From the NCBI GenBank assembly GCA_963845755.1, contig CAWJTV010000032.1, forward strand, positions 1 through 64,000: a DNA stretch of 64,000 bases, in the 5' to 3' direction. Position numbers and translations under genes: made by a program. This document shows, piece by piece, positions 1 through 64,000 of the stretch. Numbering within the stretch: the first letter of the stretch is position 1; each line of letters starts with the position of its first letter. Source of the stretch: an uncultured Planctomycetota bacterium. GTDB taxonomy: Bacteria > Planctomycetota > Planctomycetia > Isosphaerales > Isosphaeraceae. The notes beneath the pieces were generated by a model, which made no database searches, was not told the origin of the DNA, and was given only the letters and a program-made list of their open reading frames with translations.

Positions 1-400
1 ACCCGAGTGCGAAACGGACCTGGCGTCGTCTTGATCACGCGCCGCTGGAAGATGAGCTGCAGGTTGTCGGGACGCCCCAGGTCGATGTTCTCGCGGAGCA
101 CCTCCTCGAAGAAGATCCGGCCATGCACCGGTCGATCAAAGACCTGGGTGCGGGCAAACTCCACCTGGCTGATCGAGGCCTGATAACGACACCCGGCCCG
201 CTGCTCGTCCAGCGTGAACGGATAGGGGAGATGGTTCTGCCATTTGCTCAAGAACAAGAGGATACCGCGCCGGCGTCAAACTGTCGGCCAACTCCTGCAT
301 CCGCTGGGGGTTGGCGCAGCTCAAGATCCCGTTGGCCAATTCCTCGTAGCCGATCCCCTCCTTGGAGAGTTGACGTTTGAGATATTCATGGCCGTTGAAA
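1..400 (-). pseudogene. 5'-truncated fragment of a widespread transposase-like/mobile-element protein; runs off the window edge
   Basis: Minus strand reads FNGHEYLKRQLSKEGIGYEELANGILSC..., then after a frameshift GRIFFEEVLRENIDLGRPDNLQLIFQRRVIKTTPGPFRTR, motifs I recognise from an uncharacterised mobile-element family. Homology ends abruptly at ~401, where the repeat element begins. Confidence 0.6.
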
Positions 401-401
401 C

Positions 402-526
402 GTCTTCCTCCGTAGGCTCCCTGCCGCCTGCGCGCCTCTGGGGATTCCGAATTCCGGATTCGCGATTCCCGATTCCCGGATCCTTCCTCTTCGGGAATCC
501 GGAATCTCGAATCGGGAATCCCGATT
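402..526. repeat. Heptamer-based (GATTCCG/GGAATC) palindromic MITE-like element, copy 1
   Basis: Starts GTCTTCCTCCGTAGG(C)TCCCTGC as at 8941, then GCGCCTCTGGGG, tandem GATTC(C/G)-type heptamers and their inverted GAATC counterparts. Confidence 0.75.
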
Positions 527-579
527 GGGTTGCGGCCGAAGGCCGCGTTAGGGAAGTTGATAAACGGCAAAGGTCAAGT

Positions 580-2447
580 TCAGGGTCCGTTTGCGTGCTC
601 GGGCGGACGATGGATCCGGATGTGGTGATCGGTGAACGCGGCGTGGTGGGTCGGCGAGGGCGTGGCCGGCATGTGGCACTTCAAGCAGTCGTGGGAGGGG
701 TTGACGGGACAGGGGGTCCGACGCACTCCTTTGGCGAGCGTGGCGCGCTTGGTGGCGCGCGAGGTCGGGGCCTGGGCCGACCCGTGGCACGATAGGCACT
801 GCGCCTCGTAGTGGGTGGGCGAGGTCTCCGCGTCGTGGTGGGGGTCGTGGCAGGTGAGACAACTCAGGCCCCCGGCACTCTCGGTGTAGCAGCGGCTGAG
901 GGGGAGCGTCCGGGTCTGAAACCGAATGGTGAGGGGATCGGTTTCCGAGAGCGGCAGGTTGTCCGAGTTATGGCAGGCGGCGCAGAGGCGGGTGATCTGC
1001 GGGGCGGAGGCCAGCTTGGGGCGGGCGATCGCCAAATCGTCGAAATGGGCCGCCACCGCCGCGAGGTGGTTGCTCCCCGGCCCGTGACACCGTTCGCAGC
1101 CGATCCCCCGGTCGGCGGCCTCCGGCACGCTGCGGTCTCGCGCGGCGCGGAGACTGGTGACGTGGCAGTCCAGGCACGTCTGCAGGGCATCGGTCGAGAG
1201 GTACTGGCCCATCACCTCGTCGGGGTCGTCGGCTCGCGGGGGCGGGACGTTCGGCGTCAGCGCCCAGAGGGCGTGATGGTCGAACATCGAGAGCCGGAAG
1301 ACACGCGCCTTCCCGTGCTCGTCGCGGCCGATCAGCGTCTGGCCGTGGTGGTCCGAGCCGAGGGCGTAGGCGACCAAGGCGCTGCGGACGCTGTCCCCGT
1401 CGCGGGTCTCCAATTTGATCGTTCCGACCTCGCGGCTGAACGCGTGCGTCACCCCGGGGACGGCCGGGTCGGGGACGGGCTTTTTAGGAAGGGGTAAGTC
1501 CGCCAGGTCTTTGGGCAGGAGGAACGTGCGGGCGTGCCGGCTGTTCTGCTCGGCCCGATAGATGGTCGCATGGCACGGCGCACAGGCCCGGGCGCCGACG
1601 TAAGCGGCCGGTTCGGGGCGGACGGGATCGGCCGCGGCATAGTCCTTCGCCGCGGACAGGAACTGGGCCGCCTTCGGGATGTCGCCGGAGAGCAATTCGG
1701 CCCGGCTCATGAGCCACGACGCTTCGGGATCCGGTCCGCCGGCCAGGACGGCCTCCAGGTGTGCCCTGGCCTCGGCGGGCTGGCTCGTCTGGAGCAGGGT
1801 TCGGGCGAGCACCTTGCGGACCGCCGCCGGGGGAGCCGGCGCCCGCGCAACAGGGGGTCGGCCCGCAACGCGCCGGCCAGTGCCGCCGAGGCACCGGCGG
1901 GATCGGCTAGCCGGTCGCGGAGCATGCCCAGGATGACGCCGCCGAGCGACTCCCAACCCGGGATCGCCGCCAGCCGCGCGGCGACCTCCTCCGCGTCCCC
2001 CAGCCGGTTCAGCCGGGCGTACAGCCGCGCCAGCTCCTGGAGCGTCTCGGCGTGAGACCGGTCGAGCGTTTGCGCCTTCTCCAGGACGGTAAGGGCCGGC
2101 TCGAGCCGGTCCTGCCGGACCAGGCCGGAGCCTAGCAGGAAGTAATCCTCGGCCTGCATCGCCGCGTCATCCAGGCGGCCGAACGACTTCTGGGCCACGT
2201 CGTCGCGGCCCATCCGGCTGTAGGATCGGGCCATCAGGCGACGGGCCTCCAGGTCGTCCGGCCGCTGTCGCAAGGTCGCGCGGGCCAGTGCCGACGCGGT
2301 CGACCAGTCGCGGTCCTCGTAGGCGGCGCGGGCCTTCTCGAGCGGCCCGACGAACAGCCTCGGCGCGAGCCACGCGCCGAGCAGGGCAACCCCCGCGATC
2401 GCGATCGCGCCCGTAGCCATGACGAGGACCTGCGTTCGCCGCGTCAT
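580..2447 (-). CDS. Membrane-anchored TPR-repeat multiheme cytochrome c (frameshift ~1850)
   Basis: Joins ORF 1707..2447 (N-terminal TM plus TPR-like helices) with ORF 580..1956. Seven CxxCH motifs: CAPCH, CLDCH, CERCH, CAACH, CLTCH, CLSCH, CLKCH. Confidence 0.85.
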
Positions 2448-2635
2448 CCGACCTCCTTCAACCCTCTCAGCCGCGCGCCTGCAAATGATCCCCGCAACCG
2501 AAGGATTCGGCGGTCACCTTGCCGAGTTCCCGTGCCTTGCGCTTCCCCTCCGGGTCGGGCCACCTGGTGGGGTGCGCGCAGGCGAACCACTCGCGGCCCA
2601 GGCCCACGAGATTGGTGCGGTCGAAGATTCGATCT

Positions 2636-2753
2636 TAGCCGACGCTTCCCAGCCCGAAAAGATCCCCAAGGGACCCGCTGACAGCATCGTGCCGACGATT
2701 ACCGCCCGATTGGCCGGGTGGATCCTCATCGACGTTGACCTGCAAACCCACCG
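2636..2753. repeat. 118-bp direct repeat, copy 1 (partner 5841-5958)
   Basis: Ungapped manual alignment TAGCCGACG...GCAAACCCACCG, about 18 mismatches in 118 nt. Confidence 0.9.
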
Positions 2754-3231
2754 CTGTTCGATTGGTGTCAGGATTGGATCGGTGTCGGTTCCCTTCTCAC
2801 GCGCGTCCTCACTCACGTGGATGCGGATGTTGGAAAAAAACAACGCGAATTTGGATATCACTTTTTGCTTGTAATCGCGGCGCATTGCGTCCAAGATACT
2901 TCGGCCGTGATCGATGAATCGCCGGGATGAAACAAGGGCACCCTTCCTGCTGATTCGCCGGCCATCCTATCGCCGTGACTGATCGGTCCCATGCCGTAGC
3001 TGACACAACAACAGGTGTTTGACATTCTTTCAGAGTCTGTACCTTTCGGAACAGACTCTCGATCTCGGAAGGTCGATTCCCTATCGTATACGTTGCGATC
3101 GCGCCCACTTGTTCCTGACGAATCGGAGACGTGCTTCATGGCTCCCTTGAGTCTCTCCCAGGCCGTCCGGGATTCCGCTTTCTTGCTGGTTGGGGGTGGC
3201 GGAACTCTGCTGTGTGGGATCATCGGGCTGA

Positions 3232-4188
3232 TTGTTTTCCTGGCCCTCGCGCGGCGGGCCGGCGGGATCGAGGGGCAGCCTGCTGGGGATTGTGGCGGGA
3301 CTGGCTACGGTTGCTGGGATCGCCCTGATCGGCGCCGGTGTCCTTGGCCTGGTCCCGGCCGCGACGGCTGAGTATGACCGGGTGCACAAAGCCGCACGAA
3401 AACTGCTCTGGGTCACCCAGAGCACCGCCAACTTCCAGGCCCACGCGGAGATCCGGAGCCTTCTCAGCAGTCCGAAGCATCGCGAGCCGAAGGATCTCAA
3501 CCCGCACGAGTACCGTGTTTACTCGCAGAACGGCGAGGATGGAATCATCACTGAGATCTTCCGGCGGATCGGCACGACCAACCGTTACTTCGTCGAGTTC
3601 GGAGCGAGCGACGGATTCGAGAACAACACGGCACTTCGAGTCCGCCAGGGATGGCGCGGACTCTGGATCGATGGCGACGCTCCAGCCATTGCCAATGCCC
3701 GCGAACATTACCGCCCCGAGGTTGACGCCAAGGCGCTCACCATTATGAATTCGTTCATCACCGCCGAGAACATCGAGAGCCTGTTCAAGGAAGCCGATGT
3801 TCCTGCCGAGTTCGACTTCCTTTCGATTGACATCGACCGCAATGATTATTACGTCTGGGAGAAGATCGAGAACTACCGGCCCAGGGTGGTCTGCATGGAA
3901 TACAACCCGATCTACCCGCCGCCGATCGAGTGGGTGATCCCCTACGATCCCAAGGCGATGTGGGACTACACGACGCGCACCGCCGCAAGCCTCGAGTCGA
4001 TCACCAAGCTCGGGGAGAAGAAAGGCTACGCGCTCGTAGGATGCTGTCTCAGCGGGGTTAACGCCTTCTTTGTCCGAAAGGACCTGCTCGGCGACCACTT
4101 CTCGCCACCTTACACGGCCCTGCATCACTACGAGCGGGAGCGTTTTCGCCTGTACGAGTGGGATACCCATTACAAGCGCGTGCCATGA
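3232..4188 (+). CDS. FkbM-like SAM-dependent methyltransferase-family protein with N-terminal TM segment
   Basis: Motifs YSQNGEDGII, FVEFGASDG, FLSIDIDRNDY, RPRVVCMEYN, GVNAFFVR. Start codon uncertain. Confidence 0.7.
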   Translation: MFSWPSRGGPAGSRGSLLGIVAGLATVAGIALIGAGVLGLVPAATAEYDRVHKAARKLLWVTQSTANFQAHAEIRSLLSSPKHREPKDLNPHEYRVYSQNGEDGIITEIFRRIGTTNRYFVEFGASDGFENNTALRVRQGWRGLWIDGDAPAIANAREHYRPEVDAKALTIMNSFITAENIESLFKEADVPAEFDFLSIDIDRNDYYVWEKIENYRPRVVCMEYNPIYPPPIEWVIPYDPKAMWDYTTRTAASLESITKLGEKKGYALVGCCLSGVNAFFVRKDLLGDHFSPPYTALHHYERERFRLYEWDTHYKRVP

Positions 4189-4349
4189 TCGCGACCGCCG
4201 TGCGCCGGCCGGGACGAGGCTTTCGTCGCGGTTAGGCGTCGAGTCGGCATCGGCGCTGTGGACCGTAAGCCGAGAGGGAAGCGAAGCCCCCTGACCTTGC
4301 CTGGCCGCGACACGACAACGGGTATTGCCGCCACCGGAGAAGGGCCTGG

Positions 4350-5759
4350 ATGATGACGACGCATGTATCGACCTCGGACGCCCCCGCGGAATCGGCCAGG
4401 GTGCCACAAGCCTATGGCCCGTTCCTGGCGGCCTATCTCGTGATCTCCAGCATGGTGGGGGTCGGCGTGTTGACCACGTCGGGGTTCACCGTCGCATCTG
4501 TCGGCAGCAATCAGCTCATGATCGCGCTCTGGCTCGTCGGAGGGCTGGTCGCCCTATGCGGCGCCTTGACCGTGGCCGAGCTGGCCGCGGCGATCCCGCA
4601 ATCCGGTGGGGACTACATCTACCTCGATGCGGCGTACGGGCCACTGGTGGCCTTCCTGTCCGGATGGACCTCGTTCCTGATCGGGTTCTCGGCGCCGATC
4701 GCGGCCTCGGCGTTCGCCTCGGCCACATACCTCGTGGCCCCGTTCAACCTGGCCGGACCGACGGCTCGGCTCGCCCAACTGTCGATCGCGACGGTGGCCA
4801 TCCTGGTGTTCGGGTTGATCCACGTCTCCGGCCCTCGGCACACGACCCGGGCCCACTCGGCGGTCACGCTGATCAAACTGCTGGTGCTCGTAGGATTCCT
4901 CGTGGCGGGCCTGACGGCCGCCGGCTGGGGGGCCAGGGCGAACCTGTTCGACCGACCTCCGATCGACCTCAAGGTCGTCTCGGCGATGTTCTTCTCGATG
5001 GTTTACATCTCCTACGGCTACACCGGTTGGAATGCCGCGAGCTACATGGCCGGCGAGGTCCGGGACCCGGGTCGTGTGCTCCCCCGCGCCATCTTGATCG
5101 GTACGGCCGTGGTCATCCTCTTGTACCTCGGGCTCAACACGGTCTTCGCCCTGGCCCTGCCATCGGCCGATGTCCGGGCGATTGCCGAAGCCCAGGGGTT
5201 CAACGCGGTCGCACCGATCGCCGAACTCGCGGCGAAGCGGCTGTTCGGACCTGCCATATCGTCCCCCCTTTCCGTGGCGATCGGACTGACGCTCCTGGCC
5301 TCTCTGAGCGCCTACGTCCTTACCGGCCCGCGGGTCACCTACGTCATGGCGCGGGCCGGCCACTTCCCGGCCATCGCAGGTCGCCTCTCGCCTCGGACGC
5401 AGGCGCCGACGATAGCGACCGCATTGCAGTGCGGCTGGGCGCTGGTCATCCTCTGGTCAGGGTCGTTCGAGAGTATCGTGATCTACGCCAGCGTGGGCCT
5501 CGCCATGTTCTCGATGCTCACGGTCAGCTCGATTTACCTGATCCGCCGCAATCGCCCCGATCTGATCCGGCCGTTCCGGACCCCCGGATATCCCTTTACG
5601 CCGGCGGTCTTCCTCCTGGTCACGGGTGGCCTGACCCTCGCGGCATTCAGCGAGCGACCCATGATCTCCGTCTATTCTCTTCTGAGTATCCTCGCAGGTA
5701 TTCCCGTCTATTACCTCTTCCTCCCCTCTCGCCATCGGAATACCGGCGGACCTTCCTGA
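4350..5759 (+). CDS. APC family amino acid permease
   Basis: 469 aa with many TM segments; SMVGVGV, AELAAAIPQSGGDY, YTGWNAASYMAGEV, RPFRTPGYP. Confidence 0.92.
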   Translation: MMTTHVSTSDAPAESARVPQAYGPFLAAYLVISSMVGVGVLTTSGFTVASVGSNQLMIALWLVGGLVALCGALTVAELAAAIPQSGGDYIYLDAAYGPLVAFLSGWTSFLIGFSAPIAASAFASATYLVAPFNLAGPTARLAQLSIATVAILVFGLIHVSGPRHTTRAHSAVTLIKLLVLVGFLVAGLTAAGWGARANLFDRPPIDLKVVSAMFFSMVYISYGYTGWNAASYMAGEVRDPGRVLPRAILIGTAVVILLYLGLNTVFALALPSADVRAIAEAQGFNAVAPIAELAAKRLFGPAISSPLSVAIGLTLLASLSAYVLTGPRVTYVMARAGHFPAIAGRLSPRTQAPTIATALQCGWALVILWSGSFESIVIYASVGLAMFSMLTVSSIYLIRRNRPDLIRPFRTPGYPFTPAVFLLVTGGLTLAAFSERPMISVYSLLSILAGIPVYYLFLPSRHRNTGGPS

Positions 5760-5840
5760 GAAGTTCATCCGGCAAGTTGCCCGACCCTGGACACAACGGC
5801 GATCCCCGGCCGACGGCAGGGCCGCTGCCGACGCCCACGG

Positions 5841-5958
5841 TAGCCGACGTGTCCCAGGCCGAAAGGATCCTCAAGGGTCCCGCTGACAGCATCGTGCCGA
5901 CGATCACGGTTCGAATGGCCGTATCGATCCTCAACGACGTCGATTTGCAAACCCACCG
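5841..5958. repeat. 118-bp direct repeat, copy 2 (partner 2636-2753)
   Basis: See copy 1. Confidence 0.9.
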
Positions 5959-6548
5959 AATACCAGGGCCCGGCAATCGGGGGACCGGGTCTACCAGAAG
6001 GCGAGTCTCCCGGGATGATCGAGGATTCTCGGCCAATTCCGAGGAGCCTGATGAATTCTCGGGTTCTTTTCGCCCGGATGTCGCCTAATGAAATAGGTTC
6101 TCGGTTTCCCGGATTTCGCCCATTGCGAGGCGGTTCGGTTCGTGCGCTTCACGATTGTGCCGCGTACTCCCGAGGACCCCCCCCTGATACGACCCCGCGA
6201 AATCCGGAAGACTTCCGGCGCAACCCATTGATGATCCAGGACTTCAGACGTCAGTCGGTTTTGATGCGTCAAGCCGTTTTGATGTCATAAGTCTTTTGCG
6301 TGATTGAGTTTGCGCCGATGTGCCCGGAATTGAGCGGAATCATGGCAATTCCCCTTACGTAAGGGGTGTGCGACCGTCCTTTCCGTTTTCGGAAAGGAGG
6401 CCAGGGGGATGTGTTCGGATTGGCCCTGGGACGTACCCAATCCAAGCGTGGACCGCACAAGGCGGGTCGCGTTCGGTGTGCGCGCCGATCCTTGGGAGTG
6501 CCAGGGCGTCGTTGCGATCGTAGGTCGGCGCGGTGAGAGGAACAGGCG

Positions 6549-8939
6549 ATGAAAGGATTTCTCCGGCTCTTCTTCGGGGGAAGCTTTTGCGTCGTGGCGG
6601 CACTGGGGATGGTCGTCTGGCTCACAGGCGGTAGGGATTGGTTCGGGTCATCCGGCACGTCGGCACGGACGCTCTCTTCCGAAGCGAATCCGGAAGCCAA
6701 CAATCGCGACGTGACGTGGTACCCCGACCCCAATGCTCCCGGGACGGATGCCCGGGTTTGTGTGGACCGGCGTTCGCTCGATCTCGCGATGGGGGTCGAG
6801 GCTTACGCGTTCAAGGGAACGATCCGCGACCCGAGCTCGCTGGCGGAGTTGCGTTCGGCCATTCGGGTGCGAGGGTCACGGGGGCTCGCGGTCAAGCGAG
6901 CGGAATACGATCGGCTCCGGCTCGGCGCACATCCGACGTTCCAGCAAGCCCTCCAGGCGATCCCGCTGGCGCGCGAGGTCGCGTTCTTCTACCTGCATGA
7001 GGGCGATTTCGGCGAGGGCTCCTCATGGTTGCGACGGGCTCTGGACATGAGCCGGAACCCGGACTTCCCGCCGGAGATCCAGGGTGAGTTTCACGCCTTG
7101 CTCGGCATCGCCGCCCTGCGGCGCGGTGAGATCGAGAACTGCCTCGAGTGCCTGGGCCCCTCGAGCTGCATCTTCCCGATCGATCGCCAGGCCGTCCACA
7201 TCCAGCAGGACGGCTCGCGCGAGGCCGTCCAGCGCTTCACCGATTACCTGAAGTTGCGACCCGGCGACCTTCGCTTCCGATGGCTGCTGAATGTCGCGTA
7301 TATGACCCTTGGCGAGTATCCGGAGCGGGTCCCGCCGGAATACCTCATCCCGATCGACGGGTTCCGCTCGAAGATCGATGTGGGGGCATTCGAGAACGTG
7401 GCGCCCTTGGCGGGACTGGGCGTCAGGGGCGCGAACCTCGCCGGTGGGAGCGTCTTCGACGACTTCAATGGCGATGATCTTCCCGACCTGTTCGTCACCT
7501 CGATCGACGTCGATCGTGGGGCTTCGTTCTTCCTGAACCGGGGGGATGGGACGTTCGACGACTACTCCGAGGCGGCGGGCCTCGACGCCCAGGTCTACGC
7601 CTTGAACCTGGCACGCGGCGATTACGACAACGACGGTCATCCCGACGTCCTGCTGCTGCGGGGGGCGTGGGAGAAGCCGGGCCGGCTCTCGTTGTTGAGG
7701 AACACCGGTGACGGCGTCTTCGAGGACGTGACGCTGAAGAGTGGGCTGGGAGAGCCGATCTCGACCGAGTCGGCGGCCTGGGGCGATTATGACAACGACG
7801 GTTGGCTCGACGTGTTCGTCTGCGGCGAGTTCCATACCAAGAATCCCAACCCTCGCGAGTGCTGCCGGCTCTATCACAACCAGCACGACGGCACCTTCAA
7901 GGATGTCGCCCTGGAGGCCGGCGTCGTCGGTGATGGGGTCGCGAAGGGATCAGCCTGGGGCGACTACGATGACGACGGCCGACTCGACCTGTTCGTCTCG
8001 TACATGGACCGCCCGTGTCACCTCTATCACAACGAAGGGGATGGCACATTCAAGGATGTTACCAGGGAGATGGGGGTGGCGGGACCGTCGCACCTGCGCT
8101 CCTTCGCCTGCTGGTTCTGGGACTACGACAATGACGGCAAGCTGGACCTCTGCGTCAACGACTTCAACCCGACTCTCGTGAATCTGGTGGCCTACCGGAT
8201 CGGCCTGAAGGAGAAGGAAAACCCCGGACATCCTCGCCTGTACCGCAACCTGGGCAAGCCGGGCTTCCAGGACGTCAGCCGTGAGGTCGGCCTGGATGCG
8301 CCCCTCTTCGCGATGGGGGCGAACTTCGGGGACATCGACAACGACGGTTACCTCGACGCCTATTTTGGGACGGGCGAGATGTCGTACTCGGGGCTGGTTC
8401 CCAACGTGATGCTCAAGAACGTCGAGGGACGCCGCTTCGAAGACGTGACCGATTCGTCCCGGACGGGGCACCTTCAGAAAGGTCACGGGGTCTCGTTCGC
8501 CGACTGGGATTGCGACGGCGACCTGGACCTGTTCTGCGTCCTGGGTGGTGGGTTTCCCGGCGACCAGGCTTATAACGTGTTGTTCCAGAACCCCGGTCAT
8601 GACCGGCACTGGCTGAAGGTCAAGCTGGTCGGCACCCGGACCAATCGCTCGGCCATCGGGGCGCGGATCCGGGCCGACCTCAAGGACAGCGACGGCCGTC
8701 TGCGGTCGATCTATCGGGTCATCGGCAACAACGGCAGCTTCGGCGGCAATACGCTGGTCGAGATGATCGGTCTCGGCGGCGCGACGTCGGTGACGAGCCT
8801 CACGGTGACCTGGCCGACGAGCCGGACCACTCAGGTGTTCTCGAATGTGGCCTCGGACCAACTGATCACGATTACCGAGGGTACCGATTCGTACAAGGCC
8901 GCTCATCAGCCTCCTTTCAAGCCGCCGGCCCATCGGTAG
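6549..8939 (+). CDS. CRTAC1-family FG-GAP repeat / ASPIC-UnbV protein
   Basis: Repeated WGDYDNDGxLD FG-GAP motifs; C-terminal WLKVKLVGTRTNRSAIGARI...IGLG (ASPIC/UnbV); N-terminal TM. Confidence 0.9.
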   Translation: MKGFLRLFFGGSFCVVAALGMVVWLTGGRDWFGSSGTSARTLSSEANPEANNRDVTWYPDPNAPGTDARVCVDRRSLDLAMGVEAYAFKGTIRDPSSLAELRSAIRVRGSRGLAVKRAEYDRLRLGAHPTFQQALQAIPLAREVAFFYLHEGDFGEGSSWLRRALDMSRNPDFPPEIQGEFHALLGIAALRRGEIENCLECLGPSSCIFPIDRQAVHIQQDGSREAVQRFTDYLKLRPGDLRFRWLLNVAYMTLGEYPERVPPEYLIPIDGFRSKIDVGAFENVAPLAGLGVRGANLAGGSVFDDFNGDDLPDLFVTSIDVDRGASFFLNRGDGTFDDYSEAAGLDAQVYALNLARGDYDNDGHPDVLLLRGAWEKPGRLSLLRNTGDGVFEDVTLKSGLGEPISTESAAWGDYDNDGWLDVFVCGEFHTKNPNPRECCRLYHNQHDGTFKDVALEAGVVGDGVAKGSAWGDYDDDGRLDLFVSYMDRPCHLYHNEGDGTFKDVTREMGVAGPSHLRSFACWFWDYDNDGKLDLCVNDFNPTLVNLVAYRIGLKEKENPGHPRLYRNLGKPGFQDVSREVGLDAPLFAMGANFGDIDNDGYLDAYFGTGEMSYSGLVPNVMLKNVEGRRFEDVTDSSRTGHLQKGHGVSFADWDCDGDLDLFCVLGGGFPGDQAYNVLFQNPGHDRHWLKVKLVGTRTNRSAIGARIRADLKDSDGRLRSIYRVIGNNGSFGGNTLVEMIGLGGATSVTSLTVTWPTSRTTQVFSNVASDQLITITEGTDSYKAAHQPPFKPPAHR

Positions 8940-8940
8940 G

Positions 8941-9226
8941 GTCTTCCTCCGTAGGATCCCTGCGCACGTGCGCGCCACTGGTCGGATTGCGGATTCCGGA
9001 ATCATTCCCCGTCTGGAATCGGGAATCTCGAATCCCTGCGACGTGTCGCGCCTCTGGGGATTCCGGATTCCCGATTCGAGATTCCGGATTCCCGAATCAT
9101 TCCGGTCTGGAATCGGGAATCTCGAATCCTTGCGACGTGCCGCGCCTGTGGGGATTCCGAATTCCCGATTCGAGATTCCGGATTGCCGAATCCTTCCCCA
9201 TCTGGAATCCGGAATCTCGAATCTTG
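8941..9226. repeat. Heptamer-based palindromic element, copy 2, with ~94-bp tandem units
   Basis: Same 5' end as at 402. Units starting GCGCCT(C/G)TGGGG at 9048 and 9142 (94-bp period), each with GATTCC heptamers followed by inverted GGAATC heptamers. Confidence 0.85.
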
Positions 9227-9271
9227 AACGCCGATTTCGGTGTGCGTCACATTAGTTGGTGGTACAGGCGA

Positions 9272-10452
9272 TCAGTTGTGCGAGAAATCGCGGCTCCAGA
9301 AGGCTTCCCATTGGCCTTTTTCGCTGCGGTAGAGCGCGCGGAGGTGGCAAACGGCATTGGCTCCGTCCTCGCCCCAACGCATGCCGGCCAACTTCAGTCG
9401 TTGGCCCACGACCGTTTTGCACGCGCGCTCCACCGCGCCACTGCCGATGCACCAGCCGTGGGCCAAGTATTCGGGGTACTCCATCCAATGCGCGTTCCGC
9501 TGGAGGTAACCGACCAGTTCGTCGACGGCCTCGCTCAGGCCCACCCGGCGCGGCCAGTCCCCTTCGCGCAGGACCGCCGCCAGAACCGCGCCCCCTTCCT
9601 CCTTCAGGAGATGACACCATTGCCGCGCTTGATCCTCGGATTGGTCCTCGTCCTGAGGGTAAAGCAGCCGTGCCAGTCCGGTGAGCTTCTCCGCGGGGTG
9701 AAAGAAGTCAAGGATGATCACTTCCACTCGCGGGAAGTTCTCCCGCAGCCGGTCCTCCAGCCCATTGCCGCCGTCGGAGAGCCCGATCCAACGATCGGCC
9801 CGATCCATGCCGACGTGCCCGGCCGGCGTGCGGAGCAGCGGACCGAAGTCTTCCAAGGAGTACATCCCCGAGAGGTAACGCGCCTGCATCGGCACCGGCT
9901 TCTCGTCCGGCCACGGCCATTCGGGACTGGGGTTGCAGACCATCCCCACGTAGGCCATCCGGCCCTCGGCGGCGCCGCCGGCCTGGCCTTGCTGCCGGAC
10001 GCCAGTGGCGTCGAGTTCGACGTAGGCACATCGGCGGCCGTCGTAGTCCTTGTGCCAGGGCCAATCCCCCTTGGGACCCAGCGCCACACCGGCCTGCACG
10101 ACGTCCGCTAGCCGTTGACCCGCGCCTTCGGTGGTTCGTTCGACCGTGGATTCCCCGAGCCGAACGCCGGCCATCTCTTCGAGCAGTTCGCCCCCCTTCT
10201 CGAAACTGTCGGCGACCGTCCCGGCCAAGGTCGTGACCCGCTCCAAAGCGGGTGTCAGCTTCCGTGCCGTCAAGCCCGCCGCCTCATCGAACGGGAAGCT
10301 CCCCTGGCCACAGCACCGGCAGAGATAATAGGCGCGCTGGTAGGGGACAGGACCGACAAGGCTCAGAGGGGTAGGGGCGCGGTGCGAGTGGAATTCGGCG
10401 GTCATCCCACAGTGGGGGCAGGTCACACTGGAGCCGTGGTATCCGTTTTTTT
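9272..10452 (-). pseudogene. ISKra4 transposase, C-terminal part
   Basis: NGYHGSSVTCPHCG, YQRAYYLCRCC, YVELDATG, GLSDGGNG, ILDFFH, IGSGAVERACKTVVGQRLKLAGMRW. Confidence 0.88.
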
Positions 10453-12082
10453 CTAGGCTGGCAAAGTTAGCTGGAGGCAGCGGTGCTCCAAGTCCTTGAG
10501 GTAGGCATCGGGATTGTGGCGGAACCGGCGTTGCTTCCGCCGCGATTCCCGCCGCGCCTCCAGTTCCGCGCGCAGTCCCTTCCAATCCTCAACATAGCCC
10601 GGGCTCAGCACCAAGCCTTCGTCCGGCCGCAGCCGCGTCGCCAGCCCCGAGATCACCCGCGCCGAGCCCATCACCACCAGGCCCGGCGACCCCCGACGCC
10701 GACCGCTGGCCCGGCGCTCGTGGTAGCGATGACTGCCGAAGGTGTGCTCCAGGTCGTTATTCGTCCGCGGCAGATCCGACGACTCGTAGCAGGCAAACAA
10801 GCCCGGCCAGTAGCTCCGGGTCACCTTCACGAACTGCTTCAAACCCGCCCGCACCGTGGGCTCGTCTGTCGTCGCCACCGCCCGGCGCATTCGCGCCAGC
10901 AGTTGCACCAGCCGCCGCCGCACCTTCTTCGCCGGCAGCCCCTCCTCGTTCTTGAGGATCCGGGCAGCGCACTTGACCCATTGGTACGACTCGCGCACCG
11001 CCGGGAACAGCGCGGCCGTCTCCTCCAGCCCGCGCCGCAGCAATTGCCTCAGCCGTTTCAAACCCCCGGGCAGGTCGCCCGCCTTGGCGACGACATCGTC
11101 CAAGTTGGCGGCAATCCGGCTCAATCGATCCTGCCGCTTCAGCCCGGAGGCCGAAAGCGGTGGCAGTCCGTCGTCGGTCAAGGCCCCGCGCACCGCGGCG
11201 CAGTAGTCCCGCACCACCTCCGCCTCCGCGTCCTCCGCGTCGTCCTCCAGCTCCTTCTCCGCCTGCACGCTCGATCTTCCGGATGCCCCGCACCCGCTTC
11301 TTCAACTCCTTCTTGGCGTGGCGATCCGCCTCGTAGATCGGCTTGGCCGCCTCGCGGAGGTAGTGGAAATGGCAGAGCTGATGGGGGACACCTTTGAGGG
11401 CGATAGCCACGGCGTTGCGGATGCTCTCCTGACCGTCGGAGACCACGCCGGTGATCGGCACCGGCAGGACCTTCCGCACCTGGTCGATCAGGCCGGCCAG
11501 GTCCTGGGCCGTGGACGACAGCAGGCTCTTGGCCAGGAGGATCTCGCCGGAGAGGCAGTCGCGCAGCACCCAGAGGACCTCGTGGCCGACATCCGGCTGC
11601 AGGCCGTCGATGGCCAGGATGACGCGGCCCTGCGGGCGCAACAGCGGACCGAGTCGCTGGGGATCGGCCGTGGCCAGGGACCGCAGCTCGTCGTAGCGGT
11701 CCAACAGGTTGGTGACGGTGCGTTCGGCCAGGATGAGCCCGCGGTGCGTGAGCTCGCGGTGGATCTCGGGGATGCTGCGGTGCTCGGCATAGCGGAGCCG
11801 GCCGACCAGCGCCATGACGTCGAGTCCGAACTCATGATAAGGCAAGGCGAAGTGGGGCTCGGCCTCGGGCCGATAGGGGCGGAGGAAGCGGGGGCAGGTG
11901 GGATTGGGGCAGCGTCGGATGGTCAGGGTCAGTCGGAAGACGCCGTCGAGAGTACTGATGGTGCGATAGTTATTGTAGTCGGCATAGGTCCGGTGCTGGC
12001 ATTCGGGGCAGTCAAGAAGGACCGGCGTCAGGGTCAGGGCCCGGTCCGGTTGCGGGCGTGGTCGTTGTCGTCGTTTGCGCAT
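10453..12082 (-). CDS. DDE transposase (frameshift ~11270)
   Basis: Zn finger CPEC...CPNPTC; LAIDGLQP, VVSDGQ, QLCHFHYLRE; second frame PRTNNDLEHTFG. The stop codon lies in the terminal CTAG. Confidence 0.85.
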
Positions 12083-12158
12083 GGGTGGATTCCTCCCGGG
12101 GTTCGATCTCCTCTTTCTACGCTCCCGGAGGGCTTTCCAGCCACTTTTGCCAGCCTAG
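10453..12158 (-). mobile_element. ~1.7-kb IS (Mutator/IS256-like DDE, ISNCY-type) inserted into the ISKra4
   Basis: TIRs CTAGGCTGGCAAAGTTAGCTGGA and (reverse complement) CTAGGCTGGCAAAAGTGGCTGGA. Flanked by T7 (10446-10452) and T8 (12159-12166) runs, consistent with a ~7-bp duplication. Confidence 0.85.
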
Positions 12159-12373
12159 TTTTTTTTCGCCAGTCGCTGTGCGAGGGCCTTGGCGGCAATC
12201 TTGTGGGCGAGGGCGCGAATCCGGAATTCGTTGTCGCCGAAGACGTGGGCATCGTCGGTGGTGGCGAGGGTGGCAGCGAGTTCGCCGATCTCGGCGTCAA
12301 CGGCCTCATGGATGGCTCGGGCGAGGTCATCGATCTCGGCCTGCTTCTCGGCTGACAAGGGAGCGGCTGGCAT
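12159..12373 (-). pseudogene. ISKra4 transposase, N-terminal part
   Basis: MPAAPLSAEKQAEI...VFGDNEFRIRALAHKIAAKALAQRLAKKN; rejoins NGYHG after removing the inner IS. Confidence 0.8.
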
Positions 12374-12466
12374 GACAGACTCCGTTTCCTGGGCGCAATT
12401 CTCCTCAACAACGTCCGCAATCCCTCTTGTGTACAAAAAATCCACCAACTTTCAAGACGCCCACCG

Positions 12467-12802
12467 CGCCGATTTCCGCGGAGGAGAAATCGATTGACAT
12501 TTGGTCCACGCCAGGACTGGTTTTCCCGCGATATCTTGGACTTGGTGTCAGTCGGTTTTGTCAGTCAGGGTCTGCGTGGGCCAATCGCCAAGTCACATCG
12601 AAGTGTGGGCCATTGGCGCGGATTTCCGCGGTTTGGCGGACCTTCCCCTTGAGCCACCTGCGATTTGACATTCCCGGTTTCCTGGTCTCTTGCCTCAAAA
12701 CCATCTGACATTCCAGGGGACAAGTTGTCGCGAATTCCGGAGAATCTCGCCACCTCCCGCCAGAAGTTGTCAGTCGGTTTCCCCCCCGCGGAAATCGGCG
12801 TT
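12467..12802. mobile_element. Non-coding MITE-like element (left tip displaced to 9227-9237 by the ISKra4)
   Basis: Reconstructed left end AACGCCGATTTCCGCGGAGGAGAAATCGATTGACA matches the reverse complement of the right end, AACGCCGATTTCCGCGGGGGGGAAACCGACTGACA. Several internal TGACA/TGTCA motifs. Confidence 0.65.
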
Positions 12803-13033
12803 GAATTCCTCTTGGGTTGCGGCCGCAAGCCGCGGTAGGGCAGGGGAGGCAGTTCGGGCCCGACCCGGTCACGATCGCAATACGCATGGGTCATATGGCA
12901 CACCAGGCTTTGCTCCTGAGGCCTTTCAGGCCGCCATGGCCTCCTTCCGACTCGCTTGCCACCCGAGCAAGGCCCCACTTCAAGAGGTCAGACTCGGGCC
13001 GTTGATCGAGGTCGGCGCCGGGTTGGCTCGAAG

Positions 13034-13861
13034 TCAGGGCTGGGCGGGCGATGGGGTGGCGGCCTCGCCTTGAGGGGCGCGCGCCGCGGTCTCCGACTCT
13101 GCCAGGGACAGACCCACGGTCACGGCCGCCCCGACGGAGACCAGCAGGCGGGCCATCAGCCGGGTCACCCAGGTCCTCGAGATCGGCTCGTCGCACTCCG
13201 CCAGGGGAAAGGCGACCGCGCCGATCACCTCGAACGCGAGGGTGCCGAGCAAGGCGCCGAGCAGGCCGGCGATGGGGCCGGGGAGACCACGCCGGGGCTT
13301 CCCCAACCCGACGGCAAAGGCCAGGCCGGCCCCGGCCCCGACCGATCCCCAGATCAAGCCATGCATCCCCAAAGAAAGGATCAGGTCGTGATCGGAGTAA
13401 AGCAACCGTGCCATGGTGAACCAGGGCAAGCAGAGCCAGGAGACGCTGGCGCCCAGGGCCACTCCCAGGGCCGTTCCCAGCAGCGTGCCGGCGACTGCGC
13501 CGGACATCGATCGCCGGGCCAGGCCGCCGGCCATCCCCAGGCAAGCGCCCAGGCAGAGTCCCAGCAGGCCGAACGTCAACGCTCCGTTCTTCGTCAGCCC
13601 CGCCGAACGGCTTTCCATGGTGGGCATCCAGATCTTGGTCCCCATGACGTCTCGCGGCATCGTCTCGATGGGGATGAGGTCGAAGGTCGCCTCGCCGCCG
13701 GCGAAGGCGAGCAGTCCGGCCAGGATCCCGCCGAGCACCGCCAGCCATCCCGCCGGGCCGAACCCTGGCCAGGTCGCCGACGTCCCGGCCTTGGGCGCGG
13801 CAGGGGGCGCGATCGGGGCTCCGATGTCCTGCGGCGGCGGATCCCGTCCTTGTGTGTTCAT
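13034..13861 (-). CDS. Gly/Ala-rich multi-pass membrane protein of unknown function
   Basis: Long ORF with about 6-7 hydrophobic segments. Confidence 0.7.
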   Translation of the reverse strand: MNTQGRDPPPQDIGAPIAPPAAPKAGTSATWPGFGPAGWLAVLGGILAGLLAFAGGEATFDLIPIETMPRDVMGTKIWMPTMESRSAGLTKNGALTFGLLGLCLGACLGMAGGLARRSMSGAVAGTLLGTALGVALGASVSWLCLPWFTMARLLYSDHDLILSLGMHGLIWGSVGAGAGLAFAVGLGKPRRGLPGPIAGLLGALLGTLAFEVIGAVAFPLAECDEPISRTWVTRLMARLLVSVGAAVTVGLSLAESETAARAPQGEAATPSPAQP

Positions 13862-14121
13862 GACATACCACACTCACGCGGCCATCGGCCGCAACCCGCA
13901 GGCGGCGGCAGGCCGTGAAAACCGTCGGGGGGGCCGTCACCGCAGGTATCCCGTATGGGGACATGGTTCGCGTGCTCGCCCACCCGATCCCCTATCCCCG
14001 GCTCGAGGGCTCGACGATCGAGTCGCGAATGTCTCCGGGCCGATGCCTTACGGCAGCTTACGTCAAAAGTCCGCCCCGAAGAAGTCTCATCGCGGAGAAT
14101 CCGCCAAATGCACCCGACCCG

Positions 14122-14437
14122 ACCGCCTGGACTTGTATGTCGGCCACGACTCGTCCTGGGATCCTCACACGTCGCCCCCATGCGCCGATCCGAGCAAGAC
14201 CGGCGCGTGCCGCCATCGCGTCCCGCTCGACTTCACGTCGAAGATCGATCACATGTTCCGCACCGGCGGAGACCGGTTCGTCGGGGACTCCGAGGTCGCC
14301 GGCATCCGCGCCTACGATCGCAAGGGCCGCGGCCTGGGCGTCGTCGTCGTTGACCTCGACGACGATGACCGCGTCGACCCCTTCGTGGCCGACAACCGAG
14401 CGGCCAGTGACATGTTCCGCAATCGGGGTAGGTTCTG
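14122..14437 (+). pseudogene. Degenerate internal fragment of a CRTAC1/FG-GAP gene
   Basis: RLDLYVGH..., DHMFRTGGDRFV, GRGLGVVVVDLDDDDRVDPFVADN...MFRNRG resemble decayed FG-GAP repeats. No start or end of the gene is present. Confidence 0.6.
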
Positions 14438-14631
14438 CACCGGGAATGACCAGAAACGCGAAACGCTCCTCACACCACGAGGGCGAGAGGAGCGCATGAT
14501 CGGGAGATGCCGGGTAAGAGAGGAACCCCGTCGAGAGACGAAGGTCCTAGATGAGAAGAAGGCCGTCCCGTCCCGAGGGTCAAGATGACCGGTCAATCGA
14601 AGTGTCAGGGGCCGAAGCGGCGGGAGTCCAC

Positions 14632-15000
14632 TCAACTGCTCTTGGGCGCCGCGGCCGGGGCGGAGCTCGTCTGCAAGTGCTTGTGGCCTGCTTTGGTCGC
14701 CTGGTAGTGGTAATTCCCACTGGCGTGCTTCTTGCCCTTCTTGACCAGCTTGTGCTTCAGCAAGGTCTCGAGGGTCTTGTTCTCCGGCTTCTTCTCGGCA
14801 TAGTAGCCGAGAGGATCGGAGTGCCCGGCGACCTTGGCCAGCAGCGCATGCTGCGGATCGCTCAGCTTGGGGCCGGCGGCCTTCTTGGGTGCCGCCTTCT
14901 TGGCCGCGACGACGGCCTTCTTGGGCGCCGCCTTCTTCGCGGTGCTCTTGACGGCCTTCTTCACGGTCTTCTTCTCGCCTGCGGTCTTGTTCATTGCCAT
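14632..15000 (-). CDS. Small basic protein: histone-H1-like K/A/P tail plus putative winged-helix-like domain
   Basis: KKTVKKAVKSTAKKAAPKKAVVAAKKAAPKKAAG followed by LSDPQHALLAKV...TLETLLKHKLVKKG...YQATKAG. Confidence 0.75.
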   Translation of the reverse strand: MAMNKTAGEKKTVKKAVKSTAKKAAPKKAVVAAKKAAPKKAAGPKLSDPQHALLAKVAGHSDPLGYYAEKKPENKTLETLLKHKLVKKGKKHASGNYHYQATKAGHKHLQTSSAPAAAPKSS

Positions 15001-15233
15001 GATCGAGTATCCTCTGACAGTGTTGAAACCTCGTTGATCGGGCAATCTGCCGATCTTCGCGGAATCATTGGTAAATCTATCAGATCGGGCAAGATATAAA
15101 AGGTCGAATTCCCGCGAAAATCCATTTTTTCCCGGAATTTTTACCGTTTATACGGGCAGTGCGGGCCGATGCGGGCGACTTCGATCGGGACATAATGGGA
15201 TTCCCATCTTCATATCAGATCCTGCCATCATCT

Positions 15234-15262
15234 GAAAAAAGCCGGAAAACGCCGGGTTTTTC
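15234..15262 (-). terminator. Putative intrinsic terminator
   Basis: Short CCGG hairpin flanked by A and T runs, ~30 nt downstream of the 15294 stop codon. Confidence 0.35.
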
Positions 15263-15293
15263 GAGGGTTTGTGCGCCCATAGCTCGCATCGAG

Positions 15294-15697
15294 TCAGTCC
15301 CAGGTGGTCAAGTAGACGATGAGGACCAGCATCGTGACGACGACGTAGGCGGCACCTTCGGCGAACACGCAGGCCAGGATGAAGACGCCGACGAACGTCG
15401 TCATCCCCACCATATAAGAGAGGATGCCCAGGAGCATATTCTTCCAGGAGTCGTGCCCTCCGGCGGGGATGCTGCTCAGCTTCCATTGCGCGGCCTGCAT
15501 CGCGAAAAGGATGATCGCGAGGAGACCGAAGGCGACCCGTCTGCGCCGTTGTCCAACGAAGAACGAAGCGTTACGGTCACGGTGAGGCAGGTCAGCGCGG
15601 TCACGGCAACGCCGACCATCAAGTCGCCGAGCGTCAGCCGCCTGGGCCGGGAGATCGAGAGCCATCCGAATTCGTCAACCGGTGGTTGGTGGGCCAT
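15294..15697 (-). CDS. Small membrane protein (frameshift ~15545)
   Basis: MAHQPP...RRLTLGDLMVGVAVTA (typical planctomycete RxTLxDLM start) joined to the hydrophobic C-terminal frame ending LIVYLTTWD. Confidence 0.6.
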
Positions 15698-16041
15698 CGT
15701 GGTCGTCTCCTGTGCGCAGGGTCCTCGTGCGTTGGCGATCATGGCGGAATTGTAGCCCTTCGATGAGTGCTGGACCAGTGACTCGGTCCGGCTTATCGAG
15801 GGACCTGGCCGAGCGATAGCAGGACCTCCAGCGGCCCCGATCGATCCCTGGGCAAGGATGCTGCGAGTGTTATTCTCGAGGCGGCGAGGGAAGACCGCCG
15901 AAGTCCAGCCACGCGGTAAACGGCCCACCGACACGATTGCTACAGGCATGTCGAACTCGAGGTAGGTCGATGGGGGAATCTGCAAGGACGGAGGGGGCCG
16001 GTTCCCGGTCTCAAGGGAACGAGATGGTGAAAGCTGGTGAA

Positions 16042-16156
16042 GTTCGGCGCGGGTCTCCTGACCCCGCCGTGGGCCGGACCGCAGGTCTCCCGCCGGGAGT
16101 CTCCAGGGGAGACCTTCGGTCGGCGGGATGGCAAGGGCGGGAGACGTTCCCACAAC
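16042..16156. repeat. REP/REPIN-like inverted doublet
   Basis: GTTCGGCGCGGGTCTCCTGACCCCGCC...GACCGCAGGTCTCC, then the inverted GGAGACCTTCGGTCG...GGGAGACGTTCCCACAAC. Confidence 0.7.
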
Positions 16157-16282
16157 GAACTTTACTTTTCCAGGCAACGCTCAGTAGACTCGCGCTTCGG
16201 CTTGATGGGTTCGTCGCGTGCGAGGTTCGGCGCGGGGCGTCGGCCGCGTTCGGTCTTTCTCGCGATCGGGTTGGTGGCGACC

Positions 16283-17101
16283 ATGTCAACTCCATCAACG
16301 CGGGCTTCGGATCGTATGGAGGCCATCGAGCGGTCGGAGGCGTCCCAGGTCACGGTCATCGTGCCCGGGATCGAGCTGCGGCCGTTGGCCGGTGGGCACA
16401 ACGGCGCGCGGGGCCTGTTCACGGGCCTGCTGAGCCTGGCGCCCGGCGCGATCTATCCGTTCTATGGGCGGCCGGTGACCGAGTCGCTGGTCGTGCTGGA
16501 GGGCGAGGCGGCCCTCGACGTCGAGGATCGGCGTTACCACCTCGGGCCGCGCGACGCCGCCGCCGTGTTGCCGATGCAGCCGCGACGGTTGGTGAACCGC
16601 TCCGCCGATCGGCCGGTCCGGCTCCACGTCGCGCTGGCCTCGGAAAACGCCGAGCAGAGCTGGATCAACGGCCGGTTCGTCGCCGCCGAGCAGCCGCCTG
16701 GCGCGACGGGTCGAGAGGGTTCCGAGCGGGTCTGCCGTCACGCCGAGGTGCCGACCTTCGAGCTGGCACCCCACGCGATGTTCCAGGACCTCTACAACGC
16801 CCAGCTCGGCTCGCAAGGGATCTGCGGCGGCTACGGACTCTTCGAACCCGGCGCACGGCTCCCCTGCCATCGCCACGAGTTCGATGAATCGATCACCATC
16901 GTGCAGGGAACCGCCACCTGCGTCGTCGAAGGCCGGCGCCACGAGCTGTCGGACTGCGCCACCGCCATGGTCCCCCAGGGGCGTTGCCACTACTTCATCA
17001 ACCTCACCCGCGCGCCGATGGCCATGATCTGGGTCTACGCCGGAGACATGCCCGACCGCATCGTCGTGGACGAGACGCTCTGCCTCGGGAGCCGCCGGTG
17101 A
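16283..17101 (+). CDS. Bicupin (two cupin_2 domains)
   Basis: Second domain has PCHRHEFDESITIVQG...VPQGRCHYFIN. The first domain lacks the His ligands (PFYGRPVTES). Confidence 0.85.
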   Translation: MSTPSTRASDRMEAIERSEASQVTVIVPGIELRPLAGGHNGARGLFTGLLSLAPGAIYPFYGRPVTESLVVLEGEAALDVEDRRYHLGPRDAAAVLPMQPRRLVNRSADRPVRLHVALASENAEQSWINGRFVAAEQPPGATGREGSERVCRHAEVPTFELAPHAMFQDLYNAQLGSQGICGGYGLFEPGARLPCHRHEFDESITIVQGTATCVVEGRRHELSDCATAMVPQGRCHYFINLTRAPMAMIWVYAGDMPDRIVVDETLCLGSRR

Positions 17102-17374
17102 CCCGTGGCCGGTGGCCCGCGAAGACCGGTCCTGCCGACCTGCCGACCACGGTCAACTACTTGCCAGCGACCGCCAGATCGGATACAAATAAGACTGAGC
17201 GCAGCGCAGTATCGATCGAGAGTGTAACGGCCGGCGATGGTGTCTCCGAGGGATCGACGGCGTGGCCGCGATCTCCTGGCTTGATGTCCTGGTCCTATCC
17301 CGGGCTCCCCACCGAAGCCCGGTCCCACCTGGTTTGAGTTGAGCTCGGGTCGAGGGTGATCCGAAGCCTCGCCC

Positions 17375-17398
17375 CGAGAGAAAACCCTCTCGTTTTTT
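17375..17398 (+). terminator. Putative intrinsic terminator just upstream of the DUF1592 gene
   Basis: CGAGAG-AAAACC-CTCTCG followed by T6. Confidence 0.4.
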
Positions 17399-17415
17399 GA
17401 CGGGTTGGCCTTCCC

Positions 17416-19860
17416 ATGCAGACGAATCCCCCGCCCGCAATCGGTCATCTCGGCCGTCGCCGTCATCTCGGTACGCCTCGCCTTGCGGGGATGGTGCCGG
17501 GGTGGTTCTTGTTGATGTGGGTACCCCTGGCGATCGCGGCCACGCCCGACCGAAAGGGCGAACAGATCTACCATAAGACGTGCGCCACGTGCCATGGTGC
17601 GGCGGGGGAAGGGACCGACGATCACTATCCGAAGCCGCTGATCGGCGAGCGCTCGGTGGAGGGTCTGGCGAAGATCATCGCCAAGACGATGCCCGAGGAT
17701 GATCCGGGGACGTGCGTGGGTGAGGATGCCAGGAACGTCGCTGCCTATATGTATGACGCGTTCTACTCGAAGGCCGCGCAAGCCCGCAACCCGTTCCGGG
17801 CGCCGCGGATCGAGCTCTCGCGCCTGACCGTGCGGCAATACCGCAACGCCGTGACCGACCTGATCGGCAGCTTCCGCAATCCCGGAAATTGGGACGAGTC
17901 GCGGGGCCTCAAGGGAGAGTATGCGGCGCGGGCGCGTCGGGGGCGGCGCGGCGGCGGAGGCAGCAACTTGCAGCGCGTTCAACCCCGAGATCCGGTTCGA
18001 TTTCGGGACGAGCAGTCCGATCCCCGAGCAGAGCGCGCTGAAGGACGTCTCGCGGCGGTGGGTCCGGCTGCCGGTGCTCCTGGTCCCGCTGAACGGCTTC
18101 CGGCAGTTCTCGCAGGAGTATCGGGTGACCTGGCAGGGCTCGGTCCTGGCGGCGGAGACCGGCGAGTACGAGTTCGTCGTGAAGACGGAGAATGCGCCGC
18201 GGCTGTGGGTCAACGACATGGTCCGTCCGTTGATCGACGCCTCGGTCAAATCCGGGAGCGACACGGAGTATCGCGAGTCGATCCACCTGCTGGGCGGGCG
18301 GGTCTATCCGATCCGGCTGGAGCTCTCGCGGGGGAAGGAGAAGACGGCGTCGATCGCCCTGTTATGGAAGCCCCCGCACCGCGCCGTCGAGGTGATCGCG
18401 CGGACGAACCTCTCGCCCAACGTATTCCCGGAGACCTTCGTGCTGAAGACGCCGTTCCCGCCGGACGACCGGAGCGTCGGCTACGAGCGCGGCACGTCGA
18501 TCTCGAAGGCGTGGGACCAGGCGACGACCGATGCGGCGCTGGAAGTGGCCGGCTACGTCGTGTCCCACCTCAAGGACCTGGCCGGGGTCTCCGACGGCGC
18601 GCCGGACAAAGAACGGGAGCCGAAGCTTCGCGAGTTCTGCGGGCGGTTCGCCGAGCGGGCATTTCGCCGGCCGTTGGCGGCCGAGCAGAAAGCGTTCTTC
18701 ATCGACAGGCAGTTCCAGCAGAGCCGCGACCCGGCGACGGCCGTGAAACGGGCGGTGATCCTGGCCCTCAAGTCGCCGAGGTTCCTCTATCGCGAGCTGG
18801 GCCAGGGCAATCCGGACGCCTTCGACGTGGCGTCGCGGCTCTCGTTCGGCCTGTGGGACTCGCTTCCCGATCAACCGCTGTGGGAGGCCGCCGCCTCCGG
18901 CCGGCTCGCCACCCGCGAGCAGGTCGCCGACCAGGCGCGGCGCATGGTCTCGGACCTCCGCGCCGCGCCAAGGTCCGCGAGTTCTTCCTGCAATGGCTGC
19001 GGGTCGATCAGGGGCCGGAGATCGCCAAGGACCCGAAGCTCTTCCCCGGCTTTGATGAGACGGTCGTCTCCGATCTCCGCAGCTCGCTCGAGTTGTTCCT
19101 CGACGACGTCATCGGCAGCGAGGCCGCCGATTTCCGCCAGATTCTCCACGCGGATTACCTCTATCTCAACGGGCGGCTCGCGCGGATCTATGGTGCCGAG
19201 CTGCCCGCCGACGCGCCGTTCCAGAAGGTTTCCCGCGCGACCTACGAACGGGCCGGCGTCTTGACGCACCCTTACTTGCTCTCGAGCTTCGCCTACACGG
19301 CGGCCAGCTCGCCCATCCATCGCGGGGTCTTCGTGTCCCGGAGCATCCTGGGCCGAGTGCTCAGGCCCCCGCCCGAGGCCGTCGCACCCCTGATCGCCGA
19401 TCTTCATCCCGACCTGACCACCCGCCAGCGCATCGCGCTCCAGACCAAGCCCGAGTCCTGCCAGTCCTGCCACGTGATGATCAATCATCTGGGATTTACC
19501 CTGGAGCACTACGACGCCATCGGCCGATATCGAGATCGGGAAAAAGGGCGACCGATCGACGCCACCGGCTCCTATGAGACCCGCACCGGCGATCGCGTCG
19601 AGCTCGACGGCGTCGCCGCGCTGGCCAAGTTCCTTGCCGCCAGCGAGGAGACGCACACCGCGTTCGTCCAGCAGTTGTTCCACTACCTGGTCAAGCAGCC
19701 GATCCGCGCCTTCGGCCGTCAGGAACTCCCCAAGTTGCGTCGATCGTTCGAGGCTAACGGTTATAATATTCGGAAGCTGATGGTCGAGATCATGGCGACC
19801 TCGGCCCTGGCGCCACGATCGCTCGTGGTCAGTGGCCCGCAAAAAACCAAAGCCTCATGA
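17416..19860 (+). CDS. Cytochrome c + PA14 + DUF1592/DUF1588 (PSD-type) protein (frameshifts ~17960 and ~18960)
   Basis: CATCH near the N-terminus, [13 protein letters not shown]14-like [37 protein letters not shown]. Confidence 0.85.
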
Positions 19861-19969
19861 CTGGCAACGACCGATCAGACTGAGGATAATGAACTTCCGA
19901 CGTCTTTTGACTCGAATCTTGAGCCGCTACCCACAACCCGCCACGGAAACGTCATACCGGAGTAAGGAC

Positions 19970-21295
19970 ATGGCCCAGCGAAGCAGCAACCGGCGCGAAT
20001 TCATCCGCGACATGGGGATTGGCGCGGCGGCCATCCCGTTCATCCTGAACCTGCCCAGCCTAGGTTTCGCCAATCAGGCGGTTCGGAAGCAGCGGTTGGT
20101 GATCTTGTTCAGCCCCAACGGGGTCGTCCCCTCGAACTTCTGGCCGAGCGAGGAGGGGGCGAATTTCCAGTTCAAGGAGATCATGAAGCCGCTGGAGCCG
20201 TTCAAGAGCCGGACGCTGGTCCTGCACGGCGTCTGCGACAAGCTCCGCGGCGACGGCGACAACCACATGCGCGGCATGGGCTGCTTGCTGACGGGCATCG
20301 AGTTGTTCCCCGGCAACATCCAGGGCGGCTCGGATACGCCGGCCGGCTGGGCGAAGGGGATCTCGATCGACCAGGAGATCAAGAATCACCTTCAGAAGAA
20401 GTCGGAGACGCGCACCCGGTTTGGCTCGCTGGAGTTCGGCGTGATGGTGCCGGACCGGGCGGATACCTGGAGCCGCATGGTCTACACCGGCCCGAATAGG
20501 CCGATTGCTCCGATCGACGACCCTTACCAGATGTTCGCCAAGCTCTACGGCCGGATGAAGGACCAGGAGAGCCTCAAGAGCATCCTCGACGAGCTCCAGG
20601 ACGACCTGAAGAAGGTCCGCTCGGTGGTCAGCGCCGAGGACCGCCAACTGATCGAGGAACACGCGACGTTCGTCCGCGAGATGGAGCAAGAGCTCCAGCA
20701 AGACACCAGCCGCCCGGACGTCGGCCATGCGGTCCCCGAGATCGAGCCGGGGCTCAAGCACGAGAACAGCCAGATGCCCAAGATCAGCAAGACGCAGATC
20801 GACCTCATGGTCAACGCCTTCGCCGGGGACTTCGCCCGCGTGGCCACGCTGCAATTCACCAACTCGGTCGGCGGGGCCCGGATGAAGTGGGTCGGGGTCA
20901 ACGAGGGTCATCACGAGCTGTCGCATCACGATGACAGCAACAAGAAGTCGCAGGAGAGCCTGACCAAGATCAACAAGTGGTACTGCGAGCAGATGGCCTA
21001 CCTGGCCAAGCGGCTGGCCGAGACTCCCGAGCCCGGCGGCAGCGGCAGCCTGCTGGACCATACCCTCCTCGTCTGGACCAACGAGCTGGGCAAGGGGAAC
21101 TCGCACACGCTCAACGACATCCCCTTCGTGCTCGTCGGCAACGGCCTGGACTTCCGCATGGGCCGCTCGCTCAAGTACAAGAACGTCGCCCACAACCGGC
21201 TGTTGCTCGCCCTGGCCAACGGGATGGGCCATCACATCGAACGGTTCGGCAACCCGAACCTCAGCGCCGACGGCGTGCTCTCGGGGTTGATCTGA
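19970..21295 (+). CDS. DUF1552 family protein with Tat-like signal
   Basis: [46 protein letters not shown]; usual partner of DUF1592. Confidence 0.9.
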
Positions 21296-21513
21296 GACGT
21301 TTTACCGATCTCATCAAGATGAGCATGCCGGTGCCGTCGTCCCGGTTCTTTTTGATGGCCTGCATTACGCGCCGATGACAACGATGGTCGTTATTCCTGA
21401 GCGTTGCATGGAAAACTAAACTTCTTCGGGATGATCGGCAGCCAAGGACTTCTCTCGCAGACTTTTCTTGTAGGAGCCGGCTCCGTGCCGCGGTGCCCCG
21501 AGTTTAGTTTTCT

Positions 21514-21861
21514 ATGAAACTGATCATTGCCGTCATCCAGCCCACGAAGCTCGAGGCCGTCAAGGAGGCGCTGTCGCAGGTGGAGGTGTTCCGCTTGACG
21601 GTGATGGACGTCCAGGGCTTCGGGCGGCAGAAGGGGGCGGCCGAGGTGTATCGCGGGCACGAGGTGACTGTCAACGTGCTCCGCCGGATCGAGCTTCAGA
21701 TCGCGGTCAACGAGGACTTCGTCGAGCCGACGATTAGCGCGATCCTCAAGGCAAGCCGCAGCGGCCCGGAAGGCATGATCGGCGACGGCATGATCGCCGT
21801 GCTCCCGCTTGCCGATTGCGTACGAATTCGGACCGGCGAACGTGGCCCGGAGGCGATTTGA
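21514..21861 (+). CDS. P-II family nitrogen regulator (GlnB/GlnK-like)
   Basis: MKLIIAVIQPTKLEAVKEAL, GFGRQKG, IGDG, RIRTGERGPEAI. Confidence 0.93.
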   Translation: MKLIIAVIQPTKLEAVKEALSQVEVFRLTVMDVQGFGRQKGAAEVYRGHEVTVNVLRRIELQIAVNEDFVEPTISAILKASRSGPEGMIGDGMIAVLPLADCVRIRTGERGPEAI

Positions 21862-22286
21862 TGGGCCGGCGCGGTGGTGCGATGCCTCACAAGCATTCCC
21901 AGCACGAGCTCAAACGCCTCATCGAGCGAGCTGTGGCGGACATCTGCGTTATGCCCCGCCCAGGCCTCTATTTCTGTGTCGATGAGGTCGCGGTCCACGG
22001 CCGGCCTCTTGAGCGGCTCGAGGTCTGGGCGACGCTCCACTTCCTGCCCGAAGGCTCGCCCTTCTGCTGCGGTGAGTCCGGGTGCCATCTCGGCCTGCGC
22101 TCTGGCGACTACACCCGAAGGGTCAGCGACCATGTCCGCCGCGCGATGCACCTCCGGCAGGATCTCACCGTAGACTTCGGAGACCGGATCAGGGCCAATT
22201 ATCATCCGGGCGTTTCATTCCACCATGGTCGAGCCGACGTCTCAGAGTGCGCTGCCTTGGCTCCAGCCCGCGGCGGCAGCGTTTAG
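21861..22286 (+). CDS. Hypothetical protein with a Cys cluster
   Basis: TGATG overlap with the P-II stop codon; contains PFCCGESGCHLG. Confidence 0.45.
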   Translation: MGRRGGAMPHKHSQHELKRLIERAVADICVMPRPGLYFCVDEVAVHGRPLERLEVWATLHFLPEGSPFCCGESGCHLGLRSGDYTRRVSDHVRRAMHLRQDLTVDFGDRIRANYHPGVSFHHGRADVSECAALAPARGGSV

Positions 22287-22348
22287 TATGATCAGGGCGG
22301 GTTGTTCGGTGGGTCGGGCCTCGAATCCGAGGTGATGGGGGTAAGTGG

Positions 22349-23062
22349 ATGGGTATCGGTGCGGTGATCTTCGACTTCAATGGGGTGCTGGTCAACGACG
22401 AGTCGGTGCACTTCGCGTTGTTCCAGGAGGTGCTGGCCCAGGAGGGGGTGGCGATTACGGAGCGGGACTACCACGAACGTTACCTCGGCTACGATGACCG
22501 GGGCTGTTTCGAGGCGGCCCTGCGGGATGGCGGCCAGTCGGCTGACCGTCCACGGCTCGACGAGCTGATCGCCCGCAAGGCCCGTCGGTACGTCCAGGTC
22601 GCCGAGAAAGGCCTACGCTTCTTCCCCGAGGCGGCCGAGACCCTGCGCACCGTCGCGTCGCGCTGGCCCGTGGCCATCAACTCGGGAGCCCTGCGTCCCG
22701 AGATCGAATATTCCCTGCGTCGGATGGGATGCCTCGAGATGGTCTCCGCGATCATCTCGGCTGAGGACACCGACAAGTGCAAGCCCGACCCGGAGGGCTA
22801 TCGGCTGGCCCTGGCCGCGTTGCAGGCTCGTCACGGATCGCTCGACGCGGGACCCGGGCCAGGGGAGCTCTCCGCCTCGGACTGCCTGGTGATCGAGGAC
22901 AGCCTGGCCGGGATCGTTTCGGCCAAAGGGGCCGGGATGTGGGCCGTCGGCGTGGCCACCACCTATGACGCCGACCAGCTCCGCGAGGCCGGGGCCGATG
23001 CCGTCATCGAGGCGCTCGTGGTGGCCACCCCCGAGTGGATCGAGCAGCGGTTCTGCCAATAG
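22349..23062 (+). CDS. HAD-superfamily phosphatase (beta-PGM-like)
   Basis: IFDFNGVLVND, NSGA, KPDPEGY, VIEDSLAGI. Confidence 0.9.
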   Translation: MGIGAVIFDFNGVLVNDESVHFALFQEVLAQEGVAITERDYHERYLGYDDRGCFEAALRDGGQSADRPRLDELIARKARRYVQVAEKGLRFFPEAAETLRTVASRWPVAINSGALRPEIEYSLRRMGCLEMVSAIISAEDTDKCKPDPEGYRLALAALQARHGSLDAGPGPGELSASDCLVIEDSLAGIVSAKGAGMWAVGVATTYDADQLREAGADAVIEALVVATPEWIEQRFCQ

Positions 23063-23164
23063 AGCGGCTTGCATTCGGGTTGCACACGGCTTCGTGGGGT
23101 GCCCGGTGAGCACCAATTCCCGTGGTTCGTCCTTTCCGATGCTCACGGAGCACCCTGCTGAGAG

Positions 23165-24367
23165 TCAGCTCAGGAACCGCATCTCGACGATCGAGAAGTC
23201 ATCGACGAACTCTTCGCGGCCCTGGATCGCCCGGTCGTGGGCGATGAGTCGGTCCATCATGGCGCCGTCGTCGGCCTCGTGGGGACCCGGTTTCATGAAC
23301 GCGACGAACTGGTCGAACGGCCACATGGTCTTGTCGGTCTTCTCGATCTCGTAGACGCCGTCGCTGTAGAGGTACAGCTTGGCGAAGGCGTCGAGGGAGA
23401 CGCTGCCTCCCCGGTACGGGATGTCGGGGACCGCGCCGATCATCGGGCCGTTCGAATCGAGGGTCTCCAGCGCGGCCCGGTCGGCCGACGGCCCGTTCAC
23501 GAGCAGGACAGGGGGGTGTCCGCCTCCGGCGTAGTCGAGCCGCCGGGTCGGCTTGTGATAGACCCCGTACCAGATGGTGAAGAACAGGCCGTTCTGCTGG
23601 TCCATCTGGAAGGCGTTGTTGAGCGCCGCCAGCACCTCGCTGGGCGCGCGGAAATCGGTCTGGGGCAGGGCCTGCGAACGCAGGGCGTTCATCGCCGAGA
23701 CCGAGAGCAACGCCGAGCCGACCCCGTGGCCGCTGACGTCCAGGAGGAAGAAGGCGAAATGCTCGTCGTCGAGCCAGTAATATCCGAACGAATCGCCCCC
23801 CAACTCGGCCGAGGGGACGTATCGCCAGTCGGTCCGGATCTCGCCCTTCTTGAGCTTCTCGGGCAGGAGCGAGCGCACGTAACGCGCGGCCTGGTTCATC
23901 TCGTTGGCCAGCCGCTGCTCGCTCTCCTGGAGCCGGACGTAGGCCTCGTTGCGCTGGAGCAGGTTGATGTAACCCTTGGAGTGGTATCGGATCCGCGCCA
24001 GGAGCTCGAGCCGGTCGGGGAGCTTGACGATGTAATCATTGGCCCCCAGCGCGAAGGCCTCGGCCTTGACCGTCGGCTCCTCCTTGGTGGAGAGCACGAT
24101 CATCGGGGTCTCGCGGGTCGGCTCGTTGCCCCGGAACGTCTTCACCAGGGTCAGGCCGTCGATCTCGGGCATGACCAGGTCCTGGAGAATGACCGTGGGC
24201 TTGACCCGGTCCGCCTCGTCGAGCGCCTTGGCGGCGTCGCGGCAGTAATGAAAGACGACATCCGGCTCGCCGGCCAGCATCCGGCGCACGGCCTCGCCGA
24301 TCATCGGCTGATCGTCGATCAGCAAGACGGTGACCTTGTGCTGGGTCAGGATCGGTTCGCTGCTCAT
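23165..24367 (-). CDS. WspR-like receiver domain fused to a PP2C/SpoIIE (RsbU-type) phosphatase
   Basis: LLIDDQPMIGEAVRR...KPTVILQDLVMP...LSTKEEPTVK...ANDYIVKLPD, then GGDSF, LDVSGHGVGSAL, YSDGVYE, DDFSIV. Confidence 0.9.
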   Translation of the reverse strand: MSSEPILTQHKVTVLLIDDQPMIGEAVRRMLAGEPDVVFHYCRDAAKALDEADRVKPTVILQDLVMPEIDGLTLVKTFRGNEPTRETPMIVLSTKEEPTVKAEAFALGANDYIVKLPDRLELLARIRYHSKGYINLLQRNEAYVRLQESEQRLANEMNQAARYVRSLLPEKLKKGEIRTDWRYVPSAELGGDSFGYYWLDDEHFAFFLLDVSGHGVGSALLSVSAMNALRSQALPQTDFRAPSEVLAALNNAFQMDQQNGLFFTIWYGVYHKPTRRLDYAGGGHPPVLLVNGPSADRAALETLDSNGPMIGAVPDIPYRGGSVSLDAFAKLYLYSDGVYEIEKTDKTMWPFDQFVAFMKPGPHEADDGAMMDRLIAHDRAIQGREEFVDDFSIVEMRFLS

Positions 24368-24394
24368 GCTTCACCAGTCTTCAGTTTTCAGTTT

Positions 24395-25466
24395 TCAGTA
24401 AGCGTAACCGCGCACGCCGCTGCCTCCTACCAACGAACGACTGCCTACCAGACGGATCATCGCCTCGGCGATCTGGCTAACGTGCAAGACTTCTTCGGCG
24501 GCGCCGATCTCGATGGCGGCCTTGGGCATGCCCCAGACCACGCTGGAAGACTCATCCTGGGCGATGGTCCGCCAGCCCAGGTCGCGGAGGGCCAGCAGAC
24601 CCTTGGCGCCGTCGTGGAACATGCCGGTCAGGAGCGCGGCGACGCCCGGCCGGGGCCAGTTCTGGGCGACGCTCTGAAAGAACACGTCCACCGAAGGGCG
24701 GTAATTAGCCGACCGGGGCTCGGGTGAATAGTGGAGGCGCCGGTCCTCGCCCAGGACGAGGTGATCGTCGGTGACGGAGAGCAGCACCTCACCGGCGACG
24801 GGCCGGTGCCCTTCCGCGATCAGGGTGACCGGCCGGCGCGATTGCTCGGCGAGCCACTGCCCCAGCCCGGGCGCGAACGCTGCATCCACGTGCTGGACGA
24901 TGATGAGCCCGGCCTCGAGCCGCGCGGGGAGTCTCCCCAGGATCTCGGCCAGCGCCTGCGGGCCGCCGGTCGAGGCGCCCAGCACCACCAGGGGTTCCAG
25001 CGTCGGCTCGACCGGGACCGGCGGCGCGCGAACGATCCCCGCCGCGACAATCCCGCGCCGGCCTCTCCGACTTCCCGATCAGGCGGCCGATCAGATCGAT
25101 CTTGTGCAGCAGCACGGCGGCCCCGCCGACTTCCCCGCGGGCGCCGAGTGTCGGGGTATCGATGGCGTCGAGCGCACCGTAGCCCATCGCCTGATACACC
25201 TTGGTCAGATGGCCGCTCACCGTCGCCGTGACCACGAGGATGGCGCACGGCGACTCCCCCATGATCCGCCGCGTCGCCTCGACCCCGTCGATCCCAGGCA
25301 TGACCAGGTCCATCAGGATCAGGTCCGGGCGAATCTCCCGCGCCAGTGCGATCGCCTGGCCGCCCTCGTTCGCCGTCCAGGCCACCTCGTGCTCCGACGA
25401 CGAGAGGACCACGCGGCGCAACGCCTCGCGGGCCAGCACGGTGTCGTTCACGATCCCGATTCTCAT
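24395..25466 (-). CDS. cheB: CheB/WspF-type REC-methylesterase (frameshift ~25050)
   Basis: MRIGIVND...MDLVMPGIDGVEATRRIM; GASTGGP, IVQHVD, RPSVDVFF, LLTGM, AQDESSSVVWGMP. Confidence 0.88.
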
Positions 25467-25614
25467 GGCCGTCGGCTTCGACTCCACCCGCGCGATTGGA
25501 AGTGGACAAGAGGGACGCGCGCATCCCTCACCCGACCTTCAAGGCGACCCCACCGCGGCCATTGTACCACGCGGTCCGAGAATACCGAGAGGGATGGTCC
25601 AGCCCGAGCGCGAC

Positions 25615-26067
25615 TCATCGATTCGCCGGATTCCCTTCGATCGCCACGGCGTCTCGGACGATCCTCTCCCGCCAATGTTCGGGATCGCTCTCGATCTCAT
25701 CCATGAATCGCCGCGCGATGGGACTGGGAGGCCGTGTCCCTTGCTCCCACGACCTTACGGTATTGGCGTTGACGCCGAGGAACCGGGCGAAGAGGACCTG
25801 GCTCATTCCCAGCAAGTTGCGGACCCGCCGCACGTCGTCCGGCCCGTAGTCGCGCGGAGTGAAATCGACCTTGTAAGTGCGTACCGTGAAATGACGCTTT
25901 AAAGGTTCCCTCGTCCGCATCAGGGAGATGGCCTCCTCGAGCGCGCGAACAATCTTCGCCCCCGCTGCTGACAGCTTCCCCGTGGACGGGGGGGAAGACG
26001 CCCGCTTGGACGATCGCTTCCGGTGATCGATGGCTTCCTTCGATGTCTTATCGGCCGGCTTTCCCAT
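25615..26067 (-). CDS. HigA-like XRE-HTH antitoxin
   Basis: VRRVRNLLGMSQVLFARFLGVNANTVRSWEQGTRPP; lies downstream of the toxin gene. Confidence 0.85.
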   Translation of the reverse strand: MGKPADKTSKEAIDHRKRSSKRASSPPSTGKLSAAGAKIVRALEEAISLMRTREPLKRHFTVRTYKVDFTPRDYGPDDVRRVRNLLGMSQVLFARFLGVNANTVRSWEQGTRPPSPIARRFMDEIESDPEHWRERIVRDAVAIEGNPANR

Positions 26068-26485
26068 TGCTCCCTCCACCCTTGCGGTTAACCTCGGATC
26101 TCTGCCCTCGACGGAATTCCGACTCCAGTTCGATTCGATAGCTCTCGATCATCCGGGCGATGACCCGGCAGTCCGCCTTGGTCAAGTTGTCCTTCTCGGT
26201 CTTGCCGAAGATCACGACCAGCGCAATGGTCCCGAATTCGGGAAAGACCACATAGCAGACTCGATGAGATCCTCTCTTGCCTCGTCCCGATCCCGGACCG
26301 GAAAAACGGATCTTCCGCAGACCACCGGTCCCCTGGACAACCGGTGCCCCGACTGGATCTTTCATGATCTCCAGTTCCAGGAGGCGCAAGGCCGCATCAT
26401 TCAAGCCGAGACGTTCCCATTCCCGTGTGAATGCGGGAAACCGGACGAATCGCGGCCAATCCTCGGGCCGGAAGGATTCTGCGAT
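26048..26485 (-). CDS. HigB/RelE-like toxin; apparent ATC start
   Basis: VQGTGGLRKIRF...GKRGSHRVCY...IFGKTEKDNLT. The frame extends upstream to AGGAGG-CGGC-ATC at 26485. Confidence 0.8.
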   Translation of the reverse strand: MAESFRPEDWPRFVRFPAFTREWERLGLNDAALRLLELEIMKDPVGAPVVQGTGGLRKIRFSGPGSGRGKRGSHRVCYVVFPEFGTIALVVIFGKTEKDNLTKADCRVIARMIESYRIELESEFRRGQRSEVNRKGGGSNGKAGR

Positions 26486-26715
26486 GCCGCCTCCTACGAT
26501 GCACCACTTGATCCCGTAAGATCGTCCGAATTATACCACCCAGTGGCAGAAAGGGAAGTTGTCGGACCTCGATGGCTTCTGGCCGCGTACTGATCACCGA
26601 ATTGAAGAAAAGGCTCCGAGGCTCCTGGCATCCAACCTCCAAGGCTGGCATGATGCTCGAACGATCGACGTCAGAGTGCCTCAGGAATCAAGACGACGCA
26701 GCGAAAGGAGCGAAC

Positions 26716-28032
26716 ATGGCACGGCGATTGTTGGCGGTGATGTTGTGTCTGTCGGTTTTGATCGGCTCGGCCTGGGCACAAGGCCCGGCCGGGCGGGGCG
26801 GACGTCGTGCGAGGGCCGTCGCGTCGCGTCCGATCGTGCTCAAGCCGGCGCGGGTGTTCGACGGGGTGAACCTCGACGTTCATGACGGCTGGGCGGTCGT
26901 CGTCCGTGGCGATCGGATCGAGACCGCCGGGCCGGCTGGCGAGGTGAAGGTCCCCGAGGGGGCCAGGGTCATCGACCTGCCCGGCATGACACTCCTCCCG
27001 GGCCTGATCGACCTGCACACGCACGTCCTGCTCCATCCGTACGATGAGGCCCTCTGGGATGACCAGGTCTTGAAGGAGGCGCTGGCGCTGCGGGTCTGCC
27101 GCGCGACCAACCACTTGAAGAGCACGTTGCTCTCCGGGTTCACGACGATCCGCGACCTCGGGACCGAAGGGGCCGGTTATGCCGACGTCGGGCTGAAGCA
27201 GGCGGTGGAGCAGGGGATCGTCCCCGGCCCGCGGATGCTGGTGGTCACCCGGGCGATTGTGGCCACCGGCAGCTACGCGCCCAAGGGGTTCGCTCCCGAG
27301 TGGCACATCCCACAGGGGGCCGAGGAGGCCGACGGCGTGGATTCCTTGATCCGGGTCGTCCGCGACCAGATTGGTCGAGGTGCCGACTGGATCAAGGTCT
27401 ATGCCGACACGGCGATGGGCGGCGCGGCGGTCCGACCGTCGTTCTCGCTGGAAGAGTTGAAGCGGATCGTCGAGACGGCGGGCTCGGTCGGCATCAAGGT
27501 CACGGCCCATGCGACGTCGAAGGAGGGGATGCGCCGCGCGACACAGGCGGGCGTCGCGACCATCGAGCACGGCGACGGCGGCGATGACGAGGTCTTCAAG
27601 CTGATGGCCGAGCGCGGTGTCGTGCTCTGCCCGACCCTGGCCGCCTTCGAAGCCTCGGCGAAGCACCGCGGCTATCGTCCGGGCACCGACCCCGAGCCGC
27701 CCCGACTGAGGCGTGCGCGGGAGACCTTCAAGAAAGCCCTCGCCGCGGGCGTCACGATCGCCAACGGCAGCGACATGGGCGTCTTCGCCCACGGCGATGG
27801 CGCACGCGAGATCGAGCTCCTGGTCGACTACGGCATGAAGCCGGCGGAGGCCCTCCGCGCAGCGACCTCGGTGGCCGCCAAGGCCATCGCGTTCGACAAC
27901 CGCCTCGGCGCCATCAAGCCGGGGCTCCTGGCCGACCTCGCCGCCGTCGAGGGCGACCCGACCCGCGACATCAAGGCCCTCCGGCAAGTTAAGCTCGTCA
28001 TGAAAGGCGGAGAACTCTATAGAGAGCCGTGA
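26716..28032 (+). CDS. Secreted metal-dependent amidohydrolase (Xaa-Pro dipeptidase-like)
   Basis: RBS AAAGGAG, signal peptide, PGLIDLHTH, GADWIK, TAHA, TIEHG, NGSD, GLLADL. Confidence 0.92.
   Translation: MARRLLAVMLCLSVLIGSAWAQGPAGRGGRRARAVASRPIVLKPARVFDGVNLDVHDGWAVVVRGDRIETAGPAGEVKVPEGARVIDLPGMTLLPGLIDLHTHVLLHPYDEALWDDQVLKEALALRVCRATNHLKSTLLSGFTTIRDLGTEGAGYADVGLKQAVEQGIVPGPRMLVVTRAIVATGSYAPKGFAPEWHIPQGAEEADGVDSLIRVVRDQIGRGADWIKVYADTAMGGAAVRPSFSLEELKRIVETAGSVGIKVTAHATSKEGMRRATQAGVATIEHGDGGDDEVFKLMAERGVVLCPTLAAFEASAKHRGYRPGTDPEPPRLRRARETFKKALAAGVTIANGSDMGVFAHGDGAREIELLVDYGMKPAEALRAATSVAAKAIAFDNRLGAIKPGLLADLAAVEGDPTRDIKALRQVKLVMKGGELYREP
27907..28032 (+). repeat. 126-bp direct repeat (attL-like), the functional 3' end of the amidohydrolase
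   Basis: Matches 34344-34469 without gaps; 62-bp identical core at 27928-27989. Confidence 0.95.
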
Positions 28033-28080
28033 AGCCAGATCGTTCGCGATCCACGCATCAGATTCGGACAACGTCCATCA

Positions 28081-28777
28081 TCATTGGACTTCCAGATTCC
28101 TCCGCACCCAAGCTGCAACAGAGAGGAGGAAAGCAAGCGGGTTAGGGTCGCCAATGGCCAGCCTGAGGTCGTTTTCCCCGGGCTCCTCCAAGCCGCGAGA
28201 CCGTTCGACGGAGGAGGCTTTTGGGTGGGAGTTGAAGTGCAGGTGTGACGACGGATGCGCGGGGTTGTGTCCGAGGGTTCGCCTCCAATCTCGCAGCCAG
28301 TCCTCGCGCGGCGGTTTGCCCGCCTCACGCGCGTTGACTTCCCATCTCAAGTTGAACAAGCCAAACCTGCCCTCGTGCAGATCAAAGTCAAGGCTGATGC
28401 GACCTTTCATGATCTCGACGAGTGGAATCGTATCGCCTGGCGCGTAATGGGCGACAAACCTTGTCCAACTCGGGACACAGGTTCGGCCATTCAATGGGGC
28501 GCATCTGCAACAGGATCTCGGCCCGGCCTCCGCCTGAGACCTGGAGCGGCACCGTGGCGTTTTCGATACTTGACGATCCCGGCTTGAAATAGTGCTCCGC
28601 CGTATCATCCGAAACTCCAGCGACGAGGACAGCCCAGCGTGAGGCATCCTTCTCCGCTTTTTCAGTCCAATCGAACAGCGACTTATTCGGGACATCGCGC
28701 TTGAAGATTTGAGCCACGTCGAGACATCGCTCGAAAACCTTGATCATATGGCTGAGGCGATAATCGGAGGACGACAC
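28081..28777 (-). CDS. Hypothetical protein with HPxSHLH motif (DUF2290-like; frameshift ~28455)
   Basis: Joins ORFs 28388..28777 and 28081..28695; C-terminal LRWE...HNPAHPSSHLHFN...DLRL...PNPLAFLLSV. Confidence 0.55.
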
Positions 28778-28783
28778 GGGGCG

Positions 28784-29395
28784 TCAACCTTCGTCAGAGG
28801 AGGGAAGGGGCGCCCAATCCGCAAGCTCCTCGGCGGTGGGCGCTCTCCCGGGGAGTTGGCGCAAGATGCTCTCAAACGGTTCGGGCAGGGCTTTCTGGAG
28901 TTTTTCAAAAGTCTCCCTCGAGCACACCATCATCATCCGAGAGGCATCAGAGATTCTCGGGCCGATGAACGAAGCCAGGTCGGGCGCATTGCGCCGGAAG
29001 TCCATGAAATCGGCATTGCGAACGACCATCAGCGTACCTCTCGGCTCCGACAAGGGGCGGCGCCACCCATTGAGACGGGGCCCGACCTGTATACTGACAG
29101 CCTGTTGGAGGAATAAGATCCAAAGCGGATGAGGAGGTGGAGGCGAGTCGTCGATCTGGTCTGGCATTCCTTCCTGTTCGACCTGAACGCGGAGTCTTCC
29201 TTGTATCATGTCATTCAGCTCTTTGATTCGTGTCACCTCGTTTGAGATCAACAGTGGTTGGGTGGGCATCTCGCCGAGAGCGGCGATGGTGATCAACAGG
29301 ACGCGATACAAGTCATCCATATCGTCCCAGAGCAAGGCGTGAACGCCGTGCCCTTCCTCATGCAACGAGAAAGCGAGTTGTTCGACGAGCGCCAT
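28784..29395 (-). CDS. Hypothetical protein, possibly a degenerate P-loop/ATPase partner
   Basis: 203 aa; LNGWRRPL...FRRNAPDLASF motif; starts 1 nt after the ATPase stop codon. Confidence 0.6.
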   Translation of the reverse strand: MALVEQLAFSLHEEGHGVHALLWDDMDDLYRVLLITIAALGEMPTQPLLISNEVTRIKELNDMIQGRLRVQVEQEGMPDQIDDSPPPPHPLWILFLQQAVSIQVGPRLNGWRRPLSEPRGTLMVVRNADFMDFRRNAPDLASFIGPRISDASRMMMVCSRETFEKLQKALPEPFESILRQLPGRAPTAEELADWAPLPSSDEG

Positions 29396-29396
29396 G

Positions 29397-30738
29397 TCAG
29401 GCCGTGGCTCCTAACCTCTGAAAGCGGTACTGCCCGAGGGTCGTCCGAGCGAGCGGGTGGACACGCAGGCTCGGCTTATCAGCATCACGGTGCGGCTCGC
29501 TGACTAATAACCCGATCGGGGATCTCAAGAGTAATGCGGCCTTCGCCAAACCGGTCCCCGATCGATCAATCTCATCGAGCGATTGGAGTTCTTCCTCGCC
29601 ATAATCCAGGTACGCCTGCCTGGCATCGAAAACAACGGAGTGGGCTTCTCCCAATTCGATCCGGTCGTGTTCCGCGAGATGGGCCTCCTGGGCGGCCTCG
29701 GCCAAGAATTGGACAAACATCCTCAGAATGCCGCCGCTGTAATGGGCGAGCCACCTCAGAGCATCCTCCGAAACCAGTTCCCTGAGCGCGGCACTCTTGG
29801 CGATGGACCGATAGATCTCGGGAATCGGCCCTTCAATCGGATCGGGTATCTCCAACGGGTACAGGATCAGCGGCCGACCCCAGCGCGACTCGACAGAAGT
29901 CCTCGTCGGACCGATGGTGTATTCAAAAGGGGCGGTCATGACAACGGACGCCTCAAGACGGCTCCATTGTGGTGAGACGCCCACAAGGACATCCTCGGCG
30001 GCGTAGGAGTCTCGGATCTTATCGACGTGGTCGATGATCAGAAGTGGAGGACGGTTCTGATCGTTCCGGGCGAACCACTTCAACAGCTTATTTAGGAGTA
30101 CCACGAGGGCATCGGGCGCGCAGCGCGAATCGCTGGGACGGCTCCGCGACCGACTCGTGGAGCGCGGCTTTGCCGAGGATGATTCCCAAGGCCCTCGACC
30201 TGTCGGAAAGCGAAATCGGAAAATCCATACCGCCGAATGTGAAAACAACTTGTGAGCCATCGCCCGCGGAGATGCCGCGCAGCCAATCCACTAACCGTGT
30301 CAAAATCTCATCGCGAATCCTGTCGAGAGCAGCTTGCTGGAGCTGAGGACCGCGCGGGAAAATCTGTGTAGATGCCCAACAATCGCGCAGGATGGTCAGG
30401 AACAGCCCTGTCGAGCCGCAACGCTCGGGACTCTCCTCTTTTTCGAGGTCGCAAAATACCGGGAATCCCAGGTCAGCCGCGTTGTATCGCTCTTCGCGGA
30501 AATCCCAGAGCTCCGACGACTTGCCAACGCCGATCTGCCCCGTCACAAGTATTCTTGCCTTCCCCATGCGACTCTCGACGCCAAGGAGGAGTCGCTTCCT
30601 GAACTCTCCGCCGCGTTCCTGATAGAGTGTCCGCGCAGGATCGCCTTCCTTGGGAAGACGACGTTCGGCACGCCGCTCGGCGTTGAGCCGACCCAAGACG
30701 CTTCGGAGGATCTGAATATCGCGCAAGGACGCGGGCAT
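29397..30738 (-). CDS. P-loop (STAND/AAA-like) ATPase (frameshift ~30120)
   Basis: Walker A GQIGVGKS, Walker B LLIIDHVD, SGGILR, C-terminal VHPL. Confidence 0.8.
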
Positions 30739-30937
30739 GACTGCTCCGAGAGACTTCGAAGTTCGAGGGTGACCGATCACACTAGGAAGACCGTAACTGC
30801 GACTTTGCTTCTTTACGTATGATACCAACCACCCTTCCCGGCAACGAGCCGAGGTTACACAAGCTGGTCAGGCTCCTGGGAAGTGCGGGGAGCTTGAGCG
30901 GGAGCCATGAGCCGCATCGACCGCCGCGCCCGTCTCC

Positions 30938-32026
30938 TCAGCGCCCGACGAGATCTCTGAACTGCTTCTCGTTGATGATACAAATCGCATGACCCAGCCG
31001 GATCAACTTCTCCGCCTGGCAGAGCTTGTCCCCTTTGTGGCCATTTCTATAGTGGGGTGAACGACGGCCCTGAACGATGACATCGACCCGAGTCGAGACT
31101 TCATCGGCAACCGATCCGCCGGCCTGCCTCACCATGACCGCGGCGTCGAACCGAGGGATCGTGAGGGGACCGGTGAAGACGACAGTCTTCCCGGCGAGGC
31201 TCTCCAGGCAAGGCTCAATGTGATCAGCGTCAGCCTGGAGGGCGCGGAGCATCTCGCGGGCGTCCGGGTACCGCGACTTGCGCGGGCAAATGGCCTTGGC
31301 GATGATGCGCTTGAGGTCGTCGTCGCACGTGAGTCCCTTGAGGTCTCTCTTGCCGAGCAGGGTATGGGGATCACCCCTGAGCAGCATCCCTAACAATTGA
31401 CCCATCTGGTAGACATCGTCCGAGGGGAGGACGTAACGTTGCAATCCCTGAGCCATCCGGGTCGACACAAAATCGGGAGCGAAGGCCGAGGCGGTTGCCG
31501 CGCGTCCCGCGAGCACATGCTTGGCGATGCCAAAATCCCCGAGCTTGAGCCGTCGATTGCAGAGGAAGACATTCCTCGGCGTGATATCTCGGTGCAAGGC
31601 CCCGGCGTCGTGGAGTTGAGAGAGCAGCTTCAAGAGAGCGATGATTTCCTGTACGGCGCGCTTCTGCGACCAGGGCCTCCGTGTTGATTCCAGATGATCG
31701 TGGACCGTGCCGGATTCCACAAGTTCGGAGACCAGGCAGTAGAGCACTTCATGCCCCTTGGGATTCGGGAAGAATGGGAACGATTCGTACATCCGAATCG
31801 CCCTGTCGCTCTTCTTGAGGAGTTCACCGAAGTAGGCCTCGTGGTGCCAGCTTTTCGCATCGGTCGTCGTCTTCAGGCAGAATCCCTCGATCCGATGGTC
31901 TCGCTTGTTGAGGCGATGGGCCCGATAGGCACACCCGAATCCGCCTTCCCCCAGCATCTCCGCAACCTGGTATCGCTGGCCGGACACGGGGCTTGTGATG
32001 ATGATTCCCGACTTGAGTCTTGCCAT
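30938..32026 (-). CDS. Ser/Thr protein kinase with C-terminal BRCT domain
   Basis: GEGGFG, CLK, HRDITPRN, LGDFG, DVYQMG; BRCT LAGKTVVFTGPL...AGG.V...VSTRVDVIVQG...K...A......IINEKQF. Confidence 0.88.
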   Translation of the reverse strand: MARLKSGIIITSPVSGQRYQVAEMLGEGGFGCAYRAHRLNKRDHRIEGFCLKTTTDAKSWHHEAYFGELLKKSDRAIRMYESFPFFPNPKGHEVLYCLVSELVESGTVHDHLESTRRPWSQKRAVQEIIALLKLLSQLHDAGALHRDITPRNVFLCNRRLKLGDFGIAKHVLAGRAATASAFAPDFVSTRMAQGLQRYVLPSDDVYQMGQLLGMLLRGDPHTLLGKRDLKGLTCDDDLKRIIAKAICPRKSRYPDAREMLRALQADADHIEPCLESLAGKTVVFTGPLTIPRFDAAVMVRQAGGSVADEVSTRVDVIVQGRRSPHYRNGHKGDKLCQAEKLIRLGHAICIINEKQFRDLVGR

Positions 32027-32487
32027 GTCACATTCTCCTCGACGAGATCGATCAAGATCCCGCCCCAGGTCCGCGAATCCCTGACTTGCCTGAGATTGGA
32101 AGGGGATCTACGTTGCCCGAGAAGGATTCGGATCGGTCCAACTATTGACCGTTCGCGAACCCTGCTGTTGCCGTTTTGACCCATTTTATTGTGTCTCTCG
32201 CGTATGATCCAGAACCTTGATGATCGGATCGAGCGATCATTTCGGAAGACGGCTTGTCGAGACGCCCTGCGTACGGATGCGATCCGATCTCTGAGGGCTG
32301 CCCCCTGGCAAATCCGGCTATTCTGGATATGCTTGGGGTGATGCATCGTGGAGTCGATCGATCGGCATCCGCTGCTCAATGCGGTATCGAGCTACCGGGC
32401 GCTTTGTGCTCGCCGCGATGGGATCCGTCCCGTCTCGGTGCCGAACGATATCGACCCCGAGAGTCCCTGAAACGATCGGTTTAACTC

Positions 32488-34297
32488 ATGGCCTCAGTCG
32501 CAAGCACCTTCAGGACCGACTCCCCGTTCTTGCATGAATTGCTCGACCAGATCCATAAAGGGAGCGTTCAACTTCCCGACTTCCAGCGCGGCTGGGTCTG
32601 GGACGATGACCGCATCCGGGCCCTGATCGCCAGTATCTCGCTCTCGTATCCCATCGGTGCCGTGATGCTGATGGAGACCGGCGGGAACGGTGTGCGGTTC
32701 AAGCCGCGGCCCGTGGAAGGCGCGCCCAGGCTCGGCCGGCTGAGCCCCAGCGCCTGATCCTCGACGGTCAGCAGCGGCTAACCTCGCTCTATCTGGCCTT
32801 GCTTAGCGGCAGGCCCGTGAAGACCCAGACGGCCAAGAAGGAGCCGGTTGAGCGCGTCTACTTCCTCGACATAGCCCAGTGCCTCGATCCCGACGCCGAC
32901 CGGCTCGACGCCATCGTGTCACTCCCATCCAACCGGATGCGCAAGAGTGACTTCGATCGAAAGATCGACCTCGACGTCAGCACGGATGAGAAGGCGTACG
33001 AGATTGGTCTGTTTCCTCTCGACATCATTTTTGATTGGGAGAAATGTGCCGCTTGGCAAGAGGGTTACAGCGAGCATTTCGGCTACGACCCATCGAGATT
33101 GCGATCCTACAATAAGTTCGCGGCGACGGTCCTCAATCGGCTCCACAATTACCGCGTCCCCATCATCGAGCTCCTCCAGACCACACCCAAGGACGCTGTC
33201 TGTCAGGTCTTCGAGAATGTCAACACAGGCGGCGTCGCCCTGACGGTCTTCGAGCTGATGACCGCAACCTACGCGGCGGATGACTTCGAGCTGCGCAAGG
33301 ATTGGGAAACTCGGTCGGCTCGCATGCACAAGCACCGTCAGCTCAGGGAAGTTGATTCGGACGACTTCCTGATGGCCGTGACGCTACTGGCGACCTATCG
33401 TAGCAAGCAAGCCGACGGCAAGACGGCCGTCAGTTGCAAGCGGAAGGATGTCCTGAATCTCGGCCTCGATACGTACAGAGCTTGCGCCGACCAGATCGAG
33501 AGAGGGATGCTGCAATCGGCCAGGTTGCTGACTCGCGAGAAGGTCTTCGACAACAAGACGCTCCCCTACATCACCCAGATCGTTCCGCTGTCGGCAATCT
33601 GTGCCGTGCTCGGTTCCCGGTTCGAGGAGGATCCGATCAAGCGCCGGCTGAGCCGGTGGTACTGGTGCGGCGTCTTCGGCGAGCTGTACGGCGGTGCGAA
33701 CGAGAGCCGGTTTGCCAATGACATCCAGGATGTCCTGGCCTGGCTCGATGGGGGCGAGGAGCCACGAACGATCCGCGAATCGAACTTCGCTCCGTCCCGA
33801 CTTCTGACCCTCCAGACTCGATTGAGCGCAGCCTACAAGGGACTGATGGCCCTGCTCATGAAAGCCGGCAGCCAGGACTTCCTCAGTGGCGACCCGATCG
33901 AACTGACGAACTACTTCGATGCTGCCGTGGATATCCACCACATCTTCCCCGCGAAGCACTGCGAGGATCAGGACTATGATCGCCCGCGATGGAACAGCGT
34001 GATCAACAAGGCACCGCTCTCGGCCCGCACCAACCGGATCATCGGCGGCAAGGCTCCCAGCGAGTATCTTGGGAGCCTCGAGAAGAACCATAAAGTCAGC
34101 CCAGAGCGGCTGGACCAGATACTTCAGAGCCACCTGATCGAGCCTCACCTGATCCGAAAAAACGCCTTTGACGACTTCCTCCGCGCCGCGCCGGCCGATT
34201 ACTGGACCTTATCGAGAACGCCACCGGAAAGCCGATCCCCGGACGCGATTCCGACGAGGTCGTCAACATCTTCAGGGGAACTCTTGCCAGGGAATGA
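32488..34297 (+). CDS. GmrSD-like DUF262 protein with C-terminal HNH-like domain (frameshifts ~32745 and ~34185)
   Basis: [37 protein letters not shown]...[14 protein letters not shown]. Confidence 0.85.
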
Positions 34298-34343
34298 GCG
34301 GGCGGGTCAAGGAGAGAGCAATAAGCCGGCTCGACAGCCGTCC

Positions 34344-34469
34344 GGCGCGATCAAGCCGGGCCTGCTGGCCGACCTCGCCGCCGTCGAGGGCGACCCGACC
34401 CGCGACATCAAGGCCCTCCGGCAAGTGAAGCTCGTTATGAAAGGGGGCACGCTGTATCGGGAGCCGTAA
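34344..34469 (+). repeat. 126-bp direct repeat (attR-like), orphan amidohydrolase 3' end
   Basis: Encodes [41 protein letters not shown]. Confidence 0.95.
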
Positions 34470-34487
34470 CGGAGAAGAATACGCATT

Positions 34488-34730
34488 ATGAAGACCATCG
34501 ATTTCGCCCAAACCCAACCGGATGTCGCCCTCTTGCTCGATCAGGCACGCAACGACGATCTGATCCTCTGCCTGGCCGACGGAACGGAATTCTTGCTGGT
34601 GGCCATCGATGATTTTGATGAGATCACCCGGAACCGGAGCAATCCCAGACTGATGTTTCTCCTGGAGTCGCGGGCCAAGCAGACGGCGACTATCCCCTTG
34701 GATGAAGTCAAACGGCGGCTGGGCTTGTAA
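34488..34730 (+). CDS. Phd/YefM-like antitoxin-type small protein
   Basis: 80 aa; MKTIDF...LLDQARNDDLIL...; C-terminal IPLDEVKRRLGL; RBS GGAG. Confidence 0.6.
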   Translation: MKTIDFAQTQPDVALLLDQARNDDLILCLADGTEFLLVAIDDFDEITRNRSNPRLMFLLESRAKQTATIPLDEVKRRLGL

Positions 34731-34816
34731 GATCCTCCATTGATCCGCGCCGGCCCGCGCCGGAGAATACTCGATGGGAGTCTCCGTTCCGGCTCGCGAA
34801 TCCGCGGGGTGGTCCC

Positions 34817-35650
34817 ATGCTGTGCCAGATGTGCCTCGAAGCCGATGCGACGATCCACATGCTCGACCGACCGGCGGCCGACCGGTTTGTGGAGGCCGAC
34901 TACTGCCAGACCTGTTATCACCTCAAGTACGTCAACCCGCCGGCCAGTCGGCCCGTGCTCCCCCGGCCGCGGTTCACGATCAAGAAGCTGATGATCTTCG
35001 CCGCGGTCTTCGCCATTCCCAATACGGCCGTGGCCCTGCTCATGCGAAGCGGCCTGATCACGGGCACATCGGCCCAGATCCGCGACTGGACTCTCCAGGC
35101 TATTCTGGTCGCCAACTTCTTTTGTGGCGTCATCGCCGCTTTCATCCTCTCGCAAAATTGGCTGCAAAAGGCACAGTGGCATAAGATGACCGGCGGCCTG
35201 GTACCGATGACGCAGCCGAGAAAACTGTCCCTCAAAGAGTATCTCAAGTTGCCCCTCGTCGTCGCGTCGATCGTCTTCTGGTACCTTGCCGGCCTCTTCC
35301 TCATCGACTGGCTGACTCCCATCCTGTGGCCTGGGCGGCGGCCCGACCCTGCGTTGTCAACCTGGATTCTCTCGGCACCCTTGCTCGCGTGGGTCTGTCT
35401 GCGGCTGAAGTCGAATCGCCACGTAGTCCAGCGGGTTCGCGGTCTGTGGCGGGGCGCGTCCGGGCGCGAGCGGACTTTCCGGGCCCTAGCCCTCTCATGG
35501 TCCTTCGTGATCGTGATCGTCATGTTCAGTGAAAGCTGGATGCGCTGGTTCTCGAATCCCATCGTCTCCCTTTGCGCCCTTTCCTTGATCGCGCTGGGTG
35601 GCCAGGTGATCTTCTTCTCAGGCGCTGTCGCCGTGACCCGGCGTCGATAG
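34817..35650 (+). CDS. Membrane protein with N-terminal CxxC/CxxC zinc finger
   Basis: MLCQMCLEADATIH...YCQTCY followed by about 6 TM segments. Confidence 0.7.
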   Translation: MLCQMCLEADATIHMLDRPAADRFVEADYCQTCYHLKYVNPPASRPVLPRPRFTIKKLMIFAAVFAIPNTAVALLMRSGLITGTSAQIRDWTLQAILVANFFCGVIAAFILSQNWLQKAQWHKMTGGLVPMTQPRKLSLKEYLKLPLVVASIVFWYLAGLFLIDWLTPILWPGRRPDPALSTWILSAPLLAWVCLRLKSNRHVVQRVRGLWRGASGRERTFRALALSWSFVIVIVMFSESWMRWFSNPIVSLCALSLIALGGQVIFFSGAVAVTRRR

Positions 35651-35743
35651 CCGGCGGTCCATTCTGGAAAAACTTGGAACGATCGCCCGCGTCTCTGCAC
35701 TCATAGAGGAAACAGCAGCGACGTGGCGTGGAGGGCCGGCGGC

Positions 35744-37943
35744 ATGGCAACCGGACATCGCGGTTCTGTTATGGATTCCTTGGGGCGGCTCTTCGACTCG
35801 GGGACCGTGACGGGCTTGAGCGAGGCTCAGCTCCTGGAGCGATTCCTGGTCCATCGCGACGAGTCGGCCTTCGAGGCGATCCTCCATCGTCACGGGCCGA
35901 TGGTCCTGGGCGTCTGCCGGCGCATCCTGGACGATCCGCACGACGTCGCCGATGCCTTTCAAACCACCTTCCTGATCCTGGTCAAGAAGGCCCGGTCGAT
36001 CCGCGATCGCGACGTCCTGGGGACCTGGCTTTATGGCGTGGCCCGACGGGTCGCGGTGCGTGCCAAGGTCAACGCCCGGTGTCGTCGAACCCGCGAACGG
36101 ACCGAGGCAGAGGGGCTGGACGTGCAACAACCGCGCGGGGATCGACTCGAGGCGACCGAACTGCGAGCCCTGATCGACGACGAGTTGGAGCGGCTGCCGT
36201 CGCGATACCGCCAACCCATCATCCTCTGCGACCTCGAGGGCCAGACGCACGAACAAGCTGCGGCGCTGATCGGCTGCCCGGTCGGGACGGTCAAGAGCCG
36301 GCTGTCGCGGGGCCGCGAGCAGCTCCGGTCGCGACTGGTCCGCCGCGGCGTTGCGCCCTCCGCGGCGCTGCTGGCCTCGACGCTCGCCGCCGACGCCGCA
36401 CAGGCCGTGCCCGTCGAATGGATCAACCAGACCCTCCAGGCCGCCGTGACGCTCGCGGCCGGCAATGCCGTTGCGGCCGGGACGTTCTCGGCCGGAGTCG
36501 TGACCCTTTGGAAAGGTGTCGTTCGTTCCATGTTCCTCGCCAAGCTGAACTACGCCGCGGCCGCCGTGATGGCGGTCGCCCTCGCAACGACCGGCGTCTG
36601 GGCGCTCGTCGGCCCGAGTCCGGCGCAACCGGTTCGGGATGAAACCGTCGCGGTTCCGGCCCAGGCTCGGGTGGCCCAGGCCCCGGCTCCATCATCGGCC
36701 GCCCCCTCTGCGCCCCAGGAGCGAAACGTCGAGCGGTTCCAGCTCGACAACGGCCTGAAGGTGATCCTCCGGCCGATCCAGTTTGCCCAATCGACGGCCC
36801 TGGTCGTCGTGTACGGAATCGGCGGCGATCACGATCCCGCCGACCGATCCTGGCAGGCTCATTTCGTCGAGCATCTCTACGTGACCGCCGCGGCCGGCGA
36901 CACCAAGGCGCGGACCGCTGAGGAATTCGCCGCGCCGATACCCCGACGGAATGAATGCGCAGACCGGCGGCCGGCACACGGTCATCGCGACCGTGTGCCC
37001 GAAGCAGGACCTCGATGCCGAACTACGGGACGCCGCGGCGCGCATGAACGACCTCCGGATCGAGCCCGCCGACGTCGCTCGCGAGCGGCCCCGACTCCAC
37101 CAAGAATACGATAGCATGTTCGTGCGAATCCCGGCGCTGGCGGCCATGAACCAGGCTCGCTGGCGACTCCGGCCGGTGCCGTTGAACCCCCTGGATCTTG
37201 ATAAAGTCACGATCGATGAGCTCCGGGCCCACTGGAATCGCTATTACAAGCCGCGGAATGCGACCCTCGCCCTGGCCGGAGCCCTCGATCCGGCCGCGGC
37301 CCGCGCGGCGATCACGGCGTACTTCGGGAGCCTTCCAGGCGGCGAAGCCGCCCCCACCCCGAATGAGCCGCGCTATCAGATCTTCAGCACCACGGGGCAG
37401 ACCATCGAGTCTCCGATCCCCGGCGCCTATCCCATGGCCTGCGTCGGCTACACCGCGCCCCAGCCGGGCAGCGATCTGTACGCCCCGCTGCTGGTCCTGG
37501 TCTCGCGGCTCCTGGCCGCTGCGTCGAAACTCGGCGAGGGCGGCCCGACCGGCTCACCCGTCTATTTCGCGCCGCTGGATGACGGCACCGTCGTGGCCGT
37601 ATCGGCGAAGGTCCAGTCCGGCGAGTCCAACGACCAGGCGATCGGCCGGCTCGAGGCGTTCGTGGCCGAGACGATCGCGCCCAAACTCCGCGATAGCGAG
37701 CGGGCCGCCGCGCGGCAGCAGTTCGCGCGGCTGCTTGGGCTCGGCGACCTGCCCGACATCTTCCTGGTAGGGAACCCCTACGGCGTGGCCTTGTCGCTGG
37801 CCCGCCGCGAGCAATGGAGCCTCGACGTCGCCAAGCTCAACCGCGCGCTCGACGCCTTGACCGAGCAGGATCTCCGCCGCGCCGCCGCCGAGATCTTCGC
37901 CACGACCCACCACTCCGGATTTGTGATCAGGTACCGCAAATGA
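35744..37943 (+). CDS. ECF sigma-70 factor fused via a TM helix to an M16 (insulinase-family) peptidase (frameshift ~36935)
   Basis: Region 2 [19 protein letters not shown]...DAFQTTF, region 4 [13 protein letters not shown] segment, then LDNGLKVIL...[23 protein letters not shown]. Confidence 0.85.
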
Positions 37944-38031
37944 GACAGAGGCCCGCGCCGCGGTAAGATCACCGAAGAGACGGCAGCCACTCGAGTCCGC
38001 AGCGTGGTGCCCGATGCCGAATGATCCACCA

Positions 38032-38418
38032 TCATGCCGAAATGCGGGCGCCAGCGGGATCCCAGGTCCGGCGCGTGGCCCGAGTCTGCGTGATCGTCGC
38101 CGTCCCCACCAGGGCCAGGCCGAGGATGAGGTGGGGCACCCACACGAGATACGCGAACCCCAGCAGCCAGGGCGAGCTCGCCAGGAACAGCCCCACGAGC
38201 CCGTCCAGAATCAGATTGGCCGGCATGCCGATCAGCGGGACTACCCCCACCTCGTATTCGGTCAACAGGCTGTACACGATCACCCCGCCCCCCATCAGCA
38301 CGGGAAGCCACGTCTGCGGCCCGGCCCCGCGGCCGAGGACGAACGGCATGATCACCAGCACCAGCCCGATCAGGTAGTCTACAAACCCGTGGATTCGCGT
38401 CGGCACGATGCCAAACAT
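38032..38418 (-). CDS. SPW-repeat small membrane protein
   Basis: PTRIHGFVDY...YSLLTEYE...LASSPWLLGF. Confidence 0.8.
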   Translation of the reverse strand: MFGIVPTRIHGFVDYLIGLVLVIMPFVLGRGAGPQTWLPVLMGGGVIVYSLLTEYEVGVVPLIGMPANLILDGLVGLFLASSPWLLGFAYLVWVPHLILGLALVGTATITQTRATRRTWDPAGARISA

Positions 38419-38551
38419 GGGTATCCTCGCTCTCGGGAATTCTGATCGTCATGGCATCCAGTTTGTCGGTGTGAGGGGCGTTGGTCCAGAGCAGGTTGGC
38501 GGCATGGGCGTGGAATGCGAGCACTACCCAGTCCCGGCCGACTTCTCGGCG

Positions 38552-41504
38552 TCAACGTTTCGACTTGTGATGCGCGGGGAGAGGGTGACCCGCGGCCAGC
38601 TCCTTCAACTTCGACCGCCATGCGGCGGCCTTCTCGGGCTGGCCCCAAGACTCGTAGAGTTCGCAGACCTCTTCGCAGGCCCCGACGACGAGGTGCCCGG
38701 CGAGCAATTGCGGGATCTGGGCCTCGCGGGCCTTGAGTCCCTCGTACCCCTGGATCAGCCACGGCTCGGCATCGGCATATTTCTTCTGTCCGAACAGCGC
38801 AGTGCCGATCAGCGCGTGGGCATGGGACGTCTCCCAGTCCCCCGGCCGCGCCTTTTGTAAGATCGCCAGGCCCTCCCGTAAGATGGGTTCGGCGTCGGAA
38901 TAATGCTCGCCCACGATCAGATAGTCCCCCACTCTGACCATCTCCTTGCCGTACTCGGCGGATTTTGGCCGGGGCTTCTTCCGCTCCGCCGCTAGCCACT
39001 TCCGCCGCCAGAGCATCGACTCGTCGTGCTCCCCCAGTTCTTCCAGGCAGCGACATAAGTGACCGACAATTTGACCGGCCTGCTCGTGGGTGAACTCCAG
39101 CTTCTCGAGTCCTGCCACCGCCTGATGCCACAGGGCCAGTGCCGGTTTCACCTTCCCGGCGCCATGGTACGCCTGGGCGAGGTTGTCCAGCGTATGAATG
39201 GTGTGCGGGTGATAGGCACCGAGAAGCTTCACACGCGCGTCCCTCACCTGCTCGGCCAGGGCGATGGCCTCGTCCGTGCGGCCGAAGGCCCGGTACTTCC
39301 CGGCTAGATTGTCGAGGACGTTCAGGGTCAGCGGATGGTCCATCCCGAATTTCGGCACGACCGCGTCCCGGGCCTGCTCGAACAGGGCGACGGACCGCTT
39401 CATCTGGCCGACCGATTGGCAGGCGAACGCCAGAAGTCCCAGGGAACGGAGGGCGACGGGGTGGTCCGGTCCGAGCTTCTTCGCCCGGACATCCCGTACC
39501 TCCTCGAGTAGCTCGATGGCCTCGTTCCCCCTGCCGGCACCCACATACGCATCGGCCAGAGATTCGAGGGCGGCCAGGGTCAGGTCATGATCTCCGCCGA
39601 GCCTCGCGACCCGGACGTCACGGACTCGCTCCAGCAAGGCGATTGCCTCGTCCGGCCTCCGGCTCCTCGAGTACATCAAGGCCAGGTCCCTCTCGGTGTT
39701 GAGGGTGTCCGGGTGTTCGCCGCCGAGGTGCTTCGCCTGAGTGTCCCGGACTCGCTCCAGCAGGGCGATCGCCTCGTCCGGCCTCCCGGCGGAGTCGAAG
39801 GCCAGGGCCAGGCTATACAGACTGGCCAGCGTGAGTTGATGGTCGGCTCCGAGGTGGGCTTTGCGGGTCGCGGAGGCTTTCGCGAATAGCGACTCGGCCT
39901 GGGCGGCTCGACCCAGGCCCAGGTGGGTCCGGCCCAGCCGATCCTGCAACTTGGCCATGACCAGAGGGTCGCCGATCGCCTCGCCGTCCAGTTCGGCGGC
40001 CGCCCGGTCCAGGCGGTCACCCAGGATCGCCCGCAGGGGCCGACCCTCCTTTTCCTCCGCCTCGGGATCGAGTTCTTCGAAGATCGAGCCGAGGACGGCG
40101 ATCCCTTTCTCGATCTGGTCGAGGCAGCCGCTCGGCCATCTCCTTGGCCTGCCGCTCGTTCCGGGCGCGCGCCGCCTCCGACCGCCGCGCCGCCTCGGCC
40201 TGCACCAGCCCGACCGTCGTCCCGACGATGCCGCCGGCCAGCAGGAGAACGATGGTCGATGCCGCCAGGACCGGGCCCCGGTACCGCCGCAGGAACTTCC
40301 TGAGCCGATAAGCGGTCGAGGGGGGCGAGGCCTCCACCGGCTCGTCATGCAGATAACGCTGGATATCCCGGGCCAGGCCGCTCGGCGTCTCGTACCGCCG
40401 CGTCCGGTCTTTTTCCAGGGCCTTCATCACGATCCAGTCGAGCTCGCCGCGCACTATCTTGGCCAGCTTCGCCGGCTCGGTCCCCCGCCGTGCCGCGATC
40501 GACGCCGTCTCCTCCGTCGTCAACAACCGAGTGCTCGGCCTGGGCGGATCCTCCTCACGGATCCGGCGCAGCATCTCCGTGAACGCCGCGCCCCGCAGTC
40601 GCTGCCGTTCCAGGGGCGTGCTGCCGGTCAACAGCTCGTAGAGCAGGACGCCCAGCGAGTAGATGTCGCTCCGGGTGTCGATGTCCCGGCCGCTCATCTG
40701 CGCCTGCTCGGGGCTCATGTACTCCGGAGTGCCCACGATCGCGCCGAGCTGCGTGAAGAGCGTCCGCTCGGTCAGGCGCTGGTCGATCGCCTTGGCCACG
40801 CCGAAATCGATCACCTTGGGAAGCGGCCTGCCGTCGTGGAGGGTCACCAGGACATTCGACGGCTTGATATCCCGGTGGATGATCCCCTTCTGGTGCGCGT
40901 GCTGGATCGCCTGGCAGACCGACATGAAGAGCTCCAGCCGCTCCTTCGCGGTCAGCCGGCCCTGGTCGCAATAATCGGTGATCGGCACGCCGCTGACCAG
41001 CTCCATGACGAAGAACGGCCGGCCGCTGTCGGTCGTGCCGGCGTCGAGGACCTTGGCGATATGGTTGTGGTCCATCAGGGCCAGGGCCTGGCGCTCGGCC
41101 TCGAACCGGGCGACGACCAGGGCCGTGTCCATCCCCGGCTTGATGACCTTCAAGGCTACTTTGCGCCGGACGGGCGTCTCCTGCTCGGCCAGGAAGACGA
41201 CGCCCATGCCCCCTTCGCCGATCGACTGGAGGAGTTTGTAGGGCCCGATACGAGTGCCAGGCCCCTCGGTGATCGGCCGGGGCGTGGGCTGGCCGACGGC
41301 GAGCGCGACATCGTGGTGAGTGCTGGGTCCCGGGCCATGGACGGGCGGATCGAGCAGGTCGCCCGACTGCTCGTGGGCTCTCAGCAGGGCCTCGACGCGG
41401 CGGCGGAGCTCGGGGTCGCCGGTACAGGCCGCCTCCAGATAGGCGGCGCGCTCGCTCGACGTGGACTTCTCCAACGCGGCGTCGAAGATCGATTCCTCAC
41501 TCAC
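38552..41504 (-). CDS. Ser/Thr kinase with TM segment and TPR repeats (frameshift ~40130)
   Basis: [32 protein letters not shown]; kinesin-light-chain-like TPRs (LGxDHPxTL). Confidence 0.92.
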
Positions 41505-41733
41505 GGCCGGCCTCCACTCGAGAGATCGACATCGATCACAGCCCCAATGTACCGTTTGTTACCGCGAGTTTCAGCGATATTTCGAAATCGCGGGCGCTCG
41601 CGACCGGTCATCATGGGAAGTCGGGGCCGCGCCGGGATTCTCCTGGGAGGTCGAGGCTCCGTCCAGACCCCTTTCCGGGTCCGGCTCGCACGGAGCCTCG
41701 CGCGTCCCCAAACCCTCGACGCTCGACGCCCGC

Positions 41734-43469
41734 TCATCGCGAAATCGCGTTGCCCTTCGGCGCGATGACGAATACCCCGTTATCGCCCAGCACCCCCTGG
41801 TTGCCACCATCCAGGAACTCGCCCGTGGCATCGGTGATCCCGCCCGGCGGCACGCCGACGACCACCAGTTGGCCGCCCTTGGTGAACTTCGGCTTGCCGG
41901 CCAGCGTCAACGTCACGCTGTGGGTCGTGGCGTTGTACGCCGCCCGGAAGGTCACCGGCTGGGTAACGAGTTGCCGGCCGCGGCGCTGGAATTGCCTCAG
42001 GGTGTAGTTGGCGATGCTCGTCGCCCGGGTCGGGTCCATCGCCGTGCTGAAGTCGAGCTCGAAGGCGACGACGTGCCTGCGCCGTCCCTTGCCGGCGAAG
42101 AGGGCGGTCTCGGTGACGATGGTCGGCGGGACGACGACGGTCAGCGGGATGGTGAGCGTCGTGGTCAGCGGGTCGGTGTAGGCCATGAGCCGGTAGCCGG
42201 TGCCGACCTGGTTGAGGGTCAGCCCGGTGAAGGTGGCCACACCGTTCTGGGCCGTCGCCGTGAGCGTGCCGCCCAGGGTCGCCCCGGTGGACCTGGACGT
42301 CGCCAGGGCGAGGGTGACGGTGCCGTGATACGTGGTGTCCACCAGGCCGGTGAGGTAATCGAGCGACACCGTCAGGCCGAACGGGGCATTGGTGGCGACG
42401 AGGGCCGGCGGTTCGCGCCGTCACGAAGAGGGTGCGCATCGGCGCCGAGGACACCGAGTTGCGAGGCCATCTCCTCGGTGAACCAGAGGTTGCCATCCGC
42501 GCCCGCCGCAATCCCGAGGAGACCCGGGGCGGACGTGGGGGTCGTCGTCTCGGTGATGCCGCGAGTGACGGGGTTGATCGAGCCGACCTGAGGTTCCCCT
42601 GCCTCGACAAACCAGAGGTTGCCATCCGGGCCCGCCGTGATCCCTCGGGGCGCGGGGCTGGTGCTGGGGATCGCGGTCTCGGTGATGACGTGCGTGGTCG
42701 GGTTGATCGACCCGATCTTGTTGCCGTTCTGCTCGGTGAACCAGAGGTCGCCATCCGGGCCGGATGTGATCCCATACGGGCCGGAACCGGCGGTGGGGAT
42801 GGCGAACTCGGCGATCGTGTGGGTGGTCGGGTTGATCATCCCGACCTGGTTCGTGCCGTACTCGACGAACCAGACATTGCCGTCGGATCCCGCCGCGATC
42901 CCGATCGGCTCGGAACCGGCCGTGGGGATGGCGAACTCGCTGATCGCGCGGGTGGTCGGGTTGATCATTCCGACTTTGCCGACGGCGAACTCGGTGAACC
43001 AGAGGTTGCCGTCAGGGCCCATCGTGATGTTGTCGGGTTCGGCGCCGGCGGTCGGCACACTCGTCTCGACGAAGGCGTGAGTGGTCGGGTTGATCGACCC
43101 GATCTTGTTGCCCGCCTCCTCGGTGAACCAGAGGTTGCCGTCGGGACCGGCCGCGATCCCGACCGGCTCGGAACTGGTCGTGGGGGGGGTGAAGTCGGCA
43201 GTGGCATGGGTGGTCGGGTTGATCATCCCGATCTTGCCGGCGGTAAACTCGGTGAACCAGAGGTTGCCGTCGGAGCCCGCCGCGATGAAGTTGGGACCGG
43301 CGGTGGCCGTTGGGGTGGGGAACTCGGCGATGGTCGAGAGCAACTGGCGCGACTCCAGCGGCTCCACGATCGGTCGCCGGCGACGGCGAAGCCCCACCGC
43401 CGGCTCACCACGGTGGCCCCACGACCAGAACGCCGGTCTCGACCGTTCTCTCCGATGCGGATTCATCAT
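41734..43469 (-). CDS. Vgb-like beta-propeller with planctomycete extracellular motif and C-terminal Ig-like domains (frameshift ~42420)
   Basis: EPLESRQLLS; about seven GPDGNLWFTE repeats. Confidence 0.85.
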
Positions 43470-43648
43470 GTCCTCCCGGTAATTCGATGAAGGAAAGCCG
43501 TTGCATACCCCGGCCGCGATAATGGCCACCGAGGATTACCGTACGGACTGCGCCCACGCAAGCGTCGGTGCCTCGGACCCCCCTGGCCGTTGATTGAGGG
43601 GCCAGGAGGATCGAGGAACCGGCTAAGGGGCGGGCGAGAGATTGACCG

Positions 43649-45942
43649 TCACGACGAGAAGGTACCTTGCACGTCGTTGTCGTTGGTGGTGGCGTGGTTG
43701 CCGGTGATCGACGTGTTGTCGATGGTCGCGGTGCCGATGATGGCGATTCCGCCGCCCACCCCGACTCCGGAGAGGCCCGCGTTACCGTTGCTTCCGAACG
43801 TGGCGTGACCCGCTGTGCCGCTAGGGTTGCCTCCGGCACCGCCGGTGGCTGGTCCTCCGACACCGCCGGACCCGGCCAACAGGGCGATGGCCTGGTTGGC
43901 GGTGATGACGTCGGTGGCCTTGCCTTGCTTGGACCCCTTCTTCGCACCGAGCCTGGGATTGATGGTGAGCGTGCCGGTCGTCGCGTCGAAGATGCCGCCG
44001 CCCTGGCCGATGCCGCCTTCGCCGCCGTTGCCACCGTTGCCGCCCGTTGCCGAACCGCCCCCGCCGCCGGTCCCGCCCGTCCCGGCGTTGCCACCGTCTC
44101 CGCCGAAGCCGCCGTTGCCGGTATTTCCGTTTCCGCCGACACCGCTGGTGGCCTGGTTCGCGGTGAAGTTGACGGTAACGCCTGTGAAGGACGAGGTACC
44201 GCCGTTGAACAGGCCACCCCCCTCGCCGGTGGCGGCGGCGCCACCGAGTCCTCCGGCCCCGCCGAAGCCCAATCCCCCGCTCCCGCCGGCGCTGTTGGAA
44301 CCTCCGTTGCCTCCGAAGTTGCCATGGCCCGTGTTGCCGAGCCCGCCAATCCCGCCTCCGCCGCCGTTGGCTTGATTGCTGATGAACATGCTGGCCGCGG
44401 GCGGCTTGGACGGTTTCTGCGCCTTGAACGTCACCGAGGCGCCGGAATCGTTGAACAGGCCGCCGCCCTGTCCCGCACCGCCGATCCCGGCCGCACCCCC
44501 TTTACCGCCAAACCCGATGCCCGCGGCGCCGCCGACACCGCCGATATTGGGGCCTCCATTACCACCCTCGTTGCCGACACCCTCGCCCCCGACGCCGCCG
44601 GCGCCTCCGAGATTGCCGCTGGCCACATTGGCCGTGAAGTTCACCGAGACCGTGCTGGTGAGGGTGGCACCAGTGCCGTTAAATGCGCCACCACCCTCAC
44701 CGGCACCGCCCGCGCCGCCAAACCCACCGATACTTCCCGCGCCGGCACCGCCATCACCACCACGATCGTTGCCGGCGCCGGTCCCACCGAGCCCGCCGAT
44801 GCCGGTGCCACCGAAACCGCCAGTGCCTCCCTTTCCGCCGATCGCATCATTGGCCAGCAACGTGTCGGGCTTGCCTGTCAAGGAAACGGTACCGAGGTTG
44901 AACAGACCTCCGCCCTGGGCCTGGCCTCCGGCACCTCCACCGCCGCCGATCCCGCCGAATCCTCCACCTCCCGAGCCGGCACCGGTACCCGGGTCGTTAC
45001 CACCGAGTCCGCCGATGCCGAAGAAACCCGACCCGCCGAAGCCCCCCGCGCCCCCGCTGGCGGTGTTGGTCGAAAGGATTGTCCCCGAGAGGGTCAACGT
45101 CGCGCCCGCCGCGTTGAAAACGCCCCCGCCCAGACCGGCGCCCCGGCGCCTCCGGCGCCGCCATTGCCGCCCAAACCGGTCCCGCCGTTGATCCCACCAA
45201 TCCCCCCGCCACTGACTCCGTTGCCCTGTCCACCGTTACCACCATTGCCACCGGTACCACCCTCCGCCTCGTTGGACGCGATCGTGCTGCTGGTGATGCT
45301 CAACGAACCGCCCGCATTGAAGATCCCACCCCCTTCGCCGCTGGTCCCGCTCGTCCCATTTCCGCCGCTGCCGGCGGTGCCGGTCAGCGAGTTCGCGCCG
45401 ATTGCACCGATGGTACCGGAGCTCCCGATTGCGACGTTGTTGAGGACCCGCACCGAGGTGAAGTTCACCTTGCCACTCGAGTTCAGGATCCCGCCTCCAT
45501 CTCCCACGACGCGGCCGTGCTGGATCGTCAGGTTGGAAATCGACACCTTGCCGCTGGATATCTGGAAGACGCGATCCAGATTATTGCCGTCGATGATCGT
45601 GCTTGCCGCATTCTTCCCCTTGATGGTGAGATTGCCGGTAATGTTTAAGTCGCCGGTGGTGACGTCGTCCGCACCGGTGGGGGCGATCGTCAGCGTGAAG
45701 GTGCCGGAGGGCAGAATGATCTTGTTGGAGCCCCCCTTGGTATCGGCGGCCATGATGGCCGACCGCAGCGAGATGTGGCCGGAGGCATCCTTACCGTTCT
45801 TGAAGTTCACGGCGACCGTGTCGAGCGTCGTGTTGACCCGGAAGGTGGAGAGGACGACGCGGTGCTCGAGAATTTCGAGCCCCGGCCGCACGCGGTTGGT
45901 TGACTGCCGGCTCTCGCCGCGCCGCTTGATGGTGTTGGACAT
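43649..45942 (-). CDS. Gly-rich (PGRS-like) surface protein, paralog B (frameshift ~45145)
   Basis: LEHRVVLS, SLRSAI (CSLREA-like), GGxGGxGG blocks alternating with GGGxFN beta-helix motifs. Confidence 0.82.
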
Positions 45943-46139
45943 CGCAGACCCCTTTGCAATGAAGTGGCGGCCAGTCCGAGGTTTCACTCCTCTCGACCTG
46001 GGCCGGGTATCGTTCGTGGGATTCGGGAAGTTCCTCGATCTACACAAGCGCCTTCCTGGCGTCGGTTACCTCACGGATTCTCGGATGATCGTCGTGACTG
46101 TCGCGTCAACGTCCGCCGGATCGCCGAGGGATTCGACCA

Positions 46140-48440
46140 TCACGACGAGAAGCTACCCTGCACGTCGTTATCGTTGGTGGTGGCGTGGTTGCCAGTGATG
46201 GACGTATTGTCGATGGTCGCGGTCCCGATGATCGCGATGCCGCCGCCCACGCCGACGCCGGGAAGGCCAGCGGTGCCGGCGCTACCGGCAGTGGAACTAC
46301 CCGTGGTGCCGTTGGGATTGCCGCTTGTACCGCCAGAGGCTCCGCCTCCGTTCCCCCCCAATCCGGCCGAGAGGGTGTTGGCCTGGTTGGTCGTTATGAC
46401 GTCGGTGGCCTTAGCCTGCTTCGATCGCTTCTTCGCACCGAGCCGGGGCTGAAGGGTGAGGGTACCCGTGGTCGCGTCGAAGATGCCGCCGCCCTGGCCA
46501 ATGCCGCCCTCGCCGCCATTACCGCCATTGCCGCCGGTCGCGGAGCCGCCAGATCCGCCGGTCGCGCTCGTCCCGGCGTTGCCACCTCCGCCTCCGTTCG
46601 CGGAACCTCCGTCACCCCCGTTGCCGCCAACGCCGCTGCTGGCCTGGTTGCTGCTGAGATTCACCGTCACGCCCGTGAAGGAAGCACTACCGGCGTTGAA
46701 CAGTCCACCACCCAGGCCGCTGCCGGCAGCGCCGCCGGGTCCAGCGGTACCGCCGAAGACCAATCCGCCACTCCCACCGGCGCTGTTGGAACCCCCGTTA
46801 CCACCGGGTCCGCTGAAGGTCTGGAGGCCATTTCCGCCGGTACCGCCTCCGCCACCGTTGGCCTGATTGCTGATAAACGCGACGGGCGCCGGCGGCCTGG
46901 ACGGTTTCTGCGCCTTGAACAACACCGAGGCGCCGGCATCGTTGAATAGACCGCCGCCTTCTCCCCCACCGCCGATACCGGCCGCGCCGCCCTTACCGCC
47001 GAACCCGACGCCCCCGGCGCCGCCGACGCCCCCAATATTGGCGCCGCCCATCCCTCCGATGCCGCCCTCGCCCTCCCCACCAAGGCCACCATTGCCGCCG
47101 AAATTGCCGCTGGCCCGATTATTCGCGAATGTGACCGAGACCGTGCTGGTGAACGTGGCACCATTGCCGTTGAAGGCGCCAGCGCCGTCGCCCGTACCGC
47201 CCGCGCCGCCCACGCCGCCGGGGCTCGCCGCGCCGGCGGCTCCGGCACCGCCGCGATCGTTGCCGGAGCCGGCTCCGCCTTCACCGCCGACGCCGTCGCC
47301 GCCGCGGCCGCCGGTATTTCCCGCGCCCCCGATCGCCTGGTTGGTCGAGAAGGTACTGGCCTTGGCCGTCAAGGAAACGGTCCCGAGGTTGAACAGACCC
47401 GCACCCTCGCCTTGCCCACCGCCACCGCCGGCACCGCTGGTCCCGCCGAAACCCTCGCCGCCCGACCCGGCACCGCCCCCGCTATCGGCGCCGCCGTGAC
47501 CGCCAATGCCGGGTCCGCCTTCCCCGCCCAGGCCGCCCGCGCCGCCATTGGCGGCGTTGGCCGAAATCGTCGTGCCGGACAGGGTCAGGCTGCGCACCGC
47601 CGCGTTGAACACGCCACCCCCCAGCCCGTCGCCGCCGGTGCCGCCGGCGCCGCCGTTGCCCCCCAGGCCGGTTCGACCGTCGATCTCGGGAAGTGACGTG
47701 CCATTCGAACCGTCGCCCTCGCCTCCGTCGCCGCCGGCACCGCCGTTGCCGCCGAAAGCGGCGTTGGATGCGATCGTGCCGCCGGAGATGCTCAGCGCAC
47801 CGGCCGCATTGAAGATCCCGGCCCCCTCGCCGTCGCTCCCGCCGGTCCCAGTGCCGCCTTTGCCGCCGTCGCCGCTGGTGCCCGAGATCGCACCGTCGGC
47901 ACCGTGGCTACCGGAGACCCCCACCGCGACGTTGTTCAGGATTCGGACCGAGGTGAGCTTCACCGTGCCGCCGGAGTTGAGGATCCCGCCTCCGTCTCCC
48001 ACGACGCGGCCGTGCTGGATCGTCAGGTTGGAAATCGATGCCTTGCCGCTCAGGACCTGGAAGACGCGATCCAGGTTATTGCCGTCGATGATGGTGTTGG
48101 CCGCATTCTTGCCCTTGATGGTGAGATTGCCGGTGATATCCAGGTCGCCGGTGGTGACGTCGTCCGCACCGGTGGGGGCGATCGTCAGCGTGAAGGTGCC
48201 GGAGGGCAGAATGATCTTGTTGGAGCCCCCCTTGGCATCGGCGGCCATGATGGCCGACCGTAGCGAAATGTGGCCCGTGGCGTCCTTGCCCTTCTTCAAA
48301 TCCACGGCGACCGTGTCGAGCGTGGTGTTGATCCGGAACGTGGAGAGCACCACGCGGTGCTCGAGCCTCTCGAGCCAGGGACGCAGCCGATTCGCCTGCC
48401 GCCAGCTTGCCGCTTGTCGCCGCGTCTTGGAGCTGAACAT
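46140..48440 (-). CDS. Gly-rich (PGRS-like) surface protein, paralog A
   Basis: 766 aa; same architecture as, and closely similar to, 43649-45942. Confidence 0.85.
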   Translation of the reverse strand: MFSSKTRRQAASWRQANRLRPWLERLEHRVVLSTFRINTTLDTVAVDLKKGKDATGHISLRSAIMAADAKGGSNKIILPSGTFTLTIAPTGADDVTTGDLDITGNLTIKGKNAANTIIDGNNLDRVFQVLSGKASISNLTIQHGRVVGDGGGILNSGGTVKLTSVRILNNVAVGVSGSHGADGAISGTSGDGGKGGTGTGGSDGEGAGIFNAAGALSISGGTIASNAAFGGNGGAGGDGGEGDGSNGTSLPEIDGRTGLGGNGGAGGTGGDGLGGGVFNAAVRSLTLSGTTISANAANGGAGGLGGEGGPGIGGHGGADSGGGAGSGGEGFGGTSGAGGGGGQGEGAGLFNLGTVSLTAKASTFSTNQAIGGAGNTGGRGGDGVGGEGGAGSGNDRGGAGAAGAASPGGVGGAGGTGDGAGAFNGNGATFTSTVSVTFANNRASGNFGGNGGLGGEGEGGIGGMGGANIGGVGGAGGVGFGGKGGAAGIGGGGEGGGLFNDAGASVLFKAQKPSRPPAPVAFISNQANGGGGGTGGNGLQTFSGPGGNGGSNSAGGSGGLVFGGTAGPGGAAGSGLGGGLFNAGSASFTGVTVNLSSNQASSGVGGNGGDGGSANGGGGGNAGTSATGGSGGSATGGNGGNGGEGGIGQGGGIFDATTGTLTLQPRLGAKKRSKQAKATDVITTNQANTLSAGLGGNGGGASGGTSGNPNGTTGSSTAGSAGTAGLPGVGVGGGIAIIGTATIDNTSITGNHATTNDNDVQGSFSS

Positions 48441-48838
48441 CGAAAACCCTCCCTTACTGCTGAGAGGCGGCGGCGAAGAGGGTCTCTTTCCTCGGCCCGG
48501 GCCGGCCTCGTTCGTACGATTGGGAAGCGTCTCTACTCACAATGCGCCATCCCGGCGGCGGATACCTCAGAGATCTCCCGCCTTTTTCCGAGGACCGGGG
48601 ACTTGGACAAGTTATCCCGTGTAAGAATAACATCCGGAACGACGTCGCCCTGCGCAATGCCGGAGGCCGCCGAGGCAACCTCGATCGCGCTTCACGAGGG
48701 TTTTCGAGAGGGGGATGTACCCGCCGGCCTGGGTACGCGGCTCGCATGGCGAGCCAGGTCGTATTTCTCATTCGCGCCGGACCAACACGGCGACAGCCCG
48801 TCCGTGCTCCTCGACGTACTCCTTGCCGGCCGCACGGG

Positions 48839-49795
48839 TTAGGGCCGAGGGTTCAGCCGCCAAACTTTGTTGACGTCATGCGCCGAAACCCACACCTTCC
48901 CGTCTCCGGCCCGGACGGCACCGCTCCCCTGCGGAGGCCCGAAACGCCGGACCACTTGATTCGTCTTCGGGTCAATAACCGATAAGAGGACCTTGGTTGC
49001 TCGCACCCAGACCGCACCCTCCCCGGCGGCGATGTCGCCTCCCGGGCCCGGCACGCCAACTTCGATGGTAGCCACAACCTCGTTCGTCCTCGGGTCGATC
49101 CTCGAGACGGTGCCGTCTGCCTGGTTCAGGACCCAGACGGCACCTTCGCCCACGGCGAGGAATCGCGGTTGACCGTGGACAGGTATGGTAGCAACGACGG
49201 CATTGGTCCTGGGGTCGACCCGCTGGACCGAACCGTTTTCGGTGGTACGAGGTCTCCCCGTATTGGTGACCCAGATCGCCCCGTATCCGGCGACTGCCGC
49301 GTAGGAATACGGTCTCAAGCCGATGCGGGCTACGACTTCATTGGTCTCGGGGTTGATCCGGGAGAGAACGCCTTTCTGATCCGTCAGGACCCAGACTCCG
49401 CCCTGGTCGGACGCGAGACTCGCTTCCGAATCGGCGACCGTGACGGGGATCGTTGCCGCCACCTTGTTGGTGTTTGCGTCGATTCGAGAGATCGACTTGT
49501 CTTTGCGACTGGCGACCCACAACGAACCATGGCCGATGGCCATCGCGGCGCAGGGGCTGTTGACCTTCACCTCGGCGATGACCTTGTTGGTATCGGGGTC
49601 GATGCGTTGAACGGCCCCGAGTCCCGGATTGGAAACCCAGAGCGAACCGAAGCCGACCTCCAGCCAATCGGGAGAACCTTCCAGGCGGATCGAGGCGACC
49701 GCCGTCTCATCGATGGGCGAGGGGGCCACCCGATCGTCATCGAGAATACAAGGAGTTGCACAGACGAGCAGAAACAGGAACTGTAGAATTGCCAT
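48839..49795 (-). CDS. Secreted YncE/YVTN-like beta-propeller
   Basis: Signal peptide; repeated GxGAVWV...RIDPxTNxVVATI. Confidence 0.85.
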   Translation of the reverse strand: MAILQFLFLLVCATPCILDDDRVAPSPIDETAVASIRLEGSPDWLEVGFGSLWVSNPGLGAVQRIDPDTNKVIAEVKVNSPCAAMAIGHGSLWVASRKDKSISRIDANTNKVAATIPVTVADSEASLASDQGGVWVLTDQKGVLSRINPETNEVVARIGLRPYSYAAVAGYGAIWVTNTGRPRTTENGSVQRVDPRTNAVVATIPVHGQPRFLAVGEGAVWVLNQADGTVSRIDPRTNEVVATIEVGVPGPGGDIAAGEGAVWVRATKVLLSVIDPKTNQVVRRFGPPQGSGAVRAGDGKVWVSAHDVNKVWRLNPRP

Positions 49796-49849
49796 GAATC
49801 ATGACATTTCTGTGAAGATACATGATGTTTAATGTTCGCCAATGTGTCG

Positions 49850-51324
49850 CTACGCCAGCAGCGGCTTCAGCACGTTTCCCGCCACGTCCGTCAGGCGGAA
49901 GTCGCGCCCCTGGTAGCGGGTCACGAGCCGCAGGTGATCGAGGCCGAGCGCATGGAGGACGGTGGCTTGAACGTCGTGGACGTGGACCGGGTCTTTCACG
50001 ACGTCCCAGCCCCACTCGTCGGTCTCGCCGTACGCGAAGCCGCCGCGGAAGCCGCCCCCGACGAGCATCAGCCCACCGCAGAGTTGCTGGTGGTCGCGGC
50101 CGTAGGTCGCGAAGGACATGGGGCCCTCGCAATAGCTCGTGCGGCCGAATTCGCCGCAGAAGATCACGAGCGTGTCTTCGAGCAGGCCACTCTGCTTGAG
50201 GTCGCCCAGGAGCGCCGCGATCGGCTTGTCCACCTCCTCCATTTTCTTCTTGAGGATGACGGGGATATCGGCGTGGTGGTCCCAACCGCCATCCATGAGC
50301 TGGATGAAACGGACGCCGCGCTCGGCCAGTCGCCGGGCCAGGAGGCAGTTGTTGGCGAAGCTCTCCTTGCCGGGCTCCGCGCCGTATTGCTCGAGCACCT
50401 CGGCGGGCTCCTTCGAGAGATCGGTCAATTCGGGCACGCTCGTCTGCATGCGAGCCGCCATCTCATAGGCGTGAATGCGGGCCGTCACTTCCGGATCGCC
50501 GGTCGTTGCGGCCTCGCGCTCGTTCAGTGCCTTGACGGTATCGAGGATCCGCCGCCGCGTCCTGGCGTCGATTCCTTCGGGGTTCGACACGAAGAAGACC
50601 GGCTCCTTTCCGCTGCGGAACGGGCAGCCCTGATGGCGTCCCGGCAGGTAACCGTTGTGCCACATGCGCGGGTGCGGCGGAGAGCCGCCGTCGCGCGTCC
50701 CCGAGAGCATCACCACGAACTCCGGGAGGTCCTGGTTCTCGGTCCCGAGGGCGTAGGTCACCCAGGAGCCCCACGACGGCCGGCCGAGCTGCATCGTTCC
50801 GGTGAACAGGATCGACATCGCGGCCTCATGCAGCACGTGGTCGGTCTGCATGGAGCGCACCAGGCAGATGTCGTCGGCGAACGCACCCATCTCCCGGAAG
50901 AGCTCGGAAATGCGGAGGCCGCTCTTGCCGTGGGGCTTGAACTGGAAACACGAACCGACCACCGGGAGTGCTCCCTGCTTTTCGGTGACTCCGGTGATGC
51001 GCTGCCCTTGCGCACCGAGTCGGGGAGCTCCTCGCCGCGGCGCTTGTTGAGCAGCGGTTTCTCGTCGAAGAGGTCGAGCTGCGAGAGGCCGCCCGCCGCA
51101 AAGATCATAATGACGCGCTTTGCGGTGGCACCCCCGAGTTTGTAGGTCGGCGCGTCCTCGCCGGGTGCCCGCGAGGATCCTTCGCCAGCGCCGGCCAGGC
51201 TGCGTCGAGCCATCAGGCTCGAGAGTGCAATGGAGCCGAGGCTCAGCGCGCTCGTGCCGAGGAACGCCCGCCGCGCGAGATCAGTGCTGGCAACGATTCT
51301 GGGGCTCGGAGGAGTTTCGTTCAT
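49850..51324 (-). CDS. DUF1501 family protein (frameshift ~50990)
   Basis: Tat RRAFLG, AKRVIMIFAAGGLSQLDLFD, ARRLAERGVRFIQL, GWDHH, GEFGRT, GRDH. Confidence 0.9.
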
Positions 51325-51383
51325 AGCTTCAACCTTGGGGTGCTGGAAACCTCGTCACTATCCGAGAAAGGCTTCTGGCCTCT

Positions 51384-51444
51384 GTTGTGTGGGTGAAACC
51401 CATTAAGATCGGGGCCGTTTCCTGGTGGGTTTCACCGACCCTAC
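51384..51444. repeat. GTAG-type REP doublet
   Basis: GTGGGTGAAACCCA...TGGGTTTCACCGACCCTAC, whose reverse complement is GTAGGGTCGGTGAAACCCA. Confidence 0.7.
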
Positions 51445-51482
51445 TCGATTCTTGGACAGCTTCTTCGTTCATGGGATGGTTG

Positions 51483-54400
51483 TCAGCGGTGGATCGTGGC
51501 GTCGAGATTGATGAGCGCGCTGCCGACGCATGCCCAGGCCGCCACCTCGGCGGCATCGAGCGTGTCGTCGATTTTCGCGTCACCCACACCGAGGAGTTTT
51601 TTCGCGGCATCGGTGTCGGCCTTGAACTGCGCGCGCTGCTCGTCGAGGAGCTTCCGCAGGATCTGCGCCTCCGACTCGCTCGGGTCACGGGACGTGCAGA
51701 GGCGGAACCCGTAGGCGAGGCGCTTCGCCTCTTCCTCGGGCTTCTTCAGATTGCGGGCGCGGCGGATGGCTTCCCGGTCCTTGAGCATCCTCTGCCCGAG
51801 CATCTTCGCGCACTCGACATAGGCCGGATCGTTGAGCAGCGTGAGCGCCTGGACGGGGGTCGTTGTGGTGGCGCGCGTCACGGTGCAACTGTCTCGCTTG
51901 ACCGCGTCGAAGTTGAGCATGGACGGATAGGGCGACCCGCGTTTCCAGTAGACGTAGAGCGCGCGCCGGTACTGCCTCTCGTCGCCGTGACGTCGATAGT
52001 TGGACATGAAACCCTCGACCATCTTCCAGGCGTTCTTGGGCTGCACCGGCTTGACGCTCTCGCCGCCGATCTTTTCGACGAGGAGCCCCGAGACCGCGAG
52101 CGCATTGTCCCGGACCATCTCGGCGGACAAGCGGAGCCGTGGACCGCGGGCGAGGAGGCGGTTTTCCGGGTCGCGATCGAGCTTGGCTTTCGAAGTCGTC
52201 GACGCCTGGCGATAGGTCGCCGATAACACGATTCGCCTGTGGAGCTTCTTCAGGTCCCATTGGCTGTCGACCAGCTCGGTGGCGAGATCGTCGAGGAGTT
52301 CGGGATGCGTGGGGAGCTCGCCCCGGGTGCCGAAGTCCTCGGCCGTCCTGACGATTCCGACCCCGAAATATTGCTTCCAGATGCGGTTGACCAGGACGCG
52401 CGCGGTCAACGGATGCTGTCGGGAAACGAGCCACTGCGCGAGCCCCAGCCGGTTGCGCGGCGCCCCCTTTGCCATCGGAGGTAGCACCGCAGGGGTCGCC
52501 GGATTGACGTTCTCGCCGCGATTCTTGTACAGGCCGCGCTTGAAGATATACGCCTGGCGCGGCTTCGCGAGCTCCTCCATGACGAGCGTCTGGGGGAGTC
52601 GCCGTTTGACGAGCTTCTCCTCGTCCTTGAGCTGGGAAAGTTCCTCGGCGATGATGCGCCCGACGGGGTCGATGTGAGACCGATAGAATTCGCGCAGCAC
52701 TTTCTTCCGCCGCTCCGACGGCGAAAGCTTGTTCTCCTCCTCGGAGGACTTGAGCGGGGCGGATTTCTCACCGACAAGGCTGACCTTCATCGGCGCACCC
52801 GGCTTCGCGGAACTCTTAGTGTCGTCGCCCGCGCTCGAGGCGGCTGGCGCGGCCGCCCCGGTCGGGGCGGTTTTGCTCGCCGTCTTGGATGGCGACGCGG
52901 CGGGAGTAGAAGCGGAGGCAATGGCGCCGGGGCGTGCTCCCGCGACGGGTTTCAGGGCCTCGAGGCGAAGGGCCGTCGCGACCTCATGAGTCAGGACGTC
53001 GTCGCCCTCCGGCGTGATCTCGAACGTAAACGAGTCGCCGCCAGCGGGCCCGCCGCCCATCGCACCGCCGGCCGGGAAGCCGCGACGGCCGTTGGGGCTC
53101 GCACCGTCGCCGTACACGGCCTTCACGACGATCTCGTTTTCACCCTGGCGGAGGCCGATCCGGAACTTTTTCTCCGGATGGTTCTGGCCGCGCCCATCGT
53201 TTCAGCAAGGTCATCGTCGTTGATTTCGGGGACGACTGGCGCCTCCTTATCGTCTTCGGCCTTCTCGTCCTTCTTCGCGTCCGGGCCGTTCCCCGCGCCG
53301 GGGTCTTGGCGTCAGCTCCCTTGGGGGGAGCCGCGGGCGGCGGCGGAAGCGCGGTCTGTGCCAGCTCTCCGTTGACCCACATCCGGAAGCCCGCCGGTCC
53401 GCCAAGTTGCACGATCGCGGTGCGGGGGCGCGTTGAGACGATCTTGCGTGTGAGGTAGTAAGCGGAGTTGGCTCCCTGAAGGCGTGCCGCGGTGCCATCG
53501 CGCCACTTACGCTGCTCGGTCCAGGTGATCTTCTCGGGCTTTGGCTTGACCGCGCCGGCCTTGGCGGCTTCGGGCTTCGCTTCCGGCTTGACGTCCTTGG
53601 TCGCTTCGGTCCCGGGCTTTTCCGCAGCCCCGACGGCGTTCCCCTTGATCTCCTTGCCCCCATCGGGGCCTGGCTTGCCCGTCGGCTCGGGTTTCGGAGC
53701 CTCGCCCACGCCCGCACCGGCCGGCTTCTTCCCAGTCTCGCCGGCATCCTTCTTGGTCGCGGGTTTTCCATCGCCTGGAGATGCTGCGGGAGCGTCACCG
53801 ATTTTGCCGCCGCCGGTCTGCCGCGAGGCGGCTTTGGCGGGCGCCGGGTCCTCTTTCTTGGCAGGGGTTTTGTCTCCGGCCGGCTTCGCGGGCGTGGCGG
53901 CGGGCGCTGGCTTCTCGGCGCCGTCCTTGCTCGCGGGCGGGAGCACGACCTTGGTGTAACTCTTCTTCAGGTCAAGCGGCTCATCTTTGATGTCCTTCTC
54001 GGGCTCGAATGCCCTCGTGTAGGCTTTCGCGACGTCCTCTGCGGGAAATGGCCCGATCGAGCTCCAGAGCTTGGACAGTGCGGGCAGCATCAGCTCGCGG
54101 ATGCGATCGTCCTGGGTGTAACTGATGCGGAAGCGGCCGATCAGGCTCTTGAACTTGGCGGCCGACGTCTGGTGCAGCGAGAAGCGAAGCACCGACGCCT
54201 CGTTCGTGTCGAGCGGTTCGAGTGGGAGGAAGATCGCTTCGTGGGGCTTCTTGCGTTCGTCGTCGACGATGCTCCAGCCGCCATACCCTCGACCCCCGAA
54301 CGCCCCGCCGCCGCCCACGGGCTCGATGACGATCGCCGATTCAATCGACCCCGGCACCATGTCGTACGGGTCGGGGTCTTCCCTGAGCTTCTGGTTGATG

Positions 54401-56031
54401 TCGGCCTCGGCACGCGCGACGTAGACGAGCGGCGGTTCCTGGCTCTCGGAGATCGTCGTGTTGCGAATCTCGATCGTCGACAAGATGAAGCGGCCGTCGG
54501 AGGCGCGCCCCAACCCTTTTTCCGGGGTGCTGTCATCGGGCAAGACCTCGAGCCGCAGGGCCGTGATGCGCTTCTTCCCGGGGAGCAGCATGATGTCGTA
54601 GGTGTCCTTGACCGGCGCCGGGCCGGTCGACAGGATCGAGCCGTCGTCGAGGGGCTTCAACTGCGACCCGCCTCGCGAGAGCATCCCCGAGAGCGGCGCC
54701 GTCGTCCACTCGATCGGTTTGCCGAGCCTGGCGAGCGTCTTGCGCTCCCATTCCTTCTGGGCCGCGTCCGTCGGAGAGTCATCGTGCTCGAGTCGCTGCT
54801 TCAGCGCGTCGATGCGCGCCTTCAGATCGGCGAGCCTCGGCTCTTGATCGGGGTTCGGGACGGGAATCGACGGCCGCGGGTTCAGGTACTCGGAGTCGCG
54901 CTCCTTGATGTTGTTGAAGAACGCATAGAAGGAGTAGTAATCCCGCTGGCTGATCGGGTCGTACTTGTGGTCGTGGCACTGGGCGCACGCGAGCGTGACT
55001 CCCATGAAGACCGTGGCCGTCGTGTTCACGCGGTCCACCACGTAGGCGGAGCGGTATTCATCCTCTTCCTCGCCCGCCTCGCTGTTGGTGGGGTGATTGC
55101 GGTTGAAACCGGTAGCGACCTTCTGCGCGAGCGTCGCGTGGGGAAGGAGATCGCCCGCGAGCTGCTCGATCGTGAACCGATCGAACGGCATGTTCGCGTT
55201 GAAGGCGTTGATGACCCACTCGCGCCATTTCCAGATTTCGCGGGGCATGTCGATCTGGTAGCCGCTCGTGTCCGCGTACCGGGCGAGGTCGAGCCACTCT
55301 TGCGCCTGGCGCTCACCATAGCGTTTCGACTTCAAGAGACGATCCACCTGCGTCTCGAACGCGTCGGGACGCTTGTCGGTCAGGAACGCGTCGATCTCCG
55401 CGGGTGTCGGCGGAAGCCCGGTGAGGTCGAAGCTCGCGCGGCGAAGCCACGCTTCGCGGGTCGCTTCCGCTTCCGGCTTCAGATGTTCGCGATCCAGCCG
55501 CGCCAGCACGAAGGCGTCGAGCGGATCGCGCACCCACGCCTTGTCGGAGACCTTGGGGAGCGCCGGCTTCTTCGGCGGGAGGAATGACCAGTGATCTTCC
55601 CAAGGGGCGCCCTGCTCGATCCACGTCTTCAAGGTCGCGATCTGCTTCTTCGTGAGCGGCTCCGTCGTTCCTTCGGGCGGCATCCGCTCGTCGTCGTCAT
55701 CGGCGGTAATCCTCTCCCAGGCGAGCGAGCCTTGCAGGTCTCCCGGAGCGATCGCGTGCCTGCCCGCGCGCCCGGCGAAGGCCATGTCCTTCAGATCGAG
55801 GCGAAGCTTTCCCTTGCGCGTCGCCTCGTCGGGCCCGTGGCACTGGAAGCAATGCTGCGCCAGGATCGGGCGGACCTCTTTCAGGAAGCCGACCGTGCGA
55901 TGCTCGGCGCCTGCGGCCTTGTCATTGGCGAAAGCGTCGCCCAATCGCCCCGAGCCGGGAGCCAAGGCCAGGACTGTGAGCATCAACGCGCCCGCGACCA
56001 GGGGCCACCGACGCCGGAAGAAGATCCACAT
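51483..56031 (-). CDS. Planctomycete cytochrome c (PSCyt1) + DUF1549 + DUF1553 protein (frameshifts ~53140-53290)
   Basis: CFQCHGPD, WLDLARYADT, CAQCHDHKYDP, NRLGLAQWL, ARVLVNRIW, QALTLLN. Confidence 0.9.
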
Positions 56032-56312
56032 TGTGAAACCTCAATGGGCCAATCCTGCTTGGCTGTGCCGAGCGACCTCGGACGAATCCGCGTTCGCTTC
56101 GCCCGCAGTCCCCGGTATGGACTTGCCGTGGCGCGATCGTTCGAGGGAGCCGAGGACCGCGGTCGATCATCGGCGTACCCGGTTCCGACGTCGCGAACCG
56201 TCTGTCGCGGGGGGGGCGTGACGACGGCCTACAGGGTGCACGTTTCCTCTTTTAGAGCTGCCAAGACAACTCGACCTCTCACGTCTCTCGACTTCGTTCC
56301 CTCAAAGATTTC

Positions 56313-56409
56313 AACCACGAAATGCACGAAATCCACGAAAACTAGAGGGGCGAGACGAATTGGAAAACCAAATTCTGATCCTCTTTCCTCTTTCGTGTAT
56401 TTCGTGGTT
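56313..56409. repeat. CACGAAA palindromic repeat element
   Basis: AACCACGAAATGCACGAAATCCACGAAA...TTTCGTGTATTTCGTGGTT inverted arms. Confidence 0.75.
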
Positions 56410-56712
56410 AATCTAGGGACGCTCATGGGCGATCCGAGCGACGGTATGGCTCGGAATATTCCGGCGTACTCGTACACGCGCCGAACCGGGGGAAAACCAG
56501 GTCTTCCCGCGATAGCCGACAATTGTAAAATATCGATCGCGCGATTGGCAAGTGTGCTGGAACGCGCGCCTTACCGTGTCTCGACCCGTGAACGCCGACT
56601 TTCCGGTCGATCGTCTCTCGAAGTCGGCGCTGAATTCCTCGACCTCTGCCGCTTTGCGGGGCAGGAGTCGGTGCCTCCAGCTCCGTTGTCCATCCCGGGT
56701 TTTTCGGAATGG

Positions 56713-57321
56713 CTAGGAATCCTGTTCCGGCCCGGAGGAATCGCGGCCCGCGATCTCGACGCGGAGCCAGGCCCGGGAATACGCCCAGTAGCGGTCGGCC
56801 GTGGAGGTCGACAGGCCGAGGACTTCGGCGGCCTCGGCGAGGGTCAAGCCGGCGAAGACGCGGAGTTGTACCAGTTCCGCCTTGACCCGGTCCTTCTCGG
56901 CCAGCCGCCCAAGGGCCTCGTCGAGGGCCAGCAGGTCGTCGTCGGTCTCGGGCGTGGCCGGCTCGGCGTCGTCGAGGTTCACCCGGGTATGGTTGCCCCC
57001 GCGCTTGAGCCGGCCGCGACGGCGGGCGTTCTCGACCAGGATCCGTCGCATGGCCTCGGCCGCCGCGGCGAAGAAGTGACCGCGACCGTCCCAGGGCCGA
57101 TCCGGATTGCCGCCGACCAGTCGCAGGTACGCCTCATGGACGAGGGCCGTGGCCTGGAGGGTCTGCCCGGGGGCCTCCCGCGCCAGCCGTTGCGCGGCCA
57201 GCCGCCGCAGCTCGTCGTAGACCAGCGGCAGCAGCTCCCGAGCCGGTCGCGGATCGCCTGACAGGCGATCTTCCGCAATGCGAGCATCCTCACCATGATC
57301 GTCTTCAATGGCTGCCGTCAT
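56713..57321 (-). CDS. ECF sigma factor, TIGR02999 (Rhodopirellula/Verrucomicrobium) type
   Basis: LLPLVYDELRRLAA, TLQATALVHEAYLRL, FFAAAAEAMRRILVE, RYWAYSRAWL. Confidence 0.92.
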   Translation of the reverse strand: MTAAIEDDHGEDARIAEDRLSGDPRPARELLPLVYDELRRLAAQRLAREAPGQTLQATALVHEAYLRLVGGNPDRPWDGRGHFFAAAAEAMRRILVENARRRGRLKRGGNHTRVNLDDAEPATPETDDDLLALDEALGRLAEKDRVKAELVQLRVFAGLTLAEAAEVLGLSTSTADRYWAYSRAWLRVEIAGRDSSGPEQDS

Positions 57322-57404
57322 GGGCGATCCCCATGGTTGTAGTCGGAACCCGGCCGATCCGGCGTCACGACCGTTCGGCCGCACCGCAGCACACGCAATT
57401 CGGC

Positions 57405-58529
57405 TCAGCCCGCCACTTTACGCATCACCCCTTCGAGCGGGCCGTGCCGAAATCGGCGCTTCCACAGCCATGATAAGAATACGGCCGCCGCGAAGAAAGT
57501 GATCCCGCAGGCTTGGGCCACGGGCAGTGGTTGGCTGGTCAACAATCCCGCAGCGTTGACCGATCCCAGGCCGAAGATGATGTGAAAGAAGTACCATGTG
57601 AGCGCCATCTGACCCATGGCGACCAGCGGACCGAGCCACGGGGCGGATGGCCATGCGTCGGCCACGCGGACGCACAGCGCGATGATGGCGACCGCCGACC
57701 CGCCGCTCGACAGCAAGAACAGCGGCAGTGGCGGCATGGACTCGGTGCCGAACAGCGCCTTGATCGTCTCATCATCCATTCCGTAAGGATGTGCGCGGAA
57801 GTAACCGACGCACCACCAGGAGATCAACTCGGCCAGGACGGCCGTGCCCACCGCGATCAGGACGAACCGCGTGTTCGTCGCGCGGTCCCGCAGGTCGCGC
57901 CGGCCCAGCCACACTCCGAAGATCAGCAAGCCGGTCCAGGGGAAGACGCTCCGGAACCCGTCGTAGAAGAGGTTGCGGACCACGCCTTGGGCAGTCCACA
58001 GGCGATGGTATGTCATGGTGGACCAATCCCAGTTCTTCTCGTAATCCACTACCAGCAGCAGGAGCATGAAACCGACGACGAATCCCAGCGCGACGGCCAG
58101 CAGCTTCCGGTCCGTCGCCGCGATCAACCCGGAGGCCACGATCAGCGACACGCCATAGATTCGCAGGATATCTCCCTGCCAGATCAGCAGGTTCAGGTAG
58201 CCGATGGCGAAGAGAAAGTACCCGCGACGAATGAGGTTCTCCCTCGCCGGGCTGATCGCGCGGGGATCGCGCGCGCCCACCGCCCGGCGCGACATCAGGG
58301 TCACGCCGATTCCCGCGAGGATGACGAACGTCGCGGCCGGCCGGCCGTCGAGCCGGCGCATGATCCCCGCCGCCCAGGCTGGATGCTTCGGATCGGTCAA
58401 CATCACCAGGCCGAAATGGACGACGATCATGCCCAGCATCGCGAACGACCGGGCCAGATCATAGCCCAGGATCCGCTCATCCGCCTTTCTTGCCGGCTTG
58501 CGTCCTCGTTCGACGGCGACAGACGTCAT
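57405..58529 (-). CDS. DUF418 family membrane protein
   Basis: RILGYDLARSFA, GDILRIYG, GQMALTWY, RHGPLE. Confidence 0.85.
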   Translation of the reverse strand: MTSVAVERGRKPARKADERILGYDLARSFAMLGMIVVHFGLVMLTDPKHPAWAAGIMRRLDGRPAATFVILAGIGVTLMSRRAVGARDPRAISPARENLIRRGYFLFAIGYLNLLIWQGDILRIYGVSLIVASGLIAATDRKLLAVALGFVVGFMLLLLVVDYEKNWDWSTMTYHRLWTAQGVVRNLFYDGFRSVFPWTGLLIFGVWLGRRDLRDRATNTRFVLIAVGTAVLAELISWWCVGYFRAHPYGMDDETIKALFGTESMPPLPLFLLSSGGSAVAIIALCVRVADAWPSAPWLGPLVAMGQMALTWYFFHIIFGLGSVNAAGLLTSQPLPVAQACGITFFAAAVFLSWLWKRRFRHGPLEGVMRKVAG

Positions 58530-58750
58530 GAAAGTCACCCGCCTCTTGATGATAGGGAATACGATATACCCGAGGGATTGCTCGCCGATAAGTTACCGGA
58601 TTCTGCATTTAAACGGCAGGAGGGACCAGCGCGGCAGTCTGGATCCTCCCAAGGGCCGCCCCCGATGCCTGACTTGAGCTTCACCCTCGCGGTCCTTACA
58701 ATCCATGGTGAAAGCCCAAGTTACCTCCACTCATCGGAAGAATCGACGCA

Positions 58751-59308
58751 ATGGGAACACCCATGGCCTTCCGCTTCAGGTCGCTCAAAACCACTCAAGC
58801 CGCGGCGATGCTTCTCGCCTTGGACGGCAACTCGATGGATCGTATGCGACTGCTCAAGCTCATGTATATCGCCGATCGGGAGTTGCTCGCCGAATCGGGC
58901 CGCACGCTCACGGGCGATCGGGCCGTGGCCATGAGGAACGGCCCCGTTCTGAGCCGCATTTACGACCTCATCAAAGGAATCGAGGTCTCACCGGAAGACT
59001 GGGGGCGATACCTTCGATCGGAAGGGTACAAGGTCGTGCTCCTGGGAGATCCCGGCCGTGGAGAGCTGACGAAGAGGGAGATCGAAAAACTGCACGACGT
59101 GACCGAACGGTATCGCTCGGTCACGACGCCGGCTCTCTCGGCTCATACTCACAGGTTTCCCGAATGGACCAAGAATTATCAGGCCGGCACATCGTCGCCG
59201 ATTCCCTGGCGGGATGCCTTGGCAGCGACCGGTCACGCGGACAAAGCAGAAACCATCGAGAAGCGGCTCGAGGAACAAAACCTGATCGATTTGATCTTCG
59301 GAGCTTGA
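58751..59308 (+). CDS. Panacea (DUF4065/SocA/GepA-like) antitoxin
   Basis: RLLKLMYIADR...LTGDRAVAMRNGPV...LSAHTHRFPEW. Confidence 0.85.
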   Translation: MGTPMAFRFRSLKTTQAAAMLLALDGNSMDRMRLLKLMYIADRELLAESGRTLTGDRAVAMRNGPVLSRIYDLIKGIEVSPEDWGRYLRSEGYKVVLLGDPGRGELTKREIEKLHDVTERYRSVTTPALSAHTHRFPEWTKNYQAGTSSPIPWRDALAATGHADKAETIEKRLEEQNLIDLIFGA

Positions 59309-59312
59309 ATCC

Positions 59313-59687
59313 ATGAAGGCGGGGGACACCTTCCGGTTGCAAGGCGTAGCCGACCGCCACACGTGGGTGATCATTTCCGACCCGGAGATTGATGATCGGT
59401 GCGTGCTCCTCGTCAGTTTCACCGGCTATTATCCGAGCATGGACCCCGCTTGCATCGTCGAGATTGAGGAGTTCTCGATCCTCGACAAAAGGACCTCGCA
59501 TCTATTATGAGGACATCAAAGAAGCGTCCGTGGCGGCCCTCGACGCACTCCAAATGCCGGGAAGATCCAAAAGCGAACGCCAGTGTCCCCGGAGTTGCTG
59601 TCAAGAATCCGCGATGGAGTTTCCCTGACTCGTGACATTCAGGCCAAGCACATCGATTTTCTGATCAATCAGGGCGTGATTGAATGA
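59313..59687 (+). CDS. Putative toxin, PemK/MazF-like fold (two frameshifts)
   Basis: MKAGDTF...HTWVIISDP...VLLVSFT...DPACIV; continues in other frames as IYYEDIKE and VSPELLSRIRDG; starts 4 nt after the antitoxin. Confidence 0.55.
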
Positions 59688-59779
59688 GGTTCGGCGGGGG
59701 TCTCTTGCACGGGGTTTTATCGTGTGGCCGATGCGTTCGGAAGAATTGCGTCGTCGCAGCCCCCTCGGCAAATCGCGAT

Positions 59780-59984
59780 GCGATTCGGATCGGACTCAAG
59801 CCCCGTCCGACCTGGCCGTTGCTCGGGCTTCGAAACCTGCGAGATTCTTCCTTGAGCTGATTCACGGGCTTCTTGAGCGAGCCGAGTCAATTCCCGCGTC
59901 CGCGGATTCGCGACCGGCTCAGCGTCACCCACATCTGAAGCTTTCTACGCGTGTTCTCGAGTTGTCGCAAACTTGAATGCTCAT
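59780..59984 (-). pseudogene. Degraded small partner gene of the DUF6932-like gene
   Basis: ATGA overlap with the upstream stop; fragments RQLENTRRKLQ, RELTR and NQLKEE in different frames. The 3' boundary is approximate. Confidence 0.4.
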
Positions 59985-60381
59985 AGGAGGACCTCAATGA
60001 GACCCTTACGTGTGCCGTAACGATCGGTAGCGAAAAAGTGGTCCACAAGCATCGTGAAGTCGGTGGGTTCCACCAGTTGCAGATCGAGAAAGGGGAGTCC
60101 GTCGGTGATTTCACTGAGTGCGACGTCGTTGTGCGGACATTCCGGCAGCAATCAAAAGAACACAATCGATGTCGTTTGGCTCGAAGACTTCCGTGACGAA
60201 GCTACCGTCGATGACCAACCGTTGGACGCCCGCGTGCTCGCCAGGTCCAGCCAACCACCGGAGCGACTCCATTTGCACCTGCGCAGCTCCGACTCGACGC
60301 CCACCGCGATTCGATCTCATCCAGCGTGGCCGGGTGAATGCCCGGTGGTAAGTATCCATGGTCCTCAAACGGTGGGATCAT
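59981..60381 (-). pseudogene. DUF6932-like nucleotidyltransferase-fold gene, multiply frameshifted
   Basis: MIPPFEDHGYLPPGIHPATLDEI / VIDGSFVTEVFEPNDIDCVL / DRYGTRKGLIEVLL across three frames. Confidence 0.65.
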
Positions 60382-60493
60382 GTCGATTCGTCGTGTGATG
60401 GTTTGGTATCAATCCTGCTCTGGACAGTTTAACAGGCCCTAGCCTCGCCCGCCATTCGATTCGAATCGAAGGTGTTGCAATCCTTCGACCAAT

Positions 60494-60511
60494 CGACTAG
60501 ACTTCTCGTCG
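60494..60511. promoter_or_regulatory. Possible BlaI-family operator
   Basis: Imperfect palindrome CGACTAGA-CT-TCTCGTCG, ~40 nt upstream of the blaI-like start. Confidence 0.3.
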
Positions 60512-60548
60512 TTCGAGTCAAACCTTCATCCGAAGCGGCTGGTGGAGT

Positions 60549-60965
60549 ATGGAAAAGAGGGACGAGTCGGCCGAGTCGTTGACGCCGGCCGAATGGAAGG
60601 TGATGAAGATCGTCTGGCGGCGGAAGGCGTGCGCGGCGCGGGATGTCTACGAGGAGGCCGGGCGGTCGCTCGGCTGGGCCCCGACGACGGCGAAATCGGT
60701 GCTCCGCCGCCTGGTCGAGAAGGGACATCTGACGACGACGCAGGTGGGCAACAGCTTCCTGTATCAGCCCGCGGCCTCGGCCGTGAAGTCGCTGCTCGCG
60801 GCGGCCGATGCGCTGCTGGACAACGTGCTGGAGGGCACCACGGGGCTGGTCCTGTCCCATCTGGTCGAGAAGAGCCGGCTCTCGGACGACGAGCTGGCGA
60901 AGCTCCGCGCCCTGCTGGAGGCCCGGACCTCGGAGGCGAAGAAGAAAGGGAGGACCTCGCGATGA
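60549..60965 (+). CDS. BlaI/MecI/CopY family repressor
   Basis: LTPAEWKVMKIVW...WAPTTAKSVLRRLVEKG...LSDDELAKLRALL. Confidence 0.92.
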   Translation: MEKRDESAESLTPAEWKVMKIVWRRKACAARDVYEEAGRSLGWAPTTAKSVLRRLVEKGHLTTTQVGNSFLYQPAASAVKSLLAAADALLDNVLEGTTGLVLSHLVEKSRLSDDELAKLRALLEARTSEAKKKGRTSR

Positions 60966-63900
60966 AGGGAGCCGCGATCGAGGCGCTCAACACCTGGGGC
61001 CCGGCCTGGGCCGGCGCGATGCAACGCAGTCTCGTGGAGGCCACGATCGTGCTGGCGATCGTCGGGGTTGTCTGGTGGCTGTTGCGCCGGCGGATGTCGA
61101 GCGCGCTGGCGCACGGGCTGTTCCTGCTGGTGCTGATCAAGGCCGCGGTGCCGCTCGTCTTGCCGGTGACGCCGACCGTGGTGCTCCCCTTGCCGGCTCC
61201 GCGGGTCATCGCGGTCAGACCTGACCGAACCGACGCCACGACCCGGCGTCGCCCGCGACCCGGCGCCCCGGTCCGACCCCGTGCCGTCCTCGTCCCCGGT
61301 CCCGGCGCATCCGGCGCGGTCAATCGCGGTCCAATCGCCGGCGCCCCGCCGGCCCCCGCACCCAATCCGGCCGACCCTGCGCGACTTTCCGTCTCGGCGT
61401 GGCTGATGCTGGCCTGGGTAGCGATCGTCGCGGTCCTGCTGACGCGATTCCTCGGGATCCACATCCGGATGGCCCGACGACTCCGCGACGCCCGGCTCGT
61501 CGATCCGGTCGACCCGGCGCAACTGGCCGGTCTCGTCGGTCTGAGGCGTCCGGTCCCGATCGTGGAGACGCGCCTGGGTCTCCGCGCCGGCGGTCTGGGG
61601 ATTGTGGCAACACCGCCTGCTGGTCCCCCCGGGCATGATCGAGACACTCCCAGGCGAACAGCTCACCTGGGCACTCCTGCACGAGCTGGTGCACGTCCGC
61701 CGCGGGGATACGTGGGTCCTGCTGGTCCAGCGGCTTACGCAGATCGTCTTCTTCTTCCACCCGGCCGTCTGGGTGGCCAACCGCGCGGCCGAGATCTTCC
61801 GCGAGTTCGCCTGCGACGATGCCTCGCTCGCCTTGACGGGCATCGCGCGGGCAGGATTGCGGCGCGGGGTTCCTCGCCATCGCCGAACGGGCCAGCCGCA
61901 CCCGGTCGAGCCCCGCCCTGGCGCCCCTGGGCCTGTTCGGCTCATACACCCTGATCCGCAAGCGGCTCGAACGCATCCTCGACGACCATCGGACGATCTC
62001 CCCGCGCCTCTCGTGGACCGCAACCGTGCTGCTGATCCTGGCGGCCGTGGCCGTGATTCCTCGAGTCCGCGCTCAGGTTCCGAAACCGGCGGTCGACCCG
62101 GGAGGGCGAGGCTCTGTCCGAGCCCCCGAACCCAGGACCCGCCCGCTCGCCTTGACGGTCGTCGATCAGAGCACGGGTCGTCCACTTCCTGGTGTCCAGC
62201 TCGAGATCACGCTCAACGGCCGCCGTGAGCAAGGGGACGACCGACACGACCGGTCGGTACGTCATCGACCGGCCCGAGGCCGAACCGCGTTCGGTGCTGA
62301 TCACGGTCCGCACGAAGGGCTTCGTACCCACCCAGGTCACCTGGAACTATCGTCGCGGCATCCCGATCACGCCGCCTGCGACCTACACCCTGCGCCTGGA
62401 GCCGGGCACCACGATCGGCGGCCTGGTGCGCGACCCGGAGGGCCGGCCGATCGCCGGCGCGACGGTCTATGTGCTCATGCCCACTCAACCCTCACAACGA
62501 CCGGAGCCGGAACCGCGTCCCGACATCTGGGATTATCCGAATCGGACAGATGCCCAGGGCCGCTGGCATTGCGACATCGTCCCCGCCGTGCTGGCGGACG
62601 TCTGGATTCGCCTGGAGCACCCCGATTACGCCAGCGACACCGGCTACGGCAGCACGCCCAAGCCGACCATGGACCAGCTCCGCCACGGCACCGGGGTGAT
62701 GGTGATGAAGAAGGGGGTAGCCGTCTCGGGCGTCGTCCGCGACTCGGATGGGCGATCGCTGCCCGGCGCCAGCGTGGCTCAGGGCTCGGATCGCTGGGGA
62801 AGCCGTTACCCCGACACCACGACTGATGCCGACGGCCGATTCCGATTCGCCCAGGTCGCACCCGGCGACCTCGTGCTGACGGTCCAGGCCAAGGGCCATG
62901 CGCCCGATCTGAAGACGATCCAGGTTGTCCCGGATCTGCCCGCCATCGAATTCCGCCTCGGGCCGCCGCGATCATTGCGCGGACGAGTCCTCGACGGAGA
63001 CGGTCAGCCGCTGGCCGAAACGCTCGTCGTGGCCGATACCTGGCGTGGGCATCGGTCGCTATCGCTTCGCACGCAAACCGGCGCCGACGGCCGCTTCCAG
63101 GTCGACGACCTGCCCGACGAGCCCGTGGAATTCCAGTTCGCCAAGGCGGGCTTCATGAACCTGCCCAATCAGCGGTTGGCTCCTTCGGACAAGGAGGTTC
63201 TCATCACGTTGACGCTCCCTTTGCAAATCTCGGGCTCGGTCACCGACGCTTCGAGCGGCCAGGCGATCGACCGGTTCACCGTCTACGAGGGCCACGACCC
63301 GGCTTCCCCGTTGACGGCCCAGGATCGCAGCGCCCGCGCCATTTCCGGAATGGGCAGTACGCCGTGAACTTCACCTGGCCCTATCCGCAGGTCCGCACGC
63401 TGCACATCGAGGCCGCGGGTTACCTGCCGGCCGCGTCGCGCGGGTTCCGGTTCAACGAGAAGACCCAGGTCTATGACTTCAAACTGAAGCGGGGGACCGT
63501 TCCGACGCGCAAGGCGATCTCCGGCGTGGTCCGGCTGCCCGACGGCTCGCCCGCCGCGGGCGCGGAGGTTGCCCTGGCGATGAAAACGGCCGCCCCTTAC
63601 ATCCAGGGTGGACGGTTCGCCGATCCCAAGAGATACCCGACGGTGATCGCTGGAGCCGATGGCACGTTCCGTTTCCCGCCGCAGACGGAGCCGGCCTTCG
63701 TGCTGGCGATCGACGATCGGGGCATCGCCGAAGCAACCGAGGCGCAACTCGCCGAATCGCCCGCACACGCGATGACGCTGGTCCCTTGGGGCCGTGTTGA
63801 AGGGACCCTCCAAATCGGCGCGAAACTCGGGGGCATCGAGCGCGTTGCCTTATCGCCCAGCCACAAGGATGCTGTGGAAGACATCACGGTCTTTTTTGAT

Positions 63901-64000
63901 TATCAGGCCGAGACCGACACCCGGGGCCGATTCGTTTTCGAGCGGGTCGTCCCGGGCCCGGTGTTTGTCAATCGCATGATTGAACTAACACCACGGAGGT
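60962..64000 (+). CDS. BlaR1-type M56 peptidase with carboxypeptidase-regulatory-like repeats (several frameshifts; runs off the window)
   Basis: ATGA overlap with blaI; TM segments; HELVHVRRGD, FFFHPAVW, REFACDD; repeated G.V.D..G.P..GA.V / TD.DGRF units. Confidence 0.85.

Follow-up and report, generated by a model that had tools for sequence, protein, structure and literature searches.

Apparent replacement of an amidohydrolase gene end by a small island with putative defence genes in an uncultured planctomycete

The window analysed here is the whole stretch of 64,000 nt from an uncultured bacterium of the Planctomycetota (GCA_963845755.1, CAWJTV010000032.1:1-64000); its genome is called G000 below. 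The window contains an amidohydrolase gene with an intact reading frame (Table 1), which also matches the Xaa-Pro dipeptidase-like family NF051886 (311 bits, under the cut-off of 500) and whose orthologs in the genus g45 are 87-88% identical in nucleotides. A repeat search of the window returns a single pair of direct repeats (125 nt, 90% identity, spacing 6437), with copy A in the end of that gene and copy B downstream, and these two copies are the only ones in the 14.3-Mb genome. A preliminary description had reported the recurrence of the gene end 6.4 kb downstream, with an identical core of 62 bp; the position is exact and the core is the longest identical run of the two copies. Its statement that no integrase or transposase lies between the copies also holds for all open reading frames of the interval (Pfam), and in a six-frame search of the whole genome neither a tyrosine (PF00589) nor a serine (PF00239) recombinase is found on the 114-kb contig C32.

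The interval between the copies is tightly packed, with 48 nt from the stop codon of the amidohydrolase gene to p230 and 67 nt from the stop codon of the GmrSD-type gene to the core. Three genes on the minus strand form a cassette headed by a P-loop NTPase. Aligned to the single ORF of G066, a genome of another genus, the two NTPase frames of the window abut at 30119/30121; the AAA_16 match is below the cut-off (E=1.2e-4) and the Atlas neighbours bear KAP_NTPase. The model of the second protein, p203, resembles ORC/Cdc6, clamp-loader delta and IstB weakly in Foldseek (E about 1e-3, TM 0.4-0.47), and the protein is present in 2 of the 121 family genomes. The third, p230, has no match in Pfam, PADLOC, NCBIfam or PHROG and no fold match (model pLDDT 66), and it carries the conserved motif RWE.D..P..WLR.W...NP.H..SH.H.N. 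A hidden recombinase in p203 or p230 was considered and rejected: the model of p203 is degenerate AAA+-like, p230 is without fold match, and neither is recombinase-like.

The Ser/Thr protein kinase matches the PADLOC profile PD-T4-6 (PDLC04042, E=1.7e-23, residues 15-222); generic kinase profiles match too, and the anti-phage role is putative. Its C-terminal part matches the BRCT regions of LigA and Pol III epsilon. In the GmrSD-type gene, PF03235 is found with E=4.8e-13 (32488-32757) and E=2.8e-6 (32799-34469), PADLOC gives PDC-M55C and HEC-05, and the DGQQR motif is present as LILDGQQR at about 32760-32783. There is no Pfam match to DUF1524 at E<=0.01; the translation contains the residues DIHHIFP, which may be the motif of the DUF1524 His-Me nuclease domain. 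The ORF 32799-34469 appears to fuse GmrSD with copy B, an effect of the frame change near 34195, and the true GmrSD frame ends at 34295-34297. A homolog (79% in nucleotides) occurs elsewhere in G069. Frame changes are many in this assembly, in host genes as well (35723-37114 and 36951-37943 correspond to a single 733-aa ORF in G066). We ruled out that the island genes are pseudogenes, since host genes are split likewise here and in sister long-contig assemblies, and since dN/dS of the island genes between G000 and G066 is 0.13-0.16. The cargo thus consists of the NTPase with two uncharacterised proteins, the kinase with a BRCT-like tail, and GmrSD, three putative defence modules that are likely anti-phage. 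The NTPase cassette is found also in six other planctomycete genomes, in varied housekeeping neighbourhoods, where no integrase was found among the scanned neighbouring ORFs. In phylum-level relatives, direct repeats flanking the cassette are absent at four of five loci, and the repeat at L062 is not a gene end.

Table 1. Features of the locus (positions in the window)
Feature	Position	Strand	Basis
Amidohydrolase, 486 aa, ORF intact	26572..28032	+	PF01979 E=3.2e-41, residues 140-482 of 486
Repeat copy A (attL side)	27906..28030	+	Repeat search, alignment
Core, 62 nt, no mismatch between copies	27928..27989 = 34365-34426	+	Longest identical run of copies A and B
Gene tail now used, last 14 codons + stop, probably island-supplied	27990..28032	+	GC3, comparison with G066
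Inserted island, 6.3 kb, low GC	28033..34342	.	GC 0.56-0.63 vs. 0.64-0.72 in flanking genes; empty sites
p230, third gene of NTPase cassette, frame change in assembly	28081..28777	-	tblastn of the 230-aa ORF of G066: two frames
p203, degenerate AAA+-like, second gene of NTPase cassette	28784..29395	-	Model pLDDT 84.6
KAP/AAA_16-type P-loop NTPase, one frame change at ~30120	29397..30828	-	80% aa identity to single ORF of G066
Ser/Thr protein kinase, BRCT-like C-terminal part	30938..32026	-	PF00069 E=3.1e-19
GmrSD-type (DUF262) gene, frame changes near 32750 and 34195	32488..34297	+	PF03235 on both pieces
Island-side arm left of core, weakly amidohydrolase-like, 1-nt gap	34320..34364	+	39/57 aligned positions as in the gene
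Repeat copy B (attR side)	34343..34467	+	Repeat search, alignment
Displaced original gene tail, contiguous with host flank	34427..34469	+	Small ORF 18 nt downstream; GC3 11/14
Small conserved ORF, 80 aa, host flank, empty-site marker	34488..34730	+	No family match; present in relatives

In the frame of the amidohydrolase, 12 of the 42 codons differ between copies A and B. Eleven of these changes are synonymous, with the stop codon (TGA/TAA) included, and one replaces E by T (GAA/ACG), as had been reported. The 14 nucleotide differences fall at codon positions 1, 2 and 3 in the numbers 2, 2 and 10 (binomial P=0.004 against one third at position 3). When the 14 differences are scattered randomly over the 126 positions, a gap of 62 nt arises in 0.05% of 200,000 permutations. 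The divergence also departs from a model with one functional and one neutral copy (P=0.036), although divergence at a later time is a possible alternative to an origin from two lineages. Because the copies differ synonymously and in codon usage, one of them would come from another lineage and now form the end of the gene.

In five relatives (G015, G068, G091, G093, and G086) the site is empty: the gene end is followed, within 0-470 nt, by homologs of the window from 34470 onward. The small ORF comes directly after the gene in G015 and within about 470 nt in G068, G086, G093, and the metagenome locus L071. The DNA between the copies is thus an insertion, as first proposed, and the arrangement is not a fixed one common to all relatives. 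The insertion point lies within the final 105 bases of the amidohydrolase gene. In G066, homologs of 28033-30638 follow the gene at the same spot with 77-78% nucleotide identity. The displaced 3′ fragment of G066 is on a separate contig, beside a flank that is syntenic with G068. The island of G066 is unassembled in its middle and on its right: the remainder was not found, the NTPase N-terminus matched only contig C595, GmrSD was not found, and there was otherwise only a BRCT-like match of 64 aa in an unrelated context.

These comparisons make it very improbable that there was no mobile event and that the locus arose by duplication of the gene end in situ with decay, or by an assembly artefact joining two related strains. 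The frame changes of the assembly, which extend to host genes, would fit such an origin. However, the differences between the copies are mostly at third positions, with the departures from neutrality and from the one-functional, one-neutral model given above; the interval stands out as foreign by its composition and by the empty sites; and the same layout is present in G066, an independent assembly, with each junction on its own contig.

The site had also been presented as an exchange hotspot for defence cassettes, and this finds little support. Of 13 close orthologous loci, just G000 and G066 have an island, both with the same left module, and no second gene-end fragment or island gene is seen in 76 metagenomic orthologs, of which 58 extend for 500 nt or more downstream. 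Different cargo behind the same 3′ end, proposed as a check, was considered for G067, G062, G090, and G092; the genes downstream there are ordinary (SDRs, ECF sigma, kinases, peroxidase, DUF1501) and a displaced fragment is lacking, and these loci were rejected as evidence for a hotspot. Three weak second matches among 80 metagenomic ortholog loci (E 0.077-0.73) were taken as noise, and G087 and G006 match the core over short stretches of nucleotides but without support at the protein level.

The two tails of the gene differ in composition. The third codon position is G or C in 8 of 14 codons of the tail in use, compared with 11 of 14 in the displaced tail and 389 of 452 in the gene body. The homology of the tail in use with the G066 island is unbroken across the stop codon, and the island-side (attL) tails of G000 and G066 differ at eight codons, all synonymously. 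The island-type codon usage of the current tail and the all-synonymous differences support, at the level of sequence, the earlier proposal of a selected gene end carried by the incoming DNA. An apparent homology of ~17-20 nt beyond the stop codon, between the attL sides and G068, was too weak for use. At the attR side, 11 of the 105 nt of core and tail are different between G000 and G066 (nine codons synonymous, one non-synonymous), and the two relics thus appear to be young.

In the gene tree, G066 is sister to the empty G068 (support 0.995) and G000 falls outside that clade, so that the island was either gained at least twice or lost many times. A single ancient insertion in the ancestor of G000 and genus g45, inherited vertically, lost repeatedly through the repeats and with the relic kept gene-like by gene conversion, is unlikely. 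It would agree with the divergence of the island genes between G000 and G066, which equals or exceeds that of host genes (dS 0.87-1.47 vs. 0.43-0.77), and with the identical left junction of both genomes; direct repeats would ease precise loss, and gene conversion could account for the perfect core. However, the tree demands about five independent losses against two gains, and the two islands are unlike at their right ends, with GmrSD not found in G066. The relic still encodes its peptide with one change and no indel, whereas an old neutral relic should resemble the island-side arms upstream of the core, which are identical between G000 and G066 at only 28 of 56 positions. Conversion has not acted recently on the G000 tails, since these differ at 11 of 45 nt.

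We consider the general architecture, a mobile island that brings a replacement gene end, to be very probable. The island would have carried about 105 nt mimicking the end of the gene (the core, the last 14 codons, and the stop codon). In circular form it would have been inserted into the gene by one reciprocal crossover within the 62-base core, perhaps through host homologous recombination. The gene would then run from host body through core to island tail, while at the far end the host tail would persist as a relic that is still attached to the host flank. With this order the enzyme would stay whole: the reading frame is open, with the PF01979 match reaching residue 482 of 486, and the relic (34343-34469) adjoins the host flank. 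The island tail is translated whenever the island is integrated, and for this reason it would be kept by selection.

That homology, and not an integrase, drove the insertion is a serious possibility, although we would not call it probable. In its favour are the lack of a recombinase in the island and on the contig, the tight packing, the lack of a third att copy in the genome, and the lack of an integrase-bearing element where the island sits, in 12 close relatives and in 76 orthologs from metagenomes, the data being incomplete. The six other genomes with the NTPase cassette, where the scanned neighbouring ORFs include no integrase, and the precedent of insertion with long target duplication also speak for it. 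Several points count against homology. First, G000 and G066 agree to within 1 nt in the left edge of the identical block, as a fixed site-specific crossover would predict. Second, an integrase could be encoded in the unassembled part of the G066 island. Third, there are 43 PF00589 and 37 PF00239 matches elsewhere in the G000 genome, which is 88% complete, and any of these could act in trans. In model bacteria, RecA recombination over 62-105 nt of homology occurs only at low frequency, and to our knowledge all replacements of a gene end that have been studied well (e14, phage 21, and ICEs at the 3′ ends of genes) depend on an integrase.

The same architecture could have arisen with a crossover by a site-specific integrase of the tyrosine type, supplied by a helper in trans or since lost, which would make the island CIME-like; we regard this too as a serious possibility, if not a probable one. 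The layout is the classical one, in which the identical block has a sharp left edge, common to G000 and G066, and runs on to the stop codon of the gene, and the genome is rich in recombinases. The layout of e14, icd and icdC, as far as it is described in PMC13626634, is identical, and the definition of CIMEs in the account of PMC5704250, with attL and attR retained and the genes for integration and transfer lost, fits as well. However, the island is without integrase or remnant of one and full of intact-looking cargo genes under purifying selection, and the 67 nt between the last gene and the core leave little space for arm-type sites. The missing third att copy also speaks against an integrase, as does the lack of a helper element at the att site in the 12 relatives and 76 metagenomic loci. 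No phage contig has the core: its pattern (41 nt, one N) gives 0 matches in metagenome contigs and 0 in viral contigs.

Under the homology-driven reading we suggest, tentatively, that the island may be a self-targeting unit free of integrase. Its portable homology arm would be a copy, kept by selection, of the final 35 codons of a conserved host enzyme gene, host recombination would insert it scar-free at the same site in different genera and excise it through the same repeat, and the gene-end mimic would be an att site without a recombinase. If this were true, small defence islands could have site-specific mobility with no recombinase, through a coding-constrained copy of a conserved gene end. 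It would help to account for the many defence islands that have no integrase, and it would give a search rule, namely gene-end duplicates with synonymous divergence. Under the ordinary reading too, gene-end replacement of the e14/icd type is extended to the Planctomycetota (Isosphaeraceae-like genomes), an element-borne gene end appears under selection at the protein level (eight synonymous and no non-synonymous codons between two islands), and a conserved three-gene NTPase cassette is flagged as a defence candidate.

The layout matches known kinds, e14 in icd, the CIMEs, and insertion with long target duplication, and here the integrase gene is absent. Phage 21 in icd is reportedly of the same gene-3′-end replacement type as e14. 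In E. coli K-12, according to PMC13626634, icd extends into e14 and stays functional, and the C-terminal fragment icdC lies at the far end of the element. There, the ends differ mainly synonymously, so that excision swaps the ends. The present island is similar in that it, too, occupies the 3′ end of a gene for an enzyme and leaves it open, with a displaced C-terminal fragment and mainly synonymous differences. Whereas e14 is a prophage of 15 kb that has an SOS-induced system for site-specific recombination, the present island is 6.3 kb long, contains only defence-type cargo, and is without recombinase.

Like the CIMEs, in the terms of PMC5704250, the island has attL and attR and lacks genes for integration and transfer. 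CIMEs are decayed ICEs or IMEs with integrase-bearing kin at the same att site, often in tandem, whereas here no such relative, tandem, or remnant was found. Insertion with long target duplication has been reported for restriction systems of types I-IV, a lone mcrA included (Nobusato et al. 2000; Furuta et al. 2010, both as cited in PMC2993543). In those cases, as related by that source, and in the present one, long direct repeats enclose defence genes but no mobility genes, and a relative has a single-copy empty site; the type IV-like GmrSD gene that abuts the right repeat can be compared with the type IV units among them. In that account their repeats are duplicates of the target, whereas the copies here differ synonymously and in GC3 and codon usage. 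For cDHS1 and cDHS2 of P. aeruginosa, transfer by homologous recombination through the conserved flanks has been proposed (PMC10250203), and there, too, variable defence cargo occupies a fixed chromosomal place with no evident known class of mobile element. In that account every isolate is occupied and the cargo is very diverse, whereas here 2 of 13 close loci are occupied, a single module is common to both, and the island interrupts a gene whose end is duplicated.

The end of the amidohydrolase gene (26572-28032, plus strand) is present twice, as a direct repeat of 125 nt with 90% identity and a spacing of 6437 (copy A, ending the gene on the attL side, 27906-28030; copy B, the displaced end on the attR side, 34343-34467). 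The longest run without mismatch between the copies, the core, is 62 nt (27928-27989 = 34365-34426). Read as amidohydrolase codons, the copies are unlike at 12 of 42 common positions, 11 synonymously (including the stop, TGA/TAA) and one as E/T. The 14 nucleotide changes are distributed 2/2/10 over codon positions 1/2/3, a third-position excess (binomial P = 0.004 vs. the one-third expectation), and random placement of 14 changes leaves a 62-nt gap in 0.05% of 200,000 permutations. The gene end repeated about 6.4 kb downstream, with nearly all-synonymous changes around this core, is as the preliminary description had it, coordinates included. A search of the whole 14.3-Mb genome gave two copies in all and no third att copy. 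An apparent fusion of the GmrSD-type gene with copy B (ORF 32799-34469) was rejected: it is produced by a frame change near 34195. The GmrSD stop in the right frame is 34295-34297, and weak amidohydrolase-like sequence, with a 1-nt gap, follows from about 34320.

The interval between the copies has a GC content of 0.56-0.63 vs. 0.64-0.72 in the flanking genes. The closest loci inspected number 13, this genome (G000) and 12 relatives, with 79%-88% nucleotide identity. Two are occupied (G000 and G066) and five are empty. In G015 (same family, other genus; C532), the 3′ half of the gene is followed directly by a homolog of 34470-34816, including the 80-aa ORF 34488-34730. In G068, G093, and G086, the homolog of that ORF lies at most about 470 nt past the gene stop, and it is also behind the gene in the metagenome contig L071. 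G091 lacks it, and the next flank (homolog of 34732 onward) continues. This order indicates that the tail of copy B and the DNA downstream represent the original host arrangement; by comparison of sequences, the interval 28033-34342 is an insertion. The empty sites foreseen earlier do exist, and no different cargo was found at the remaining loci: in G092 the same flank is reached after 3.7 kb of ordinary genes (ECF sigma, kinase), other ordinary genes lie downstream in G069, G067, G062, and G090, and the G106 contig stops 1.2 kb on, with no island homology in that stretch. With the island at 2 of 13 loci, the suggestion that this gene end is an exchange hotspot is not upheld.

The only other species of the genus (G001) is without an amidohydrolase ortholog (best match 32% aa) and has no DNA-level synteny with 18000-37900, which other genera (G015, G008, and g45) do have; this may reflect a variable region or, alternatively, a fault in the binning of contig C32. 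Upstream of the amidohydrolase, 25500-26750 has a lower GC content (0.58-0.63), and at the matching place G066 carries an extra 416-aa ORF between the upstream genes (L040, 718-1968).

The second occupied site is in a short-read assembly of genus g45, G066. On its contig C595 the gene is followed, as far as the contig end, by homologs of 28033-30638 at 77%-78% nucleotide identity. Contig C82 starts 146 nt ahead of the displaced gene-end fragment, and the flank after it is 88% identical to G068. In G066 the repeat spans 105 nt and has a single mismatch, and its left edge and that of the G000 core are within 1 nt of each other. The island protein p203 is present in 2 of 121 family genomes. In a gene-body tree of 17 sequences (G015, whose contig is without the 5′ part, was omitted), G066 groups with the empty G068 as its sister (support 0.995), and G000 falls outside the g45 clade. 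With this placing, two gains suffice; a single ancient gain, inherited vertically with gene conversion, would need about five losses.

The two gene ends differ in composition (see the table). Homology to the G066 island runs unbroken through the stop codon of the present G000 tail (the last 14 codons plus stop). The attL tails of the two genomes show 10 changes in 45 nt; these fall in eight codons, all synonymous, in line with the earlier proposal that the island brought its own selected copy; the pattern fits a gene end carried by the island and held by protein-level selection. The relics (attR core plus tail) differ at 11 of 105 nt (nine codons synonymous, one not), while the island-side arms just upstream are identical at only 28 of 56 positions. 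The relics would therefore have served as functional gene ends during most of the period after the hosts split, and we infer that, compared with the split, both insertions are young. Between the two genomes, island genes have dS of 0.87-1.47 (dN/dS 0.13-0.16) and host genes dS of 0.43-0.77; the islands are, on these distances, old relatives, with no recent transfer between these lineages. Together with the repeat pattern and the second occupied site, this evidence on the gene ends makes vertical inheritance with gene conversion improbable, and an artefact or in-situ duplication very improbable indeed. In another genome, G075, the last 37 codons plus stop (SLLAHLEAIEGDPTNEINALRKVKLFLKGGTLYKRP, then the stop) recur as an isolated copy, diverged and low in GC, on C12 (L153, about 6126-6240), with the intact ortholog on C5. 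Its start roughly coincides with that of the repeat core, and its neighbors are a ThiS-like gene and two ORFs of unknown function; it may be a relic or a stray, att-like mimic of the gene end.

Coordinates and composition of the features
Feature	Position	Strand	Remarks
XRE-type HTH gene	25615-26079	-	in lower-GC stretch 25500-26750
Gene body			GC3 389/452
Core			GC3 19/20
Tail now ending gene	27988-28029		GC3 8/14
Displaced tail			GC3 11/14
Island genes			GC3 0.64-0.79
p230	28081-28777	-	conserved His-rich motif
p203	28784-29395	-	predicted degenerate AAA+-like fold
KAP/AAA_16-type P-loop NTPase	29397-30828	-	AAA_16 match below cut-off; Atlas neighbors carry KAP_NTPase
Ser/Thr kinase with BRCT-like tail	30938-32026		upstream of NTPase cassette; PF00069; PADLOC PD-T4-6, E = 1.7e-23
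GmrSD-type gene	32488-34297	+	PF03235
Cassette, L061	9914-12467
Cassette, L062	9908-12444
Cassette, L063	51-2191
Cassette, L064	9881-12451
Cassette, L065	about 9899-12515
Cassette, L066	249-2841

The gene-end repeat brackets the insertion and the amidohydrolase is kept whole, with a Pfam match extending to residue 482 of 486. In the event we propose, one Campbell-type crossover within the core would join the gene to a circular island carrying a 105-nt gene-end mimic. Profile searches found neither a tyrosine nor a serine recombinase on the 114-kb contig or in any island ORF, so that the absence of an integrase between the copies is confirmed. We tentatively favor a crossover by host homologous recombination, since selected cargo fills the island edge to edge (margins of 48 nt and 67 nt), since no integrase-bearing element occupies the site in 12 relatives and 76 metagenomic orthologs (downstream sequence of at least 500 nt in 58, 2 kb in 34, and 5 kb in 17), and since an identical stretch of 62-105 nt should suffice for RecA. 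There is also a precedent in restriction systems of types I-IV, inserted with long target duplication and without mobility genes, in the relevant passages of PMC2993543. Next in rank, and a real possibility, is an integrase that acted in trans or has since been lost: the sharp left repeat edge is common to two genomes, the remainder of the G066 island is unassembled, and 80 recombinase matches occur elsewhere in the G000 genome. To our knowledge, every studied gene-end replacement is integrase-driven.

Profile matches and context mark the cargo as putative defence genes. Close homologs of the GmrSD-type gene and the kinase are found elsewhere in sister genomes: in G069 (L054, C64, 10989-18625), a 79%-identical GmrSD homolog has in its vicinity an IS4/5-family transposase and three tyrosine recombinase genes in tandem (recombinase-in-trio), all in a long lower-GC3 region; homologs adjoin toxin-antitoxin genes in G068 and a type I R-M system in G067. 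In G066, the only part of the kinase matched by a 126-aa ORF (L067, C387, about 1492-1692) is its BRCT-like C-terminal 64 aa (80% identity); that ORF has an unrelated context, close to a contig end. Decay was rejected as an explanation of the broken frames of p230, the NTPase, and GmrSD: host genes of the same assembly are also split (35723-37943 and 38552-41504), among them an ECF-sigma/M16-peptidase fusion (35723-37114/36951-37943) that is a single 733-aa ORF in G066. Sister assemblies with long contigs (G067-G069) have like changes in the amidohydrolase itself, a pattern suggestive of the indel errors to which long-read assemblies are prone.

The NTPase, p203, and p230 form a three-gene cassette, a candidate uncharacterised defence system, also present in six other planctomycete genomes (Tepidisphaeraceae, Pirellulaceae, Planctomycetaceae, Gemmataceae, and two unclassified) with 52%-58% aa identity in the NTPase. 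Sizes are about 440 aa (NTPase), 190 aa (AAA+-like), and 220 aa (motif protein). The p203 model (pLDDT 84.6) has weak Foldseek matches (E ~1e-3) to ORC/Cdc6, clamp-loader delta, and IstB. Family and structure searches gave no match for p230, whose type carries the motif RWE.D..P..WLR.W...NP.H..SH.H.N, and no PADLOC profile matches any of the three proteins. The housekeeping neighborhood of the six is different each time, and in GC-rich hosts the cassette GC3 is below that of neighboring genes. We observed no amidohydrolase fragment beside these cassettes and no integrase among the ORFs scanned around them. In the Pirellulaceae MAG (L062), an 82-nt direct repeat (8398-8479/12598-12679, 88% identical) encloses the cassette together with the 3′-terminal 1.3 kb of a 1272-aa ORF; its second copy comes from the middle of that ORF, not the end.

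The layout is that of the e14 prophage in icd of E. coli: as described in PMC13626634, icd runs on into the prophage, the opposite end of which carries a gene fragment, icdC, and synonymous changes result from excision. By the definition in PMC5704250, a cis-mobilizable element (CIME) keeps attL and attR and has no integration genes; the island fits that wording, with no parent or helper element found. The insertions with long target duplication, as outlined in PMC2993543, likewise place defence genes between long repeats without mobility genes, but the repeat here is probably a diverged, selected gene-end copy rather than a plain target duplication. No description of the combination was found in the literature searched, and the primary papers of 2000 and 2010 on long target duplication may bear on the point. 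A compact integrase-less putative defence island combined with a diverged, selected gene-end copy may be new; the combination is seen at one site in two genera of Isosphaeraceae-like planctomycetes.

Follow-up and report, generated by a model that had tools for sequence, protein, structure and literature searches.

A conserved three-gene unit of a STAND/KAP-like ATPase, an inactive STAND-fold partner and a putative histidine-motif effector in Planctomycetota and other bacteria

Pairs of an active and a dead STAND ATPase are predicted to act as conflict systems. The theme is already in print: in the nSTAND2 operon, two neighbouring genes for an active and an eroded STAND NTPase form a mobile unit, and their products are predicted, in the available text of Kaur, Iyer, Burroughs and Aravind 2021 (PMC8195603), to build a mixed ring controlling an effector, which is a GT4 or HEPN domain on the same chain as the dead STAND. 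The iSTAND ternary systems and BrxB/BrxF of BREX also have a compact STAND fold devoid of Walker motifs, proposed to be a sensor or switch beside an active AAA+ ATPase and an effector (sections of PMC7159879 and 10.1101/2025.10.09.681413). Lee et al. 2026 (PMC13581612) outline the Avs and bacterial NLR-like STAND receptors, in which one chain carries the switch together with a long sensor of TPR, WD40 or FGE type.

Two further systems share features with the third gene described here. DUF2290 together with a helicase blocks phage T7 according to the excerpted text of Rousset et al. 2022 (PMC9122126), which confirms that this domain belongs to a described anti-phage system. The helicase-DUF2290 system is also listed in excerpts of PMC10952713 and PMC12278908, and a lactococcal homologue gave no protection in the experiments covered by the excerpt of PMC11381338. 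Durairaj et al. 2023 (PMC10584680) describe TumE-TumA (DUF6516) as a toxin-antitoxin pair that has been validated and acts by inhibiting translation.

Here, we analyse a 64,000-nt stretch of an uncultured Isosphaeraceae genome (the window), which carries three genes on the minus strand. Gene 1 (29397–30738; ATG at 30738, stop at 29397) encodes a STAND/KAP-like P-loop ATPase of about 446 aa when read as in its homologues, protein A. Gene 2 (28784–29395) has an unbroken reading frame of 203 aa and encodes protein B, a stand-alone inactive AAA+/STAND-fold protein with a helical C-terminal tail. Gene 3 (28081–28777; GTG at 28777, stop at 28081) encodes protein C, an alpha+beta protein of about 230 aa and the putative effector. 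The co-oriented genes are separated by 1 nt (genes 1 and 2) and 6 nt (genes 2 and 3), exactly as first described. The trio is conserved and apparently undescribed: it varies the theme of paired active and dead STANDs by adding a separate, putative DUF2290-like effector as a third gene. The first-pass annotation had recognised no named system, and neither PADLOC, NCBIfam, Pfam nor the literature searched gave a match; the same literature holds no description of the three-gene combination, which supplements outside that search could still contain unnamed.

Like the nSTAND2 operon, the trio has adjacent active and inactive STAND-fold genes. However, no effector is fused to its dead domain; the putative effector belongs to a different family and has a gene of its own, the third. 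The nSTAND2 model of Pfam (PF20702) matched none of the 23 gene-1 members (E<=0.1) and 0/5 carrier genomes, in a search run without a positive control. As both the family and the effector fusion are missing, the trio does not belong to this operon type. With the helicase-DUF2290 system it shares the placement of an NTPase gene ahead of one whose product contains R-[YWF]-[DE] ... HPxxHxH ... R ... P, but in place of a helicase it has a STAND/KAP-like ATPase and a dead partner (no helicase family is among the 17 Pfam families matched by 23 gene-1 homologues), and gene 3 misses the Pfam and PADLOC models of DUF2290, to which it aligns over 51 columns only. The trio therefore falls outside that system as well. 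A true planctomycete helicase-DUF2290 locus exists (L045, at about 900000–902600 of G099:C6) and is the only DUF2290 hit in 201 genomes of the phylum.

As in TumE-TumA, a gene in the toxin position, with an R-x-D ... HxH motif, follows a partner gene, and in a divergent clade the tail of gene 2 resembles the genes upstream of TumE. Unlike that pair, the trio has two extra ATPase-fold components, the window's clade has no TumA-like tail and gene 3 has no sequence match to the TumE toxin, for which reason it is not a TumE-TumA system. The pairing of a compact Walker-less STAND fold with an active ATPase and an effector recalls iSTAND and BREX; in contrast to these, the unit contains no MoxR, vWA, PglZ or methyltransferase. 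Pfam iSTAND and PADLOC BrxB/BrxF do not match gene 2, and the PF19995 (iSTAND) matches in carrier genomes fall away from the trio. With Avs the trio has in common a STAND-type switch coupled to a putative effector, but it is split into three genes and has no repeat sensor.

A search with the gene 2 alignment gave 17 loci from GTDB genomes and a further 26 from metagenomes. The three genes co-occur as had been proposed: gene 1 immediately precedes gene 2 in 37/37 loci whose flank is 150 nt or longer, and gene 3 immediately follows it in 40 of the 42 loci whose flank is 200 nt or longer, the exceptions being L033 and L042. The profiles used for these counts were built partly from the counted loci, but a tblastn search with segments taken from the window agrees with them; since several loci are near-duplicates, the counts do not represent independent events. 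In the 17 loci that are complete, the trees of the three genes recover the same clades, their pairwise identities correlate at 0.79–0.86, and no intergenic gap exceeds 19 nt. The trio is passed on as a single unit.

The distribution of this unit is sporadic, with loci in Planctomycetota, Sumerlaeota, Omnitrophota and other uncultured bacteria. It is present in 3/121 genomes of the order, the same three that carry gene 1, and among 401 genomes of the phylum the true trio was found only in G000. In the phylum of G521, 6/35 genomes carry it, one copy being decayed.

In gene 1 (residue numbers as in L005), the Walker A motif GQIGVGKS, DHVDK, T259, R270, GGxxR and HP are invariant in 23/23 close homologues. 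Both Walker motifs had initially been called intact. This holds for Walker A but goes too far for Walker B, where the second acidic position is His in all 23. This unusual Walker B points to a slow switch and not to a motor. LLIIDHVD and SGGILR are present in the translation of the window's copy, as is VHPL, which is not terminal as had been thought but lies about 20 residues short of the C-terminal end. Gene 1 homologues are 435–450 aa long and have no repeat or effector domain. Their Pfam matches are sub-threshold only (AAA_16, AAA_22 and nSTAND_NTPase5), with AAA_16 below its cut-off in 23/23 members. In the Atlas, gene 1 is linked at 0.97–0.99 to KAP/AAA_16-labelled clusters, which are common in cyanobacteria and myxobacteria.

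Profile comparison (A3) aligns gene 1 to a distantly related ATPase of G008 (97%, E 2e-10), which together with the Atlas values makes it homologous to ATPases that are paired with repeat-fused dead P-loop domains. These pairs are presumably those known as MNS/Npun2340, a label that appears in PMC8195603. In G008 and five of seven plasmid relatives, the ATPase is followed by a NACHT-pentapeptide protein, by WD40 proteins (two cases), by a 153-aa stand-alone protein, or by a second ATPase or unrelated gene. Because the downstream genes vary, the gene 1 ATPase belongs to a wider chassis whose partners are exchangeable. The G008 locus (L089:6638–13222), next to clpC, holds a CHAT/NB-ARC gene and the distant gene 1 relative, and in its third protein an N-terminus resembling a dead P-loop domain is joined to NACHT and pentapeptide repeats. 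The 153-aa partner is a stand-alone dead domain after a related ATPase on the Nostoc plasmid NZ_CP151102.1 (L137:4292–4753) and could be a truncated fusion.

The view of gene 2 as a dead P-loop domain lacking Walker motifs is borne out by structure matches to AAA+/STAND folds, among them ORC/Cdc6 and TnsC, and the reported LNGWRRPL...FRRNAPDLAS is found in its translation. Homologues do not exceed 211 aa (48 hits in a length-unrestricted search). R147, before the last strand, is an arginine in 33/36 close homologues and in 14/26 of the wider set; by position only, it and the invariant R270 of gene 1 are candidate arginine fingers. When gene 2 is compared with the fused dead domains, the motifs N..R ... 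[AV]PD[LF].[SH]W align, with a probability of 0.2%, or 1% with six rows. After removal of two non-homologous rows the probability is 9.5%, and the score of 25.1 stays below the 28.4 that block shuffles reach. Locus L042 has an IS element (HTH_38 and rve; 321–1304) inserted into the 3' part of its gene 2, followed by an intact gene 3; L033 breaks off at the same gene 2 residue.

Gene 3 has the signature R-[WF]-[ED]-x-D ... NPxHxxxHxHxN ... R ... P, and in an alignment of 24 rows from both clades R143, N170, P171, H173, H177, H179, N181, R204 and P212 (numbered as in L002) are invariant in all rows. The window's copy reads HPSSHLH...LRLAIGDPNPLAFL, as noted before. The first-pass annotation had called the protein DUF2290-like. 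For the core motif this is correct: the merged alignment (A7, 24 rows) matches five DUF2290 proteins at 77% (E 2e-5, score 41.6, 51 columns), whereas 60 column shuffles reach at most 19.6 and 60 block shuffles at most 27.1, and the match is also above reversed and unrelated controls. The aligned core is R-[YW]-[DE]...HPxxHxH...R...P. The comparison with a single DUF2290 sequence gives 3%, that of the divergent clade alone with DUF2290 8%, and the Atlas lead stands at 0.84. Membership in DUF2290 is not supported, as Pfam PF10053 matches 0/26 members at E<=1 and the PADLOC model 0/7 proteins (the positive control, L045, scores E 9e-13). Nor is a DUF2290- or nuclease-like fold: the predicted structure of the L002 protein (pLDDT 88, alpha+beta) has no clear match among PDB or viral models. 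Pfam TumE (PF20126) likewise matches 0/26 members, and a profile comparison with 17 TumE proteins gives 0.6%. Five loci (L008, L009, L010, L020 and L039) have a broken gene 3, which would weakly fit a gene that is costly to its host.

A far more divergent trio with the same gene order is found in L085:7488–9875 (G237:C58), G237 being one of the three genomes of the order. It aligns to the window's clade at 98% for the gene 3 profile, 61% for gene 2 and E 4e-30 for gene 1, and its gene 1 has a canonical DDLDK Walker B. The tail of its gene 2 matches the partners in the antitoxin position of 15 TumE hits at 85% (E 6e-6, score 32.3; maximum of 40 shuffles 12.8), a match that involves only two sequences and reaches E 0.01 and 0.058 in an HMM search against 836 targets. 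The partner profile consists of the genes upstream of those 15 hits, so their identity as TumA follows from position. The same tail is absent from gene 2 of the window's clade (probability 0.1% in profile comparison). Six further homologues of the L085 gene 3 exist.

In the window, the trio lies in an insert of 6.3 kb, and the island that had been suspected is real in this genome. A 125-nt direct repeat on the plus strand bounds the insert, the left copy (27906–28030) being the 3' end of an amidohydrolase gene and the right copy (34343–34467) being 90% identical to it. GC is 59% between the copies and 65% and 67% on the flanks. Besides the trio, the insert contains a Ser/Thr kinase with a C-terminal BRCT-like domain (30938–32026, minus strand; Pkinase E 3e-19, BRCT E 0.04) and a GmrSD/DUF262-type gene with two frameshifts (32488 to about 34298, plus strand; GmrSD_N E 5e-13 and 3e-6), which PADLOC matches to PDC-M55C and HEC-05. 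The true end of this last gene is in a third frame, and the long ORF called at 32799–34469 falsely enters the duplicated amidohydrolase end. The trio had been placed next to DUF262; they do share the insert, but they are not immediate neighbours, as 1.75 kb and the kinase gene separate them. Close homologues of the kinase and of GmrSD are absent beside the trio in 43 related loci, so both are fellow cargo outside the conserved unit.

Among the matches listed in 101 genomes of the family, only G000 and G271 have a second copy of the amidohydrolase gene end. In G271 the trio is also present and adjoins the amidohydrolase. In the relatives G214 and G248 the amidohydrolase is followed by a homologue of the gene at 34488, with no insert. 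That gene (34488–34730) is an orphan Phd/YefM-like antitoxin directly after the right repeat; in G248 (L080, 11030–11242) a ParE/RelE-like toxin gene, absent in the window, precedes its homologue. The kinase-BRCT gene is co-oriented with the trio, upstream of it, and has generic matches to PD-T4-6 and other defence kinases. Upstream of the amidohydrolase is a pair of a RelE-like toxin and an HTH antitoxin (25618–26404), present in L002 too, and a SocA/Panacea-domain antitoxin is encoded at 58763–59305 (E 1e-20).

We suggest that the trio is an ATPase-gated toxin module used in defence against invaders, and regard this as an evenly balanced call. Active and dead AAA+ subunits form mixed oligomers in ORC and in the clamp loader. 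Starting from the co-inheritance, the folds and the motifs, which are what the analysis establishes, we infer binding, toxicity, trigger and target. Proteins A and B would form a mixed oligomer of the same type, in which B may serve as the adaptor or antitoxin that keeps C inactive. A trigger would then shift the nucleotide state of A, and because the trio has no repeat sensor this is most likely a phage protein or nucleic acid. The shift would free or activate C, a putative His-dependent nucleic-acid hydrolase that would arrest the infected cell.

The DUF2290-like motif of C, the STAND-type A-B pair and the sporadic spread as a low-GC unit all point towards a defence module, and so does the joint insertion with GmrSD at a site that is empty in relatives. 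Against it, the trio was not found in the viral contigs or plasmids searched, and its neighbours are mostly metabolic or housekeeping genes (161 of 162 called ORFs scanned in 26 other loci, by annotation only). Classical defence genes occur beside it only in L008 (TIR) and L019 (Eco57I-type methylase). The defence role is accordingly a proposal only. No MoxR/vWA neighbour is conserved in these loci, a single MoxR-like gene lying 1.7 kb from the trio in L013. In one locus (L035:2–1363) an RtcB RNA ligase is directly upstream of the trio. The insertion in L042 argues against the tail of B as an essential antitoxin, as an interrupted gene 2 with an intact gene 3 would be tolerable only if the insertion silences C.

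The same biochemistry could also serve an ATPase-regulated toxin-antitoxin or stress/dormancy module, a selfish cassette with no phage-specific trigger. We consider this rather improbable. Stand-alone insertions among housekeeping genes are what such a cassette would show, and genes of the toxin-antitoxin type are near the trio in several loci, for example L002, L012, L017 and L025. The TumA-like tail in the divergent clade and a GC content below that of the locus in 16/17 complete cases would also fit. However, simple addiction would not need the two STAND-fold components that every intact locus retains, and the known context of DUF2290 is anti-phage in the available text of PMC9122126.

Quite unlikely, in our judgement, is a signalling or regulatory unit in which A and B would serve as an all-purpose switch chassis and C, rather than a toxin, would be an output or sensor that binds a metal or ligand. 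Such a chassis would explain why the partners after gene 1 relatives are fused to WD40, to NACHT-pentapeptide or to nothing. It would also be in keeping with the good conservation of the three genes (mean identity 57, 45 and 42%) and with the lack of a nuclease fold match for C. It is harder to reconcile with the relation of the His cluster of C to DUF2290 and with the sporadic distribution, and the loci scanned share no regulator, receiver or target gene next to the trio.

We see very little room for a mobility module, in which A would be a TnsC/ORC-like DNA-binding ATPase, B a loader and C a His-dependent nicking or recombination enzyme, the 125-nt repeat being the trace of insertion. ORC/Cdc6 and TnsC do appear among the fold matches of B, and a duplicated gene end bounds the insert here and is also doubled in the trio-carrying G271; yet the 6.3-kb insert has no integrase or transposase, target genes differ from locus to locus, and an imperfect duplication of this length fits homologous recombination by the host.

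The two frameshifts that had been reported near 30120 and 28455 are both present, in gene 1 near 30120 and in gene 3 at about 28466, and each is one extra base relative to the intact Isosphaeraceae homologue L002; gene 1 is a single open frame in complete homologues. Other genes in the assembly are split as well (GmrSD twice, and a 744-aa sigma-factor homologue), and assembly error is therefore the likelier cause. That the window's copy of this genuine family is a decaying pseudogene is hardly credible, as an independent soil-metagenome contig over 28280–28552 has no extra base at 28466 (one contig, depth 3.8) and unrelated genes are split too, even with two breaks in three genes, a gene 1 break that is bridged by none of the contig matches listed and a G534 gene 1 that is full of stops.

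Within the defence module, it can tentatively be speculated that the trio is a minimal, sensor-less, three-chain NLR-like switch, in which the dead STAND is the antitoxin of a DUF2290/TumE-type toxin and the His-Walker-B ATPase gates its release on infection; we hold this to be possible but doubtful. If it is true, DUF2290, TumE and the gene 3 family would be one superfamily of His-dependent effectors, plugged into three control modes (a helicase, a plain antitoxin and a STAND pair), and the divergent clade would be a TumA antitoxin caught in the middle of its fusion to a dead STAND. As the dead STAND stands alone at 200 aa beside a small separate effector, the three proteins together (about 880 aa) lend themselves readily to cloning, mutagenesis and reconstitution. 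The trio would thus allow a direct test of the dead STAND as sensor, adaptor or antitoxin, and would give a second genetic context for the DUF2290-type motif.
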